From an uncultured delta proteobacterium (GTDB lineage Bacteria > Myxococcota_A > Polyangia > Polyangiales > Polyangiaceae), in contig CAWIUL010000011.1 of NCBI GenBank assembly GCA_963839305.1, positions 2,569,561 to 2,633,560 on the forward strand: DNA of 64,000 bases, written 5' to 3'. The notes below the pieces were generated by a model that did no database searches, was not told the origin of the DNA, and saw only the letters and a program-made list of their open reading frames with translations. Below are positions 1 through 64,000 of the stretch, one piece after another (positions within the stretch are counted from its first letter, which is position 1; each line of letters begins with the position of its first letter). A program made the translations under genes and the position numbers.

Positions 1-430
1 CGACGACGACGGCAACGACGAGGAGCCCCGCTGCAGTCTCCGCGCCTGTAAGCCGTCCGGTGCCGCCGAAGAGCGCTTCCATGAGCTCCTCTCCCGTCGT
101 CATCAAGCTGCCCACGGCGAGCGCGGTGGAGAACACGACGCCGATGACCGTCTCCGTCGCGAGTCGCGTCCTGCGCTCCATTCCCCAAACGAGAAGGGCC
201 CCGAGGACGAGCATCGCGACACCGCCAATCACGGGCTGGATCCGCACGAGAAGCGCGAGGCCGATTCCAGGTAGCGCAACGTGAGAGAGCGCGTCGGCGG
301 CGAGCGTCATCCTGCGCATGACGGCGAAGCAGCCGACGAGACCGGCGGCCACTCCAGTGCCGACCGCGAGGGCCAGCTCGCTAACCTCGTTGGTGATCAT
401 GAACGTGGTATCCGACGGGCGTGCCATAGA
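1..430 (-). CDS. ABC transporter permease, ZnuB-like (metal uptake); 3' end lies beyond window start
   Basis: Reverse translation gives MARPSDTTFMITNEVSELALAVGTGVAAGLVGCFAVMRRMTLAADALSHVALPGIGLALL..., a hydrophobic multi-TM Zn/Mn permease pattern, directly downstream of the ABC ATPase on the same strand. The start may be M at 403 instead of 430. Confidence 0.6.
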
Positions 431-1091
431 GTTGTTCGAGCATCGTTGGAGTGAGGACCGTCTTCGGGGCGCCAAAGCACGCGGCCCCGCGCGCGAGGCA
501 AAGGACGTTCGAGGCGTAGCGGTAGACGACGCTCAAATCGTGCGAGATCAGGACGACCGTCAGGCCCTCGTCACGTCGCAACCTCTCGATCGTCTCGTTC
601 ACCGTCTCCTGCCCCGGCTCGTCCACCCCGGCCGTCGGCTCGTCCAAGAGGAGCACGGTTGGCTCGCCGACGAGCGCCGTGGCCACGAGCAAGCGCTGGA
701 ACTGTCCTCCCGAGAGCGCTCCGATCGGCATGCTGGCGATGTCGTGGCCAAGGCTGACGAGATCGAGCGCCCGTAAGACATCGCCGCTGGTGGTGTGGGT
801 TACCGCCGCTTTGGCGCGCAGGAAGTCGTCGCCCGTCACCGGCAGATCGCGCTCGATGTCGAGCTTCTGCGGCACGTAACCGATCCGTGTTCCCTTCGCC
901 CAGCGGACGGTTCCGTCGTGCGGGATCGCACCGATGAGCGCCTGGAAGAGCACCGTCTTGCCAGCGCCGTTGGGTCCGATGATCGCCAGCGAGCTGCCAC
1001 GCAAGACGTCGAACGACAGAGCGCTGAGGATCTCGGTTCGGCCAAAGCGCACCGAGACGTTCAGGACTTCGAGAGCGTTTGCGTCGCGCAT
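381..1091 (-). CDS. ABC transporter ATP-binding protein, ZnuC/MntB-like
   Basis: Walker A GPNGAGKT, signature LSGGQFQRL and Walker B LLLDEP. Start chosen at MRDANALEVLNVSVRFG (ATG complement 1089-1091); the ORF upstream of that is GC junk. Confidence 0.85.
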   Translation of the reverse strand: MRDANALEVLNVSVRFGRTEILSALSFDVLRGSSLAIIGPNGAGKTVLFQALIGAIPHDGTVRWAKGTRIGYVPQKLDIERDLPVTGDDFLRAKAAVTHTTSGDVLRALDLVSLGHDIASMPIGALSGGQFQRLLVATALVGEPTVLLLDEPTAGVDEPGQETVNETIERLRRDEGLTVVLISHDLSVVYRYASNVLCLARGAACFGAPKTVLTPTMLEQLYGTPVGYHVHDHQRG

Positions 1092-2142
1092 GGTCCTTCG
1101 ATGGCATGCAACGTGCGAACCCGTCGCCGTGCGGTTCTGGCTTCTGCTTTTTTCGCTGACCGCCGGATTGGTCTTCGCCAAACCCGCCGACGCGCAGTGC
1201 ACGTCGAATGCCTCGTCGTGTGTGACATGTCACGAGACGCAGGGCCTGCGACCCGTGCTGCAAAGCAAGCAGGCTTGGCACGTCGATCACGGTTTTGGTG
1301 ATCTCTGCGCGTCTTGCCACGGGGGCGATCCCACGACGCCGACCAAGGCGCAAGCGCACCTCGGTCGACGCGACCCACTGGCCGATCCCGCCACGTCCTG
1401 CGCAGGCTGTCACGCGAGCGATGCAGCTGCGCGTGCGGAGCGGTACCGCGCGGCAGCGAGCCCTGCGATCGCGCCGGTGTCGCCGCCACCCTCGAGCCCT
1501 TCGTCGCCATCGTCATCGACAGGCGCGTCGACGGCCGATCGCGTTCTCGCGATCGTCGCCGCGGTTCTCGCCTTCGCGCTCTACGTCGTCGTGCGCCGCA
1601 AGATCACGGGTTCGCAGCGCACCTTCTTGGCGTGGCTTCGTGAGAAGAGGTGGTCTCCCTACGCCGCCGGTGTGATGCTCGGGCTCGTCATCGCGTTCTC
1701 CGAGGTGATCTGCGCGCGTCCGCTCGGCGCGGCGGGCGCGTTCGACAAGCTCGCGGCCTATCCCGGACGTTGGCTCTTCCCGAAGAGTCAATACTACGGC
1801 CACGTCATGTCGCCCGGGATCACGTGGCAGGTGTGGCTCATCGTCGGCGTGATCGTGGGCTCGTTCGCGTCGAGCAAGCTGTCGGGAGAAGCGCGGCTTC
1901 GTTGGCTTCCCGATACGCAGTGGCGGCCGCGCTTCGGCAACAGCCGCAAGCTGCGGCTCGTCGTCGCGTTCTTCGGCGCCGTTCTCGTCCAGGTCGGCGC
2001 GGGGATCGCGGGCGGCTGCACGAGCGGTCTCGCGATGTCAGGCGGCGCCGCGCTCGCACCGGGGGCGTTTCTCTTCATGGCGGGCATGTTCGCGGGCGGC
2101 ATCCCGACGGCGTGGCTCTTTTACCGCGGGAGGGCAGAGTGA
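1090..2142 (+). CDS. Triheme c-type cytochrome domain (3x CxxCH) fused to YeeE/YedE-family (sulfur-transport, TsuA-like) membrane half
   Basis: Signal peptide MVLRW...LLLFSLTAGLVFAKPADA (alternative GTG start at 1129). Three heme motifs CVTCH, CASCH and CAGCH, then a Pro/Ser linker, a TM helix and the YeeE/YedE hallmark GIAGGCTSGLAMSGG. One continuous frame in the ORF track. Confidence 0.75.
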   Translation: MVLRWHATCEPVAVRFWLLLFSLTAGLVFAKPADAQCTSNASSCVTCHETQGLRPVLQSKQAWHVDHGFGDLCASCHGGDPTTPTKAQAHLGRRDPLADPATSCAGCHASDAAARAERYRAAASPAIAPVSPPPSSPSSPSSSTGASTADRVLAIVAAVLAFALYVVVRRKITGSQRTFLAWLREKRWSPYAAGVMLGLVIAFSEVICARPLGAAGAFDKLAAYPGRWLFPKSQYYGHVMSPGITWQVWLIVGVIVGSFASSKLSGEARLRWLPDTQWRPRFGNSRKLRLVVAFFGAVLVQVGAGIAGGCTSGLAMSGGAALAPGAFLFMAGMFAGGIPTAWLFYRGRAE

Positions 2143-2681
2143 TGTTCGACGTCGTCAAAGCCCTCGTGCTCGGCTTCCTCTTCGGATGGTCACTGCACAA
2201 GGCTGGCCTCACGCACTACGCGCGCATCGTGAACGTCTATCGGCTCCGCGACCTGACCGTGTTGCGCTTCATGCTGACCGCGCTCGTGGTCGGCGCGTTC
2301 GCCAACCAAGCCGGCGTCGCCCTTGGGTTCGCGGCGAGCGTGCCCGTTCCGCCGACGTCGCTGGCCAACGTCATCGGCGGGGTCGTGTTCGGCGTCGGAA
2401 TGGCGACCGCGGGCTACTGCCCGGGCACGGTCGCCGCCCAAGCCGGAGAGGGACACCTCGACGCTTGGGTGGCTGGGCTCTCGGGTCTGCTCGTCGGCGC
2501 CATCGTCTTCGGGCTACTCCAACCGAACATCATGCCGAAGCTCGCGCCGCTCGGCGCGCTTGGGCGCGTCACCGTCGCAGGGCTCACGGGCGCGAGCCCC
2601 TGGTTGGTGCTGCTCGTCTTCGCTCAGCTCGTCGTGCTCACGCTCACGCTCACCGCTCGCGTGGGACGGAGCGCGGCGTGA
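2142..2681 (+). CDS. YeeE/YedE-family membrane protein (second half of split thiosulfate/sulfur transporter)
   Basis: MFDVVKALVLGFLFGWSLHKAGLTHYARIV... with the conserved GYCPGT motif. The ATG overlaps the upstream stop (TGATG), indicating translational coupling. Confidence 0.75.
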   Translation: MFDVVKALVLGFLFGWSLHKAGLTHYARIVNVYRLRDLTVLRFMLTALVVGAFANQAGVALGFAASVPVPPTSLANVIGGVVFGVGMATAGYCPGTVAAQAGEGHLDAWVAGLSGLLVGAIVFGLLQPNIMPKLAPLGALGRVTVAGLTGASPWLVLLVFAQLVVLTLTLTARVGRSAA

Positions 2682-4010
2682 TCACTGGCACTGCGTCGAG
2701 CACTGGCTCGAGCACGCGCTCGTGCAGAGGCAGCTGTAGTAGCTGTCGAACGCGCTCGTTTGGCCGCTCGAGTACGTGCTGTAGCAAGTGCTCGAGCACG
2801 ACGTGTTGCCGTTGCACGCCATGATGCACGACACGAGCGACTTGCACGTCCCGGTGCACGCGGCGTATTCGGACCCGCACATGCCCGTGCTCGAGTCGGC
2901 GCTCGCCTGGCACGAGCTGCACGTGCCGCCCGAAGCCTGGCACTGGCCGTTGTAGCAAGAGCCGCCGCCGCACGAGTTGCCGCACGCGCCGCAGTTGCTC
3001 GGATCCGAATTCGTGTCGACGCACTTCGTTCCGCAAGAGGTCTGCGAGGACTTGCACGCTTGGAGCGCGATCGACTCGGTCGACGTGGTCATGAGATCGA
3101 GCCACGCCTTGGGCTGCACGGTCGCGGCGTCGAGCGTGCCGACGGTCTTCGCGTCTTGGTGGCGCTCGAGGCGAACGCGTTCGATCGAGAGATCGAGCGC
3201 TTGGACGTTGCTCGTGCCGAGCACCTGCGTGATGACGTCGCGTGGGAGCGAGAACGCGCCGCTCGAGTCTTGCGCGAGGCAGCGCGCGGAGCCGCCGGCG
3301 CCGGTGAGGCTCACGTAGACGCGATCGTTTCCGGGCAGCCACCCGAGCATGACGTCCGACGAGCCGAACACTTCGTCGAGGCTCAGTTGATCGAGCGGAG
3401 GGTTCGCTTCGAGGAGCGTCGTCGCCTTGAAGGACACGTCGAACGCGGTGAAGCCCGCGCCCGTGGGACCTGCCGATTGAACGCGCAGATCGACGCCCGG
3501 CGCGAACGGCGAGCCCTCGTCGGAGGTCTTCCAGCCGTACGGCGGATAGACGGCGATCGGCATGTTCGTGCCGGAGATCGCGATAGGCCCCGAGTCGAAG
3601 GTTTGGATCGCCTTGCAGCTCTGTGAGCCGTCGCCGGCGCGGACGCATTGCTGTCCGTCGCCGCACGAGAGCGTGCACGCGGGAATGCACGCGGCGTTGC
3701 AGCCGTCGTCGAACCCGCAGGTCTCGCCGGTCTTGCAGCCGAGGCTCGAGCAGTCGGGAGCTTGCGTGATCGTGCACGTCGCGAGCTGCGACTGCCCGCA
3801 CGACGTGAGCACGCTGGACGTGTCGGGGACGAACGAGACCGACACGCTCGGCGTCACGACGCTCGAATTCGGCGCGTGCGAGGCCGAGAGCACGATGGTG
3901 CCCTGCGCGCGCACCGTCTGATCCGCGAGCGGATCGGTGAAGCTGACGTTCGTCGCACACGCGAAAGCGAAGGCGAGCAGACCGCTCGCGAGCAAGTGGG
4001 ATTGGCGCAT
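2682..4010 (-). CDS. Secreted cysteine-rich protein with myxobacterial-type Cys-rich repeats
   Basis: Signal peptide MRQSHLLASGLLAFAFACA, then 442 aa with about 45 Cys in CxxC/CGxC clusters (CGACGNSCGGGSCYNGQC) and Ser/Thr richness. Codon usage is consistent with the rest of the window. Confidence 0.6.
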   Translation of the reverse strand: MRQSHLLASGLLAFAFACATNVSFTDPLADQTVRAQGTIVLSASHAPNSSVVTPSVSVSFVPDTSSVLTSCGQSQLATCTITQAPDCSSLGCKTGETCGFDDGCNAACIPACTLSCGDGQQCVRAGDGSQSCKAIQTFDSGPIAISGTNMPIAVYPPYGWKTSDEGSPFAPGVDLRVQSAGPTGAGFTAFDVSFKATTLLEANPPLDQLSLDEVFGSSDVMLGWLPGNDRVYVSLTGAGGSARCLAQDSSGAFSLPRDVITQVLGTSNVQALDLSIERVRLERHQDAKTVGTLDAATVQPKAWLDLMTTSTESIALQACKSSQTSCGTKCVDTNSDPSNCGACGNSCGGGSCYNGQCQASGGTCSSCQASADSSTGMCGSEYAACTGTCKSLVSCIMACNGNTSCSSTCYSTYSSGQTSAFDSYYSCLCTSACSSQCSTQCQ

Positions 4011-4058
4011 CTTGATTGTCTCCGCGCGTGGATACGCACACGCGCGGACAATCTCCCC

Positions 4059-7000
4059 TCACACGAGAAGCAGCGCGCCCTCCGCGGGCATCCCCGTGGC
4101 CTCGGACACGGCGCGCGCGTAGAGGCGGACCTGCGCCTCGTAGGCGGCCTTCGCTTCGGCGAGCTCGTGGTCGGTCTTGAAATCGACGATCATCCACGCG
4201 TCGCCGCGGCGAAACGCGAGGTCGAGCACGCCCTCGACCAGCGTGCCGTCGGCCTCGCGGAGGACGATCGGCGACTCGCGCCGGTGATCCGACGCGGCCG
4301 CCTCGCGCACGAGCGGGTGCTTCAGGGCGGAGATCGCCGCGGCGGTCGCGTGCTTCGCGTCCGAGTCGCTCGCGCCGAGCATGCGCGCTTGAACGTGCGC
4401 GACCTTGGCGATCGCGTCGGCGTTGGCGTCGAGCGCGACCTCCGCGAGCACGGAGTGGACGAGCACGCCGAACGATTTTCCGCGCGGGCGCCCAGCGCGC
4501 TCGGCGTCGGTCTTGTGGACCGCGACGGGCAAGAGCGACACGGGCCCACCGAGCTTGCTGCGCGTCGTGACGATCTCGACGCGGTGCGTGGGCTCCTTGC
4601 CGCGAGCGATCGCCTCTTGGCGCGCCGTGCGCCAAGTGTCGTGCTCGCGCTCGCTCGTCGCGTCGCGACCGCCCGCGTCGTCGACGGCGAGGATCCTCTG
4701 CTGGCGGAGCCCGGCGTCTTGCGCGGCGGTGAGCTTGAGCGCGCGCGGATCCCACCACACGACCGTGTGCGTCCCCGTTTGCGGAATGTGGAGGCCAGGG
4801 CGCACGGCGCTCCGCTTGTCGCGCTCGGTCTTTTGCGGTCGCTCGAGCACCGAGTCGTCGCCGAACGCGGGACAACCCGGCGCTTCGTGCGCCGCGCGCC
4901 AATCCTCCGGACGCGGATAGACTGCAGGGCCGAGCGGCGAGAGCCACCAACCCGGGTCGATGCCTTCGTCGCCGACGACCGGCACGACCAGCAGATCGCG
5001 CGCGCGCGTCGCGGCGACGTACGTGAGGCGCACGGCCTCTTCCTCGTCGTGACGGAGCACCTGCTCGCGCCGCTCGAGGAGCTCGATGGGCGTGCAGCCC
5101 TCGAGCGTCGTCGCCCACAGTTTCTTGTCGGGGTCGAGGTACCGCGACGGCTTGTTCGAGACGAGCGTGCACGACGGGTCGACGAGCACGACCACGGGGA
5201 ACTCGAGGCCCTTCGCCTTGTGCACGGTCATGATGCGCACGCCCTCGGTCCCCTCTTCGACGACGGGAGCCTCGGCGCCGCCGCCGCGATCCTCCTCTTC
5301 TTCGAGGTGACGCACGAACGCGCGGAAGCTCGTCGCGCCCGCGGCCTCGAAGCGCCGCGCGTCGTCGAGCAAGCGGAGCAAATTGGCGAGCGCCTGCTCG
5401 CCCGTCGGCCAAATCGCGATGCCCGCGTGCGCGCGCGTGCGCTCGAGGAGCTCCGCGATCGAGTCGGCGATGGGGCGCCGATTGCGGCGCGCGTGGAGGT
5501 GACGGAGGATCTCGAGCGCCTCGCCGATGGGCTTCGTGTGCTCGTCGAGGTCCTTCGGCACGTGCGTCGGGCGGAGCGCCCCGTGCCGCGTTCGATACAA
5601 GAGGAGCGCGTCGTCGGAGATGGCGACGAGCGGGCCGCGAAGCGTCGCGAAGACCGAGAGCTCGTCGTCGGGCCACTCGATCGCGGAGAGCGCGTTCTTC
5701 AGCGCGACGACCTCTTCGCGTTTGTAGAACGAGCGACCGCCGACGAGCACGTGCGGCACGCGGCGCTGCTCGAGCGCGCGCACGTACCCGCGCGTGACGT
5801 CCTCGCCGAAGCTCACGAAGCGACGGAACAAGAGGCACACGTGGTTCGCCTTGATCGGCACGCGCGCGCCGCGGTCCTCGACGGTCCACTTGCTCTCGCG
5901 GATCAACCAGTCGATGAACGCGGCGATCGCGTCGGGGAGCGACTCGCTCACCTGCCACTGCGTCACCTTGCCGGATTTGTCCGAGTAGGGGCGCGGGACC
6001 GGGAGCGCGACGAGCGACGGCTGATTCGCTGGGTCCTCCCGGTGTTTTTCGAGCGGCACGTACTCGGCCTGGCTCCCGTCGGGGCTGCCTTGCATGCGTG
6101 GCGAGAACGACGCGTTGATCGCGCTCTGGATCGCGGGGGTCGAGCGGAAGCTCGTCTGGAGGTGAAGGAGCTTGGCCCCCTGCGCGAGGAGCTGCCGCTT
6201 CACGCGCTCGTAGAGCATCACGTCGGCGCGGCGGAATCGGTAGATCGACTGCTTCGGATCGCCAACGACGAACAGCTTGCCCGGCGCGACGCGCACGTCG
6301 AACGCGTTCCGCACCGCGGGATCGTTCGCGCAGAGGAGCAAGAGGATCTCCGCCTGGAGCGGATCGGTGTCCTGGAACTCGTCGACGAGCACGTGCGAGA
6401 AGCGCGCCTGGAGCTCCGAGCGCGCCTTCGGGTTCGCGACGAGCATGTCGCGCGTCTCGAGCAGCAGATCGAGGAAGTCGAGCTTGCCGAGCTTTCGCTT
6501 CACGTCGCCGTACTGCTTCACGAGGTCTTGGAGATCGGCGTGGAGGCACGCGGCGAGATCGGCCTCGGCGCGCTGGAGGACGTTCTCGAGATCCGCGCGC
6601 GCGGCGTCACGCTCGTCGATCACCGTCTGCTTCGCGACGCCCTTGGCGAACTGCTTCGGGCCGCCGACGTACTTCCACGTGCGCACGCGCGAGAGCGTGC
6701 GGAGCTCCTCTTCGAGCCCGTCGTAGTCGCGCTTCCACGCGGCGCCGCTCTCGGTAGAGGAGTTGTCGATCTGCTCGCGGCGATCGAGCTCGTGGATGAA
6801 GCGCTTGATCTCGAGGAGGTTCTGCGAGAGCCAGGTGGTCTTGTCGAGCGCGGCGTCGAAGTACTTCGCGACGTCGCGGAGGCGCGTCACGATCGCGTCG
6901 AGCTCGCCCGCGCGATCGAACGGGTCGCGGCGCCACGGGTGATCGAAGTCGCGCTGATCGACGAGCTGAAGGCCCGCGCGACGCAGCAAATTGCGGGGTC

Positions 7001-7550
7001 CTCCCGCCTCGCGATCGCGGTAGCGCTTTCGGAGCATGCGCCGCACGGCCTCGCGCGGGCTCTGGAGCTCGCGTTGGAAGAATCGCTCGAAGGCCTCGTC
7101 GAAGAGGCGCTCCTGCGTGCCCTCGTCGGCCGCCATGAAGAGCGGGTCGACGCGCGCCTCGACGGGGCGCTCGCGGAGGAGCTCGGCGCAGAACGCGTGG
7201 ATCGTGCCGATGTGCGCGGCCTCGAGCTCGCTGAGCGCGCGATCGAGCCTCGCGCGCACTCGCGTGGCCTCTTGCGCCGCCGCGCCTTCGGCGGATCCGG
7301 CGACCGTCGCGTCGCGGCGCGCCTTCTCGATCTCCGTGCGGAGGCGGAGCTTCATCTCGCCCGCGGCTTTCTCCGTGAACGTGACGGCGACGGTCGACGC
7401 GAGCGTCGCCTTGCCGCTCGTGAGGAGCGCGAGGACGCGCGCGACGAGCTCGGTGGTCTTTCCCGTCCCCGCGGCCGCCTCGACGACGAGGGTCGCGTCG
7501 AGGTTCTTCCGAATGGCGTCGCGCGCCTCTTGGTCGACGAGCGTCGTCAT
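4059..7550 (-). CDS. addA: ATP-dependent helicase-nuclease subunit A (AddA/UvrD-like with C-terminal RecB-type PD-(D/E)xK nuclease)
   Basis: Start MTTLVDQEARDAIRKNLDATLVVEAAAGTGKTTELV (Walker A). UvrD motifs VLVDEFQDTDPLQ and IMTVHKAKGLEFPVV. C-terminal nuclease motif VLDLAFRRGDAWMIVDFKTD. The start overlaps the addB stop (ATGA). Confidence 0.85.
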   Translation of the reverse strand: MTTLVDQEARDAIRKNLDATLVVEAAAGTGKTTELVARVLALLTSGKATLASTVAVTFTEKAAGEMKLRLRTEIEKARRDATVAGSAEGAAAQEATRVRARLDRALSELEAAHIGTIHAFCAELLRERPVEARVDPLFMAADEGTQERLFDEAFERFFQRELQSPREAVRRMLRKRYRDREAGGPRNLLRRAGLQLVDQRDFDHPWRRDPFDRAGELDAIVTRLRDVAKYFDAALDKTTWLSQNLLEIKRFIHELDRREQIDNSSTESGAAWKRDYDGLEEELRTLSRVRTWKYVGGPKQFAKGVAKQTVIDERDAARADLENVLQRAEADLAACLHADLQDLVKQYGDVKRKLGKLDFLDLLLETRDMLVANPKARSELQARFSHVLVDEFQDTDPLQAEILLLLCANDPAVRNAFDVRVAPGKLFVVGDPKQSIYRFRRADVMLYERVKRQLLAQGAKLLHLQTSFRSTPAIQSAINASFSPRMQGSPDGSQAEYVPLEKHREDPANQPSLVALPVPRPYSDKSGKVTQWQVSESLPDAIAAFIDWLIRESKWTVEDRGARVPIKANHVCLLFRRFVSFGEDVTRGYVRALEQRRVPHVLVGGRSFYKREEVVALKNALSAIEWPDDELSVFATLRGPLVAISDDALLLYRTRHGALRPTHVPKDLDEHTKPIGEALEILRHLHARRNRRPIADSIAELLERTRAHAGIAIWPTGEQALANLLRLLDDARRFEAAGATSFRAFVRHLEEEEDRGGGAEAPVVEEGTEGVRIMTVHKAKGLEFPVVVLVDPSCTLVSNKPSRYLDPDKKLWATTLEGCTPIELLERREQVLRHDEEEAVRLTYVAATRARDLLVVPVVGDEGIDPGWWLSPLGPAVYPRPEDWRAAHEAPGCPAFGDDSVLERPQKTERDKRSAVRPGLHIPQTGTHTVVWWDPRALKLTAAQDAGLRQQRILAVDDAGGRDATSEREHDTWRTARQEAIARGKEPTHRVEIVTTRSKLGGPVSLLPVAVHKTDAERAGRPRGKSFGVLVHSVLAEVALDANADAIAKVAHVQARMLGASDSDAKHATAAAISALKHPLVREAAASDHRRESPIVLREADGTLVEGVLDLAFRRGDAWMIVDFKTDHELAEAKAAYEAQVRLYARAVSEATGMPAEGALLLV

Positions 7551-10500
7551 GCGCGCTCCCGCAGGCGCGAGAGCGGGACGATGTCCTTCGCGGGCTTCTT
7601 CGCGACGCGCGTCTCCTCGTAAGGCCCGCAGATGCGTTGGTAGTCGCACCACCTGCACTCGCCCTTCGCGGGGACCGCGGGGAGAAAGCCGCGCTCGATC
7701 GCGTCGTGGATCGTGGTCGCGACGAGCTTGGCCTCTTCGCGCGCGGAGGTGTCGAGCGGGATCGGGACCGACGTGTAGTCGCCGGCGGACGTGCAGTAAT
7801 AGAGGCGGCCGCCCCACACCGTCCCGCCGAGGAGCTTCTCGATCGCGAGCGCGTAGAGGACGGGCTGGAGCGTCTTGCCGCCGCCGATGATCGTCGACTC
7901 GTCTGCGCGGACCTTTCCGGATTTGTGATCGGTCGCGCGGAGCCAGCCGTCGCGATCGCGCCGCTCGACGAGGTCGATCGATCCGCGAAGCTTGATTCCG
8001 CAATCGAGATCGAGCGGTTTTTCCGCGCTCTTGGGGTCCTGCTGCTCGCGGCGATCCTTCGCGAGGCCGAACGAGAGCTCGAAGTGCGCGGGGATCCAGC
8101 CGCGCTCGCTCTCGTCGGTCGCCATGCGGCGTAGCCACTCGGCGAGATCGGCGCGGATGCGCGCGACGCCGTCCTCCCAGACGCGCGGGATCGCCGGCTT
8201 GAGGTCGTCCTCGTAGCGCGAGGCGACCGTCGCGGTGGAGCGATCGAGCACCACGCGCGCGGCGGAGAGGTTCGACATCGTGACGGGCAAGAGCTTTTCG
8301 TCTCGCAGCGCGCAGAGCGTCTCGAACTGCGCCTCGTGCATCATCGAGCCGCGCTGGAGCGGATCGATCTCCTCGAGCGGCGCAGGCTCCTCGCGCGGCG
8401 CAAGGCGGTGCACGGCCTGGAGCAGGAACTTGTACGGACACGAGGCGAAGTTCTGGAGCGCCGTCGGCGAGAACGAGCGCGCGGAGAGGTCGTGCTTCTT
8501 GAGGGCTTCGTGCGCCGCGGCGCTCGGGTGGACGAGCCCGTCCGAGCGATACCAGCGGACGTTGTTCCACCGCTCGGCGCGGAAGCGGAGCGCGCGGCCG
8601 AGGTGCGGGTTCGACGTGAGGAGGTAGCGCGCCGCGCCGACGGTCTCCTCCGAAGGAAGCTGCAAGACGCGCTCGAGGATCGCGAGGTCGTACTCGGCGT
8701 CGTCGATCGCGTCCTTGGCGTGGAGCGGCGCGGGCCACCCGATGCGCACGCTGGCGCTCGATGCGCGCCGCGCGAGATCGTCGAAGCCAGGGAGCACGCC
8801 CTCGGCCGCGCGCACGAGCTCGAGCGCGTAGAACGAGGGCGTTCGCGGGCGCGCCTGGTCCACGTCGAGGCGCGGGTAGCTCGCGACGACGCGGCGAGAA
8901 GCCGCGCCCACCGCGAGGCGAAGCGCGAGCCTCTCGTTTGCCGAGCGCTCGTCGTTCTTTCGAAGGCCCGAGTCCGCGCGGATCCCGTCGGGGAGGATCG
9001 GGTCCTCGATGACCTTCTGCGGGAACATCTTCTCCGCGAGGCCGGGCACGAAGACCACGTCGAACTCCATGCCGCGCGCCTCTTCGGGCGTCGCGATGAA
9101 GATCTTTCCGTAGCGCGAGCCGCTCGGCGGATCGATCACGTCCGTGAGGCGCTGCTCGAGCACGAGGCGCACCTCGCGAAGATCGATCGGCCCTACCTCG
9201 GACATCGGCTCGAGCTCCGCGAGCGCGGCTTGGACGCGCGTCGGCTTGCGGAGCGCGCGGCTCGCGAGCACCGAGAGCGACTCGATCCACTGGCCCCACG
9301 TCGCGCTCTCGGGGAGCGCCTCGAGCTCGTCGAGGAGCGGGAGCGCGAAATCTCGCAGCGCGCCGAGCGCGTCGATCGAGCGTTCGAAGCTCGCGACGCG
9401 CTCCTCGGCGTAGCGCTTCGCGTTCTCGAGGTCGGCCTGGAGCTCGGCCTGCAAGCCTTCGAGCCTTCGCGCCCAGCGCGCTTTGTCCTCGATGACCGCC
9501 GCGTCGACGAGCAGGCGCTCCCAGAGGCGCGGCGCGCGGAGCGTGCCGTGCTCGACCGGCGACTCGTCCTCGGCGGGCTCGAGGCCCTCTTCGTCTTCGC
9601 CTTCCTCGTACGACGCGCGCGAGACGACGTCCGCGACGACCTCCGAGTCCGGCGGGACCCAGCGGCTGCCTTCGTCCTTCGCGGGCGGTGGCGCGCCGAG
9701 CGGATCGGCGCGCGGGATCTCGCCGAGCGAGAGGTACTCGGCGAAGCGCATCGCGGAGAGCGACTCGAGCTTGCACGCGAGGAGCGCGAGGAGCGCGCGT
9801 CCCGAGGGATCCGGGCGCGCGGTGCCACGCGCGAAATGCGCCGGGATCGTCGCGCGGCGGAGCGCCTCCTCGAGGTGCGCGCGATAACGGCTCGGCGCGC
9901 GGAGCAGGACCGCCATGCGATCGAAGCGCGTCCCGCGCTCGGCCTCGGCCTTCGCGATGCGCACGATCTCGACGCACTCGCGGCTCTCGCCGGGCGCCGA
10001 GAACATCGTGAGCGACTCGTCCGGCGCGCGGAGCTCCGTGTGCTCGGAGAAGAGCTGCTCCTGGATGGCCGCGGGCGCGCCGATCGGGGCGAGGCGATCG
10101 ATCGACGACAGGGCGCGGACGTGGCTCATCGTGCCGTCGTCGCCGTGGGGGACCGTGATGATCGCGCCCTTCGCGCGCGCGAAGATCGCCGCGAGGAGCT
10201 CCGACTCGAGCTCGGACTCGATCGCGACGTCGAAGAACACCGTGGGCCTGTCGAGGAGCGCGTGCGGCGCGGGATCCTTCGCGCGCGCGAGCGCGGCCTC
10301 GAGGACCGCGGCGCGATCGGCGAGCTTCACCTCGGAGAGCAGGTCGACGAACGGACCGGCGAGGCGCGCGAGGTCCTTCACCTCGGGCGAGTCCCCGAGC
10401 GACGACGGGTCGACGCGCGCGAGGCGAACTTCTTCGAGGGTGCGCGCGAGCGCCTTCGGCAGCCCGGGGAAATCCGCGATCGGAGCGAGCCGCTCGAGCT

Positions 10501-10840
10501 CGCCGCGCTGCCTCGCGCGATGCACGAGCCGCGCGCAGAGCGCCTCGACGCCGAGCGCCCCAACCGGAACGAGGCCGCGCTCGGCGAGCGCTGGCGCCGC
10601 AAGCGTTCCGGCGAGGCGAGCGAACGTGACGCGTTGCCACCCGAACACCGCGCCGCCCTCCTGCACCTCGCGCCGCGCGAGGTCCGCGAGCGCGTCTTTT
10701 CCGGGGCCGACGAGGACGACGTCTGCGGCGCGCCCGCGCTCCGCGAGGAACTGCCGGACGCGCGAAAGGCGCGCCGTGGCGGAGCTAGAGGCGAAGGCGA
10801 TCGCGGCCATGGACGGGTTGATGCTAATCCATCCCGCCAT
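7547..10840 (-). CDS. addB: Helicase-nuclease subunit B-like (AddB-like, PD-(D/E)xK nuclease with 4-Cys Fe-S motif)
   Basis: About 1100 aa. C-terminal nuclease region has IDLVERRDRDGWLRATDHKSGK plus YYCTS...CRWCDYQRIC, a four-Cys cluster typical of AddB. No canonical Walker A. Immediately upstream of addA. The start may be at 10810 (MAAIAF...) instead. Confidence 0.75.
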   Translation of the reverse strand: MAGWISINPSMAAIAFASSSATARLSRVRQFLAERGRAADVVLVGPGKDALADLARREVQEGGAVFGWQRVTFARLAGTLAAPALAERGLVPVGALGVEALCARLVHRARQRGELERLAPIADFPGLPKALARTLEEVRLARVDPSSLGDSPEVKDLARLAGPFVDLLSEVKLADRAAVLEAALARAKDPAPHALLDRPTVFFDVAIESELESELLAAIFARAKGAIITVPHGDDGTMSHVRALSSIDRLAPIGAPAAIQEQLFSEHTELRAPDESLTMFSAPGESRECVEIVRIAKAEAERGTRFDRMAVLLRAPSRYRAHLEEALRRATIPAHFARGTARPDPSGRALLALLACKLESLSAMRFAEYLSLGEIPRADPLGAPPPAKDEGSRWVPPDSEVVADVVSRASYEEGEDEEGLEPAEDESPVEHGTLRAPRLWERLLVDAAVIEDKARWARRLEGLQAELQADLENAKRYAEERVASFERSIDALGALRDFALPLLDELEALPESATWGQWIESLSVLASRALRKPTRVQAALAELEPMSEVGPIDLREVRLVLEQRLTDVIDPPSGSRYGKIFIATPEEARGMEFDVVFVPGLAEKMFPQKVIEDPILPDGIRADSGLRKNDERSANERLALRLAVGAASRRVVASYPRLDVDQARPRTPSFYALELVRAAEGVLPGFDDLARRASSASVRIGWPAPLHAKDAIDDAEYDLAILERVLQLPSEETVGAARYLLTSNPHLGRALRFRAERWNNVRWYRSDGLVHPSAAAHEALKKHDLSARSFSPTALQNFASCPYKFLLQAVHRLAPREEPAPLEEIDPLQRGSMMHEAQFETLCALRDEKLLPVTMSNLSAARVVLDRSTATVASRYEDDLKPAIPRVWEDGVARIRADLAEWLRRMATDESERGWIPAHFELSFGLAKDRREQQDPKSAEKPLDLDCGIKLRGSIDLVERRDRDGWLRATDHKSGKVRADESTIIGGGKTLQPVLYALAIEKLLGGTVWGGRLYYCTSAGDYTSVPIPLDTSAREEAKLVATTIHDAIERGFLPAVPAKGECRWCDYQRICGPYEETRVAKKPAKDIVPLSRLRERA

Positions 10841-13031
10841 GCTCGCGGCCTGGGGTCGATTTGTCTTTCGGCACCGCTTGTTCGTACTGCTCTGCTGCGG
10901 CGTCTGCGTCGCGTTCGGGCTCATCGGGCTGCGCGACGGCGGCCCGCTCACGACCGGCACCCTGAAGGACCTCGAGTCGACGCACGCCGCGAAGGCTGCG
11001 CAAGAGGCGCTCGGCGATCGCGCGGGCCCGAACGTCATCGCGCTCTTCCGGAGCGACGAGCTCACGGTGGACGATCCGTCGTTCTACGAAAAAATGGGCG
11101 ACGCGCTCGCGCCGCTCGAGCACGACAAGCACGTCGCGTCCATCCTCTCGCCCGTCGAGGCGCCCACTCGCATCGGCGAGACGCTCGTTTCGAGCGACCG
11201 ACACGAGGCGCTCGCGGTCATCACGCTGCACGGCAACATCACGGACGCGAAGAAGGCCTTCCCGGACATCCGCGACGAGATCAAGCCGGGCGCGTTCAAG
11301 ATCCAATACACGGGCGACGCGAAATACCGCGCCGATCTCGACGACACGCTCCGGAGCGATCTGTTCGTCGCCGAGCTCGTGAGCCTCCCGCTCGCGCTCC
11401 TCGTGCTCATCGTCGTCTTTCGGAGCGTCGTCGCCGCGACGCTGCCCGTGATCACCGGCGGCCTCGCCGTGCTCTCGGCGATCGCGTGCATCCTCCAGAT
11501 CGCGCGCTTCACCGACATGGCGCAGTACACGCTCAACGTCGCGTCGCTCATAGGGCTCGGCTTGGCGATCGACTACTCGCTCTTCTACACGAGCCGCTTC
11601 CGCGAGGAGCTCGCGGGCGGCGCGTCCGTCGAGCAAGCCATCGAGACCGCGATGGCCACGGCCGGACACGCCGTCCTCGGGAGCGGGCTCGCGGCGGGCG
11701 TCGGGCTCTCGGGGCTCCTCTTCTTCAAGCACTCGTACGTCTCGGCGATGGGGCTCGCGGGCGGCGTCGTCGTCGTCCTCTCGATGGCCTCGGCGCTCAC
11801 GCTCCTGCCCGCGCTCCTCGCGATCCTCGGCAAGCGCGTCGACGCGGGCTCGTTCGGACGCAAGGGCGTCGCCGACGGCCGCGTGTGGCGGCGCATCGTC
11901 CCGAAGGTGATGGCGCACCCGATCGCGGTGCTCGTGCCGACGCTCGCGATCGTGCTCGCGCTCGGCTTGCCGTTCCGCCGCATCGACACGGCGAGCGCGT
12001 TCGTCGGCGTCCTTCCGATGAAGACCGAAGCGCGCGCGACGTACGAGAAGATCCGCGCGGATTTCCCCGCGCAAGCGAACAACCGCATCCTCGTGGTCGT
12101 CGAGTTTCCGACGCCCGAGCTCACCGAAGAGCGCGTCCATGCGCTCCGCGCGCTGCGCGATCGGATCGCGAAGCTCCCCGGCGTGGAGCGCGTCGACAGC
12201 CTCTTGGACTTCGATCCCACGCTCCCGCCCGATCAGGCAGACAAGATTTTGTCGCTCGCGCCCGACCTTCGTCCGATCGACGTCGCGGGAGCGCTCGCTC
12301 ACCTCTCGGGCGGAAGCACGCATTTGATGTACGTCGAGACGCGCGGCCTCCCTCGGACGGCCGAGGCGCGCGCCGCGGTGCACGCGATTCGAACCGATCG
12401 CAGCGTCGGCGACGGCAAGCTGCAGGTCGGCGGCCTGTCCGCGGTCGACGTCGACACGAACGCCTTCTTCGCCGAGCACACGCCCGCGGCCGTCGCGTTC
12501 GTCGCGACGCTCACGTACCTGATCCTCTTCGCGCTCTTCCGGTCCGTCGTCCTGCCGCTCAAGGCGGTCATCACCAACCTCTTGTCGATCACCGCGTCGT
12601 TCGGCGCGCTCGTGTGGATCTTCCAAGAAGGCCACTTCGCGTCGGTCTTGAAGTTCGAGCCTGGGCCCGTCGAGCCCACGCTGCCCGTCCTCCTCTTCTG
12701 CGTCGTGTTCGGTTTGTCGATGGACTACGAGGTGCTGCTCCTCAGCCGCATGCAGGAGGAGCACCTGAAGCACGGCGACAACGCGCGCGCCGTCACCGAG
12801 GGCCTCGCGCGGAGCGGGCGGCTCATCACCAGCGCCGCGGCGATCATGGTGTCGGTCTTCGCGGCGTTCTCGATGGCGAGCGTCGTCATGATGAAGGCGA
12901 TGGGCGTCGCGATGGCGATCGCGGTCGCGCTCGACGCGACGGTCGTGCGCACGCTCCTCGTTCCCGCGGCGATGCGCCTGTTCGGCGAGCTCAACTGGTG
13001 GGCGCCGTTTGGCCTATCGCGTCGCCGATGA
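10839..13031 (+). CDS. MMPL-family (RND superfamily) membrane exporter
   Basis: N-terminus MLAAWGRFVFRHRLFVLLCCG matches the MmpL start pattern. Twelve TM helices in two clusters separated by periplasmic loops; GLAIDYSLFY and GLSMDYEVLL motifs. Alternative in-frame starts at 10809 and 10821. Confidence 0.8.
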   Translation: MLAAWGRFVFRHRLFVLLCCGVCVAFGLIGLRDGGPLTTGTLKDLESTHAAKAAQEALGDRAGPNVIALFRSDELTVDDPSFYEKMGDALAPLEHDKHVASILSPVEAPTRIGETLVSSDRHEALAVITLHGNITDAKKAFPDIRDEIKPGAFKIQYTGDAKYRADLDDTLRSDLFVAELVSLPLALLVLIVVFRSVVAATLPVITGGLAVLSAIACILQIARFTDMAQYTLNVASLIGLGLAIDYSLFYTSRFREELAGGASVEQAIETAMATAGHAVLGSGLAAGVGLSGLLFFKHSYVSAMGLAGGVVVVLSMASALTLLPALLAILGKRVDAGSFGRKGVADGRVWRRIVPKVMAHPIAVLVPTLAIVLALGLPFRRIDTASAFVGVLPMKTEARATYEKIRADFPAQANNRILVVVEFPTPELTEERVHALRALRDRIAKLPGVERVDSLLDFDPTLPPDQADKILSLAPDLRPIDVAGALAHLSGGSTHLMYVETRGLPRTAEARAAVHAIRTDRSVGDGKLQVGGLSAVDVDTNAFFAEHTPAAVAFVATLTYLILFALFRSVVLPLKAVITNLLSITASFGALVWIFQEGHFASVLKFEPGPVEPTLPVLLFCVVFGLSMDYEVLLLSRMQEEHLKHGDNARAVTEGLARSGRLITSAAAIMVSVFAAFSMASVVMMKAMGVAMAIAVALDATVVRTLLVPAAMRLFGELNWWAPFGLSRRR

Positions 13032-13096
13032 CGCTCACGGCCGAGCCGTCGGCGATGCCGAGCTTTTGCGCGAGCGGCGTGCCCGAGTAGCCTGCG

Positions 13097-14008
13097 TTGG
13101 CCATGTCGGCATCTTACCCAAAGCGCTCCAGCATCACTCGCCAGCCCAACCTCGTACCTCCGCTTCGCTCCGACGTGCGAGGTTGCATCGTCTTGGGTGA
13201 CTGCGCGCGCGTCCTGCCGACGCTGCCCGAGAAGTTCGCGCGGCTCGTGTACGTCGATCCGCCGTTCAACACGGGCGCCGTGCAGAAGCGCGATCGCATG
13301 CGCGTGACGCGGTCGGAGACGGGCGAGCGCGCGGGCTTCGGAGGGGCGCGCTACGACGTCGAGCGGCTCGCGTCGAGCGCGTACGCCGATACGTTCGACG
13401 ACTACCTCGCGTTCTTGATGCCGCGCATCGAGGCCTCGCTGCGCTGCCTGACCGACGACGGCTCGCTCTTCGTCCACCTCGACTGGCGCGAGGTGCACTA
13501 CGTGAAGGTCGCGCTCGATCGCCTCCTCGGGCGCGATCACTTCCAAAATGAAATCGTGTGGGCCTACGACTACGGCGGGCGCGGCAAGCGAAAATGGCCT
13601 CAAAAACACGACTCGATCCTCTGGTACACGAAGAGCGCGAAGGACTGGGTCTTCGAGTACGACGCGATCGACCGCATCCCGTACATGGCGCCGAGCCTCG
13701 TCGGACCCGAGAAGGCCGCGCGCGGCAAGACGCCGACCGACGTCTGGTGGCACACGATCGTTCCGACGAGCGGGCGCGAGAAGACCGGGTACCCGACGCA
13801 GAAGCCGCTCGGAATATTGCGGCGCATCGTACGCGTTCACTCGCGACCCGATGACGTCGTGCTCGATTTCTTCGCCGGCAGCGGGACGACCGGCGAGGCC
13901 GCGGCGCTCGAAGGCAGGCGCTTCGTCCTCGTCGACGACGCGGTCGACGCGGTCCGCGTGTGCAAGGCGCGCCTCGCCGCGCATCGTCCGAGCTGCGTCG
14001 GGTGCTAA
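13097..14008 (+). CDS. DNA methyltransferase (N6-adenine/N4-cytosine, beta class, N6_N4_Mtase family); apparently orphan
   Basis: Motif IV DPPF lies near the N-terminus and motif I FFAGSGTTG near the C-terminus, which is beta-class order. TQKP motif present. No endonuclease gene is adjacent. Confidence 0.8.
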   Translation: MAMSASYPKRSSITRQPNLVPPLRSDVRGCIVLGDCARVLPTLPEKFARLVYVDPPFNTGAVQKRDRMRVTRSETGERAGFGGARYDVERLASSAYADTFDDYLAFLMPRIEASLRCLTDDGSLFVHLDWREVHYVKVALDRLLGRDHFQNEIVWAYDYGGRGKRKWPQKHDSILWYTKSAKDWVFEYDAIDRIPYMAPSLVGPEKAARGKTPTDVWWHTIVPTSGREKTGYPTQKPLGILRRIVRVHSRPDDVVLDFFAGSGTTGEAAALEGRRFVLVDDAVDAVRVCKARLAAHRPSCVGC

Positions 14009-14020
14009 AGGTGTGAGCAC

Positions 14021-15184
14021 GTGCAAACACGCGCGCTGATCCTTTCCCTCGTGAGCCTCGTGATCTCGGGGCTCGCGCACGCGATGCTCGCGACGTGGCT
14101 GTTCGACGCGTTCCCCGCGCTTCGGGCGCGAAAGCGCGCAGTCATCGGCGCGCTCGTGGTGCTCGTCTTCCTCGGCACGGTCTCGCGGCTCGTCACGATC
14201 GCGACGCACTCGGAGATCTCGGGGACGATCTTCGCCGCGGCGATGTGCGAGACAATCGTCGTCCTCTTCTCGTCGGTGCCGCTCGTGTTCGTGCGCGCCG
14301 CGGCGCGAACGGCGAAGGCTTTCGCGCCCCCGAAGACCGAGGACGAAGAGATCTCCCGAAGGCGCATGATCGAGCGCACCGGCGGGCTCGCGGTGCTCGG
14401 CGCGACCGGATCGCTCATCGGCTGGGGCGCGATCATCGGTCGACACGACTTCATCGTCGAAGAGATCGCGGTGAAGATCCCCGGGCTCCCGCGCGCGCTC
14501 GACGGCTACACGATCGCGCAGATCTCGGACATCCACGTCGGCCTGCTCGTCCGCGAGCGCGACATCGCCGAGGGGCTCGACAAGCTCGCGCGGACGAAGA
14601 GCGACCTCGTCGTGATCACGGGCGACATGGTCGACTTCGACCCGCGGTACATCGAGACGACGGCGCGCATCCTCGGAAGGATCCGCGCGCGCGACGGCGT
14701 CTACGCGATCTACGGAAACCACGATCACTACACGGGCGCGGACGAAGTGGGGCAGGCGCTCCGCGCCGCGGGGATCGACGTGCTCGTCAACGACGGGCGG
14801 CTCATACGCGCCAAGGACGGCGGCGGGTTCTCGCTGCTCGGAGTCGACGACGTCGCGGGGCTTCGGTTCGGCGGCGTCGGTCCTCGGCTCGATCGCGCGC
14901 AGTCCGCGGTCCCGAACGATCGCCCGCAGATCCTCCTCTCGCACCAGCCGCACACGATCGACTACTGGGCGGGACGCGTCGCCCTTCAGCTCAGCGGACA
15001 CACGCACGGCGGCCAGCTCAATCCAGGCTTCAAACCCGCGAAGCTCGTGATGCGCTACGTCCAAGGGCGATTCGTCGTCGGCGGCTCGACGCTCTGGGTG
15101 AACCGGGGCTTCGGAGTCGTGGGTCCTCCCGCGCGAATCGGCGCTCCGCCCGAGGTCACGAAGATCGTGCTCGTCGCGTCGTGA
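14021..15184 (+). CDS. Membrane-anchored metallophosphoesterase (calcineurin-like, YkuE-type)
   Basis: N-terminal TM helices, then the phosphoesterase motifs ISDIHVG, ITGDMVD, GNHDH and GHTHGG. Confidence 0.8.
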   Translation: MQTRALILSLVSLVISGLAHAMLATWLFDAFPALRARKRAVIGALVVLVFLGTVSRLVTIATHSEISGTIFAAAMCETIVVLFSSVPLVFVRAAARTAKAFAPPKTEDEEISRRRMIERTGGLAVLGATGSLIGWGAIIGRHDFIVEEIAVKIPGLPRALDGYTIAQISDIHVGLLVRERDIAEGLDKLARTKSDLVVITGDMVDFDPRYIETTARILGRIRARDGVYAIYGNHDHYTGADEVGQALRAAGIDVLVNDGRLIRAKDGGGFSLLGVDDVAGLRFGGVGPRLDRAQSAVPNDRPQILLSHQPHTIDYWAGRVALQLSGHTHGGQLNPGFKPAKLVMRYVQGRFVVGGSTLWVNRGFGVVGPPARIGAPPEVTKIVLVAS

Positions 15185-15197
15185 TAGTTTCGCGTCC

Positions 15198-16367
15198 GTG
15201 ATGAGATCGTGGTGCGTCTTGGCGCTCGTGCTCGTCGCGCCGCTCGCGAGCGCGCAGGACGACGCCCTCGCGCGCGCGCGCTTCCTCGATCAACAAGGCG
15301 TGCGCGCGTTCGGCGAAGGTCGCTTCCGCGACGCCGCGACGCTCTTCAACGAGTCGTACCGCGCGGGCGGCCCGCCGACCGAGCTCTGGAACGTGGCGCG
15401 CTGTCAGCTGAAGCTCGACGACCCCGACGCCGCTCGAAAGATCCTCGAGGTCTACCTCGACAGGAAAGACCTGAGCGCCGAAGATCGCGCCGAGGGAAAG
15501 CGCCTGCTCGACGAGATCGAGAACAAGACCTCCACGTTCGTCGTCGCGTCGACGCCGGCGGGCGCGACGGTCACGCTCGATGGACGCGTCATCGGCACGA
15601 CGCCGGTCTCGTCGGTGCTGCAACCGGGCGCCCACGAGATCCGCATCGCGCGCGAGGGCGTGGGCAGCACGACGAAGCGCGTCCAAGCGCACGACGGTCG
15701 CGCGGTCGTCATCAGCGTCGAGCTCGGCTCGATCCCGAAGGACGAAGAAGAGCACCACCCGCACGAGAAACCGAAGAAGCACGCGATCAACCGCTTTTCC
15801 GCGGAGCTCGGGGTCATCGGCACGCTCTCGGTGCTCGGCGGCGGCGCGCTCGTCACGGGGATGGCGTCGCCCGAGATCGCGTTCGGCTGGGCGCCGTTCG
15901 TGTTTCGCAACGCGCTGATCGGCTTCGGGCTGCGGTTTCGCATGACGTACGATCAGTGGTCGACGAGCGCGAACGTCTCGAACGCGAACGCGAGCTGCGC
16001 GCTGCCGAACGACTACGGCGCGACCGAGATCCTCGCGATGCCGACGCTGTTCGGCGCGATGCGCGTCTCGCGGCGCGTGTCGGTCGGGGCGCGTGCCGGT
16101 TTCGGCGGCGCGATCTACGCGTCAGGGTCGCCCATCGGCGGCGACCTCTTCGCGCCTGCGTGCGTCTACGGCGGCTCGCTCGCGCCCGACGGCTACGCCG
16201 CGCTCGACGTCTCCGTCTCGCTCCTCGATCAGCTCCGGCTCGTCCTCTATCCCGCGACGTTCGACGTCCACCCCGCGTACGTCGGCGCGCGAAACGACGG
16301 CGTGCTCGACGCGAGCGGACCCTGGTTCCGGATCGGCGCGGGCGTCTCTCTCGCGGTGGACCTGTGA
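15198..16367 (+). CDS. Secreted TPR-like and PEGA-domain protein with hydrophobic C-terminal region
   Basis: Signal peptide MMRSWCVLALVLVAPLASAQ (GTG 15198, ATG 15201). PEGA-like segment ATVTLDGRVIGTTPVSSVLQPGAHEIRIAREG. The C-terminal region is Gly/aromatic-rich. Confidence 0.65.
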   Translation: MMRSWCVLALVLVAPLASAQDDALARARFLDQQGVRAFGEGRFRDAATLFNESYRAGGPPTELWNVARCQLKLDDPDAARKILEVYLDRKDLSAEDRAEGKRLLDEIENKTSTFVVASTPAGATVTLDGRVIGTTPVSSVLQPGAHEIRIAREGVGSTTKRVQAHDGRAVVISVELGSIPKDEEEHHPHEKPKKHAINRFSAELGVIGTLSVLGGGALVTGMASPEIAFGWAPFVFRNALIGFGLRFRMTYDQWSTSANVSNANASCALPNDYGATEILAMPTLFGAMRVSRRVSVGARAGFGGAIYASGSPIGGDLFAPACVYGGSLAPDGYAALDVSVSLLDQLRLVLYPATFDVHPAYVGARNDGVLDASGPWFRIGAGVSLAVDL

Positions 16368-17464
16368 TCCTGCGCGGCGCGCTCCTCTCGATCGCGCTCG
16401 CCCTCGCCGGCGCGGGAAGCGCGTGGTCGCTCGCGGGCCGCGACGCGATCCGCGGCGTCACGATCGGTCCGATCGAGAACGCGTACCACCCGAACGTGGG
16501 CTACGGCTCGCCCGCGTACGCGCGCTCGCTCGACGAGTCGCGCGCGTGGGGCGCCACGTGGGTCGCGATCACGCCGTTCGGCCGAGTCGCTGATCTCTCG
16601 GGAAATGGCGTCGATCCGACGTTCGAGGCGCCCTTCGAGAAGAACCGCGACGACGTCGCGCGCGCCATCCGCATGGCGCACGAGCGCGGCCTCCGCGTGA
16701 TGCTCGTGCCTCACCTGTGGGTCGAGTCCGGCGAGTGGCGCGCGAAGATCGATCCGCCCACCGACGAGGGCTGGGCCCGCTGGGCTCGGAGCTACGGCGA
16801 GTTCGTCACCGCGTGGGCGCGCGTCGCCGAGCAAGAGCACGCGGAGATCTTCAGCGCGGGCGTCGAGCTCCGGAGCTGGGTGACGAGCGGTCACGCGCCG
16901 AGCTTCTTCCTCGTGCTCGAGCAGGTGCGCCACGTCTACCACGGGCTCGTCACGTACTCGGCGAACTGGGACGACGTCGACGACACGATCATCCTCGGCG
17001 CGCTCGATCTGATCGGCATCAACGCGTTCTACCCGCTCGCCGATCGCGATCGCGCGACCGAGGGCGAGCTCATGGCCGGCGGCGAGCGCGTCCGCGCGAA
17101 GGTGCACAAGCTCGGCGAGACGTGGCAAAAACCCGTGCTCTTCACCGAGATTGGCTACACGACGCGGCCGGATCCGGCGATTCGCCCGTGGGAGTGGCCC
17201 GACTCGATGAAAGAGGTGCGCGTCGACGAGCACGCGCAGGCGCTCGCGTACCGCGCGCTCGTGAGGCCGCTCCTCGACGAGCCGAACCTCGCGGGCTTCT
17301 TCGTGTGGCGCGTCTACGCAGACCCCGACGACGTCTCGCAAGAGGCCGAATGGGGATTCTCTCCGCGCGGCAAGCTCGCCGAGCGCGTCGTCCGCGACGC
17401 GTTCGCGGCGAAATGGGCAGCCGACGGGGCGCGAGATCTCGCGTGGCCGCCGAGCGTCTGGTGA
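16364..17464 (+). CDS. Clan GH-A-like glycoside hydrolase (TIM barrel; GH113/GH5-like)
   Basis: GTG start overlaps the upstream stop (GTGA). Contains ...WGATWVAITPFG..., RVMLVPHLW and the putative nucleophile region VLFTEIGY. Only the C-terminal part of the long ORF 15209..17464 is real. Confidence 0.55.
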   Translation: MILRGALLSIALALAGAGSAWSLAGRDAIRGVTIGPIENAYHPNVGYGSPAYARSLDESRAWGATWVAITPFGRVADLSGNGVDPTFEAPFEKNRDDVARAIRMAHERGLRVMLVPHLWVESGEWRAKIDPPTDEGWARWARSYGEFVTAWARVAEQEHAEIFSAGVELRSWVTSGHAPSFFLVLEQVRHVYHGLVTYSANWDDVDDTIILGALDLIGINAFYPLADRDRATEGELMAGGERVRAKVHKLGETWQKPVLFTEIGYTTRPDPAIRPWEWPDSMKEVRVDEHAQALAYRALVRPLLDEPNLAGFFVWRVYADPDDVSQEAEWGFSPRGKLAERVVRDAFAAKWAADGARDLAWPPSVW

Positions 17465-17513
17465 AAGTCCGAACAAGTTGGCCCCACGAGAGCGCATCTG
17501 ATGCGATCCGTCC

Positions 17514-18452
17514 GTGGGAGTCCGTGTGCTCGGCGGTTTCTTGGTGGCGCTCGTCCTGGGCAGCGCCATCTCCGCCGTGCCGTCGTCGATATTTCGGCTG
17601 AAACCCGCTGAAATTCACGTGCAGTCTGCAAAGGTCACCGACGAGCGCGCCGCGCCGGCGCCGGTCGTCGAGTCGGGGCTGCCCGCGCCGGGCGACATGT
17701 CAGGGTGCGAGCTCACGACGGTCAAGTCGCGCGCGTGGCTCCTCGCCGAGGGTCCCGCGCGGGAGCAGGCGAGCCCGCGCCTCGTGACGCTCACGTTCGA
17801 CGACGGACCCGACCCCGACACGACGCCGACGGTGCTGAGGCTCCTCGACAAGCACCACGTGCGCGCCGCGTTCTTCTTCATCGGACGCTACCTCGACGGC
17901 AACAAGCGCCGCGCGGTCCGCTCGCGCGCGGTCGCGCGCGACGTCGCGGCCGCGGGGCACCTCATCGGGAGCCACACGCACGACCACGAGCTGCTCACGA
18001 CGATGACGCACACGCGCGTGCTCGATCAGATCGACGACGGCACCGCCTCGATCGAGCGCGCGATCGGCCGCCACGCCGACCTCTTCCGTCCGCCGTACGG
18101 GCAGCTCGACGCGTTCGGCGAGAAGGCGATCGCCGACCGCCACCTCGGGCTCGTCCTCTGGAGCGTCGAGGCGGGCGACATGCAGGATCCCGACGAGAAC
18201 GAGGTGTTCTCGCACTTGGTCGAGCAGCTCGACTACGCCGCGGGCGGGCTCGTGCTCCTGCACGACGTGAAGTGGCCGAACGTCCGCGTGCTCGCGCGGC
18301 TGCTCGATTGGCTCGACGCAAAAAAGTACTCCGTCGTCGATCTCCCCACGTATTTCCGGGAAACGCGCGCCCATCCGCAGCCGTACGCGTCGCGCAAGGA
18401 GCTCGAGGACGCTCGCGCCGCGGCGTGGCGCGCATCACACCCGCGCACGTGA
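17514..18452 (+). CDS. Polysaccharide deacetylase (NodB homology domain), secreted
   Basis: NodB motifs TFDDGP, HTHDH, RPPYG and LLHD. GTG start; N-terminal signal-like segment. Confidence 0.8.
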   Translation: MGVRVLGGFLVALVLGSAISAVPSSIFRLKPAEIHVQSAKVTDERAAPAPVVESGLPAPGDMSGCELTTVKSRAWLLAEGPAREQASPRLVTLTFDDGPDPDTTPTVLRLLDKHHVRAAFFFIGRYLDGNKRRAVRSRAVARDVAAAGHLIGSHTHDHELLTTMTHTRVLDQIDDGTASIERAIGRHADLFRPPYGQLDAFGEKAIADRHLGLVLWSVEAGDMQDPDENEVFSHLVEQLDYAAGGLVLLHDVKWPNVRVLARLLDWLDAKKYSVVDLPTYFRETRAHPQPYASRKELEDARAAAWRASHPRT

Positions 18453-18465
18453 TAAGAATTCGGCC

Positions 18466-19197
18466 GTGGCCAAGAAGAAATCGAAGCCAGTGCCGCAAGC
18501 GCAAGCTGCGCAGCCGCAGCCCGAGGCGCCGCAACCCCCGCCGTGGACGTACGCGGCGTACGGCGCGTTCGTGCTGCTCGCGGCCGTCCTCGTCTACAGC
18601 TTCGTGACCGTCGCGCGCGAAGGCGAGTCCCGTCGCGAGTGCGCCGCGCTCTGCCTGACGCACCCGAACTACGCGGGCGCGAGCCTCACCGCGCCCGACT
18701 TCACGCTGAAGGACATGAACGGCGCGGACGTCTCGCTCTCGAGCTATCGCGGCAAGGTCGTCCTCTTGAACTTCTGGGCGTCGTGGTGCGGGCCGTGTCG
18801 CGAGGAGATGCCGGACCTCGGCGAGCTCGCGCAGATCCTGAAGCCCGAGAAGGACGTCGCGCTCGTCACCGTGTCGGTCGACAGCGGCCCAGACGAAGTG
18901 CGCGATCTCCTCAAGACCGTCCTCAAGGGCGACCCGCCGTTCCCGGTGCTCTTCGATCCGAACGGCGACAAGATCGTCAACGGCAAGTACGGCACGCACC
19001 AGTTCCCCGAGACGTGGCTCATCGACAAACGCGGCGTCATCCGCGCGCGCTTCGATGGCGCGCGTCCGTGGCCGAACCCGATCGTCGTCGAGGCGATCGA
19101 GCAGCTCCGCGGCGTCGACTACTGCCCCGTGGAAATCAAAGAAGGCGCCATGACGGGGCGCGCCGCGCACTTCTGCGAAGAGCCCACGGGGAGCTGA
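18466..19197 (+). CDS. TlpA/ResA-family thiol-disulfide oxidoreductase (thioredoxin fold), membrane-anchored
   Basis: N-terminal TM anchor, WCGPC active site and LNFWASWCGPCREEMP context. GTG start. Confidence 0.8.
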   Translation: MAKKKSKPVPQAQAAQPQPEAPQPPPWTYAAYGAFVLLAAVLVYSFVTVAREGESRRECAALCLTHPNYAGASLTAPDFTLKDMNGADVSLSSYRGKVVLLNFWASWCGPCREEMPDLGELAQILKPEKDVALVTVSVDSGPDEVRDLLKTVLKGDPPFPVLFDPNGDKIVNGKYGTHQFPETWLIDKRGVIRARFDGARPWPNPIVVEAIEQLRGVDYCPVEIKEGAMTGRAAHFCEEPTGS

Positions 19198-19198
19198 G

Positions 19199-19663
19199 TC
19201 AGTTGAGCGTCTTTGGCGGCTCGGGGGCTTCGTTCGTGATGCGCCCGATCGCCGACGAATGATGATGCACCAGGCGCCACTCGCCTGACTCGCGGACGAA
19301 CACGTTCGTCGCCGCGAGGATCGCGCCTGCGCCGCTGTTCGGATCGGTGACGCGCTCGTAGCAGAGGACCATCGCGGCCATCGGCGCGCCAGCGCCGGAA
19401 CGGTTGGCGTCGCCGAGCATCACGACGCGCGTGCCCTCCACCGAGACTCGCGGCGCGCCGTCGCTCGAGAGGATCGCGTGCCACGAGCGGATCACCTGGG
19501 TCCTGCCGTGCAGCACGGTCGATCCCGGGTGCAAGCAGACGACGGGTGCGTGCGCGGCCCAGACCTTGTCCATCGCGTCGATGTCGCGCGTGTTGAATGC
19601 GTCGTAGAACGCTTCGTTGCTCGCGAGCACTTCGTTCTCCGTCGCCGCCGCCAGCATGCTCAT
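19199..19663 (-). CDS. SnoaL-like/NTF2-like (DUF4440-type) small protein
   Basis: 154 aa: MSMLAAATENEVLASNEAFYDAFNTRDIDAMDKVWA..., the typical NTF2-like N-terminus. Confidence 0.6.
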   Translation of the reverse strand: MSMLAAATENEVLASNEAFYDAFNTRDIDAMDKVWAAHAPVVCLHPGSTVLHGRTQVIRSWHAILSSDGAPRVSVEGTRVVMLGDANRSGAGAPMAAMVLCYERVTDPNSGAGAILAATNVFVRESGEWRLVHHHSSAIGRITNEAPEPPKTLN

Positions 19664-19677
19664 GTCCTAGCACGTCC

Positions 19678-21180
<1,503 letters not shown>

Positions 21181-21233
21181 ATTCTTCGACGATCGGCTCC
21201 GAACTCTCGCCTTGGGCTCGAGCGTGCGGCAGC

Positions 21234-21764
21234 CTATTGGCGACGGGGCCTGTCGGTCGTCGCGCGGCGCGGGGTCGGGAGATCCGAGGGCATGCGCGCG
21301 GCGGGGAGATCCGGGTTCGACGGTGCGCGCGAGCCGACGCGGTCGAGCGCGCGCACGAGCTCGGCGGCCATGCTGCGCACGTACGCGAGCGTCACCGGCC
21401 CGTCGGTGCGGCGCGACATGTTCGGGTGCTTGAGCTGCGCCTCGAGCGACGCGCGCTCGGTGTCGGCGTCGTCGAGCAGACGCGCGAGCTCCGACACGCG
21501 AGCCTCGAGCACGATGCGCTCCTCGTTCACGCGCGCGAGCGTCTGCTCCAGGTGTTGCGCGTGGACCTCGGCCTGCGTCGCCCGCGCGAGCAACCGCCCG
21601 AGGAGCTCGTCCACGTCGGCCGCAGGCGCACCTTCTACGGCGCCGAGCGTTTCAGGACGTTTCGATTCCGGACCTCGCGCGCGAGCGCTCGGTGGCATGG
21701 AGTCCGCGCGCGGATCGCGCTTCGTGCGTCCGAGTCGCTGCGTGGGCCGACGTTGTTCACTCAT
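21234..21764 (-). CDS. Hypothetical coiled-coil protein
   Basis: Start MSEQRRPTQ... chosen to avoid the plus-strand gene at 21805. Central heptad-like segment ELLGRLLARATQAEVHAQHLEQTLARVNEERIVLEARVSELARLLDDADTERASLEAQL. The opposite-strand ORFs here are Arg-rich junk. Confidence 0.4.
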   Translation of the reverse strand: MSEQRRPTQRLGRTKRDPRADSMPPSARARGPESKRPETLGAVEGAPAADVDELLGRLLARATQAEVHAQHLEQTLARVNEERIVLEARVSELARLLDDADTERASLEAQLKHPNMSRRTDGPVTLAYVRSMAAELVRALDRVGSRAPSNPDLPAARMPSDLPTPRRATTDRPRRQ

Positions 21765-21804
21765 GGGAGCGGGGCCATGATAGTGGAGCTGGGTCGGAGG
21801 TCCT

Positions 21805-24312
21805 ATGAGGTTTCTGCGCGGAGTCGCCTTTTCTGGGCTCGTCGCTTGTTCGTCGACGCCGGCAAAACCCGACGGCGGCGCGGACGCGAGCGCGGACGCA
21901 ACTTCGGCCGAAACGGACGCCGCCGCGCCGGGAGATCCGACGCTCGCCGCCAACGCGCCCTTCGCGGTGACGGAGTGCAATCAGCCGCCCATCACCCCTC
22001 CGAGCTCTGGGACATGCACGGTCACTGACGGCACGTCCGGCAAGCTCCTCAAGGGGACGGTGCTCGCGCCGAACGAGGTTCTCCATCGCGGCGAGGTCCT
22101 CATCGACGACGCCGGCACGATCGTGTGCGCGGCATGCGACTGCTCGAGCTCTCCGCTCTACGCGACGGCGACCGTCGTCGCGTGCGCCGACGGCGTGATC
22201 TCGCCGGGCCTCGTGAACGCGCACGACCACATCACGTTCGCGAACAACCCGCCCGTGAGCCACGGAACCGAGCGCTACAATCATCGCCACGAGTGGCGCA
22301 AGGGCCTCGACGGGCACACCGCGCTCAGGGTGAGAGGCGGCGCGTCGGCCGCGGCGCAATCGTTCGCCGAGCTGCGCTTCGTGATGGGCGGCGCCACGTC
22401 GACGGTGTCTTCCGGCGGAAAACCCGGCCTCGCGCGAAACCTCGACAGCGCCTCGCTCCTCGAGGGCTTGCCCATCAAGAACGCCGACTTCGACACGTTC
22501 CCGCTCGACGACTCCGCGGGCACGATGCTCGACTCCGGCTGCGCGTACGGCTCGAACCGCACGACGCACACGCAGGTCACCGGCGATACGGCATATCTCC
22601 CGCACATCGCCGAGGGCGTCAACGCGGCGGCGCACAACGAGTACGTCTGCACGAACGACGCGCAGTCGACGTACGACCTCATGGAGCCGCCGACGGCGAT
22701 CATCCACGGCATCGCCGCGCTGCCGACGGACGTCTCGCCGCTCCGCCCCGATCAGACGCGCCTCGTGTGGTCGCCGCGATCGAACGTCGATCTCTACGGC
22801 AACACGGCGCCGGTCACGATGTTCGACGCGCTCGGCGTGCCCATCGCGCTCGGCACGGACTGGGTCCCTTCGGGGAGCATGAACTTGCTCCGCGAGCTCA
22901 AGTGCGCCGACTCGCTCAACACGAAATATTTCGCCAGGCATTTCTCCGACGGCGATCTCTGGCGCATGGCGACCTACAACGCGGCGTGGGCTGCGGGCGC
23001 GAGCGACCTCATCGGCGCGCTCAAGCCGGGCTACGTCGCGGACATCGCGATCTTCGACGGCTCGGTGAGCAAGGATCACCGCGCGGTGATCGACGCTGGC
23101 GTCGAGGACGTCGTGCTCGTCCTCCGCGGCGGCAAGGTGCTCTACGGCGACGACGCGCTCGTCGCCGACGCGCAAATCGGCGGCGCCGCGTGCGAGCAGC
23201 TCGACGTCTGCACGCGGAGCAAGCGCGCGTGCGTCGCGCAAGACCTCGGAGGCACGAACACGCTCGCGACGATCCGCGCCGCAGGCGAGAAGTACTACCC
23301 GCTCTTCTTCTGCAAGGACGCGGTGCCCTCGGGCGAGCCGAGCTGCACGCCGTACCGCGCCGAGTACGCGAGCGGCATCACAGCGACCGACGAAGACGGC
23401 GACGGCGTCGACGACGCGAGCGACAACTGCCCCTCGATCTTCAACCCCGCGCGCCCGATGGATAACGGCAATCAAGCCGACACCGACGGCGACGGCGTGG
23501 GCGACGCGTGCGATCGCTGCCCGAACGATCCGCTCAACACCTGCACGAAGCCCGCGGCCGACGACCTCGACGGCGACGGAGTCGCGAGCGCGATCGACGT
23601 CTGCCCGCGCGCGCCCGATCCGACGCAGGCCGACAGCGACAAAGACGGACGCGGCGACGCGTGCGACACGTGCCCCGGCGTCTCGAACCCCGGCGCCGCC
23701 GCGTGCGTCGTGTCGATCGAGTCGCTCCGAGATCCGAGCGCGCCGAACCACCCACGATATGGGGCGATCGTGCAGCTGCCGGCGGCCTACGTCACCGCGA
23801 CGAGCGCGACCGGCTTCGCGATGCAGGACATCTCGCTCGCGCCGTTCAGCGGAGTCTGGGTCGCAGGCGCGAGCACCGCGAAGCGCGGCAACCAAGTCGC
23901 CGTCACGGGCGTCTACGCGAACGCGAGCGGCCTCGCCGAGCTCGTCCCGACGAGCCTGACGATCACCGACGTCGGCACGACGCTGCCGTTCTCGGCGATC
24001 GCCGTCGACCCGAGCGCGCTCCAGACGGGCGGCGCCGGCGCAGATGCCTACCAGAGCATGCTCGTCGTCATCTCGAACGTGACGATCTCGAACGACTCGC
24101 CCGACGGCACCAGCAAGTTCTACGAATTCGTCGTCGACAGCGCGTGCCGCGTGGACGACACGCTCTTCCTCCGCTACGGCGCGCCCACGACGCCATATCC
24201 GCCGACCGGCTTCACGAACGGCACCACGTTCCAGGCCATCTTTGGCGTGCTGGGGTACTCGTTTTCGAACGCGAAGCTCTGGCCGCGCGACGCCGCCGAC
24301 ATCGTCCGATAG
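21805..24312 (+). CDS. Lipoprotein amidohydrolase with thrombospondin type-3 (Ca-binding) repeats and C-terminal beta-rich domain
   Basis: Lipobox LVAC, then the metal-binding HxH (VNAHDHI) of the amidohydrolase fold and a later HGIA. Four TSP3-like repeats (DEDGDGVDDASDNCP, DTDGDGVGDACDRCP, DLDGDGVASAIDVCP, DSDKDGRGDACDTCP). Confidence 0.8.
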   Translation: MRFLRGVAFSGLVACSSTPAKPDGGADASADATSAETDAAAPGDPTLAANAPFAVTECNQPPITPPSSGTCTVTDGTSGKLLKGTVLAPNEVLHRGEVLIDDAGTIVCAACDCSSSPLYATATVVACADGVISPGLVNAHDHITFANNPPVSHGTERYNHRHEWRKGLDGHTALRVRGGASAAAQSFAELRFVMGGATSTVSSGGKPGLARNLDSASLLEGLPIKNADFDTFPLDDSAGTMLDSGCAYGSNRTTHTQVTGDTAYLPHIAEGVNAAAHNEYVCTNDAQSTYDLMEPPTAIIHGIAALPTDVSPLRPDQTRLVWSPRSNVDLYGNTAPVTMFDALGVPIALGTDWVPSGSMNLLRELKCADSLNTKYFARHFSDGDLWRMATYNAAWAAGASDLIGALKPGYVADIAIFDGSVSKDHRAVIDAGVEDVVLVLRGGKVLYGDDALVADAQIGGAACEQLDVCTRSKRACVAQDLGGTNTLATIRAAGEKYYPLFFCKDAVPSGEPSCTPYRAEYASGITATDEDGDGVDDASDNCPSIFNPARPMDNGNQADTDGDGVGDACDRCPNDPLNTCTKPAADDLDGDGVASAIDVCPRAPDPTQADSDKDGRGDACDTCPGVSNPGAAACVVSIESLRDPSAPNHPRYGAIVQLPAAYVTATSATGFAMQDISLAPFSGVWVAGASTAKRGNQVAVTGVYANASGLAELVPTSLTITDVGTTLPFSAIAVDPSALQTGGAGADAYQSMLVVISNVTISNDSPDGTSKFYEFVVDSACRVDDTLFLRYGAPTTPYPPTGFTNGTTFQAIFGVLGYSFSNAKLWPRDAADIVR

Positions 24313-24321
24313 ATTTGCAGG

Positions 24322-25197
24322 ATGACGGCCAAGACCGCCCTCTTCGTCGCGCTCGGCGTCGCGGGCCTCGTCTTCGTCGCGACGTGGATCTTCGCGCTCT
24401 TGGAGCGCAAGGAGCGCCGCCTACCGTCCGGCTACGAAATCCTCGTCGGCGCGGTCACGAATTTTTTCGACACGCTCGGCATCGGCTCGTTCGCGACGAC
24501 GACGACGATGTATCGCGCGCGAAAGACGATCGACGACCGCTTCTTGCCCGGCACGCTCAACGTCGGCCACACGATCCCCACGTTCGTCGAGGCGTACATC
24601 TTCATCGACAAGATCTCCGTCGACCCGAAGACGCTCGTCGCGATGATCGGCGCCGCGACGGCCGGCGCAGTGCTCGGCGCGCCCGTCGTCGCGCGCTTCT
24701 CGCGCAGGCGCGTCCAGCTCGGAATGGGCCTCGCGCTCCTCGTCGTCTGCGGCATCCTCGCGTGGCGCCAGATCGGCTTTCCCGAAGGCGGCGTGAAGTC
24801 CGGCCTCGAGGGCGGCTCGTTCGTGCTCGCGGTCGTCGCGAACTTCGTCCTCGGCGCGCTCATGACGATCGGCGTCGGCCTCTACGCGCCGTGCCTCGTC
24901 GTCGTGTCGCTCCTCGGCATGAACCCGAAGGCGGGCTTTCCGATCATGATGGGCTCGTGCGCGTTCTTGCAGGCGTTCGGTAGCATCCCGTTCATCCGGC
25001 AGCGGAGCTATGCGCCGGGGGCGGCCATCGGGCTCTCGCTCGGCGGGGTGCCCGCGGTCTTGATCGCGGCGTTCATCGTGAAGGAGCTGCCGCTCTATTG
25101 GGTGAAGTGGCTCGTGGCGGGCGTGGTCGTGTACACGGCGGTGATGTTGTTGAGGGCGGCGCGGAGAGAAAAGGCGGGGCTTGCCTCACGCGCATGA
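24322..25197 (+). CDS. Polytopic membrane protein, possibly TSUP (TauE/SafE-like) family
   Basis: About 8 TM helices with two-fold internal symmetry. Gly-rich helix motifs LGIGSF and GVGLYAP. Confidence 0.5.
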   Translation: MTAKTALFVALGVAGLVFVATWIFALLERKERRLPSGYEILVGAVTNFFDTLGIGSFATTTTMYRARKTIDDRFLPGTLNVGHTIPTFVEAYIFIDKISVDPKTLVAMIGAATAGAVLGAPVVARFSRRRVQLGMGLALLVVCGILAWRQIGFPEGGVKSGLEGGSFVLAVVANFVLGALMTIGVGLYAPCLVVVSLLGMNPKAGFPIMMGSCAFLQAFGSIPFIRQRSYAPGAAIGLSLGGVPAVLIAAFIVKELPLYWVKWLVAGVVVYTAVMLLRAARREKAGLASRA

Positions 25198-25215
25198 CTC
25201 CGCTCGAGCCATGCG

Positions 25216-25794
25216 TCAGCGCGGACACGCTTCTTTGGGGTCGCACGAAAACACGGTGGCGAGCCCCATGCCGACCGTGATGCGCACGACGCCGCTTCCG
25301 ACATTCACTTTCTGGCACGTCGCGCTCCACGTCTTTCGCGACGCGTCCGCCGGCGCGCACGTGCAGAGCTTGTCGTTCGTCGGGCACGCGCCGAGCGTGG
25401 GCCCGCCCGGACGGCTGCAGCGCGGATCCACCGACCAACCACCACTACAAATTTCGTAGCGGCCGGCGTCGAGCGGGAGCTCGTATGTACCGCCCGTTGT
25501 CTTGAGGAGGCGAATGGCCGGAGACGTCGCGTCGTCCGCGCGAAAGAGCGCGAGCGAGGCGTTCCTCGGGCGCGGCGGCGTGCCGGGCGTGCAGTACGTC
25601 TCCATGGCGCTCACGGCGATGCCGCGATCGATGCGGACCCAGCTCCACGTGTCATCCTGAGTGTGCTCCGCCTGCTTGGGCGGGGCTGTCCCTTGCGGCC
25701 GCGCGCTGGCGCGCTTGTCCGCGACGAGCAGCGCGGCCATCACGACGACCATGCACGTCGCGACGCCGCCCGCGACGATGAGCACGACGCGCAT
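25216..25794 (-). CDS. Hypothetical membrane-anchored Cys-containing protein
   Basis: Start MRVVLIVAGGVATCMVVVMAALLV (TM anchor), then an about 170-aa extracytoplasmic region with 8 Cys. The upstream part of ORF 25216..26187 is poly-Leu/Arg junk. Confidence 0.5.
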   Translation of the reverse strand: MRVVLIVAGGVATCMVVVMAALLVADKRASARPQGTAPPKQAEHTQDDTWSWVRIDRGIAVSAMETYCTPGTPPRPRNASLALFRADDATSPAIRLLKTTGGTYELPLDAGRYEICSGGWSVDPRCSRPGGPTLGACPTNDKLCTCAPADASRKTWSATCQKVNVGSGVVRITVGMGLATVFSCDPKEACPR

Positions 25795-26053
25795 CGGATC
25801 ACCCGGCGGCGGTGGCGCGGGTTGCGGCTCGCGATACGGACCCACGGCGTGATGATAGCAACGTTTCCCCGATTCACGACGACGACGGCCGGTGTCGAGT
25901 GACTGACAATGTAATGCGTTCCCGAGTTTTTTCGTCACGCGCATCACGCCACGTTCGTGTGGAAGAGATGCGCTGGAAACGCGCAGAACGAGACGGCGCG
26001 AAGTCGCACGCGAGCGGGCACGGCCGTCGCAGTGGGCGAAGCAAGGTTCCCCC

Positions 26054-27292
26054 ATGAAGCTCATACGTTCGTTGCTCATCGTCCTCGTCGCCGCCGCGTT
26101 CGGTCTCGCATGTACGAGCTCGACCGGGCAGGTCAACAACAACAACAACAACAACAACGGCAACGACGCGGGCGTCGACGCGCCCAATCCGACGACACAA
26201 ACGACGACGGAGTTTGCGCTTCGTTCGTCGATGCGACAGCTCTGGGAAGATCACGTCTTCTGGACGCGCATCTACATCATCGACGCGATCGGGAAGCTCC
26301 CGGCCGACGAGACCGCCGCGTCCGCGCAGCGGTTGATGCAGAACCAAGTCGACATCGGCAACGCGATCCGGCCGTTTTACGGCGACGCCGCGGCCGACGA
26401 GCTCACGACGCTGTTGAAGGAGCACATTCAAGGCGCGGTCGACGTGCTCAACGCGGCGATCGCGGGCGACATGGCCGCGTTCAACACGGCGAACACGGCG
26501 TGGTACGCGAACGGCTACGCCATCGCGCAGTTCCTCGCGAACGCGAATCCCAACTGGCCGCTCGCGACGACGACCTTTCACATGAACAAGCACCTCGACC
26601 TCACGCTCGCGGAGGCGCAGGCGCGCCTCAGCGGCGACTTCAACGGTGACGTGAGCGCGTACGACGCGGTCGTCGATCACATCCTCTCGCTCGCCGACGT
26701 GCTCACGAGCGGCATCGTCGCGCAGTTCCCCGCGATGGTCGGGCCTTCGCCGATCTCGCCGAAGTCGGAGGACTTGCACCTCACGATGCGCAAGCTCTGG
26801 GAGGATCACGCGCAGTGGACGCGCATCTACATCGTCGATCAGACGTCGAAGCTCCCCGACACGTCCATCGCAGCCGCGCGCCTCATGCAGAACCAAGTCG
26901 ACATCGGCAACGCGGCCGCGACGTTCTATGGCGCGAGCGCGGGCAATCAGCTCACGGTGCTCCTCCAGGCGCACATCGCGGGCGCGGTCACGCTGCTCGA
27001 GGCGTTCGAGAGCGGCGATCAGAACGCGATCGACTCCGCCAAGACCGCTTGGTACGCGAACGCGGATCAGATCGCGCAGTTCCTCGCCGCGGCGAACCCG
27101 AATTGGCGCCTCGCCGATCTGCAGTTTCACATGAAGCTGCACCTCGATCAGACGATCGCCGAAGCCGCCGCGCGCCTCGCGATGGGTTGGAGTGCCGACG
27201 TGACGGCCTACGATGCCGTCGCGGCGCACATCCTCGTCATGGCCGACATCCTCAGCGACGGCATCGCGAAGCAGTTCCCCGCGGTGCTCTAG
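26054..27292 (+). CDS. Lipoprotein composed of two tandem homologous ~170-aa domains, with poly-Asn tract
   Basis: Lipobox FGLAC. An N8 run is encoded by (AAC)8. Two clearly homologous halves (LWEDHVFWTRIYIIDAIGKLP... and LWEDHAQWTRIYIVDQTSKLP...), each ending ...NPNW.LA...FHMK.HLD.T.AEA.ARL. Confidence 0.75.
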   Translation: MKLIRSLLIVLVAAAFGLACTSSTGQVNNNNNNNNGNDAGVDAPNPTTQTTTEFALRSSMRQLWEDHVFWTRIYIIDAIGKLPADETAASAQRLMQNQVDIGNAIRPFYGDAAADELTTLLKEHIQGAVDVLNAAIAGDMAAFNTANTAWYANGYAIAQFLANANPNWPLATTTFHMNKHLDLTLAEAQARLSGDFNGDVSAYDAVVDHILSLADVLTSGIVAQFPAMVGPSPISPKSEDLHLTMRKLWEDHAQWTRIYIVDQTSKLPDTSIAAARLMQNQVDIGNAAATFYGASAGNQLTVLLQAHIAGAVTLLEAFESGDQNAIDSAKTAWYANADQIAQFLAAANPNWRLADLQFHMKLHLDQTIAEAAARLAMGWSADVTAYDAVAAHILVMADILSDGIAKQFPAVL

Positions 27293-27607
27293 CTCTCTAC
27301 CATCCACGGATGCAGCCGCCTTACGGTTACGGGGCGAACGTCGGGCAGAGCTACGCGCCACCACCGCTGGCGAACGTTCCTTACGCGCGCAAGCTCGGCA
27401 TAGCCCTCGCGGCCGTGGGCATCATCGGGTGCTCGCTCGCGATGCACTGGCTCTTGCACCTCGTCGACGTCGTGACGTGGGACTCGGGACCGCGGTCCTA
27501 ACCGGGTCCGCGGCGGCGCTCGTCGCCGTCATCCTCAAGATTCACCGCGGCCAAGAAGAGATCGCGAAGACGCTAAACAAAACATCGCCGTGATACGGTC
27601 GGCGCCA

Positions 27608-29086
27608 ATGGCGAACCTCTTTCTCCGGAAGCCGTTCGACAAGCTGATCAGCGAAGCCGACTCGCACGGTCTCAAGCGGTCGCTCGGGCCGTTCAGCCTG
27701 ATCGCGCTCGGCATCGGCGCGATCATCGGCGCCGGGCTCTTCGTGCGTACCGCCGCGGCGATCGCCGACTGCGCGGGCCCCTCGGTGACCCTCGGGTTCA
27801 TCCTCGCGGGCGTCGGGTGCGCGTTCGCGGGGCTTTGTTACGCCGAGTTCGCCTCGATGATCCCGATCGCGGGCAGCGCGTACACCTACTCGTACGCGAC
27901 GATGGGCGAGCTGATGGCCTGGATCATCGGCTGGGACCTCGTGCTCGAGTACGCCATCGGCGCGGCCACCGTCGCGATCGCGTGGAGCCAATACCTCAAT
28001 CGTCTACTCAGTTACTTCCACGTGCAGGTGCCCTACGCGTGGTGTCACGCGCCGAGCGAGTTCATGGTCGACGACGCGGGGCACAAGATCCACGGCTACA
28101 TGAACGTGCCGGCGCTCTTCATCTTGCTCATGCTCACGCTCGTGCTCATTCGCGGCGTGCGCGAGTCGGCGCTGCTCAACGGCATCATCGTCATCACCAA
28201 GGTCACCATCGTCATCTTGGTGATCGTGCTCGGCTGGTCGTACATCAACCCGGCGAACCACACGCCTTACATCCCCGAGCCCACGAAGTTCATCGACGCG
28301 AGCGGCGTCTCGCACAACTTCGGCGGCTTCTGGGGCGTCGTGAACGCCGCGGGGATCGTGTTCTTCGCGTTCATCGGCTTCGACGCCGTCTCGACCACGG
28401 CGCAGGAAGCGAAGAACCCGAGGCGCGACATGCCCATCGGCATTCTCGGCTCGCTCGTCGTCTGCACTGTGCTCTACGTGCTCTTCGCGCACGTCCTCTC
28501 GGGCATCGCGAGCGTCGAAGACTTCCGACACCAAGGTCGTGAGGCGTCGGTCGCGTACGCCATCTCGACGTACATGCACGGCTACGAGTGGCTCTCGAAG
28601 CTCGTGACGGTCGCCATCCTGGGCGGCTTCTCGTCGGTCATCCTCGTGATGCTCCTCGGCCAGTCGCGCGTCTTCTTCTCGATGAGCTGCGATGGGCTCG
28701 TCTCGCCGATCTTCTCCGAGCTCCACCCCGTCTTCCGCACGCCGTACAAATCGAACCTCACGTTCTTCGGGCTCACCGCGGTCTTCGCGGCGTTCGTGCC
28801 AGAGGACATCGTCGGCGACATGACGAGCATCGGGACGCTCTTCGCGTTCATCCTCGTGTGCGCGGGCGTCTGGATCATGCGCGTGAAGAACCCGGACGCG
28901 CCGCGGCAGTTCCGCGTTCCTGGCGCGCCGGTCGTCGCCGTCCTCGGCGTCGCCGCCAACGGCCTCATGATCTACGGCCTCGGCTGGACCAACTGGGCGC
29001 GCCTCGGCGCTTGGCTCGTCGTCGGCCTCGCGATCTATTTCACGTACGGCATCAGGCACAGCAAGCTGCGCCAACCAGCGCCCTAA
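27608..29086 (+). CDS. APC-family amino acid permease (cationic amino acid/YfnA-like)
   Basis: MANLFLRKPFDKLISEADSHGLKRSLGPFSLIALGIGAIIGAGLF, the canonical APC N-terminus, and 12-13 TM helices. Confidence 0.85.
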   Translation: MANLFLRKPFDKLISEADSHGLKRSLGPFSLIALGIGAIIGAGLFVRTAAAIADCAGPSVTLGFILAGVGCAFAGLCYAEFASMIPIAGSAYTYSYATMGELMAWIIGWDLVLEYAIGAATVAIAWSQYLNRLLSYFHVQVPYAWCHAPSEFMVDDAGHKIHGYMNVPALFILLMLTLVLIRGVRESALLNGIIVITKVTIVILVIVLGWSYINPANHTPYIPEPTKFIDASGVSHNFGGFWGVVNAAGIVFFAFIGFDAVSTTAQEAKNPRRDMPIGILGSLVVCTVLYVLFAHVLSGIASVEDFRHQGREASVAYAISTYMHGYEWLSKLVTVAILGGFSSVILVMLLGQSRVFFSMSCDGLVSPIFSELHPVFRTPYKSNLTFFGLTAVFAAFVPEDIVGDMTSIGTLFAFILVCAGVWIMRVKNPDAPRQFRVPGAPVVAVLGVAANGLMIYGLGWTNWARLGAWLVVGLAIYFTYGIRHSKLRQPAP

Positions 29087-29107
29087 ACGTGGTATGAGGG
29101 CCCCGCA

Positions 29108-29779
29108 ATGAAGGGGAAAACCGCCCTCTGGCTCATGCTCGTGTTCCTCGCGTCGGGGTTCGCGGCGCTGCTCTATCAAGTCGTCTGGCAGCGCTCGCTG
29201 TTCGCGATCTACGGCATCAACATCGAGTCGGTGACGGTCGTCGTCACGGCGTTCATGTTGGGCCTCGGGTTCGGCAGCTTCGCGGGCGGCGCGATCTCGA
29301 AGAACCCGGAGCGGCCTGCGCTCCTGCTCTTCGCGGTCGTCGAGCTGTCGATCGGCGCGTTCGGTCTCGTGTCGCTCCAGCTCTTTCACTGGGTGGGCGC
29401 GTTCACGCTGAACCTGCCGCCGATCGCGACCGCGCTCGTGACGTTCCTCCTCGTGCTCTTTCCGACGATGCTCATGGGCGGCACGCTCCCGCTGCTCGTC
29501 GCGTACTTCGTTCGCAAGAACGGCAACGTCGGCAAGAGCGTCGGCCAGCTCTACTTCGTGAACACGCTCGGCTCGGCGATCGCGTCGATCACGTCCGTGA
29601 TGGTCATCATGGGCCCGCTCGGCGAGGCGAACACCGTGCGCGCGGCCGCCGCGGTCAACGCGCTGGTCGGCTTCGGCGCGCTCGCGCTCCACATGCGCGA
29701 GCGCCGCGCCCCCGCGGCGGCATCGGCCATATCGGTCCCTGAGGCGCCGTCGTCGTCGCCTGCGATGGAGGCCGAGTGA
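29108..29779 (+). CDS. Membrane protein paralogous to the N-terminal membrane domain of the spermidine-synthase-like fusion protein (lacks catalytic domain)
   Basis: ALLYQVVWQRSLFAIYG... closely parallels ALSYEIVWYRVVSFLTW... of the next gene. About 6 TM helices. Confidence 0.6.
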   Translation: MKGKTALWLMLVFLASGFAALLYQVVWQRSLFAIYGINIESVTVVVTAFMLGLGFGSFAGGAISKNPERPALLLFAVVELSIGAFGLVSLQLFHWVGAFTLNLPPIATALVTFLLVLFPTMLMGGTLPLLVAYFVRKNGNVGKSVGQLYFVNTLGSAIASITSVMVIMGPLGEANTVRAAAAVNALVGFGALALHMRERRAPAAASAISVPEAPSSSPAMEAE

Positions 29780-29861
29780 TGTTCGCTCCTCCCTCGGCGT
29801 TCCGCCTCGGTCGTCACGGTCATCGGGTGCACTTCCTCGCTGCGCTCGGAGGAGCATCCTG

Positions 29862-31457
29862 ATGTTCGGCATCGCGCTCTTCGCCGCCGGCGCCGCCGGG
29901 TTCATCGCGCTCTCGTACGAGATCGTCTGGTATCGCGTCGTGAGCTTCCTCACGTGGAGCGCGCCCGCGTCGTTCGGCGTGCTCCTCGGGTTCTATTTGT
30001 TCGGCCTCGCGCTCGGCTCGATCGGCAGCCGCCGCTTCTGCCGCGACGAGAAGGCCAAGGGCAAGCTCGAGTCGCTGAGGCCGCTCGCCGCGTTCGTCTT
30101 CTTCGCGAACGTCATCGGCTACTTCGTCGTCCCCGCGATCGCGCGCGCGTCGCACGTGGTGTCCACGCAGCCGCTCGGCTCGACCGCGTGGGCCATCGCG
30201 CCGCTCGTCGCCGTCGCGCTCGCCGCGGGCCTCCTCGGCGCGGTGCTCCCGCTCCTCGCACACTTCGCGATCGCGCCCGACGACCGCGCCGGCCAGCGCC
30301 TCTCTTACTTGTATGTTGCAAACATCGTCGGCTCGGCGATGGGCAGCTTGATCACGGGCTTCGTCTTCATGGACAAGCTCACGCTGACCCAAAACTCGAA
30401 CCTGCTCGTCACGATCGGCTTCCTCGTCGCCGCCGCGCTCTACGCCGCGAGCAAGCCCGGCCTGGCGCAGAGCGCCGTCGGGATCGCGGGCGCCGCGGTG
30501 CTCGCGCTCGGCTTCACCAAGCTCACGCCGACCGCGTACGACCGCGTCTACGAGCGCCTCTATTACAAGACCGAGTTCAAGGATCAGACCTTCGCCGAGG
30601 TCGTCGAGACGAAGAGCGGCGTCATCGCGGTCTCGCAGGACGGCACGGTCTTCGGCGGCGGCGCCTACGACGGCCGCCTCAACACGTCGATCGTCCACGA
30701 CCGCAACGGCATCGTCCGCGCGTACGCGATCGGCGCGATGCACCCCGATCCGAAGCAGATCATCATGATCGGCCTCTCGTCGGGCTCGTGGGCGCAGGTG
30801 CTCGCGAACAACCCGAGCGTCGAGCACATGACGGTCATCGAGATCAACCCCGGTTATCTCGACATCATCAAGAAGTACCCGGACGTCGCGTCGATCCTCA
30901 CGAACCCGAAGGTGGACATCCAGATCGACGACGGGCGCCGCTGGCTCCGTCGTCACCCGGAGCGCACCGCCGACCTCCTCGTGATGAACACGACGTATCA
31001 CTGGCGCGCGCACGCGACGAACCTGCTCTCGGGCGAGTTCATGGACATCGCGCGCTCGCACCTGAACAAGGGCGGCATCTTCTTCTTCAACACGACCTCG
31101 TCGGACGACGTGCAGAAGACCGCGATGACCGCGTTTCCGTACGGCCTTCGCATCATCAACTTCGTCGCCGTGAGCGACTCGCCGTTCGACCTCGAGAAGA
31201 ACCGCTGGCGCGACGTCCTCGCGCACTACACGATCAACGGCAAGCCGTGCATCGACACGCAGACCGAGGCCGGCCAAAAGCTCCTCGAGGAGCTCGTCGC
31301 GATGCCCGACACGATGCGCTGGGGCAACAAGCTGCAAGCGTGGGGAATGGAGACGCGAGAGAGCATCCTCGCGCGCACCGAGCAGGCGAAGCTCATCACC
31401 GACGACAACATGGTCCCGGAGTTCCGCCAGCCCCTGCGCTTCCCCGAACCCGACTGA
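29862..31457 (+). CDS. Spermidine/spermine synthase-like protein fused to N-terminal polytopic membrane domain
   Basis: N-terminal membrane domain plus a C-terminal SAM-dependent aminopropyltransferase-like fold (IIMIGLSSGSWAQVL, VIEINPGYLDIIKKY, DLLVMNTT). SD GGAGGA upstream of the ATG. Confidence 0.7.
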   Translation: MFGIALFAAGAAGFIALSYEIVWYRVVSFLTWSAPASFGVLLGFYLFGLALGSIGSRRFCRDEKAKGKLESLRPLAAFVFFANVIGYFVVPAIARASHVVSTQPLGSTAWAIAPLVAVALAAGLLGAVLPLLAHFAIAPDDRAGQRLSYLYVANIVGSAMGSLITGFVFMDKLTLTQNSNLLVTIGFLVAAALYAASKPGLAQSAVGIAGAAVLALGFTKLTPTAYDRVYERLYYKTEFKDQTFAEVVETKSGVIAVSQDGTVFGGGAYDGRLNTSIVHDRNGIVRAYAIGAMHPDPKQIIMIGLSSGSWAQVLANNPSVEHMTVIEINPGYLDIIKKYPDVASILTNPKVDIQIDDGRRWLRRHPERTADLLVMNTTYHWRAHATNLLSGEFMDIARSHLNKGGIFFFNTTSSDDVQKTAMTAFPYGLRIINFVAVSDSPFDLEKNRWRDVLAHYTINGKPCIDTQTEAGQKLLEELVAMPDTMRWGNKLQAWGMETRESILARTEQAKLITDDNMVPEFRQPLRFPEPD

Positions 31458-31462
31458 TCAGG

Positions 31463-32795
31463 TCACAAATTTCCGACGGTCGCCCACCACGTGCGGGTGA
31501 CGCCGTTCGACGTGGCGTCGATCGCGAAGGGCTCTAGACCGATCTGTTGGTTCGTGCCGATGCGCGTGACGGTGACCTTGATGACGTCGCCGACGTTGCC
31601 CTGCTTCGGCGTGACGTTGAAGTTCAGCTCGGGCTTGCCGCCCATGAACATCGCGCCGTCCTTCACGTCGACGAGGATCGGCGCCGTCCACGGCGCGTCC
31701 GAGATGAGCTGAACGTCGATCGTCTTTTGTGTGTTCAGTGCGAGCGAGATGCCGGGCGTCGTCTGCGGCGCCGAGGCCGATGTCGTAGGTGATCGTGTCG
31801 GGCAGCACGGGCGCGCCGACGACGTACGTGGTCGACGTCGGCTGACATGGGTCGTGCCCGGCCCACGCCATGTGGTTCACCCATTGGTGCTGCACGGCGA
31901 ACGGGTAGTCGCTGGGCGAGTAGAACGCGTCGTGATTGAACTCGCACAGGTCGCCGATCTCGCCGCCGCCCGCGAGCGCCCACGCGATGCCGCTCGCTTC
32001 CGGCAGCTGGTAGGCGGGGTACGTGAACGGGAACGGATCGGTGACCGCCTCGACGAGCTCGTGGCTCGTGGTCGCGGTGAGCTCGTCGATGCCGGCCATC
32101 TGACCGAAGCCGCCGCACCGCGGGATGACTGCGTACGCGACGCTGAGGTTCGCGGTCATCGCGAACTCGTTGTGATAGCCGCCGAACGATTGACAGCTCG
32201 TGCTGCCCTGGAGCGTGATGTCCGTCCCGTCGGGATAGAAGATCACGTAGAGCGTGTTGGCCGTCGGATACGGAAGATCCTTCGACACGATCTTGGAGCG
32301 GATGAACGTCGAGATCTGCGCGTCGTCGATCTGCGCGGGCGCTTGGGTCGAGAGGTGCCCGACGCCGACCGTGTATGCGTCGTTGACGCCGTAGTCGCGC
32401 ACGATCGATTCCCAGTACGCCGTGCAACCAACGGAGCCGACGAAGTCCTCGATCGGATCGCGCATGTCGTCACCGTCGAACGTGATCGGGACGAACACGG
32501 GGTTCGCGAGGATCGATCCGCCGGAGCTCGCCGCGAGCGGCGGGTGAATCGGCGCGCCCGCGTCGTTCGGAGTCCACGGCGTCGGCGCGGGGCCCGTCGG
32601 CGCGCCGCACTTCTTCCCGAGCGGCACGTAACCCGCTTCGACCACGTCGGGCGCCGCGTCCTTCTTCGGCTTCGCGTCCGTCGACGCGTCGAGCGCGCCG
32701 CCGTCGTCTCCAGGTGCCTCCGTGAGATCCGTTCGACCACCACACGCAACGATCGCCACACACACCGATACTGCCCAAGCCAAGCGCCAGCCCAT
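31463..32795 (-). CDS. Secreted lipoprotein, hypothetical; apparent frameshift near 31766 (possible pseudogene or sequence error)
   Basis: Lipobox VAIVACGG after MGWRLAWAVSV. A protein-like sequence runs to ...TITYDIGLGAA in one frame, then continues as ...TPGISLALNTQKTIDVQLISDAPW...ATVGNL* in another frame. The original frame degenerates into Arg-rich junk. Confidence 0.5.
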
Positions 32796-32858
32796 GGCGC
32801 GCAATCTTGCATTTCGCGATCGGCGTCGCAACGCCGCTGGTATGTTTGCGGGCCCTCC

Positions 32859-35825
32859 GTGCGTCGCATCGCAATCATTGCGCTCTTCATTCTCGCCGTG
32901 TTGCCATTTTCCGCTCCGGCGAGCGCAGCGAGCGACCCGGGGCTCTTGTGGGAGTCGCTCGAGACCGAGCACTTTCGGATCTCGTTCTACTCGGGCGAGT
33001 ACGAGATCGCCGTGCGCGTCGCGGATCTCGCGGAGTCGATCCTCGCGCGCCTCGCGCCTGCAGTCGGCTGGCCGCCGAGCGAGCTCGTCGAGATCTCGCT
33101 GAGCGACATCACCGACTCCGCGAACGCGTTCGCGGGCGCGCTCCCGTACGACAAGATCCGAATGTTCGTCACGGCGCCCGACGATCTCTCGCCGCTCGGC
33201 GACGTCGACGACTGGTACCTCGAGCTCATCACGCACGAGTTCACGCACGTCCTCCACACCGATCACATCCGCGGCATTCCGTCGATCGTGAACGCGGTGC
33301 TCGGCAAGACGCTCGCGCCGAACCAGGTTCAGCCGCGCTGGATCCTCGAGGGCCTCGCGGTCTTCGAGGAGACGAGCAAGACGAGCGGCGGCCGCCTGCG
33401 CTCCTCGCTCTGGAACATGTTCATGCGCGCCGACGTGCTCGAGGACAACGTCGCGCAGCTCGACGAGATCTCGAACGACGTGCGCCGCTGGCCGCAGGGC
33501 AACCTCTGGTACCTCTACGGCTCGTTCTTCATGCAGTGGATCGCCGAGACGTACGGCGAGCAAGCGATCCGCTTGATGATCGACGACTACGGTCACCAGC
33601 TGATCCCGTACGGCATCAACCGCTCGATCCGCCGGGCGACGGGCCGCACGTACGAAGACATGTACCCGGCGTTCATCGACACGCTGAGGCGCGAGTCGCA
33701 GGCGCTCGTCGCGAAGATCGACGCGCGCGGCCGACGCGAGGGCACGCGCCTCACGCTCGGCGGACAAACCGCGTACGGCGCGCGATTCATCCCGAAGAAC
33801 GCGTGGCCCGGCGCGGAGGGCGACATCGTCTATTACCGAGACGACGCGCACGAGACGCAGGGCATCTACCACGCGCCGCTGCGTCGCGATCGCGCGGGCA
33901 AGATCGTTCCGACGAAGGAGCACGAGCTCGTCGCGCGCACGCTCGGCGGTGGCAACACTTCGTTCTTGCCGGACGGCAGCGTCGTGTTCGACTCGATCGA
34001 GACGTACAACAACCTCTATGGCTTCTTCGATCTCTTCTGGCTGCCACGCGGCGCGAAGAGCGCGTCGGGCCTCGAAGGGAGCCGCGTCCGATTGACCGAG
34101 GGCTACCGCGCCTACGAGCCCGACGTGTCACCCGACGGAAAGCGCGTCGTCTTCGCGACGAACCACCGCGGGACGAGCTACCTGCAGATGGCGGAGCTCG
34201 ACCTCCACGCGGGCACGACGAAGAACCTCCGCACGCTCGTGCCGAGCAGCGAGTACGACCAGGCCTACGGCCCGCGCTGGTCGCCCGACAACCGCCACGT
34301 CGCGTACAGCTCGTGGTCGAAGGGCGGCTTCCGCGACGTGCGCATCGTCGACACGTTCGACGGCTCGTACGTCGAGGTCACGCATGATCGCGCGATCGAC
34401 GGCGGCCCGACGTTCTCGCCCGACGGAAGGCGCCTCTACTTCCACTCGGATCGCACGGGCGTGATGAACGTGTACGTCTACGACCTCGAGACGAAGGCGC
34501 TCAAGCAGGTCACCAACGTCGTCAACGGCGCGATGCAGCCGGCGATCTCGCCGGACGAGAAGACGCTCGTCTACCTCGGCTACACGCACGAGGGTTACGA
34601 CCTCTTCGCGATGGATCTCGATCCGTCGAAGTACCTCGACGCAGAGCCCTACGTCGACGATCGCCCGCCCGCGCCGCCGCAACCGATACACCGCGCGATG
34701 AAGCGCAAGGCCTACAACGCGCTCAACACGCTCGCGCCGCGCCACTGGCTCGTGTCGACGGGGCCGGGTGACTTCGGACAGACCTTCACGTTCAGCGCGA
34801 CCGGCGGCGACATCGCGGGGCTCCACTCGCTCAGCGCCGCGGTCTCGTTCGAGACCAACCAACCCGACCCGCAGTTCAACTTCAACTACACCTACGGCCG
34901 GCTCCCGTTCGACCTCTCGCTCAACTTCTATCGGAACATCGCGCCCGGAGCGACGTACACGCTCGGGAAGAACAGCGTGAACTGGGTCCAGAGCGCGATC
35001 GGCGGCGCGGCGCAGATCAACTACTCGATCCCTCGTGCGTTCGAAACGCACAGCTTCTCGATCGCCTACAGCGCAGCCGGCTTGTCGGGCGACACCACGC
35101 TCGCGCAGCAGCCGCTCAATCCTTACGACACGCCGCACCTGCCGACGATGCCGCTCGCGGCGCTCGCGAGCGTGACCTGGTCGTACTCGAACGCGCAGAG
35201 CTTCTTGTGGAGCGTCAGCGCCGAGAAGGGCTTCAGCGTGTCGACGGGGCTCGACATCAGCCACCCCGTGATCGGGAGCGACTACCGCGGGTTTCGCGCG
35301 CGCGCCGATTTCGAGACGTACGTCGCGAACCCGTGGATCCGTCATCACGTGCTCGCCCTCCACGCGGGCGGCGGCCTCATGGGCGGCGCTTTCCCCGGCG
35401 GCCCGTTCTACGTCGGAGGCTTCGTCGACATCACCCCGCAGGATCAGATCCAGAACGCCATCACGACCGGCAGCTTCCTCTACCAGAGCGGCATCGTCCT
35501 TCGCGGCTACCCTGTCGCCGTGCAGACGGGCGCGTACTACGCGCTCATGAACGCCGAGTACCGCTTCCCCATCGTGAACATCGACCGCGGGCTCTCGACC
35601 GTGCCGCTCATGCTCAATCGCATCAGCGGCAACGTCTTCTACGACCTCGGTAGCGCGTTCGACGATCCACGAACGACGACGTTCCTCAGCGCCGTCGGCG
35701 CAGAGCTCTGGGTGGACACGACGATCGGCTATTTCGCGTCGTTCAATTTCCGCGTCGGCTACGCGCGCGGCCTCTCCACGGGCGGCATCGACAAGGTCTA
35801 CTTCGTCGCCGCCATACCGTACTAA
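32859..35825 (+). CDS. Large secreted fusion: HExxH zinc-metallopeptidase-like domain + TolB-like beta-propeller + C-terminal beta-barrel-like domain
   Basis: GTG start with signal peptide (M)RRIAIIALFILAVLPFSAPASAA. HEFTHVLH with downstream EGLAVFEE. TolB-type blades (SPDGKRVVFATN, SPDNRHVAYSS, SPDGRRLYFHSDR, SPDEKTLVYLGY). The last 350 aa are aromatic/Gly-rich with alternating pattern. The upstream part of ORF 31731..35825 is spurious. Confidence 0.7.
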   Translation: MRRIAIIALFILAVLPFSAPASAASDPGLLWESLETEHFRISFYSGEYEIAVRVADLAESILARLAPAVGWPPSELVEISLSDITDSANAFAGALPYDKIRMFVTAPDDLSPLGDVDDWYLELITHEFTHVLHTDHIRGIPSIVNAVLGKTLAPNQVQPRWILEGLAVFEETSKTSGGRLRSSLWNMFMRADVLEDNVAQLDEISNDVRRWPQGNLWYLYGSFFMQWIAETYGEQAIRLMIDDYGHQLIPYGINRSIRRATGRTYEDMYPAFIDTLRRESQALVAKIDARGRREGTRLTLGGQTAYGARFIPKNAWPGAEGDIVYYRDDAHETQGIYHAPLRRDRAGKIVPTKEHELVARTLGGGNTSFLPDGSVVFDSIETYNNLYGFFDLFWLPRGAKSASGLEGSRVRLTEGYRAYEPDVSPDGKRVVFATNHRGTSYLQMAELDLHAGTTKNLRTLVPSSEYDQAYGPRWSPDNRHVAYSSWSKGGFRDVRIVDTFDGSYVEVTHDRAIDGGPTFSPDGRRLYFHSDRTGVMNVYVYDLETKALKQVTNVVNGAMQPAISPDEKTLVYLGYTHEGYDLFAMDLDPSKYLDAEPYVDDRPPAPPQPIHRAMKRKAYNALNTLAPRHWLVSTGPGDFGQTFTFSATGGDIAGLHSLSAAVSFETNQPDPQFNFNYTYGRLPFDLSLNFYRNIAPGATYTLGKNSVNWVQSAIGGAAQINYSIPRAFETHSFSIAYSAAGLSGDTTLAQQPLNPYDTPHLPTMPLAALASVTWSYSNAQSFLWSVSAEKGFSVSTGLDISHPVIGSDYRGFRARADFETYVANPWIRHHVLALHAGGGLMGGAFPGGPFYVGGFVDITPQDQIQNAITTGSFLYQSGIVLRGYPVAVQTGAYYALMNAEYRFPIVNIDRGLSTVPLMLNRISGNVFYDLGSAFDDPRTTTFLSAVGAELWVDTTIGYFASFNFRVGYARGLSTGGIDKVYFVAAIPY

Positions 35826-35869
35826 GCCGAAAATTGGGCCCATCGGAGCGCGCTGCGTACCTTGCGCTC

Positions 35870-36349
35870 ATGCGCACGCTCACCCTCGTCTTGCCGCTCG
35901 TCGCGCTCGCTGCCTGCATGATGCCGCCGCAGGGCGCCGCGCTCGTCCAACAGACCGCGCAAGCGTTCAACTTCGACACGCGCTTCGGTCGCATGGAGCT
36001 CGCCGTCGAACAGGTGAGCCCGAAATACCAAGAAGAGTTCGCGAAGAAGCACCGCGCTTGGGGCAGCGCGATTCACGTCACCGACGCCGAGACCGTCGGC
36101 ATGCGGATGCGCGGCCAGGAGAACAGCGACGTCACGGTGCGCGTGGCCTGGTACCGCGCCGAAGAGGGCGAGCTGAAGACCACCGTCGTGAAGCAGAAGT
36201 GGCACCTCTTCCCCGCGGGCTGGCGCCTCGAGGGCGAGGAGCGGCTCGACGGCGACATCGGCGCGCTCGGCGAGCACGTCGAGGTCGTCTCGCCCGAGAC
36301 CGTCGCGCACACTGCGCAATTTCCGACGGTTCGCCTCGGCGCGGACTGA
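35870..36349 (+). CDS. Hypothetical lipoprotein
   Basis: MRTLTLVLPLVALAAC lipobox; 159 aa. Confidence 0.6.
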   Translation: MRTLTLVLPLVALAACMMPPQGAALVQQTAQAFNFDTRFGRMELAVEQVSPKYQEEFAKKHRAWGSAIHVTDAETVGMRMRGQENSDVTVRVAWYRAEEGELKTTVVKQKWHLFPAGWRLEGEERLDGDIGALGEHVEVVSPETVAHTAQFPTVRLGAD

Positions 36350-36351
36350 AC

Positions 36352-36489
36352 TTACTTCTTCTTCGAAGCCTTCGAGGGGTTGCGCGCTTTGCCGCGCACT
36401 TCCGCTTGGCGCTTCAGGCGGGCCTTCTTCTTCACTTGGCCCTTGCGCTGCTTCATCTTGTTCGAGTTGCGACGATCGCGTTTACCCAT
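36352..36489 (-). CDS. Small (45 aa) highly basic Lys/Arg-rich protein
   Basis: Not in the ORF track (<60 aa). Reverse translation gives MGKRDRRNSNKMKQRKGQVKKKARLKRQAEVRGKARNPSKASKKK*. The AAG/AAA-rich composition is strongly atypical for random 70%-GC sequence, which argues for selection. Confidence 0.55.
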   Translation of the reverse strand: MGKRDRRNSNKMKQRKGQVKKKARLKRQAEVRGKARNPSKASKKK

Positions 36490-36537
36490 GCGGCCGGCTT
36501 ATAACACAGCGCCGGAGCAGGTAACCCTCGCGATGAA

Positions 36538-36825
36538 TCAGCCAGCGCTCTCGGCGGCGGTCTCTTCGCGATTTCGAACTTCGAGACGGTAGCGGCTGTT
36601 GATCGTCTCGATGTAGAAGACCTCGCGACCCGCCAGACGAAGCACGCGCTTCACCGGCGTCGTCACGTACTCGTGCATGCCGTCCGGAAACTCGATCACG
36701 ACGACCGATCCCTTGCGCGGTGCTCGCACCAGTCGCCCTGCGACTGCGCGCGATCCCTTACCGAGCTTTCGGAGGACGACGTCCACGACAAGGATCAATC
36801 TAGCATCGACACTCTTCTCGTCCAT
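36538..36825 (-). CDS. Hypothetical small protein (95 aa)
   Basis: MDEKSVDARLILVVDVVLRKLGKGSRAVAGRLVRAPRKGSVVVIEFPDGMHEYVTTPVKRVLRLAGREVFYIETINSRYRLEVRNRE. Non-junk composition. The upstream part of the ORF would overlap tdk and is rejected. Confidence 0.45.
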   Translation of the reverse strand: MDEKSVDARLILVVDVVLRKLGKGSRAVAGRLVRAPRKGSVVVIEFPDGMHEYVTTPVKRVLRLAGREVFYIETINSRYRLEVRNREETAAESAG

Positions 36826-36894
36826 AGGTGCAAAATGCCCACGAACACAAAGCGGTGACGAAATGTGGGACGGGAGCAAAGGTACAGTATTCGC

Positions 36895-37470
36895 ATGATG
36901 GGTGAGCACAGGCGTGGGGGCTGCATCGAGGTCGTCTGCGGCTCGATGTTCAGCGGCAAGACCGAGGAGCTTCTCCGGCGGGTCAAACGGGCGCGTTTCG
37001 CGCGGCTTCCCACGGTGGTTTTCAAGCCTCGCGTGGACGATCGCTACGACGAAGTGAAGGTCGTGACACACGAGGGAATTTCGACCGAGGCGGTGCCCAT
37101 CGCGAGCTCGAGCGAGATGCTCGCGCTCGTCGGACCGAACGTGGCGATCGTGGGGGTCGACGAGGTGCAGTTCTTCGACGACGGTGTGGTCGATGTATGC
37201 GAGGAGCTCGCCAACCGAGGCGTCCGCGTGATTTGCGCCGGCCTCGACCAGGATTACCGAGGAATGCCGTTCGGTCCGATGCCGCGCCTTCTGGCGGTCG
37301 CGGAATACGTGACGAAGCTGCACGCCGTGTGCGTGCGCTGCGGGGCCGAGGCCTCGCGCTCGCAGCGGCTCGTCGCGATGGAAGGTCAGCTCTTCGTCGG
37401 CGGCGCGGCGGCGTACGAAGCGCGCTGCAGGCGGTGCTTCGTGGCCAAAGCCGTCGACGTCAACGACTAG
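36895..37470 (+). CDS. tdk: Thymidine kinase
   Basis: VVCGSMFSGKTEELLRR (P-loop), DEVQFFD, and the C-terminal zinc ribbon CVRCG...CRRC. Confidence 0.9.
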   Translation: MMGEHRRGGCIEVVCGSMFSGKTEELLRRVKRARFARLPTVVFKPRVDDRYDEVKVVTHEGISTEAVPIASSSEMLALVGPNVAIVGVDEVQFFDDGVVDVCEELANRGVRVICAGLDQDYRGMPFGPMPRLLAVAEYVTKLHAVCVRCGAEASRSQRLVAMEGQLFVGGAAAYEARCRRCFVAKAVDVND

Positions 37471-38776
37471 CGACCCGGTCCTTTTCTTCGTGGAAGTACT
37501 CGCGCAGCATCTCGCGCGCGACGACGTTCGCCTTCACGTGCCACTTCGGGCGATTCACGACGAGCACCGCGATGGCGACGCGCTTCTCTCCGGGCTTGGC
37601 GTGGCTCGGCGCGAAGCCGGTGAACCACGTATAGAGGCGCGGCTCTCCTCCAGCTGCGTCTCCGCTGAGGGTTCCGGTCTTTCCGGCGACCGTCACGGGG
37701 ACGAACGGCGTGCGGCGCGCGTCGTGGAACGCGCGATAGCTCGTGCCCTCGCTGATCGTGTGCTCCATCATCGTCGTGAGCGCTTGCGCGGCCGCTTCGG
37801 TCACCGCGCGGTGGCTCTCGGCCTTCGCGGGCGCTTCGTACTCGACGCGGCCCGTGTCGCTCGTGATGCGCGCGACGATGTGCGGGCGAATCATGTCGCC
37901 GTCACGCGCGATCGTCGCGCTGATGGTCGCGGCGTGGATCGGCGAGAGCGTCGTGTTCCAGAAGCCCGCCGCGGTGCGCGCGAAGCCGAGTGGCTCCTCG
38001 GGAACCTCGAGCTTGCTCGTCTGCACGGGCACATCGAACGCGAGCGGCACGCCGTAACCGAGCGCGTGCGCCGCGTTCTCGAGCGAGGCCTTGTCGAGCT
38101 TGTCGTGCGCGAGGCGCGCGAAGACGGCGTTCTCGCTCTTGCCCATCGCGGTCGCGAGCGACATGCACCACTTGTCGCGCAGCGGATCGTTCACGAGGTC
38201 CGACGCGAGCACCCGCTGCTCCGCGGAGCGCGGAAAGCACTCGCGCGTCTGCGCCGTCGCGCCGTCCTTTTCGACGAGCGCCGAGGCCGTGATGATCTTG
38301 AAGACGCTCGCCGAAGGCGCCGTGGCCTCGACGGCGAGATCGCGACCGTGGTCGCCGGAGCGGCTCGCGTACGCCAAGATCGCGCCCGTGTCCGGGTCCA
38401 TCATCACGATGGACGCCTCCGGGAGCTTGTGTTGCTTCATCAGCGCGACGGCGGCCTTCTGGAGGCGCGCGTCGAGGGTCAGGTGCGCGACGCGCTTGTT
38501 CGCGAGGGGCGCGGTCGCCTCGGTCGCGTCGACCGTGATGTGCGCGAGATCGAGCCCGGCGAATGGGGGCGCGAGCAGCGGCGGAGTCTGCGCGAGCGGG
38601 GCTAGACGCATCGCGAGCGGATCGGGCTCGGCGTCGGCGTTCGGCGCGTTCGGCGCGGCGTGGGCCTTGGCGACGCCGCCCGGGCCCGCGAGCCGCAGCG
38701 CCGCGACGCTGCCGACGACCAGCGCGAAAGCGCCGAGCGCCACCGCAGCCGATCGCAACGTGAGTGCCGTGCTCAT
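37460..38776 (-). CDS. Penicillin-binding transpeptidase-domain protein (PBP/beta-lactamase fold), membrane-anchored
   Basis: N-terminal TM anchor. Active-site motifs SVFK (SxxK), SEN (SxN) and KTGT (KTG). Confidence 0.75.
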   Translation of the reverse strand: MSTALTLRSAAVALGAFALVVGSVAALRLAGPGGVAKAHAAPNAPNADAEPDPLAMRLAPLAQTPPLLAPPFAGLDLAHITVDATEATAPLANKRVAHLTLDARLQKAAVALMKQHKLPEASIVMMDPDTGAILAYASRSGDHGRDLAVEATAPSASVFKIITASALVEKDGATAQTRECFPRSAEQRVLASDLVNDPLRDKWCMSLATAMGKSENAVFARLAHDKLDKASLENAAHALGYGVPLAFDVPVQTSKLEVPEEPLGFARTAAGFWNTTLSPIHAATISATIARDGDMIRPHIVARITSDTGRVEYEAPAKAESHRAVTEAAAQALTTMMEHTISEGTSYRAFHDARRTPFVPVTVAGKTGTLSGDAAGGEPRLYTWFTGFAPSHAKPGEKRVAIAVLVVNRPKWHVKANVVAREMLREYFHEEKDRVASR

Positions 38777-38855
38777 CCATCATCGTCTGTCACAACCTCG
38801 CGTTTGGGGGCAAAGAAACGGCGGTGCGCGCGACGCGGCGCTATGCTCCGGCGCC

Positions 38856-41252
38856 ATGAAGCACGTGGCTTTTTCAGCCGTTTTCTTCGCGACCTTCGCG
38901 GTGACCGCGAGCGCGCGAGCCGACGGATCAGCGGCCGCCGGCGGAGGCCTGCAGGCCGTCACGGCGCGCGTCGAAGGCGGCAAGCTCCGCTGGGGCACGT
39001 GCGCGTCCGCCCCGTGCGCGCTCACCGACGAGCAAGCGATCCCCGTGCACGACGTCGACGACAAGAACGTCTCGTTGAAGTCCGTCGAGATGGCCAGCGG
39101 TCGACATCTCCTTTGGGTGCACGTGCCCACGCGCGGCGCCGCGTCGTGGGACGCGGTGCTCGCGGGTCGAGCGGGCGCGCTCGTCTACGCCGATCAGACC
39201 GGGAAGATCCACGGACAGCCCGGGAGCATGTCGGGCACCGCGCTCAAGATCGTCCCCGATGGCTCGGGCCACAGCTACGTCGCGCGCGGATCGGTGAGCG
39301 AAGACTTCACGATTTGCGATCGCGAGGCGCTCGCGAGCGCGGAGGTCCTCGAGCCGCAGTCGCTCGAGTGGCGAGGCGCGAGCTTCCAGCAGCTCGATCC
39401 GGCCGAGATCGCGAAGGCTACGCCCGTCGCGGCCTCCGCGCGCCAAGGCGCCGCGGACAAACCGCTCGCGCCGCTCCTCGCCGCGCGCTTCTCGAGCTCG
39501 GGCGCGCACCCGAGCGCGCTCGCCGACGGCGACGTTTCGACCGTGTGGAGCGAGGGCGCGGCCGGCAGCGGTCACGGCCAGTTCGTCGTGTTCGGCGCGC
39601 CGGGCGAGGTCGCCATCTCGAAGCTCTCGATCACCGTCGCGCCGCCCACGCCCGCGCCGAACGGGGCCGCGCCGAGCCACTTCTTCCTCGCGACGCGCGA
39701 CCAGCTCTTCGCCGTGACGATGCCCGAGGACGCGTGGACGCACCCCGGGCGCGCGTACGACGTCGCGCTTCCGCAGCCGATCAAGAGCTCGTGCGTCGCG
39801 CTCGTCCTCGACGATGCGTACGCGACGACGAAATCGCCCGACGTGTCGATCGCCGAGGTCTCCGCGTACAGCGAGCTCGACGGTGAAGGCGCGACGCTCG
39901 AGAAGGTCGCGCTCGATCTCGGCGCCGGCGGACGCCGCGCGCCGATCGCCGAGGCCATCTTGAAGCGCGCGGGCAACGCGTCGCTCGCGCCCATCACGGC
40001 CGCGTGGCCGAAGCTCGACGTGGTCGGTCACGCGCGCGCGATCGACGCGGCCGAGGGCGCGCCGTGCGGCGCCGCGGCGACGCGCGTCTTCCTCGACGGT
40101 TTGTGCGAGAGCGACGCGAACATCCAACGCAAGGCCAAGCACGCGCTCGCGGTGTGCAAGCAGTCGTCCGAGATCGTCGCGGCCGTGCAGTCGATCGCGC
40201 TGCCGATGTGCAAGGACGTCCCGATGTACGTCGCGATGCTCGGCAAGCAGGGCGCTCTCCCGAAGCTCTCGGAGTGGATGTCGGCGAGCGACGGCGAGAT
40301 GCGCTCCACGGTGCGCCACGCGTTCGCGAGCGCGGCGCAAGAGGCCACGCCGCAGATGCTCGTCGCGATGCTCAACGACGCTCAGAAGACGCCGCTCGTT
40401 CGCCTCGAGATGCTCCGCGCGATGGGTCCCCGGGTGAAGGAGATCCAAGCCGACGCGAGCAAGGCGCTCGACGCGCTCCTCGGCCCGAACGCGGACATGC
40501 CGACGCGCTATCTCTCGCTCGAGCCGCTCGGCGAGCTCGCGAAGGCGGGCGATCGCGCCTCGGCGACGCGCGTCGGAAACATGCTCGCGCACGATCCGGA
40601 TTGGCCCGTTCGCGCGCGCGCCGCGGAGCTCGCGCGGGACTTGCCCGCGGTGCAATCGGAGCTCGTCTCCGCGATCGACGACGCCGAGCCTCGCGTCCGA
40701 CAATCCGCGCTCGAGGTCATCGCGGCGCTGCGCGTCTCGCCGGCCGCGGTGCTCGTCGAGAAGCACCTCGAGTCCGACCCGTGGACGTTCGTCCGCGTCT
40801 CGGCGGCGCGCGCGCTCGGCGCGATGCCCGCCGCGCGCGATCTCGACAAGGCGCTCGCGACCGCGCTCGGCGCCGATCAGTCGCCCCAGGCGCGGAGCGC
40901 CATCATCGACGCGCTCGCGGCGCACCAAGCACGCGCTTACGCGTCGGCCGTGCGCGCGCGGCTCGACGACGAGCAGGAGCTCCCGGTCGTGCGCACGGCC
41001 GCCGCGCGCGCGCTCGGCGCGATGTGCGATCCCGCGCAGCTCGAGCGCCTCACGGAGCTCGCGCGCTCCGCCGGCGACCCGATGGCGGGCGGCGAAGACC
41101 TCACGCTCGGCCTCGCCGCCATCTCCGCGCTCGGCGACGTTCACCCCGCCGATCTCGCGAGCCGCCTCGCCAAGCTCCGCGACAAGAGCGTGCGCGACGC
41201 GGTCCGCGCCGCCGCCGAGCACGCCATCGCAGCGCCCGCCAAGTGCCACTGA
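38856..41252 (+). CDS. Secreted HEAT/PBS-lyase-repeat protein
   Basis: Signal peptide MKHVAFSAVFFATFAVTASARA. The C-terminal half carries repeated HEAT-like units (DPDWPVRARAAELA, AEPRVRQSALEVIAAL, DPWTFVRVSAARALGAM, ELPVVRTAAARALGAM). Only the C-terminal 800 aa of ORF 38091..41252 are real. Confidence 0.7.
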   Translation: MKHVAFSAVFFATFAVTASARADGSAAAGGGLQAVTARVEGGKLRWGTCASAPCALTDEQAIPVHDVDDKNVSLKSVEMASGRHLLWVHVPTRGAASWDAVLAGRAGALVYADQTGKIHGQPGSMSGTALKIVPDGSGHSYVARGSVSEDFTICDREALASAEVLEPQSLEWRGASFQQLDPAEIAKATPVAASARQGAADKPLAPLLAARFSSSGAHPSALADGDVSTVWSEGAAGSGHGQFVVFGAPGEVAISKLSITVAPPTPAPNGAAPSHFFLATRDQLFAVTMPEDAWTHPGRAYDVALPQPIKSSCVALVLDDAYATTKSPDVSIAEVSAYSELDGEGATLEKVALDLGAGGRRAPIAEAILKRAGNASLAPITAAWPKLDVVGHARAIDAAEGAPCGAAATRVFLDGLCESDANIQRKAKHALAVCKQSSEIVAAVQSIALPMCKDVPMYVAMLGKQGALPKLSEWMSASDGEMRSTVRHAFASAAQEATPQMLVAMLNDAQKTPLVRLEMLRAMGPRVKEIQADASKALDALLGPNADMPTRYLSLEPLGELAKAGDRASATRVGNMLAHDPDWPVRARAAELARDLPAVQSELVSAIDDAEPRVRQSALEVIAALRVSPAAVLVEKHLESDPWTFVRVSAARALGAMPAARDLDKALATALGADQSPQARSAIIDALAAHQARAYASAVRARLDDEQELPVVRTAAARALGAMCDPAQLERLTELARSAGDPMAGGEDLTLGLAAISALGDVHPADLASRLAKLRDKSVRDAVRAAAEHAIAAPAKCH

Positions 41253-41255
41253 TTC

Positions 41256-41624
41256 ATGCAGGTTGCACGCATTTCACCGCAGGAAGCCGCCGCGAAGCTC
41301 GCCGAGGGTTGGGTCTACGTCGACGTGCGCGAGGAGATCGATTTCGAGGCAGGCCGCCCGCGCGGCGCGGTGAACGTGCCGTACTCGCGCAACGAGGAGC
41401 GCTTCGTCGCTGCGGTTCGCGCCGCGACCGACGCGCGCCGCGTGGTGCTCGGGTGCAAGTCGGGCATCGTCTCCGTGCACGCGGCCGAGATGCTCGCGCG
41501 CGCGGGGTTCGAGGTGCTCGAGCAGCGCGCGGGCTTCGACGGCGCGCGCGGCACGTTCGGCCAGCTCGAGGAGCCGGGGTGGGAGCGCCTGGGCCTTCCG
41601 ACGGACCGCGACCCGGACGATTGA
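41256..41624 (+). CDS. Rhodanese-domain sulfurtransferase (single domain)
   Basis: 122 aa with active-site loop CKSGIVS. Starts 4 nt after the upstream stop. Confidence 0.75.
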   Translation: MQVARISPQEAAAKLAEGWVYVDVREEIDFEAGRPRGAVNVPYSRNEERFVAAVRAATDARRVVLGCKSGIVSVHAAEMLARAGFEVLEQRAGFDGARGTFGQLEEPGWERLGLPTDRDPDD

Positions 41625-51826: not shown

Positions 51827-52711
51827 TCAGAACCGAGAGCCGAACGCGAGCCCGGCGTAGCCCGGCCCGATCACGGGCGCGAACGCGGCGGCCTTGGGCT
51901 TCGTGTGCTCGACGAAGTGCCAAACGAGGCCGCCGATCACCGCCGCGAGGCCCACGCCGCCGACGACGAGGCCGACGTTCGAGAGCGTCGTCCCGCGTGA
52001 GTTCAGCGTCTTTCGATCCTGCCCGTCGGACGTGTTCGGCGAAGGACAAGACAAGCTGCCGTCGGGGTTCGACGCACACCCCTGACGCGAGTGCGCGACC
52101 TCACCCTGACCTACGCCGACGAGGACGCCACCGGCGATCAACGCGGCGCCGCCCACGCCGACGACGATCCACGGCGCTGCGGTGTGGCCTCCTCCGCTTG
52201 GCTGCTCGGTGGCTGTCGCCGTTGCGGTTGCAGTCGCCGTCGGCGTGATCGTCGCGGTCGTCGTCGCGGTCGCCGTCACGGTCGGCGCGGTCGCCGTCGC
52301 CGTGCCCTGAGCGAGCTGAGCCTTCAGGTTCTGGATGCGCGTCTGGATCGCCTCGGCGTCCTCGGCCTTCGGGTTTCGCTGCAGGTAAACCTCGAGCGCG
52401 TGGATCGCCTCGGGCTTGTCGCCTTTTCCCTCGTAGGCGCGCGAGATGAAGTTGAGGAGGGCCACCTTGCTGCAATCGCGACGAAACGCGTCGCGGAAGT
52501 TGTCGAGGGCCTTCGGGTAGTCGCCTTTGTCGTACGCCTCGACGCCGACTTTGTACGAGGCGTGCGCGGCTTCGAGCTCGGTCTGCGACAGCTTCGGCGG
52601 CGGATCCGGGCAGGCCGGATACTGCGTGACACCGCCGGTTTGCGCCAGCGCGGGCACCGCGAGCGCGATGCCGATCAAGCAAGCGAGGAGCGATTTCGTA
52701 CGAACGCGCAT
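51827..52711 (-). CDS. Secreted TPR-repeat protein with Thr/Ala-rich linker and C-terminal TM/Gly-zipper segment
   Basis: Signal peptide MRVRTKSLLACLIGIALAVPALAQ. TPR units (YDKGDYPKALDNFRDAF). Linker TATATAPTVTATATTTATITPTATATATATAT. C-terminal GVGGAALIAGGVLVGVG. Confidence 0.65.
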   Translation of the reverse strand: MRVRTKSLLACLIGIALAVPALAQTGGVTQYPACPDPPPKLSQTELEAAHASYKVGVEAYDKGDYPKALDNFRDAFRRDCSKVALLNFISRAYEGKGDKPEAIHALEVYLQRNPKAEDAEAIQTRIQNLKAQLAQGTATATAPTVTATATTTATITPTATATATATATEQPSGGGHTAAPWIVVGVGGAALIAGGVLVGVGQGEVAHSRQGCASNPDGSLSCPSPNTSDGQDRKTLNSRGTTLSNVGLVVGGVGLAAVIGGLVWHFVEHTKPKAAAFAPVIGPGYAGLAFGSRF

Positions 52712-52747
52712 GCGCGCGTGAGCATAGTTCGAAATCATGCCGGCAGC

Positions 52748-53314
52748 CTACTTGCCTGCTTTTGCCGAGAAGACCCGCGCCGCGTCGAGCAGCCAAGCGA
52801 GCGAGGCCGCGTCGGGCCGGAGAGCGGTCGGCGCGAGGACGTAGCCGCCCTGCCGAATCTCGAAATGCACCGGCGCGCGCCAACCGAGCACCAATTTTCG
52901 GACGCTCGAGTTGATCGACACGAGGTCCGACTCGGTCGGCGCGAACGTCGCGAACGCCGCGTCGAACGTGGCGTCGCCGATCATTCGACGCGGCAACGAG
53001 GCGTTCTCGTCGCGGTAGATCGGGTTCACGTCGTTGGTTGCCGCGACGCGCGCGCCGAGCAGGTGCTCGTCTTGTCCGATCGCGATCCAGCCTTCGTCGC
53101 CGACTGCGTAGCCCTCGCGAGGCGTCAGCACGAAGCGCGCGATCGTGAGCGCCGTGGTCTCACCGGTGCTCGAGACCGCGTGCTCGTAGCGAATCGGCGT
53201 GCGAAGCGTGACGTACGGCTCCCACACGCGCAGCCAGCGCTCGTCGGGCTCGGCCTCGTACCGCAGACCCGCGCGCATGGCGAAGTCCACGAGCCACGGA
53301 ACCGGGTCCGGCAT
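52748..53314 (-). CDS. Hypothetical protein (188 aa)
   Basis: MPDPVPWLVDFAMRAGLRYEAEPDERWLRVWEPYVTLRTP..., balanced composition. Confidence 0.45.
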   Translation of the reverse strand: MPDPVPWLVDFAMRAGLRYEAEPDERWLRVWEPYVTLRTPIRYEHAVSSTGETTALTIARFVLTPREGYAVGDEGWIAIGQDEHLLGARVAATNDVNPIYRDENASLPRRMIGDATFDAAFATFAPTESDLVSINSSVRKLVLGWRAPVHFEIRQGGYVLAPTALRPDAASLAWLLDAARVFSAKAGK

Positions 53315-53368
53315 TTTAACGCCGAAACCTCGAACCTTCGCTTCGCTCCGGCGTGCGAGGTTTCATGG

Positions 53369-53905
53369 TCAATTCGGGGTCACGGCGTCGTGCGGCATCT
53401 TCTCGCCGCTGGCCTGCCGGTTCTTCATCTCGTACTTGCTCGGGCACTTCGCGAGCACGCTCGTCGCCTCGAAGCTGTTGTCGGCGTGGAGCTCGCCCTC
53501 GACCGTCACGCCGACGTCCATCCCGGGGACGTCACGGAACGTGTCGGGGACGACGCATTGCGCGTACTTCACCGGGAGCGCGGTGCCGTTCTTCTCGATC
53601 GTGAAGTCGTACTCGCACGGCTTGTCGTGGTGGACGAGCGACCCGTGAACGAGGTTTCCCTCGACGCGAACGGGCCTTCCGACGAATTTGCCCTTTTCTT
53701 GGATGAGCGCGTCGACCGGCTTCGAGTAAATCGCCTTGTCCTTCATCGTGAAGAGGACGATCGACACGATGGCCACCGCGGCCATGACCAGCCCAACGGC
53801 GAGGAGGACGCCGCTTCCTGCGGCGATTGCCTGCGAGTCGTCGCGGTTTCTGCGGCGACGGGGGATCGCTACACCTGAGTCTTCCGGCGGTTGCTCCTCG
53901 GCCAT
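53369..53905 (-). CDS. ccmE: Cytochrome c maturation heme chaperone CcmE, CxxxY variant
   Basis: TM anchor plus OB-fold: VRVEGNLVHGSLV, YDFTIEKNGTALPVKY, DVPGMDVGVTVEGEL. Heme-binding motif LAKCPSKYE, where Cys replaces the usual His of HxxxY. Confidence 0.75.
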   Translation of the reverse strand: MAEEQPPEDSGVAIPRRRRNRDDSQAIAAGSGVLLAVGLVMAAVAIVSIVLFTMKDKAIYSKPVDALIQEKGKFVGRPVRVEGNLVHGSLVHHDKPCEYDFTIEKNGTALPVKYAQCVVPDTFRDVPGMDVGVTVEGELHADNSFEATSVLAKCPSKYEMKNRQASGEKMPHDAVTPN

Positions 53906-53980
53906 TTACCGAACTTTAGTGCTTGCGCGCGCGTCGTCAATTCGCGCAACGCTCGAAACGGAGCTATCTTCGTTGGAGCG

Positions 53981-54559
53981 ATGGGCGACGTCCTCGCGAG
54001 ACCCGTACTCCTTCTGAACCGGCACTTCGAGCCGGTCCAGGTGACGACCGCAAAGCGCGCGTTTGTCCTCCTCTATGGAGGTGCAGGGCATGCGCTCGAC
54101 GAAGGCGGAGAAGCGTACGATTTCGAGCTCTGGCGCACGCTCCCCGTTCGGCAAGATCGGGACGACGCTTTGCCGATCGTCGGCGGCGAGCTCCGCGTGC
54201 CCCGCGTGCTCCACCTCCACCGTTACGATCGCACGCCGCGCGCGACGGTGCGCCTCACGCGCCGAAACCTGATGCTGCGCGACGCGCACCAGTGCCAGTA
54301 CTGCGGCAAGCGCCCGCCCGTTCGCGATTTGAACATCGACCACGTGCTCCCGCGCTCGCGCGGTGGCGCCGACACGTGGGAGAACCTCGTGACCGCGTGC
54401 CGCGTCTGTAACCTCCGCAAAGGTTGGCGCACGCCGGAAGAAGCGAACATGCGCCTCAATCGAAAGCCGTTTCGTCCGAAGTGGACGATGACCGTGCAGA
54501 TCCTGATGGCGCAGCCCTCGCGGTTCGACGAGTGGGAGCCGTTCCTCAAAGCCTCGTGA
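53981..54559 (+). CDS. HNH endonuclease-family protein
   Basis: CQYCGKRPP...DLNIDHVLPRSRGGADTWENLVTACRVCNLRK (HNH with zinc-binding Cys pairs). Confidence 0.75.
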   Translation: MGDVLARPVLLLNRHFEPVQVTTAKRAFVLLYGGAGHALDEGGEAYDFELWRTLPVRQDRDDALPIVGGELRVPRVLHLHRYDRTPRATVRLTRRNLMLRDAHQCQYCGKRPPVRDLNIDHVLPRSRGGADTWENLVTACRVCNLRKGWRTPEEANMRLNRKPFRPKWTMTVQILMAQPSRFDEWEPFLKAS

Positions 54560-54581
54560 CCACGCCGAAGGCGTGGCACGG

Positions 54582-55043
54582 CTACGGCGAGGTGACGCCG
54601 GCGTCGTCGGTGCAGGTTCCCCAGGGATCCCAGCCGCCGTCGTCACACACGAAGAGGTCCTGACACCCGCAGCATCCGCTCGAGCAAACGAGCGCCGTGC
54701 CGAGCGGGCAGTCCGGCGCTTGGAGCGCGGCGCAGCCGGGGCCGCCGAACGCGCCGGGCGGCGCGTCGATGTCGTAGCCCGCGTCGCGCGGCGGCGGCGA
54801 GTCGATGCTTGTATCTTGCACGCTTCCGTCGTGTGCGGGGCACGTGTGCGCGAGCGTCCAGCCGCCGTCGACGTTGCACGTGTACCCCGCGGCGCACGTG
54901 GGGTCGGTGCACTCGACGCCGCCTTGCACGGGACACCCGCCCTCTGGGATGTCGTGGCAGACGGGCGTGGCCATCTGATCGCTGCACGCCCACGCGAGCG
55001 CGCAACCCATCGCGACGAGCGCGGCGGCGACGAGTCGCTTCAT
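54582..55043 (-). CDS. Small Cys-rich lipoprotein (153 aa, 23 Cys)
   Basis: Lipobox AMGCALAWAC, then CPVQGGVECTDPTCAAGYTC...CSSGCCGCQDLFVCDDGGW. The start ATG overlaps the upstream kinase stop (ATGA), indicating translational coupling. Confidence 0.65.
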   Translation of the reverse strand: MKRLVAAALVAMGCALAWACSDQMATPVCHDIPEGGCPVQGGVECTDPTCAAGYTCNVDGGWTLAHTCPAHDGSVQDTSIDSPPPRDAGYDIDAPPGAFGGPGCAALQAPDCPLGTALVCSSGCCGCQDLFVCDDGGWDPWGTCTDDAGVTSP

Positions 55044-56500
55044 TTGAGCTTGGTGAACCCGTTGTGGACCGTGCCGATCGGGCGCGTGTGGCGCGTGCGA
55101 TTCGCGGGCGTGTTGGGCGCGGTCGCGGCGCCAGTGCTCCCCGTGAGGTCGAGCTCGATCTCGCTCGCGTCGGGCGCTTCGTCGAGCGAGGACTGGACCT
55201 TCGGCGGCAGCGTCGCGAGCTCCGCGGCGCTCTGCGTGAGGGTCGCCGTGGGCGACGAGCGCGGCGCGGCAGACGTGTGCGATCGCGAAGCGAGGACGCC
55301 GATGCCGATGCTCCCGATCACGACGCCCGCGACGGTTCCGCCGAAGAGCGGAACGAGCCATCGGCGCTCGCGGCGCAGCGGAATGTCCTTGAGCCCTCCG
55401 AACGCGTAACGCTGCGTGGGCGCCGCCGGCGCGATCGACGCGAGGAGATGCGGCGACGGGACGAGCGGCTCGGTGACGTTCGCAGCTCGCTCGCTCAGAC
55501 CCGACGCGCTGAGCACGCGCGCCGCCTTCTCGGCACCGAGCACGCCCCGGAGCTGCTGGTGGCGGAGCCGCATGCGGCCGCTGAAGACCACCTCGACGAC
55601 CTCTGCGACCTCGCGCGGCGTCGCGATGTTTCCGCGTCCTGCGCCGCGCTCGAGCGCGAACGCGAGCTCCGCGGCCGTCTTGTAGCGAACGTTCAAATCG
55701 CGCGAGAGGCATTTCGAGAGCGCGTCGTCGAGCGCGGGCGGCACGTGCGCGCCGAGCTGACGGAGGCGCGGGATGGGCGCGTGCATCACCTCCTCGAGCG
55801 TGTCGATCGCCTCTTCGCTGCGGAAGAGCCTTCGACCCGCGAGGAGCTCCCACAAGACGACGCCCATCGAGAAGAGATCGCTCTGGCGCGTGCACGTGCG
55901 GCGCTTGTCGACGCGCTCGGGCGCGAGATAGGCGAGCTTGCCCTTCACCTCGTGCGTGCGCGTCACCTGGAGGCGGTCTTCGGCCTTCGCGATTCCGAAG
56001 TCGGTGAGGCGCGCGAGGCCGTCGGCGCCGACGAGCACGTTGTGCGGAGAGATGTCGCGGTGGATGATCCCGAGCGCCTTGCCCGTCTCCTTGTCGCGGA
56101 GCTCGTGCGCGGCGTGGAGACCGGCGAGCGCGTCGAGCACGATGCGCACCGCCACCTTCGTACCGAGCGCGCGATCGGCGGCCGCGAGCTCCTTGCGGAG
56201 ATCCGACAGCGCGCACCCCTCGATGTAGTCGAGCACGATGAACGGCTCGCCGTTCTCGAACCCGAGCTCGCGCACGCGCACGACGTTCGGGTGATCGATC
56301 GACGACGCGACGCGCGCCTCGTCGAGCAACATCGTCATGAACATCTTGTCTTGCGCGAGGTGTTTGTGCGGACGCTTGAGCGCGACGAGCAGATCGCGAT
56401 CGACCGCGCGCGCGAGATACACCGTGGCCATCCCGCCGGAGGCGAGGTCGATGAGCAGCTCGTAGTTGCCGGCTCGTCCGAGATCGCTTGCCAACACCAT
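55040..56500 (-). CDS. Ser/Thr protein kinase with TM segment and Ser/Thr/Ala-rich extracytoplasmic tail
   Basis: Start MVLASDLGRAGNYELLIDLASGGMATVY. VALK, HRDISPHN, DFG and APE motifs. TM helix GGTVAGVVIGSIGIGVLA. The upstream 96 aa of the ORF are Arg/Ser junk. Confidence 0.85.
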   Translation of the reverse strand: MVLASDLGRAGNYELLIDLASGGMATVYLARAVDRDLLVALKRPHKHLAQDKMFMTMLLDEARVASSIDHPNVVRVRELGFENGEPFIVLDYIEGCALSDLRKELAAADRALGTKVAVRIVLDALAGLHAAHELRDKETGKALGIIHRDISPHNVLVGADGLARLTDFGIAKAEDRLQVTRTHEVKGKLAYLAPERVDKRRTCTRQSDLFSMGVVLWELLAGRRLFRSEEAIDTLEEVMHAPIPRLRQLGAHVPPALDDALSKCLSRDLNVRYKTAAELAFALERGAGRGNIATPREVAEVVEVVFSGRMRLRHQQLRGVLGAEKAARVLSASGLSERAANVTEPLVPSPHLLASIAPAAPTQRYAFGGLKDIPLRRERRWLVPLFGGTVAGVVIGSIGIGVLASRSHTSAAPRSSPTATLTQSAAELATLPPKVQSSLDEAPDASEIELDLTGSTGAATAPNTPANRTRHTRPIGTVHNGFTKLK

Positions 56501-56550
56501 GATCGAAGCACGGAGTGCGAAGTCCGTCGAGCAATGGTACCGTGCGCGCC

Positions 56551-57111
56551 ATGCGATTCGTTGCAACCTGCACGTTTTTGCTCGCACTGAACTGCGGCGG
56601 CGGTGACAACAAACCGGCGGATCACCCGCAAGGCGGCGGCGAGGCGACCGACGCGGGGCAAACTGCCGACGTCGGTCCGACGACGACGACGACGGTCTTG
56701 ATGGGCGACGCCGGCGAGCTTCAAGGCTCGAAGCTGACGACGACCGCGGGCCCGACGACCCTCGACGGCGGCAAGAACGCAGCGCCACGACCGAACGCGA
56801 CCGATCGCGATCCGGGTCGCACGCAGCAAGACATCTACGCGATCATCCAGACGCACCGCGGCGAGGCGCGCGCTTGCTACGACGCGTACGAGAAGACGCA
56901 CAAAGGCGCGAAGGGCAACGTCGACATCACGTGGAAGCTCGACCCGCAAGGCAAGGTGGTCGAGACCGGGGTCGACGAGGGCAAGAGCGACCTCAAGGAT
57001 CCCGACCTCGTCAAGTGCATCGGCGAGGTCATCCGCAAGATCCCGTGGGCGCCGAGCCCGCGCGGGTTCGAGACGAAGGCGCACTACCCCTTCAATTTCA
57101 ACCCGCACTGA
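56551..57111 (+). CDS. Lipoprotein with conserved C-terminal domain (Myxococcales AgmX/PglI-like C-terminal region?)
   Basis: Lipobox LLALNCGG, a Thr-rich spacer, and a C-terminal domain DIYAIIQTHRGEARACYDAYEK...GNVDITWKLDPQGKV...KCIGEVIRKIPWAPSPRG. Confidence 0.55.
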   Translation: MRFVATCTFLLALNCGGGDNKPADHPQGGGEATDAGQTADVGPTTTTTVLMGDAGELQGSKLTTTAGPTTLDGGKNAAPRPNATDRDPGRTQQDIYAIIQTHRGEARACYDAYEKTHKGAKGNVDITWKLDPQGKVVETGVDEGKSDLKDPDLVKCIGEVIRKIPWAPSPRGFETKAHYPFNFNPH

Positions 57112-57898
57112 CCTCGCTGATCCAGCCCAGGGCGGACCAGCGGGTGAACCACTCGCCGATCTTCGATTCGATCTCTTCGCCTCGGCCGGTCGCCTCCGCG
57201 AGCGCGTCGCCGGCGGCCCCGAGGGACTCGCCGCGCGCGAGGCGGTCGAGCATGTCGTACGCGAGCGGATCCATCTCCTCGCTGTAGAGGAGGAACTTGT
57301 GTCGATAGACCGCGACGCATGACGCCGCGCGCGGGAGGCGCTCGATTGGCCTGCGCTCTTTGTCCGCCCACCATGCGTCTCGCATCTTGTGTGTCGGAAA
57401 CGCGAGGCGCATGAGCTGGAGCGACGGGTGGAACGCGAGGCGCGCGCTCGGCCACGCGTCTTCTGGGATCGCCGCGATCGCAGTCGGATCGAGCGGCGGC
57501 GCGTCGGGCGCGTCGAACGCGTCGATGAAGGCCCATTCGAGGCGAGCGAGATCGGCGAGGAGCTCATCGTCCCGCGTCGCGAGGAACGCGGCGAGGTCTT
57601 CGCCGAGGTGACGGAGCTGGAACTTCTTCGGCGGGTGCGCCGCGAGGTAGTCCCGAACGATCGCTTCGAGCTTCTCGTCGCCCACGAGCGCGAGCAGAAG
57701 CGGGAAGTCCTCGCGCATGCAGTTCACGTGACGAATCCAGAATTGCTCTCGGTAGATGTCGAGCTGACCGATCGGCGACACGCGCTCGTTGCCGCTGAAC
57801 GCGGTCTCGCCGCGCGCGCGCCACTGCGGTTCGTCCGCGATCGACGAGGGGATGACGAGCGCCTCGGCAAAGGCCTTCTGGAGATCGTGGAGCTTCAC
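57098..57898 (-). CDS. DUF2063-family protein (MbnC/BufC/TglI-like partner of MNIO enzymes)
   Basis: The GTG start overlaps the DUF692 stop (GTGA). N-terminal hallmark (V)KLHDLQKAFAEALV matches the DUF2063 L-x-x-LQ-x-x-F signature. 266 aa. Confidence 0.75.
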   Translation of the reverse strand: MKLHDLQKAFAEALVIPSSIADEPQWRARGETAFSGNERVSPIGQLDIYREQFWIRHVNCMREDFPLLLALVGDEKLEAIVRDYLAAHPPKKFQLRHLGEDLAAFLATRDDELLADLARLEWAFIDAFDAPDAPPLDPTAIAAIPEDAWPSARLAFHPSLQLMRLAFPTHKMRDAWWADKERRPIERLPRAASCVAVYRHKFLLYSEEMDPLAYDMLDRLARGESLGAAGDALAEATGRGEEIESKIGEWFTRWSALGWISEVSAG

Positions 57899-58740
57899 TT
57901 CAGGGCTCCTTCGCGGTGTTTTCTCGCGAGCGCGGCTTCCTTCGCGAGGACCTCGAAATCGGGGATGTTCTCGTCCCACTCGATGAGCGTCGAGACCGGA
58001 CCGATTCGGCGGATCGCGCGCTCGTAGAGCGACCACACCTCGGACTTCACGTGATCGGAGTGCGTGTCGAGGAGGTAAGCGCCTTTGTCCGTGTGACCGG
58101 CGAGGTGAATCTGCACGACGCGCTCGGCGGGGATCGCGTCGATGAATTTCTCTGCGTCGAAGCCGTGATTGAAGGCGCTCACGTAGACGTTGTTCACGTC
58201 GAGCAGGATCCCGCAGTCGGCGCGCTCGGCGAGCTCCGCGATGAACTCCCACTCGGGCATCTCGCTCGATTTGTAATCGAGGTAGCTCGACACGTTCTCG
58301 AGCGCGAAGGGCTTTTCAATCGTGCTCTGCACGTGTCGGATGCGCGGCACGACGTGCTCGAGCGCCTCCTTGGTGTAGGGCAGCGGCAAGAGATCGTGGA
58401 GGTCGAGGCCGCTCGCCTTGCAGAAGCAGACGTGGTCGGTGAAGTACGGCGGGTCGAGCGTCCGCACGAGCTTCTTCAGTCGCGTGAGGTAGTCGGCGTC
58501 GAGCTTTTCGACCGCCCCAATCGACAGGCACACGCCGTGAGGGATGACCGTGTGGCGCTCGCGAAGCCGCGCGAGGTTGTCCATCGGTCGACCGCCGCCG
58601 ACCATGTAGTTCTCGCTGACGACCTCGTACCACTCGATGTCGGGCGAGCCGCCGCCCTCGAGCACGTCACGCGCGTGCTTCGGACGAAACCCAACGCCGA
58701 CGCCGAGGTCGGAAATGGCGTGGCGCTCGCGAAAATTCAT
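57895..58740 (-). CDS. DUF692/MNIO (multinuclear non-heme iron oxidase; MbnB/BufB/TglH-like, xylose-isomerase-like TIM barrel)
   Basis: MNFRERHAISDLGVGVGFRPKHARDVLEGGGSPDIEWYEVVSENYM...HGVCLSIG and later HLAGH, typical of the UPF0276/DUF692 family. Confidence 0.85.
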   Translation of the reverse strand: MNFRERHAISDLGVGVGFRPKHARDVLEGGGSPDIEWYEVVSENYMVGGGRPMDNLARLRERHTVIPHGVCLSIGAVEKLDADYLTRLKKLVRTLDPPYFTDHVCFCKASGLDLHDLLPLPYTKEALEHVVPRIRHVQSTIEKPFALENVSSYLDYKSSEMPEWEFIAELAERADCGILLDVNNVYVSAFNHGFDAEKFIDAIPAERVVQIHLAGHTDKGAYLLDTHSDHVKSEVWSLYERAIRRIGPVSTLIEWDENIPDFEVLAKEAALARKHREGALK

Positions 58741-58764
58741 CGGGCCCCAAATATACGAAAGCGC

Positions 58765-58784
58765 CGAGGCCGCGCACGGCCTCG
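58765..58784 (-). terminator. Intercistronic stem-loop (attenuator/partial terminator candidate) between precursor and MNIO genes
   Basis: cgaggccg-cgca-cggcctcg: perfect 8-bp GC-rich stem with a 4-nt loop. On the transcribed strand it is followed by CUUUCGUAUAUUU. Confidence 0.4.
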
Positions 58785-58812
58785 ACGCTTTCTTTCGATG
58801 CGCAGCGAAGGA

Positions 58813-59049
58813 TCAGTTCTTCGACGGCGTCGTCGTCGAACCACCGGCAGCGCCGCCGTTGCAGGACGTCTTCGTCCCGCCGGCCGCACCGCTGCACGAG
58901 GTCTTCGCGCTCGACTCGGGAGCGGCGGAACCCGCGCCCGTCGGCGTGGTCGAGCCACCGGTCGAGCTGCTTTCACCACCGCAACCGGCAAGCAGTCCAA
59001 CCAGGATGCCCGAAGCTGCCGTCACTGCCAGAGTCTTACCCATCTTCAT
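58813..59049 (-). CDS. Candidate RiPP precursor: 78-aa secreted/lipoprotein-signal peptide with Gly/Ser/Thr-rich, two-Cys core
   Basis: SD GAGGAG 8 nt upstream. MKMGKTLAVTAASGILVGLLAGCGG|ESSSTGGSTTPTGAGSAAPESSAKTSCSGAAGGTKTSCNGGAAGGSTTTPSKN*. Immediately upstream of the MNIO and DUF2063 genes on the same strand. Confidence 0.65.
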   Translation of the reverse strand: MKMGKTLAVTAASGILVGLLAGCGGESSSTGGSTTPTGAGSAAPESSAKTSCSGAAGGTKTSCNGGAAGGSTTTPSKN

Positions 59050-59202
59050 GTCGTTCTCCTCGTGTGTCTCCCTTGGCGATCCAAGGATTCGATCCCGCGG
59101 GCACTCGGCCCACGAGAAGTACGCGCAGGAGCGTACCTGGGTATCGCTCAAGTTGAACAAAAAAAAACAGGCGATGCCCGTGAGCGTGTATCCGTAAATC
59201 CG

Positions 59203-60048
59203 ATGGTGTCGACTGGTTCTCAGGTGGTCCCGAGCCTCGTCGCGCTCGGCTTCAGCCTGAACGAGTCGCGCGCGTACGCGGCGCTTCTCGCGGAGTCGCC
59301 GGCGACCGGATACGAGGTCGGCGTACGCGCGCAGATCCCGAGGTCCGCGGTTTATGGCGTGCTTCGTCGTCTCGTGAAGGCCGGCGCGGTGCGCGCGATC
59401 GCGGGAGCGCCGGAGCGATTCGTCCCCGCGCCGCCGGACGATTTGCTCTCGATGTTGCGTAAGCGCTTCGACGCGCAAGCGGAGACGCTCGCGGACGCAG
59501 TGCGCAAGCTCGACACTGCGCCGCCCGTTCCCGACGCGTTCAGCGTGCGCGGTTACGATCGCATCGTCGAAGAGGCGGAGCGGATCGCGCGCGCTGCGAA
59601 GGAGCGACTCGCCGTGAGCGGGTGGGCGCGCGAGATCGCGGCGCTCGCGCCCGAGCTCAAACGCGCGGAGAAGCGCGGCGCCTACGTGCTCGTGTTCTCG
59701 CACTGCGCGCTCGGTCCGCTTTCGGGAGACGTCTTCTCGTACGAGCTGCCCGAAGAGGAGCTCGAGTCGTTCTGGAAGCACCGGCTGATCGTCGTCGCCG
59801 ACGATCGCACGACGCTCATCGGCGCGACCGAGCAGCGCGAGACGGACACCGCCGTCGTCAGCGACACACCCGCGATCGCGGAGATCGCCACGAGCCAGAT
59901 CGCGCTCGACGTGACCCTCCTCGCGCAGCGCCGCGGCGTCGCGGTCGACAAGGTGATGGCGAAGCTCCTCGGCGATCGCGTCGGCGAGCTCGATCGCCTG
60001 CTCGCGGACGAGCCGAGACCCAAGCGCAAGACGCGGAGAAACGGCTGA
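59203..60048 (+). CDS. TrmB-family HTH transcriptional regulator
   Basis: N-terminal wHTH LGFSLNESRAYAALLAESPATGYEVGVRAQIPRSAVYGVLRRLVKAGAV and a TrmB-like C-terminal domain. Divergent from the precursor gene with a 153-bp spacer. Confidence 0.7.
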   Translation: MVSTGSQVVPSLVALGFSLNESRAYAALLAESPATGYEVGVRAQIPRSAVYGVLRRLVKAGAVRAIAGAPERFVPAPPDDLLSMLRKRFDAQAETLADAVRKLDTAPPVPDAFSVRGYDRIVEEAERIARAAKERLAVSGWAREIAALAPELKRAEKRGAYVLVFSHCALGPLSGDVFSYELPEEELESFWKHRLIVVADDRTTLIGATEQRETDTAVVSDTPAIAEIATSQIALDVTLLAQRRGVAVDKVMAKLLGDRVGELDRLLADEPRPKRKTRRNG

Positions 60049-61652
60049 TGCCGTCGCTCGCGCCTCCTCGAAGCATCCTCCCCGGCGAGCGCGACGCGTA
60101 CCAGGAGCTGCTCCGCGACACGCGTGGACTGCGGCGCGAGCAGGCGCAGGCGCGCGAGCAGTTCGTCGCGAGGCTCGTCGCCGAGCGAAAAGAAGAGCTG
60201 CTGTTCGAGCTCGAGGTGCTCCTCAAGGGCCTCGCGTGCTTCGCGAACCCGCGCAACCACCCGGGGCCCGCGCGTCGGACGCCCGTCGTCGCCCAGGAAT
60301 TCCGCGAGGCGCTGGTGCTCGGTCGCGAGGCGATCAACCGCGTCACCGCGCTGTGTCGCGCGCTCCAGTTCGAGCGCGATCGCGCGTTCGTCTTCCAGCG
60401 CTACCTCGAGACCGTCGTCCCCGACGACTCGGGTCGCGCGCGCCTCGCGCACGCCCAGGCCGTTCAAGACACGCCGGAGCAGTCGCTCTTCTACTTGCGC
60501 CACGGCATGACGAACCTGCTCGAGGTGACGAGCGGCGTCTGCCGGCTTCAGCGCGTGCCGTTTCGCCTGTTTTATGCGCTCTTCGGCGTCGCGCAGCGCG
60601 AGGTGGCGCAGAGCGCGTATTTCAACCCGCTCGTGGCGCTCGAGTTCCGCCCCGAGTTCGATCGCATCTCGAACCCGCGCATCCTCGAGCTGATGCGGAG
60701 CGTGCCGGGAGAGCACGCGCGTCGGCTCGTCGCGCTCACCTTCCTCTCGCTCTTCCGCATGCTGCGCTACCTCACGCTGCTCGAGGGCACGGTGCGCGAG
60801 CACGAGGGCTCGCGTCGATCGATCGGCGTCGTCTACGTCGTCCTCAGCGTGCTCCGCTCGGACGCGCGCGCACTCACCGCGTATCTGCGCCACCGCGCGG
60901 GGCGCGCGCTCGCCGAGGGCTTCGAGCGCGATCTCTTCGCCGTGCCTGCGGGCCAGATGGTCGAGCGCTTCGATGGCCTCTTCGCCGAGGGTCGGCGCTT
61001 GCTCTCGATGCGTTCGACGCTCGAGGGCATCGGCGCGAACCTGAGGCTCGAGATGCGACGCGCGTTCGAGCACGATTTCCCTTCGCCCGACACCGCGCCG
61101 AACCTCGAGACGCTGCGCGCCGCGGTCGGTCGCGCCGTTCGCAACTTGCGACCCGCGCTCCAGAACGGCGTGCTCTTCCTCGGCAGCTCGCTCGGCGTCC
61201 GGCTCGACGAGCAAGGCGTCTTCGACGACGCGGCGACGCGGCTCATGCTCTCCGAGCGCTTGCGCCGCGACGTCTGGATGTTCGCGCAGATCGTCCGCGC
61301 GTTCGCGGTGAAGGCGCGCGCCACGAAGCCGGGCGAGGTGAGCTGGACCGGGACGCCGCCGCTCCAGTTCGTGCGCGAGTTCCTCGCGTACTTCCAAGCG
61401 ATGGGTTACCCGCTCCTTCGCACCGCCGACTATCCGCGCGTCGACGCGTTCATGAGCGCGATGAGCGGTCTCGAAGAGACGGACTTGCTCGAGCCGGAGC
61501 GGCTTCAGCGCGCGGTCGCGGAGTGCGAGCAGTTCTACGCCTTCCTCATGAACCTCTTGCAGCAGATCGGGAAGCGCCAGGAGCTCACGTCGATCGCGTT
61601 CGACAAGCGCGCGGCCGCCGAGTCGCTCAAGCTCTACCTCGGCGCTTCTTGA
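60048..61652 (+). CDS. Hypothetical protein (534 aa), co-transcribed with TrmB-like regulator
   Basis: The ATG overlaps the regulator stop (TGATG). Protein-like helical composition (MPSLAPPRSILPGERDAYQELLRDTRGL...). The first 140 aa of ORF 59622..61652 are junk. Confidence 0.55.
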   Translation: MPSLAPPRSILPGERDAYQELLRDTRGLRREQAQAREQFVARLVAERKEELLFELEVLLKGLACFANPRNHPGPARRTPVVAQEFREALVLGREAINRVTALCRALQFERDRAFVFQRYLETVVPDDSGRARLAHAQAVQDTPEQSLFYLRHGMTNLLEVTSGVCRLQRVPFRLFYALFGVAQREVAQSAYFNPLVALEFRPEFDRISNPRILELMRSVPGEHARRLVALTFLSLFRMLRYLTLLEGTVREHEGSRRSIGVVYVVLSVLRSDARALTAYLRHRAGRALAEGFERDLFAVPAGQMVERFDGLFAEGRRLLSMRSTLEGIGANLRLEMRRAFEHDFPSPDTAPNLETLRAAVGRAVRNLRPALQNGVLFLGSSLGVRLDEQGVFDDAATRLMLSERLRRDVWMFAQIVRAFAVKARATKPGEVSWTGTPPLQFVREFLAYFQAMGYPLLRTADYPRVDAFMSAMSGLEETDLLEPERLQRAVAECEQFYAFLMNLLQQIGKRQELTSIAFDKRAAAESLKLYLGAS

Positions 61653-61661
61653 GCGCACAAA

Positions 61662-61704
61662 GCCGCAAGGGCGCCCCCCCTTTCGGAGGGACGCCCTTGG
61701 CGGC
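61662..61704. terminator. Bidirectional intrinsic terminator candidate between convergent genes
   Basis: gccgcaagggcg-(18 nt loop)-cgcccttggcggc: an imperfect 12-bp GC stem located between the 60048..61652 (+) and 61734..61991 (-) stops. Confidence 0.45.
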
Positions 61705-61733
61705 TTTCAGCAGAACGTCTGGAGTCGTCCTGC

Positions 61734-61991
61734 TTACTCTTCCCCGTCGTCCAACCCGTGGCTGGACGTCGGTGCTCCCCCTAACATCGAGGGAACACCA
61801 GCGGGGGGCGCAGCAGCTTTCGGCGCGGCTTTAGGGGCCGCCTTTTTGTGGCTGACCTTGCTCGGAGCCCGCTTCTTGGCGGACCGAGCGGGCGCCTTTG
61901 CAGCTTTGCCCTTCTTTTTGGCGGTTTTACCAGCCGACTTTTTGGTCGTCTTGGTCTTTTTCCCGCCTTTTTTGGCTTTCTTGGCAGCCAT
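61734..61991 (-). CDS. Histone H1-like Lys/Ala-rich DNA-binding protein (85 aa) with acidic C-terminal tail
   Basis: SD GGAGG upstream. MAAKKAKKGGKKTKTTKKSAGKTAKKKGKAAKAPARSAKKRAPSKVSHKKAAPKAAPKAAAPP...GLDDGEE. Confidence 0.7.
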   Translation of the reverse strand: MAAKKAKKGGKKTKTTKKSAGKTAKKKGKAAKAPARSAKKRAPSKVSHKKAAPKAAPKAAAPPAGVPSMLGGAPTSSHGLDDGEE

Positions 61992-62003
61992 GAGGGACCT
62001 CCT

Positions 62004-62087
62004 CTAGCGCTTGCCCTTCTTCTTCGCCGTCTTCGCCGCGTGCTTCTTGGTGGTCTTGGTCTTCTTAGCTTTCTTCTTAGCAGCCAT
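62004..62087 (-). CDS. Tiny Lys-rich ORF (27 aa), a tandem duplicate of the N-terminus of the downstream H1-like gene
   Basis: SD GGAGG upstream. MAAKKKAKKTKTTKKHAAKTAKKKGKR*(TAG). In the same frame as the downstream 85-aa gene, separated only by the amber codon and a second SD. Confidence 0.45.
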   Translation of the reverse strand: MAAKKKAKKTKTTKKHAAKTAKKKGKR

Positions 62088-62256
62088 AGTGTCCTCCTAG
62101 TGAGGTTGGTTACATGACGTATATGGTCACGTACGTTCGCTGTCAAACAAAATGTTCATCGCAAACTTGATTTTTTTTGTATAGGGCTTCTTGTGATTTT
62201 CACACTAACTGCCAGGGTTTGACGCCGCGCGCGCCCGAGGACTACCGTCCGCGCTC

Positions 62257-63126
62257 ATGAAGACGACGATGAAATTCATGAAGCATGGGCTTTTGACCGC
62301 GTCGTTCGCGATGATCCTCGCGAGCATGAGCGTGGGCTGCGGATACTCCGAAGAAGAGTACCAAGCGCAGGTGCATGCGCGTGAGCGTGCGGAAGCAGAC
62401 CTCAAGGCATCGCAAAAGCAGATCGCCGACGACAAGAAAAAATACGACGACTCGATGGCCGCGCAGGACAAGCTGAAGTCCGACCTGAAGAAGCTGGGCG
62501 TCGACCTCGACGCGGCGAAGACCAACGCGGAGAGCCTCGAGAAGGCGCTCAAGGAATACAAAGAGAAGGCCGACACGCTCGAGGCGATCGAGAAGCGCTT
62601 CCGCGAGCTCAAGGCGCGCCTCGACAAGCTGAACAGCATCGGCCTCAAGGTCGTCGTGCGTAACAACCGCATGGTGATCCAGCTCCCGGGCGACGTGCTC
62701 TTCGACTCCGGCAAGGACGAGCTCAAGCCGCAAGGCAAGGAAGTCCTCCTCCAGGTCGCGGAGGTCGTCCGCAACGACTCGACGCTCTCGACGCGCGACT
62801 TCCAGGTCGCCGGCCACACGGACAACGCGAAGTACCCGCCGACGGGTCTCTTCAAGGACAACTGGGGCCTCTCGCTCGCGCGCTCGCGCCAGGTGCTCCT
62901 GTTCTTGACCGCGCCCGTGGGCGACAAGACGAACAAGGATCCGAAGAAGCACGGCGGCGGCGGCCTCGACACGAAGCACTGGTCGGCTTCGGGCTTCGGC
63001 GAGACCGACCCGCAGGCGGGCACGGTCGAGCACCAGACGAACGAAGAGATGGGCAAGAATCGCCGCGTCGAGCTGGTCCTCCAGCCGAACGTCGAAGAGA
63101 TGCTCAACATCTCGAAGATCAACTGA
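62257..63126 (+). CDS. OmpA-family (Pal/MotB-like) peptidoglycan-binding lipoprotein with coiled-coil linker
   Basis: Lipobox ASMSVGCG, a charged coiled-coil (EEEYQAQVHARERAEADLKASQKQIADDKKKYDD...), then the OmpA_C core VVVRNNRMVIQLPGDVLFDSGKDELKP...GHTDNAKY...NRRVELVL. Confidence 0.8.
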   Translation: MKTTMKFMKHGLLTASFAMILASMSVGCGYSEEEYQAQVHARERAEADLKASQKQIADDKKKYDDSMAAQDKLKSDLKKLGVDLDAAKTNAESLEKALKEYKEKADTLEAIEKRFRELKARLDKLNSIGLKVVVRNNRMVIQLPGDVLFDSGKDELKPQGKEVLLQVAEVVRNDSTLSTRDFQVAGHTDNAKYPPTGLFKDNWGLSLARSRQVLLFLTAPVGDKTNKDPKKHGGGGLDTKHWSASGFGETDPQAGTVEHQTNEEMGKNRRVELVLQPNVEEMLNISKIN

Positions 63127-63140
63127 GCTGACGGTCTGAA

Positions 63141-64000
63141 TTGAAGGTCGCCGCGATCGACATCGGTACGAACACGACGCTCTTGCTCGTGGCCGAGACC
63201 GACGATCGCGGCGTTCTTTCTTCCATCCGCGAAGAGGCGACGATCACGCGGCTGGGGGAGGGGGTCGACCTCGCGCGAAAGCTCGCGCCCGCGGCGATCG
63301 AGCGCACGAACGCGTGTTTGTCCGCGTACGCGGAGATCGTCCGCGAGCTCGGCGCCGAGCGCGTGGGCGTCGTGGGAACGAGCGCGATGCGCGACGCGGG
63401 CGGCGGCGAGGAGGTCCGCGCCAAGGTGCGCGAGCTCTTCGGCGTCGACGCGCGAACGATCTCGGGCGACGAAGAGGCGCGGCTCACGTTCCGCGGCGCG
63501 CTCAGCGGGCTCGACGTGTCGGCGGCGGCCGTGTTCGACATCGGCGGCGGGAGCACGGAGATCGTCATCGGCGAAGGGGGCGCGCCTCGCGTCAGCCACA
63601 GCTTCGACGTGGGGAGCGTGCGCCTCACCGAGCGCCACGTTCGGAGCGATCCGCCGACGCGCGCCGAGATGGACGCGGTGACGCGCGCGGTTCGTGACGC
63701 GTTCGCGACGCGGCCGGACCTTTGGAAGGACGCGCACGCGGTGAAATCGCCGCCCGTGGGCATCGCGGGCACGGTGACGACGCTCGCGGCCGTGGCGCTC
63801 GGCATGGAGACCTACGACGGCGCGCGCGTTCACGGGCACATGATGAGCACGGCCGAGGTGCGCGCGGTCGTCGAGCGGCTCGCGGCGGCGCCGCTCGGCG
63901 AGCGCCGGAAGATCCGAGGGCTCGAGCCGAAGCGCGCGGACGTGATCGTCGCAGGCGGGCTCATCGTGCTCGCGACGCTGGAGGCGTTCGGCGCGAGCTC
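63141..64000 (+). CDS. Exopolyphosphatase/guanosine pentaphosphate phosphohydrolase (Ppx/GppA), 5' part; continues beyond window
   Basis: TTG start. (L)KVAAIDIGTNTTLLLVAE... and FDIGGGSTEIV are ASKHA phosphate motifs of Ppx/GppA. Not in the ORF track because no stop falls in the window. Confidence 0.75.
   Translation, partial: MKVAAIDIGTNTTLLLVAETDDRGVLSSIREEATITRLGEGVDLARKLAPAAIERTNACLSAYAEIVRELGAERVGVVGTSAMRDAGGGEEVRAKVRELFGVDARTISGDEEARLTFRGALSGLDVSAAAVFDIGGGSTEIVIGEGGAPRVSHSFDVGSVRLTERHVRSDPPTRAEMDAVTRAVRDAFATRPDLWKDAHAVKSPPVGIAGTVTTLAAVALGMETYDGARVHGHMMSTAEVRAVVERLAAAPLGERRKIRGLEPKRADVIVAGGLIVLATLEAFGAS

Follow-up and report, generated by a model that had tools for sequence, protein, structure and literature searches.

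A predicted triheme cytochrome c joined to a split YeeE/YedE-type sulfur-transporter pair in Myxococcota and Chloroflexota

Proteins of the YeeE/YedE fold form an hourglass of 13 helices with pseudo-222 symmetry. In S. thermophila YeeE (StYeeE), Cys293 contacts thiosulfate at the periplasmic mouth, Cys293 and Cys91 are both essential, and a C22A mutant still complements, so that Cys22 is non-essential; the protein has an N-out/C-in topology, in which helix H7 reverses the two halves (PMC7449682). In other bacteria the fold is split over two genes: PmpA of Serratia matches the C-terminal half of YeeE and PmpB the N-terminal half (PMC11582611), and the YedE1/YedE2 pair of Cupriavidus pinatubonensis imports zero-valent sulfur, for which it needs one cysteine per half (PMC10812762). 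A selenocysteine-containing YeeE/YedE family, with the motif GUxSG, has already been listed (PMC13188914). Among cysteine-ligated sulfur cytochromes, DsrJ has been cited as a cysteine-coordinated triheme protein, and the cysteine of TsdA forms an S-thiosulfonate intermediate (PMC4423706).

The window analysed here, a stretch of 64,000 nucleotides, contains a two-gene locus in which a predicted triheme cytochrome is fused to one half of such a split pair. It comprises the following features:

1090–2142, plus strand: gene 1, triheme cytochrome c and PmpA-like (C-terminal-type) YeeE/YedE half (ORF, Pfam, homologues)
1129–1194, plus strand: predicted Sec signal peptide, MRFWLLLFSLTAGLVFAKPADA (read from the sequence, with putative cleavage site)
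1198–1200, plus strand: codon of Cys37, an extra cysteine six residues ahead of heme motif 1 (C-x6-CxxCH; homologue alignment)
1219–1233, plus strand: heme-binding motif 1, CVTCH, Cys44–His48 (sequence, homologue alignment)
1279–1290, plus strand: His64-x-x-His67, candidate distal heme ligands (homologue alignment)
1306–1320, plus strand: heme-binding motif 2, CASCH, Cys73–His77 (121/121 homologues)
1357–1359, plus strand: His90, candidate third distal heme ligand (121/121 homologues)
1399–1413, plus strand: heme-binding motif 3, CAGCH, Cys104–His108 (121/121 homologues)
1459–1530, plus strand: Pro/Ser-rich linker from cytochrome domain to membrane part, SPAIAPVSPPPSSPSSPSSSTGAS (read from the sequence)
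1531–1608, plus strand: extra transmembrane helix TM0, out-to-in (helix 148–173 of the AlphaFold model)
1627–2139, plus strand: PmpA-like half, equivalent to H8–H13 of S. thermophila YeeE (Pfam profile, phmmer)
2017–2019, plus strand: codon of Cys310 in GGCTSG, equivalent to StYeeE Cys293 (aligned to AGGCNIG of 8K1R/6LEO)
2140–2144, plus strand: TGATG, stop of gene 1 and start of gene 2 (1-nt overlap; one A closes TGA and opens ATG)
2142–2681, plus strand: gene 2, PmpB-like (N-terminal-type) YeeE/YedE half with a fifth, H7-like C-terminal helix (179 aa; Pfam, phmmer)
2418–2420, plus strand: codon (TGC) of Cys93 in GYCPGT, equivalent to the mid-pore StYeeE Cys91 (alignment to 6LEO Cys91)

Gene 1 reads as a single unbroken ORF up to the TGA at 2140–2142 and encodes 350 aa from the ATG at 1090 or 337 aa from the GTG at 1129. 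The GTG, which opens MRFWLLLFSLTAGLVFAKPADA followed by QC, is the likelier start, because the ATG shares the CATG at 1089–1092 with the start codon of a divergent ABC-ATPase gene and tblastn similarity to homologues begins only at about residues 12–14. Cleavage is predicted after AxA, and the mature protein would begin with Gln36-Cys37; the signal peptides of homologues end in the consensus A-x-P-A-x-A-Q-C, with Gln36 present in 107/107. The original prediction had described a signal peptide, three hemes, a linker, a GGCTSG half and a GYCPGT half with overlapping stop and start. The sequence, Pfam and the homologue alignment bear out this domain reading, and gene 1 contains three CxxCH motifs as proposed. 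The TGATG overlap, put forward as a sign of translational coupling, is present, with gene 2 starting at 2142 and not at 2143, and the two genes are adjacent or overlapping in related loci as well.

The Pro/Ser linker varies in length and sequence among homologues and lacks secondary structure in the AlphaFold model. TM0 follows, and after it RRK...REKR on the cytoplasmic side. Because c-type heme attachment is periplasmic, and by the positive-inside rule, TM0 would bring the start of the PmpA-like half to the cytoplasmic side, the role that H7 plays in full-length YeeE. The periplasmic triheme cytochrome and the additional membrane helix have no counterpart in any characterised YeeE known to us.

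With three CxxCH motifs, His64, His67, His90 and a signal peptide, the N-terminal domain has the makings of a multiheme c-type cytochrome, for which heme attachment is predicted. His64 is present in 120/121 homologues and His67 in 121/121, and the HxxH pattern recurs throughout the wider triheme family (133/133 representatives). Every one of the 121 aligned homologues that reaches that position keeps motif 1 and Cys37, and the 13 homologues with only two CxxCH motifs are N-terminally truncated. As these residues are invariant or near-invariant across the 121 aligned homologues, the heme-residue pattern is not, judged by the alignment, due to chance. Against Pfam Cytochrome_C7 (PF14522) the gene 1 protein scores 20.0 bits, below the gathering score of 24.8, and its relative P0193 scores 25.9 bits. 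A PDB profile search for the nearest solved cytochrome returned only heme-packing-motif matches, to NrfA and NrfB (E ~1e-3; best match E = 4e-4, to the heme-packing region of NrfA). By its sequence, the domain is classed as a divergent subfamily of multiheme c-type (c7/c3-like) cytochromes. The same triheme module is found fused to a TmcC/HmcE-type cytochrome b, beside an HdrD-like CCG protein and a GcvH-like protein, where it serves thiol/disulfide-type transmembrane redox systems, and it is found by itself, too, with nothing but a membrane anchor.

Cys37 is found in 108/108 homologues that reach its position; in the wider triheme family, 121/133 representatives have it. Residues 33–42 have pLDDT values <50 in the AlphaFold model, and the N-terminal arm that bears Cys37 is probably flexible. 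Because it is common to the whole triheme family, including members unlinked to YeeE halves, Cys37 may be a heme ligand or a structural residue rather than a sulfur carrier; the three conserved histidines would already suffice for three bis-His hemes. DsrMKJOP, Tmc and Hmc likewise place a periplasmic triheme cytochrome with an extra conserved cysteine on a membrane module that performs sulfur or thiol chemistry. Their partner is a heme b protein, whereas here it is a YeeE-fold channel without a known cofactor, for which transmembrane electron transfer is not expected. The c-type cytochromes SoxAX and TsdA share a conserved, reactive-looking cysteine near a heme and a sulfur context, but lack significant homology (SoxA PDB chain, E = 0.07), and here three histidines could ligate all hemes. 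Searches with Pfam and NCBIfam gave no match to DsrJ, SoxA or TsdA models.

Both membrane parts match Sulf_transp (PF04143) above its cut-off of 27 bits, as had been anticipated: gene 1 with 78.7 bits (aa 124–338, profile positions 109–309) and gene 2 with 59.1 bits (profile positions 10–151), the latter also scoring 28.4 bits against DUF6691. In phmmer alignments, gene 1 covers residues 228–331 of 6LEO/8K1R and gene 2 residues 5–178 of 6LEO (E = 6.8e-9). The locus shares with YeeE/TsuA (6LEO; E. coli YeeE) the Sulf_transp domain, the equivalents of Cys91 and Cys293, the arginine of loop C (Arg210, in 115/121 homologues), the deduced topology and, in gene 2, an H7-like helix. Cys310 is present in 121/121 homologues. 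Unlike YeeE/TsuA, the locus encodes two polypeptides, has Thr in gene 2 at the position of the loop A residue Cys22, and has no YeeD/TsuB partner gene nearby. Gene 1 contains a second periplasm-facing cysteine, Cys208; a fixed periplasm-facing dithiol of Cys208 and Cys310, mirroring the Cys22–Cys91 disulfide of YeeE, was considered and rejected as a general feature, Cys208 being present in only 75/121 homologues.

Close counterparts in gene organisation are PmpA/PmpB and YedE1/YedE2, in which adjacent A-then-B genes encode C-terminal- and N-terminal-type halves with one essential cysteine each; gene 1 and gene 2 are likewise adjacent halves of these two types with one conserved cysteine each. 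The characterised halves are about 130–140 aa long, with four helices and no extra domain, whereas in gene 1 cytochrome, linker and TM0 extend the N-terminus by 180 aa, and gene 2, at 179 aa, has a fifth helix. Relatives of the split pairs often adjoin a regulator of the ArsR/SmtB family; beside the pair in the window there is neither an ArsR nor a persulfide dioxygenase gene.

The fused architecture is common to >120 protein clusters, with 120 full-length gene 1 homologues at 55–77% identity, and the related system occurs in ~185 species representatives, of which most are uncultured members of Polyangia and Anaerolineae. Of the 84 loci scored, which comprise the window and 83 related loci, 23 have the fusion, whereas the PmpA reading frame of the other 61 lacks heme motifs; in most of these 61, a separate cytochrome gene lies directly upstream. 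In Chloroflexota, cytochrome, PmpA and PmpB are encoded by three adjacent genes. The stand-alone Chloroflexota PmpA begins at the same conserved sequence, (F/W)(L/R)(R/K)E(K/E)WSPY, as the PmpA-like half of gene 1, which is 43% identical to it. The fusion is also found in two MAGs of Chloroflexia, and Polyangia include split loci, so that each phylum has both forms. A trio that is fused or adjacent in two phyla suggests an undescribed transporter in which a relay of cysteines would be connected to an electron carrier. An incomplete literature search, covering YeeE/YedE together with cytochrome c, multiheme proteins, fusions, polysulfide reductase and Chloroflexi, found no earlier account of this architecture, and the review that lists the selenocysteine-containing family mentions no link to a triheme cytochrome or to PsrABC (PMC13188914).

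Gene neighbourhoods differ between the forms. Flanking DNA was sufficient in 52 of the non-fused loci, and 43 of these encode, directly 3' of PmpB, a PsrA/PhsA-type molybdoenzyme (T. thermophilus PsrA, E = 5e-131; NCBIfam PhsA, 573 bits), which in the Chloroflexota cluster is followed by genes for FeS, NrfD, cytochrome b, multiheme c and Rieske proteins. A Psr enzyme adjoins 0/23 fused loci, so that no redox partner of this type is encoded next to the fused form. The fused Myxococcota loci have no universal neighbour in a GC3-filtered ORF clustering, a noisy method; ars genes, PFOR and ArsR+AHSA1 pairs recur in subsets of them only. The window also encodes a rhodanese (41256–41624) and, on the minus strand, CcmE (53372–53905). 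The original prediction had mentioned both, with CcmE as a possible maturation factor for the hemes, and Pfam confirms both genes, but at distances of 39 and 51 kb they are too far away to belong to the locus; CcmE nevertheless shows that System I heme attachment is available.

The position of Cys93 is Cys or TGA in all 85 loci in which it was read: 49 have TGA, 32 TGC and 4 TGT, with conserved sequence downstream, and TGA prevails in most Chloroflexota orthologues. This alternation looks like a selenocysteine/cysteine pair, which is characteristic of redox catalysis. At 15–30 nt after the TGA there is a small GC-rich hairpin; it is weak, with no compensatory change in any pair, and neither supports nor excludes a putative SECIS element, so that the selenocysteine assignment rests on the TGA census. 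The Chloroflexota orthologues thus resemble the selenocysteine-containing YeeE/YedE proteins in having TGA at the pore cysteine, but their motif is G(F/Y)UPGT and not GUxSG, and the window protein has Cys encoded by TGC.

We tentatively favour the reading, to which we assign a probability just short of even, that the complex is a covalent translocator of sulfane sulfur (or thiosulfate), with electrons passing between its cysteine chemistry and the tethered cytochrome. Taking the observed architecture, topology logic, conservation, gene linkage across phyla and TGA/Cys alternation as a basis, we infer a substrate, a direction of transport and a direct exchange between heme and cysteine as follows. 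Gene 2 (H1–H7) and the C-terminal part of gene 1 (H8–H13) would form a heterodimeric YeeE-fold channel in the cytoplasmic membrane. Gene 1 would contribute one pore nucleophile, Cys310, at the periplasmic mouth, and gene 2 the other, Cys93, in mid-pore. The triheme cytochrome would lie in the periplasm, tied to the channel by the flexible Pro/Ser linker and TM0, with its own cysteine, Cys37, on a flexible arm beside heme 1. Polysulfide, persulfide, thiosulfate or oxidised sulfide would form a covalent Cys-S-S adduct at the mouth of the pore on the periplasmic side; trans-persulfidation would then hand the sulfur from Cys310 to Cys93 and on to a cytoplasmic thiol. Formation or resolution of this first adduct would be a two-electron step, paid for by the tethered hemes, which would be connected to the periplasmic electron-transfer chain. 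In Chloroflexota, where the trio lies next to genes for a PsrABC-type polysulfide/thiosulfate reductase and for a Rieske/cytochrome b/multiheme complex, the module would connect sulfur redox reactions in the periplasm with the passage of sulfur across the membrane. A stronger version, a redox-driven sulfur translocase with a covalent Cys/Sec relay that its own periplasmic triheme cytochrome would charge or discharge, is possible but doubtful. The original prediction had proposed redox coupling of sulfur-compound transport, and this idea gains independent comparative support, short of proof, from the fused/split trio, the TGA alternation and the PsrA/PhsA neighbours.

Other explanations were weighed against this reading. 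That a frameshift or assembly error joined a cytochrome gene to a transporter gene is practically inconceivable: although one related locus in a long-read assembly (L018) has a frameshift between the two parts, the ORF in the window is continuous, and the fusion recurs in >120 independent protein clusters and in 23 genomic loci from many assemblies, which refutes an artefact. It is also quite improbable that the pair is a canonical TsuA-type thiosulfate importer for sulfur assimilation with a decorative or regulatory cytochrome domain. Membership in Sulf_transp and conservation of both cysteines essential for thiosulfate uptake by YeeE fit such an importer, but scores against the NCBIfam TsuA models (NF041049 / NF052577) reach only 28–47 bits against equivalog cut-offs of 400–645, the Cys22 position is Thr, and the invariance of all heme residues is unexpected for a decorative domain. 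The essential partner TsuB/YeeD is absent nearby: when the window and a further 87 loci were queried by tblastn with TusA and YeeD of E. coli, there was a single TusA-like match, in L063, ~10 kb upstream of the pair. The conserved cysteines that the original prediction linked to thiosulfate import are therefore present as Cys310 and Cys93, while these scores and the lack of a nearby TusA/YeeD leave thiosulfate as one candidate substrate.

The missing cytoplasmic acceptor of the TusA/YeeD type also counts against the covalent translocator that we favour, as do the lack of an adjoining Psr enzyme in the fused loci and the ars genes near five fused Myxococcota loci (ArsD/ArsA/Acr3/ArsC within ≤10 kb, some adjacent; L002, L011, L018, L019 and L020). 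The latter, together with a divergently transcribed CVC-type ArsR in L002, would fit a selenium, tellurium or arsenic species as substrate, with selenite reduction and import or arsenite/thioarsenic handling in metalloid resistance. The NCBIfam models of selenium-type YedE/FdhT, which score about as well as those of TsuA, the putative selenocysteine of the TGA-containing orthologues and the ExtM/ExtP/ExtQ-like proteins of the Chloroflexota cluster point the same way. We nonetheless regard a metalloid substrate as unlikely, given that the molybdoenzyme is far nearer to polysulfide/thiosulfate reductase than to ArrA (E = 3e-45), that the Ext names trace to a Geobacter cluster whose link to selenite is through the porin ExtI (PMC5877670), that most fused loci have no ars genes and none of the ars or sel type were found near the pair in the window, and that the characterised split relatives move zero-valent sulfur. 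Somewhat more room must be given to mere co-localisation, a rather unlikely case in which a passive PmpAB-like sulfur channel sits beside an ordinary periplasmic carrier for a neighbouring respiratory enzyme, with no electron flow between heme and cysteine. The long Pro/Ser linker suggests a loose tether and not a rigid docking site, which counts against electron exchange; the Chloroflexota genes are part of an extensive respiratory cluster, for which electron carriers are needed, and the triheme module can stand by itself on a membrane anchor. Yet no fused Myxococcota locus (0/23) adjoins Psr or bc-type genes and the heme residues are invariant all the same, the presence of fused and split forms in each of two phyla goes beyond the usual loose co-expression, and a TGA codon in the pore speaks for catalysis within the channel.

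How sulfur at the sulfane/thiosulfate level crosses membranes, and whether YeeE-family proteins are passive channels or carry out cysteine chemistry, are open questions. The locus described here is a natural experiment, in which a channel half has been fused to an electron carrier and the same trio are neighbours in a second phylum. The fusion, the TGA at the pore position and the adjoining polysulfide/thiosulfate-reductase-type enzyme together argue that the pore residues do redox chemistry, and the two genes offer a compact system for testing this. As the system is present in ~185 species representatives, it may have a role in the sulfur cycling of soils, sediments and activated sludge. If the complex is indeed a redox-driven translocase, it would be the founding example of sulfur import or export coupled directly to a respiratory electron-transfer chain, and of a class of membrane oxidoreductases with only cysteine or selenocysteine as in-membrane cofactor.

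The window, whose G+C content is 68.5%, carries a triheme cytochrome c and one half of a YeeE/YedE transporter in a single unbroken reading frame (gene 1, with its TGA stop codon at 2140–2142), followed by a gene for the other half (gene 2). The original prediction of such a gene pair is confirmed by the unbroken frame and by the recognition of a Sulf_transp domain in both genes. The features discussed here are the following:

384–1091, minus strand: divergent gene for an ABC-transporter ATPase
1129–2142 (ATG 1090 as the alternative start), plus strand: gene 1; Pfam Sulf_transp, 78.7 bits, residues 124–338, profile positions 109–309
2142–2681, plus strand: gene 2; Pfam Sulf_transp, 59.1 bits (profile positions 10–151), and DUF6691, 28.4 bits
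2682–4010, minus strand: convergent gene for a 442-residue protein, secreted or lipoprotein-like, without a Pfam match
41256–41624, plus strand: single-domain rhodanese, confirmed by Pfam
53372–53905, minus strand: CcmE, confirmed by Pfam

Read from ATG 1090, the start first proposed, gene 1 encodes 350 residues; this ATG lies within a palindrome, CATG (1089–1092), that is common to the start codon of the divergent ATPase gene. Because similarity to relatives begins only at about residues 12–14, GTG 1129 is the likelier start, giving MRFWLLLFSLTAGLVFAKPADA followed by QC. With this start, the divergent genes would be just 37 bp apart, and the promoter of each would therefore lie inside the other. 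The start of gene 2 is corrected to 2142, the A of the gene 1 stop codon, with an overlap of 1 nt. The gene 1 product contains, in order, a signal peptide, Cys37, CVTCH, His64-x-x-His67, CASCH, His90, CAGCH, a Pro/Ser-rich linker, a hydrophobic helix (residues 148–173 in the AlphaFold model), a basic stretch (RRK...REKR), and the Sulf_transp domain. [quoted passage not shown] The rhodanese and the CcmE cited with the original prediction are genuine, and their distances from the locus are 39 and 51 kb; no recognizable ccm genes stand beside the CcmE gene, one neighbor having only TPR repeats and one giving no hit.

Gene 1 was searched against 5.8 billion clustered proteins, which gave 306 hits; the best 120 of these all cover 84–100% of the protein at about 55–76% identity. 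The best matches come from metagenome-assembled genomes (MAGs) of Polyangia-type Myxococcota (such as Labilithrix, Sandaracinaceae, Polyangiaceae, and Kofleriaceae). Source annotations of these 120 read only "YeeE/YedE family protein" or "hypothetical", and the cytochrome domain is not mentioned in the public annotations of gene 1 matches. Heme motifs 2 and 3, His67, His90, and Cys310 (GGCTSG) are invariant in an alignment of 121 sequences, and His64 is kept in 120 of them. Motif 1 and the Gln36-Cys37 pair occur in every homolog that reaches that far (Cys37 in 108 of 108), and the 13 sequences with two heme motifs are N-terminally truncated. No frameshift separates the cytochrome from the membrane part; an artefactual fusion is refuted by the continuous frame and by its recurrence in homologs. 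Judged from sequence, the fusion is real and conserved.

Both halves can be placed on the solved YeeE of S. thermophila, which has its N-terminus outside and its C-terminus inside and consists of two related repeats, H1–H6 and H8–H13, with H7 reversing the topology (PMC7449682). Its periplasmic thiosulfate site includes Cys293, and Cys91 and Cys22 are found deeper in the pore; the C91A and C293A mutants are inactive, and C22A is tolerated (PMC7449682). Gene 2 aligns to residues 5–178 of 6LEO, corresponding to H1–H7 (E = 6.8e-9), with Cys93 on Cys91 and a threonine at the Cys22 position, and the gene 1 membrane part matches YeeE residues 228–331, placing Cys310 on Cys293. This agrees with the proposed similarity of PmpB to the N-terminal half and of PmpA to the C-terminal half (PMC11582611), and it corrects the original assignment of the halves: gene 2 is PmpB-like and gene 1 PmpA-like. 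Heme attachment to c-type cytochromes takes place in the periplasm, so the extra helix of gene 1 has to run out-to-in, which would leave the PmpA-like half N-in, as H7 does for H8–H13.

When one GTDB genome was scanned for each species, relatives turned up in 185 species, and 80 loci were retrieved. The cytochrome and the YeeE half are usually fused in Myxococcota; in Chloroflexota (mostly Anaerolineae), three genes in a row encode the cytochrome, the PmpA-like half, and the PmpB-like half, and the cytochrome there (276–339 residues) has its own anchor and a cytoplasmic tail. Among 84 scored loci (83 related loci and the window), 23 are fused, and the PmpA reading frame lacks heme motifs in 61, a few of which are truncated or frameshifted. 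Two Chloroflexia MAGs have the fusion (loci L022 and L026), and some Polyangia have split genes (L028, L029, L034, and L056). Finding both arrangements in each phylum is a classic sign that proteins function together. About 20 Chloroflexota loci, and L003, have an ArsR/SmtB-family gene immediately upstream of the cytochrome; characterized PmpAB/YedE1E2 loci have a neighbor of the same kind. In about six Myxococcota loci, a pyruvate:ferredoxin oxidoreductase-type gene (~1,050–1,200 residues) adjoins the fused pair (L002:9971-13123; also L005, L009, L011, L014, and L056).

Of the 52 non-fused loci whose flanking sequence was long enough, 43 have a molybdoenzyme gene next to them; none of the 23 fused loci does. 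The enzyme matches the T. thermophilus polysulfide reductase PsrA over its full length (E = 5e-131, versus 3e-45 for ArrA) and NCBIfam PhsA at 573 bits. It is followed by genes for an HmcB/HybA-like FeS protein, an NrfD-type membrane protein, a cytochrome b (ExtP/ExtQ-like), an ExtM-like multiheme cytochrome, and a Rieske protein. The cluster, with its Tat-exported PsrA/PhsA-type enzyme, lies 3′ of PmpB at L063:11975-18884 and at the equivalent position in about 40 Chloroflexota loci, with PocR-type and ArsR-type regulators ahead of it. We found no published description of this Chloroflexota respiratory gene set, from the PsrA/PhsA-type enzyme to the Rieske protein.

Measurement of open reading frames revealed that many PmpB frames end after about 94 codons. 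At the cysteine of the G(F/Y)-C-PGT motif, 49 of 85 loci have TGA (L022, L026, L030, L032–L039, L041–L043, L045–L062, L064–L078, and L080–L084; e.g., L041:11644-11646 and L053:11776-11778), and conserved protein sequence continues beyond it in the same frame (…G(F/Y)-TGA-PGTC(A/V)AG(S/G)GEGKLDY…). The other loci encode cysteine there, as does the window (TGC at 2418–2420). This alternation follows the selenocysteine/cysteine pair pattern, making the TGA forms probable selenoproteins; such pairs mark catalytic redox residues. A small GC-rich hairpin, considered as a possible SECIS element, lies 3′ of the TGA, with compensatory changes in none of its pairs. The PmpB-like gene of L030 has, besides the pore-cysteine codon, a second in-frame TGA (~650–700; …LAVI-TGA-FML…), which may reflect either an error in sequencing or another recoded codon. 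A 2026 review (PMC13188914) already lists a selenocysteine-containing YeeE/YedE family (motif GUxSG); such proteins are thus not new, but their link to the cytochrome/PmpAB system appears to be.

By sequence criteria, the cytochrome module is a separate family. Its 90-residue domain, searched against 1.84 billion representatives, retrieved 285 proteins at E ≤ 1e-3, almost all with the pattern C-x6-CxxCH ... HxxH ... CxxCH ... H ... CxxCH; among family representatives, the extra cysteine is present in 121 of 133 and the histidine pattern in 133 of 133. No close solved structure was found for the domain, the best profile match being a heme-packing stretch of NrfA (E = 4e-4). Four architectures occur:

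by itself with a single membrane anchor
joined to an anchor and to a tail of ~100–150 residues that lacks a Pfam match
fused to a YeeE half
fused to a TmcC/HmcE-type membrane cytochrome b (family members P0193 and P0244)

The genes for the last type (L085:4306-8331 and L086:51-3468) lie between those for an HdrD-like CCG-domain protein, a GcvH-like protein, and a lipoate-protein ligase, and L085 additionally carries E2 and E3 dehydrogenase components. This neighborhood is DsrMKJ-like, arranged for thiol/disulfide chemistry, and the unit is possibly linked to lipoate-based sulfur chemistry.

Among the functions weighed for the pair, a plain TsuA-type thiosulfate importer is disfavored, as equivalog scores argue against it and TsuB is missing from the locus. 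We also considered an electron carrier that is merely co-localized with an ordinary channel, as well as selenium or arsenic species as the substrate. The latter would fit the ars genes (ArsR with a CVC motif, ArsD, ArsA, Acr3, and ArsC) that five Myxococcota loci carry less than 10 kb from the fused pair, in some cases directly beside it (L002:3514-7769, L011:16230-20862, L018:11594-12028, L019:5522-5914, and L020:225-3209); this is commoner than chance would suggest, though the five loci are possibly not phylogenetically independent.

The reading that has the best support is a covalent relay of sulfur in which electron transfer acts as the gate; we infer its direction and substrate. YedE1E2, the closest characterized relatives, import zero-valent sulfur and require both cysteines (PMC10812762). 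In the proposed relay, Cys310 would sit at the periplasmic mouth of the channel and Cys93 (a putative selenocysteine in Chloroflexota) in mid-pore, with a cytoplasmic thiol as acceptor, and the tethered hemes would take or give the two electrons by which the first Cys-S-S adduct is formed or resolved. Cys37, which lies on a flexible arm, may either act in the hand-over or ligate a heme; in TsdA and SoxA, a heme-adjacent cysteine can carry a thiosulfonate intermediate (PMC4423706). Literature searches turned up no account of a YeeE/YedE system linked to a cytochrome, and there is a realistic chance that the pair represents a new type of redox-coupled sulfur translocase.

Follow-up and report, generated by a model that had tools for sequence, protein, structure and literature searches.

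A Cys-type (CxxxY) CcmE encoded away from other ccm genes in Polyangia

The minus strand of the window, i.e. the whole stretch of 64,000 nucleotides of DNA that was analysed, encodes at 53369..53905 a real CcmE (family PF03100) in which a cysteine stands at the heme-attachment position. The gene is unlinked to other ccm genes, and this solitary state is the rule for its clade, as seen in 92 related loci. We consider it likely, with a probability of roughly 0.8, that the protein is a Cys-type periplasmic heme chaperone of System I (Ccm) whose partner genes are located elsewhere on the chromosome. The gene, its upstream region and its product have the following features:

53369..53905, minus strand: ccmE, encoding the probable Cys-type (CxxxY) heme chaperone (ORF listing, Pfam, PDB, Foldseek)
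53913..53940, minus strand: promoter-like site TTGACG-16-TAAAGT, ending 8 nt before the ccmE ATG (consensus scan)
53822..53905, minus strand: predicted cytoplasmic N-terminal segment, aa 1-28, with an RRRRNR cluster (low pLDDT, no secondary structure)
53741..53821, minus strand: predicted single transmembrane (TM) anchor helix, aa 29-55 (AF2; aligns with the E. coli CcmE TM helix of 8ce8_E)
53447..53728, minus strand: predicted periplasmic OB-fold beta-barrel, aa 60-153, with the VPDTFRD motif (AF2, Foldseek)
53615..53617, minus strand: Cys97, first of a clade-specific Cys pair (invariant in the alignment of 29 homologues)
53555..53557, minus strand: Cys117, second of the pair (invariant in the same alignment)
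53432..53446, minus strand: heme-attachment motif Cys154-Pro-Ser-Lys-Tyr158, aligned to H130-D-E-N-Y134 of E. coli CcmE

The frame has an ATG start and 178 codons plus stop, and its GC3 of 0.87 is typical for genes of this 68.5% GC window. It matches the CcmE profile PF03100 at E=7e-20 (71.7 bits versus a cutoff of 24.6) over profile positions 5-98 of 99, and among PDB sequences phmmer ranks the E. coli CcmE of the CcmABCDE complex first (8ce8_E, E=6.7e-8). Six NCBIfam CcmE equivalog models also match, all of them below cutoff (the best with 58 bits versus 126); because these scores fall far under the cutoffs, the protein is considered a divergent CcmE. The start codon is supported by a homologue (P0001) with 96% identity across 100% of the length. 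The consensus scan found one promoter-like site versus 0.0 expected in shuffled sequences, a pattern match alone, and a Shine-Dalgarno sequence is not evident before the ATG. If the promoter-like site is real, the ccmE transcript may be leaderless or nearly so.

An AF2 model built from 29 homologues (mean pLDDT 72) consists of a disordered Arg-rich N-terminus, a helix at residues 29-55, a beta-barrel at 60-153 with strands at 60-63, 78-85, 98-105, 108-114, 132-139 and 145-153, and a short C-terminal helix. The best Foldseek matches of the model in the PDB are the CcmE structures 8ce8_E (E=5.5e-8), 1sr3, 1lm0 and 1j6q, followed at a lower rank by 2kct of D. vulgaris, and the predicted structure thus places the protein among the OB-folds. 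The VPDTFRD motif (V119-D125) is invariant in the 29-homologue alignment. The protein has a single N-terminal membrane anchor, helix 29-55, preceded by RRRRNR, of which R17-R19 are nearly invariant (n=29); by the positive-inside rule, the positive charge before the helix suggests an N-in topology.

In the alignment with 8ce8_E, VLAKCPSKYE lies over VLAKHDENYT, with Cys154 on His130 and Tyr158 on Tyr134. The codons on the minus strand read TGC CCG AGC AAG TAC. The protein is therefore not a canonical CcmE with His at the heme position but carries the CxxxY motif of Cys-type CcmEs, C154-P-S-K-Y158, at that position. The preliminary description had proposed that the frame encodes a CcmE-family protein, that its OB-fold and TM anchor align with CcmE and that the heme-attachment His is replaced by Cys (LAKCPSKYE). 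All three proposals are borne out by the family profile, the 8ce8_E alignment, the model and its Foldseek matches.

A search of 5.8 billion proteins returned 2115 relatives of the window CcmE. Among the best 120 of these (61-96% identity), K-C-x-x-x-Y is kept in all 120 and AKCPSKYE is invariant; similarly, V150-K161 (VLAKCPSKYEMK) is invariant in the alignment of 29 diverse homologues. At greater distance, C-x3-Y was found in 99 of 118 representatives clustered at 50% identity. About 15% of such representatives have no Cys at the heme position, and some of these are fragments or frameshifts. In P0187, P0220, P0232, P0239, P0242, P0254, P0255 and P0269, C97 and C117 are kept while the heme Cys is replaced by Gly, Val, Thr, Met or Phe; the gene of P0187 (L213 10001-10621) is solitary, on a contig of 31.6 kb. 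These eight may be degenerate paralogues lacking covalent heme binding, or sequencing artefacts.

Two further cysteines distinguish the clade. C97 and C117 are absent from the E. coli, D. vulgaris and operon-encoded CxxxY CcmEs compared, and they occur together: across 123 representatives, both are present in 111, neither in 11, and one alone in a single fragment. In the AF2 model, C97 precedes strand beta3 (98-105) and C117 follows beta4 (108-114) of the same hairpin. As the two residues flank this hairpin, they should face each other in register, which, together with their strict co-occurrence, suggests a structural C97-C117 disulfide. Such a disulfide would be specific to the myxobacterial clade. 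The combination of a conserved C97/C117 pair and an obligately unlinked gene is undescribed among characterised CcmEs.

CxxxY CcmEs had been named in the preliminary description as known from archaea and Desulfovibrio, and the literature confirms this (PMC9084895). In Methanosarcina acetivorans, cytochrome c maturation depends on ccmE, whose CxxxY product binds heme via the cysteine, the attachment being abolished by C120A (PMC9084895). The gene has a separate locus, next to an isoprenoid gene unrelated to it; ccmABC, ccmF1F2 and ccmG-ccdA have other locations (PMC9084895). D. desulfuricans CxxxY CcmE likewise binds heme via the cysteine (Allen 2006 and Goddard 2010, as cited in PMC9084895). 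By analogy with these proteins, heme would be bound covalently at Cys154 of the window CcmE. The M. acetivorans CcmE (MA4149) and the window CcmE both carry CxxxY and are both unlinked to other ccm genes, so that the functional archaeal gene provides a precedent for the arrangement in the window. The two are likened by motif and gene arrangement alone, the former being archaeal and part of a system without CcmD and CcmH.

The Desulfovibrio protein (2KCT) shares with the window CcmE the OB-fold, VPDTF and, at the heme position, a Cys with residues of the PSK..Y type after it, and 2kct matches the model with a Foldseek TM score of 0.71 on the target and 30% identity. In contrast to the window CcmE, it is without C97/C117, and the sequence similarity is weak (E=0.01-0.04 against a truncated 94-aa construct). 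The Desulfovibrio ccmE gene reportedly lies within a ccm cluster. E. coli CcmE (8CE8 chain E, 1SR3), the best match in the PDB by both sequence and structure, has in common with the window CcmE one N-terminal TM anchor, the OB-fold and a flexible C-terminal tail that carries the heme residue, with Tyr four residues on. Compared with it, the window CcmE has Cys154 for His130, the extra Cys pair, a cytoplasmic N-terminus extended by about 20 residues and, ahead of beta5, an insertion of 4 residues (DVPGMDVG against REG-QG) that is absent from the characterised CcmEs compared. Also, E. coli ccmE lies inside ccmABCDEFGH, unlike the window gene.

Closer relatives in motif are encoded beside ccmF. 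A metagenome scan for the CcmF WWD motif, using one exact GC-biased pattern (WGGxWxWDPVEN), found at least 80 ccmF loci. Among 80 listed loci, 13 encode directly upstream of ccmF a CcmE with KC[PAG]S[KR]YE and without C97/C117. Such operon-encoded CxxxY CcmEs (L092, L094, L095, L098, L102, L113, L132, L134, L148, L151, L159 and that of Metabacillus pB218) have KC[PAG]S[KR]YE in common with the window CcmE at 26-35% identity; they differ from it in lacking the Cys pair and the long N-terminal extension. Among the operon-encoded CcmEs of the listed loci, the nine best BLAST matches of the window CcmE are of the Cys type, and those of the His type rank after them. By sequence similarity, the window CcmE is thus closer to ccmF-linked CxxxY CcmEs than to His-type CcmEs, and the shared motif and overall similarity assign it to a bacterial Cys-type class in which the other members are physically linked to ccmF.

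A complete System I set of this type is present on the 330-kb plasmid pB218 of Metabacillus sp. B2-18 (L209, record 182781-189757), from the Bacillota, in the order ccmE (VKCPSKYE)-ccmF-ccmH...ccmA-like ABC ATPase, ccmB, ccmC, ccmD, tlpA. Bacillota normally use System II. Variant Ccm systems without the thiol-redox protein CcmH have been described (PMC9084895); since pB218 pairs a CxxxY CcmE with an annotated CcmH, the absence of CcmH is not universal for Cys-type systems.

Three other loci from the ccmF scan were considered as possibly myxobacterial and rejected. L135, the strongest candidate for a myxobacterial ccm cluster without ccmE, encodes a CcmF whose homologues come from Thermoanaerobaculia and other Acidobacteriota, and L131 (tlpA-ccdA-ccmF) and L150 have no myxobacterial signature. 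The L135 cluster (796-6012, minus strand, GC3 0.92), assigned to Thermoanaerobaculia, has the order ccmA-ccmB-ccmC-ccmD-ccmF without ccmE and ccmH, and its CcmF, of 826 aa, bears a long C-terminal extension. An unlinked ccmE may therefore occur in Acidobacteriota too. L127 (169-3207, plus strand) contains an ORF of 1013 aa with CcmF domains (Cytochrom_C_asm and CcmF_C) plus a C-terminal CcmH domain, an apparent CcmF-CcmH fusion.

In the 64-kb window, Pfam searches on about 40 high-GC3 candidate ORFs and tblastn with E. coli CcmA-H (NC_000913.3) revealed no likeness to CcmB, C, D, F or H. Together with the 92 related ccmE loci, about 1.49 Mb were covered, in which no WWD-motif protein and no tblastn match to CcmB, C, D, F, H or CcdA was found; the queries for the related loci were E. 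coli, acidobacterial, L131 and Metabacillus proteins. Similarly, no ccm gene is adjacent in the loci of 11 CcmE relatives, of which 10 have informative flanks and 1 is on a 1.7-kb contig. The view that ccmE is encoded away from other ccm genes thus holds for the window and for all 92 related loci. The ABC ATPase at 384-1229 was rejected as CcmA, as it is ZnuC/AztA-like and CcmA models are missing from its top matches. The only match of the ccm search in the window is a TlpA/ResA/DsbE-family thiol-disulfide oxidoreductase at 18271-19194 (plus strand; ResA model E=4e-24). It is possibly a CcmG-like apocytochrome reductase; it is generic, 34 kb from ccmE and not ccmE-specific.

The only CxxCH-bearing ORF in the window, with three motifs at 1219-1413, lies 52 kb from ccmE, and the suggestion that the window CcmE serves local multiheme proteins has to be given up, since no such proteins are local to it. 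The three CxxCH motifs nevertheless imply a need for a cytochrome c maturation system. The ORF in question (1150-2142, plus strand) encodes a signal-peptide protein with CxxCH at 1219, 1306 and 1399 and a weak Cytochrome_C7 match, in which the CxxCH part is joined to a sulfur-transporter domain resembling YeeE/TsuA (Sulf_transp E=1e-21). Next comes another YeeE-like ORF, which extends to about 2681. The fusion of a cytochrome c to a domain of a thiosulfate-transporter family is unusual.

As a System I chaperone, the window CcmE would use helix 29-55 as its N-in anchor at the inner membrane, and its OB-fold would be periplasmic. CcmC(D) would present exported heme, which would form a covalent bond at Cys154 of the flexible tail, with Tyr158 as a ligand. 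CcmAB would drive the release of holo-CcmE, and CcmF would then take the heme from CcmE and ligate it to CxxCH of apocytochromes. The partnership with CcmC and CcmF is proposed by analogy with known systems, and the genes of the partners would occupy other chromosomal sites, like those of Methanosarcina. The preliminary description had likewise suggested a pairing with ccm genes located elsewhere, and this is still the most likely reading.

Alternatively, the protein could be an orphan CcmE-like heme carrier, buffer or sensor in organisms that have left the Ccm pathway and have System II or no CcmC/CcmF. We regard this as unlikely, although several observations fit it. The gene is linked to no ccm gene in the 92 loci, which represent several subclades and differing contexts, and no CcmF attributable to Myxococcota was recovered among the 80 listed metagenome loci; this negative scan, however, comes from one exact GC-biased pattern. 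Further, the scores are under the NCBIfam equivalog cutoffs, the Cys pair is clade-specific and some clade members are without the heme cysteine. On the other hand, a missing linkage is not the same as absence from the genome, as the functional unlinked ccmE of M. acetivorans illustrates, and both the heme motif and the VPDxFR motif common to all CcmEs are invariant here. Within general knowledge of System I, CcmE is loaded by CcmC only, and we know of no CcmC-independent role. Quite unlikely, too, is that the three-Cys clade comprises autonomous chaperones that are separated from CcmC/CcmF, or have other partners, and use C97-C117 as a redox switch.

The genes that accompany the probable System I chaperone gene in the window include three downstream ORFs on the same strand:

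52748..53314, minus strand: gene X, 188 aa, co-directional, downstream of ccmE (context)
51827..52738, minus strand: gene Y, 303 aa, co-directional, downstream; signal peptide, TPR, two C-terminal hydrophobic segments
50370-51191, minus strand: gene Z, FNR-like, with a weak NAD_binding_1 match

Gene X has no Pfam, NCBIfam or PDB match and no signal peptide. Gene Y matches the Pfam models TPR_2 and TPR_16 and no CcmI or CcmH model, its best NCBIfam matches being Ycf3 and BamD. Among the 63 loci with enough flank, X is directly downstream of ccmE in 39, Y is downstream on the same strand in 54, Z follows ccmE-X-Y in 41, and the order ccmE-X-Y-Z is kept on one strand in 35. No terminator-like sites are present on the minus strand between the four genes. 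A high-GC3 ORF at 50947-51822 (plus strand) overlaps the likewise high-GC3 gene Z on the opposite strand. The corresponding gene of L001 and L003, a convergent neighbour, bears a weak Fe_bilin_red tag, which was dismissed: Pfam does not reproduce it on the window ORF, and the gene is in only 9 of 63 loci.

Other parts of the clade have other contexts. A marine Polyangiales subclade has ccmE within the array atpI-atpB-atpE-ccmE-pyrR-pyrB. In seven Polyangiaceae/Sorangium-like loci (L070, L075, L076, L078, L080, L081 and L083, at about 10430-11490 of the 20-kb loci), the next gene downstream of the solitary ccmE, with the same orientation, is hemE, for uroporphyrinogen decarboxylase; this adjacency connects ccmE to heme metabolism in a small but independent way. 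In more distant members, ccmE comes after Tad pilus genes or after a gene for a chromate transporter or a chorismate-binding enzyme. X and Y are absent from other subclades and are thus not universal partners of ccmE.

The conserved order with its lack of terminator-like sites would fit a lineage-specific ccmE-X-Y-Z module, for example one with Y as a CcmI-like apocytochrome chaperone; CcmI and CcmH carry TPR domains, as Y does. We consider such a module very unlikely. The array is absent elsewhere in the clade, where ccmE follows atpE, precedes hemE or has yet other neighbours, and the wider flanks are also syntenic among close relatives, so that shared ancestry explains the X-Y-Z order. In addition, X is devoid of a signal peptide and a detectable family, and Y was rejected as a CcmI/CcmH analogue, given that it fits generic TPR models rather than CcmI and that its synteny is confined to one subclade.

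It is extremely improbable that the three invariant cysteines of the periplasmic domain serve a thiol-redox or metal-binding role on a CcmE-derived OB-fold in place of heme attachment, despite the existence of variant Ccm systems without the thiol-redox CcmH (PMC9084895), as Cys154 is exactly at the heme position, with Tyr four residues on and a KCPSKYE context like that of ccmF-linked CcmEs, and as C97 and C117, which are separated by 20 residues across a hairpin instead of forming a CxxC, look structural.

The Cys-type System I chaperone proposed here is widely distributed among myxobacteria. Named proteins among the best 120 of the 2115 relatives are CcmEs of Polyangiaceae or Labilithrix; the name CcmE is already given to proteins of the clade by public annotation pipelines. 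A HMMER pass over 1.84 billion representatives at 50% identity gave 1052 matches at E<1e-3. Nearly all of the top 150, with identities as low as about 35%, have C97, C117, C154 and Y158. A scan in which each GTDB species was represented by a single genome gave at least 580 species-level genomes that encode a relative of the window CcmE. The 80 genomes listed are Polyangiaceae, Polyangiales, Labilithrix, Sorangium and Polyangium MAGs, plus some loosely labelled as Myxococcales, delta proteobacterium or Proteobacteria. Assemblies with a solitary ccmE include GCA_047601445.1 (JASGJH010000001.1, 9.5 Mb in one contig), GCA_019637175.1 (Labilithrix sp. ACE_MYX8), CAVSWE01 (MFD05705.bin.2.131, 2.7-Mb contig) and CAVXQZ01 (4.0-Mb contig). 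The origin of the closest homologues from Polyangiaceae, Polyangiales and Labilithrix MAGs supports the myxobacterial context. A plasmid search found no myxobacterial replicon with a CcmE of the window type, and a literature search on CcmE or ccmF in Myxococcus, Myxococcota, Polyangia, Sorangium and Anaeromyxobacter found nothing on this system.

The preliminary description had considered a solitary CxxxY ccmE notable in a myxobacterium. This does not stand: with relatives in at least 580 species genomes and a solitary gene in 92 of 92 related loci, hundreds of Polyangia genomes have it as their standard form, and it is no notable exception. Nor is CxxxY itself a rarity, such CcmEs being common also beside ccmF in other bacterial phyla. 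The Cys type, usually described as archaeal and found in "a few bacteria like Desulfovibrio", is hereby extended to a very large Polyangia clade, and this clade, the ccmF-linked examples elsewhere and the Bacillota plasmid together show a wide bacterial distribution of the Cys type. The three-Cys subfamily with its unlinked gene is a potentially useful natural variant for the study of how Cys-type CcmEs hold and release heme. The current picture of System I is unchanged by the window CcmE, and its importance is modest.

Upstream of ccmE, on the opposite strand, is an HNH endonuclease gene (53981-54559, plus strand) that was found in 58 of 68 loci with a median identity of 78% and is more conserved than CcmE. 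Further upstream, the minus strand encodes at 57895-58812 an enzyme of the MbnB/TglH/ChrH family (E=5.5e-107). In relatives (L001 4787-6737; L002 4226-6244), the gene of this enzyme is preceded by an ORF of 75-86 aa and is followed by that of an HvfC_N protein. The region looks like a RiPP-like or Hvf-type cluster, which close relatives have kept at a distance of about 4-6 kb on the upstream side of ccmE.
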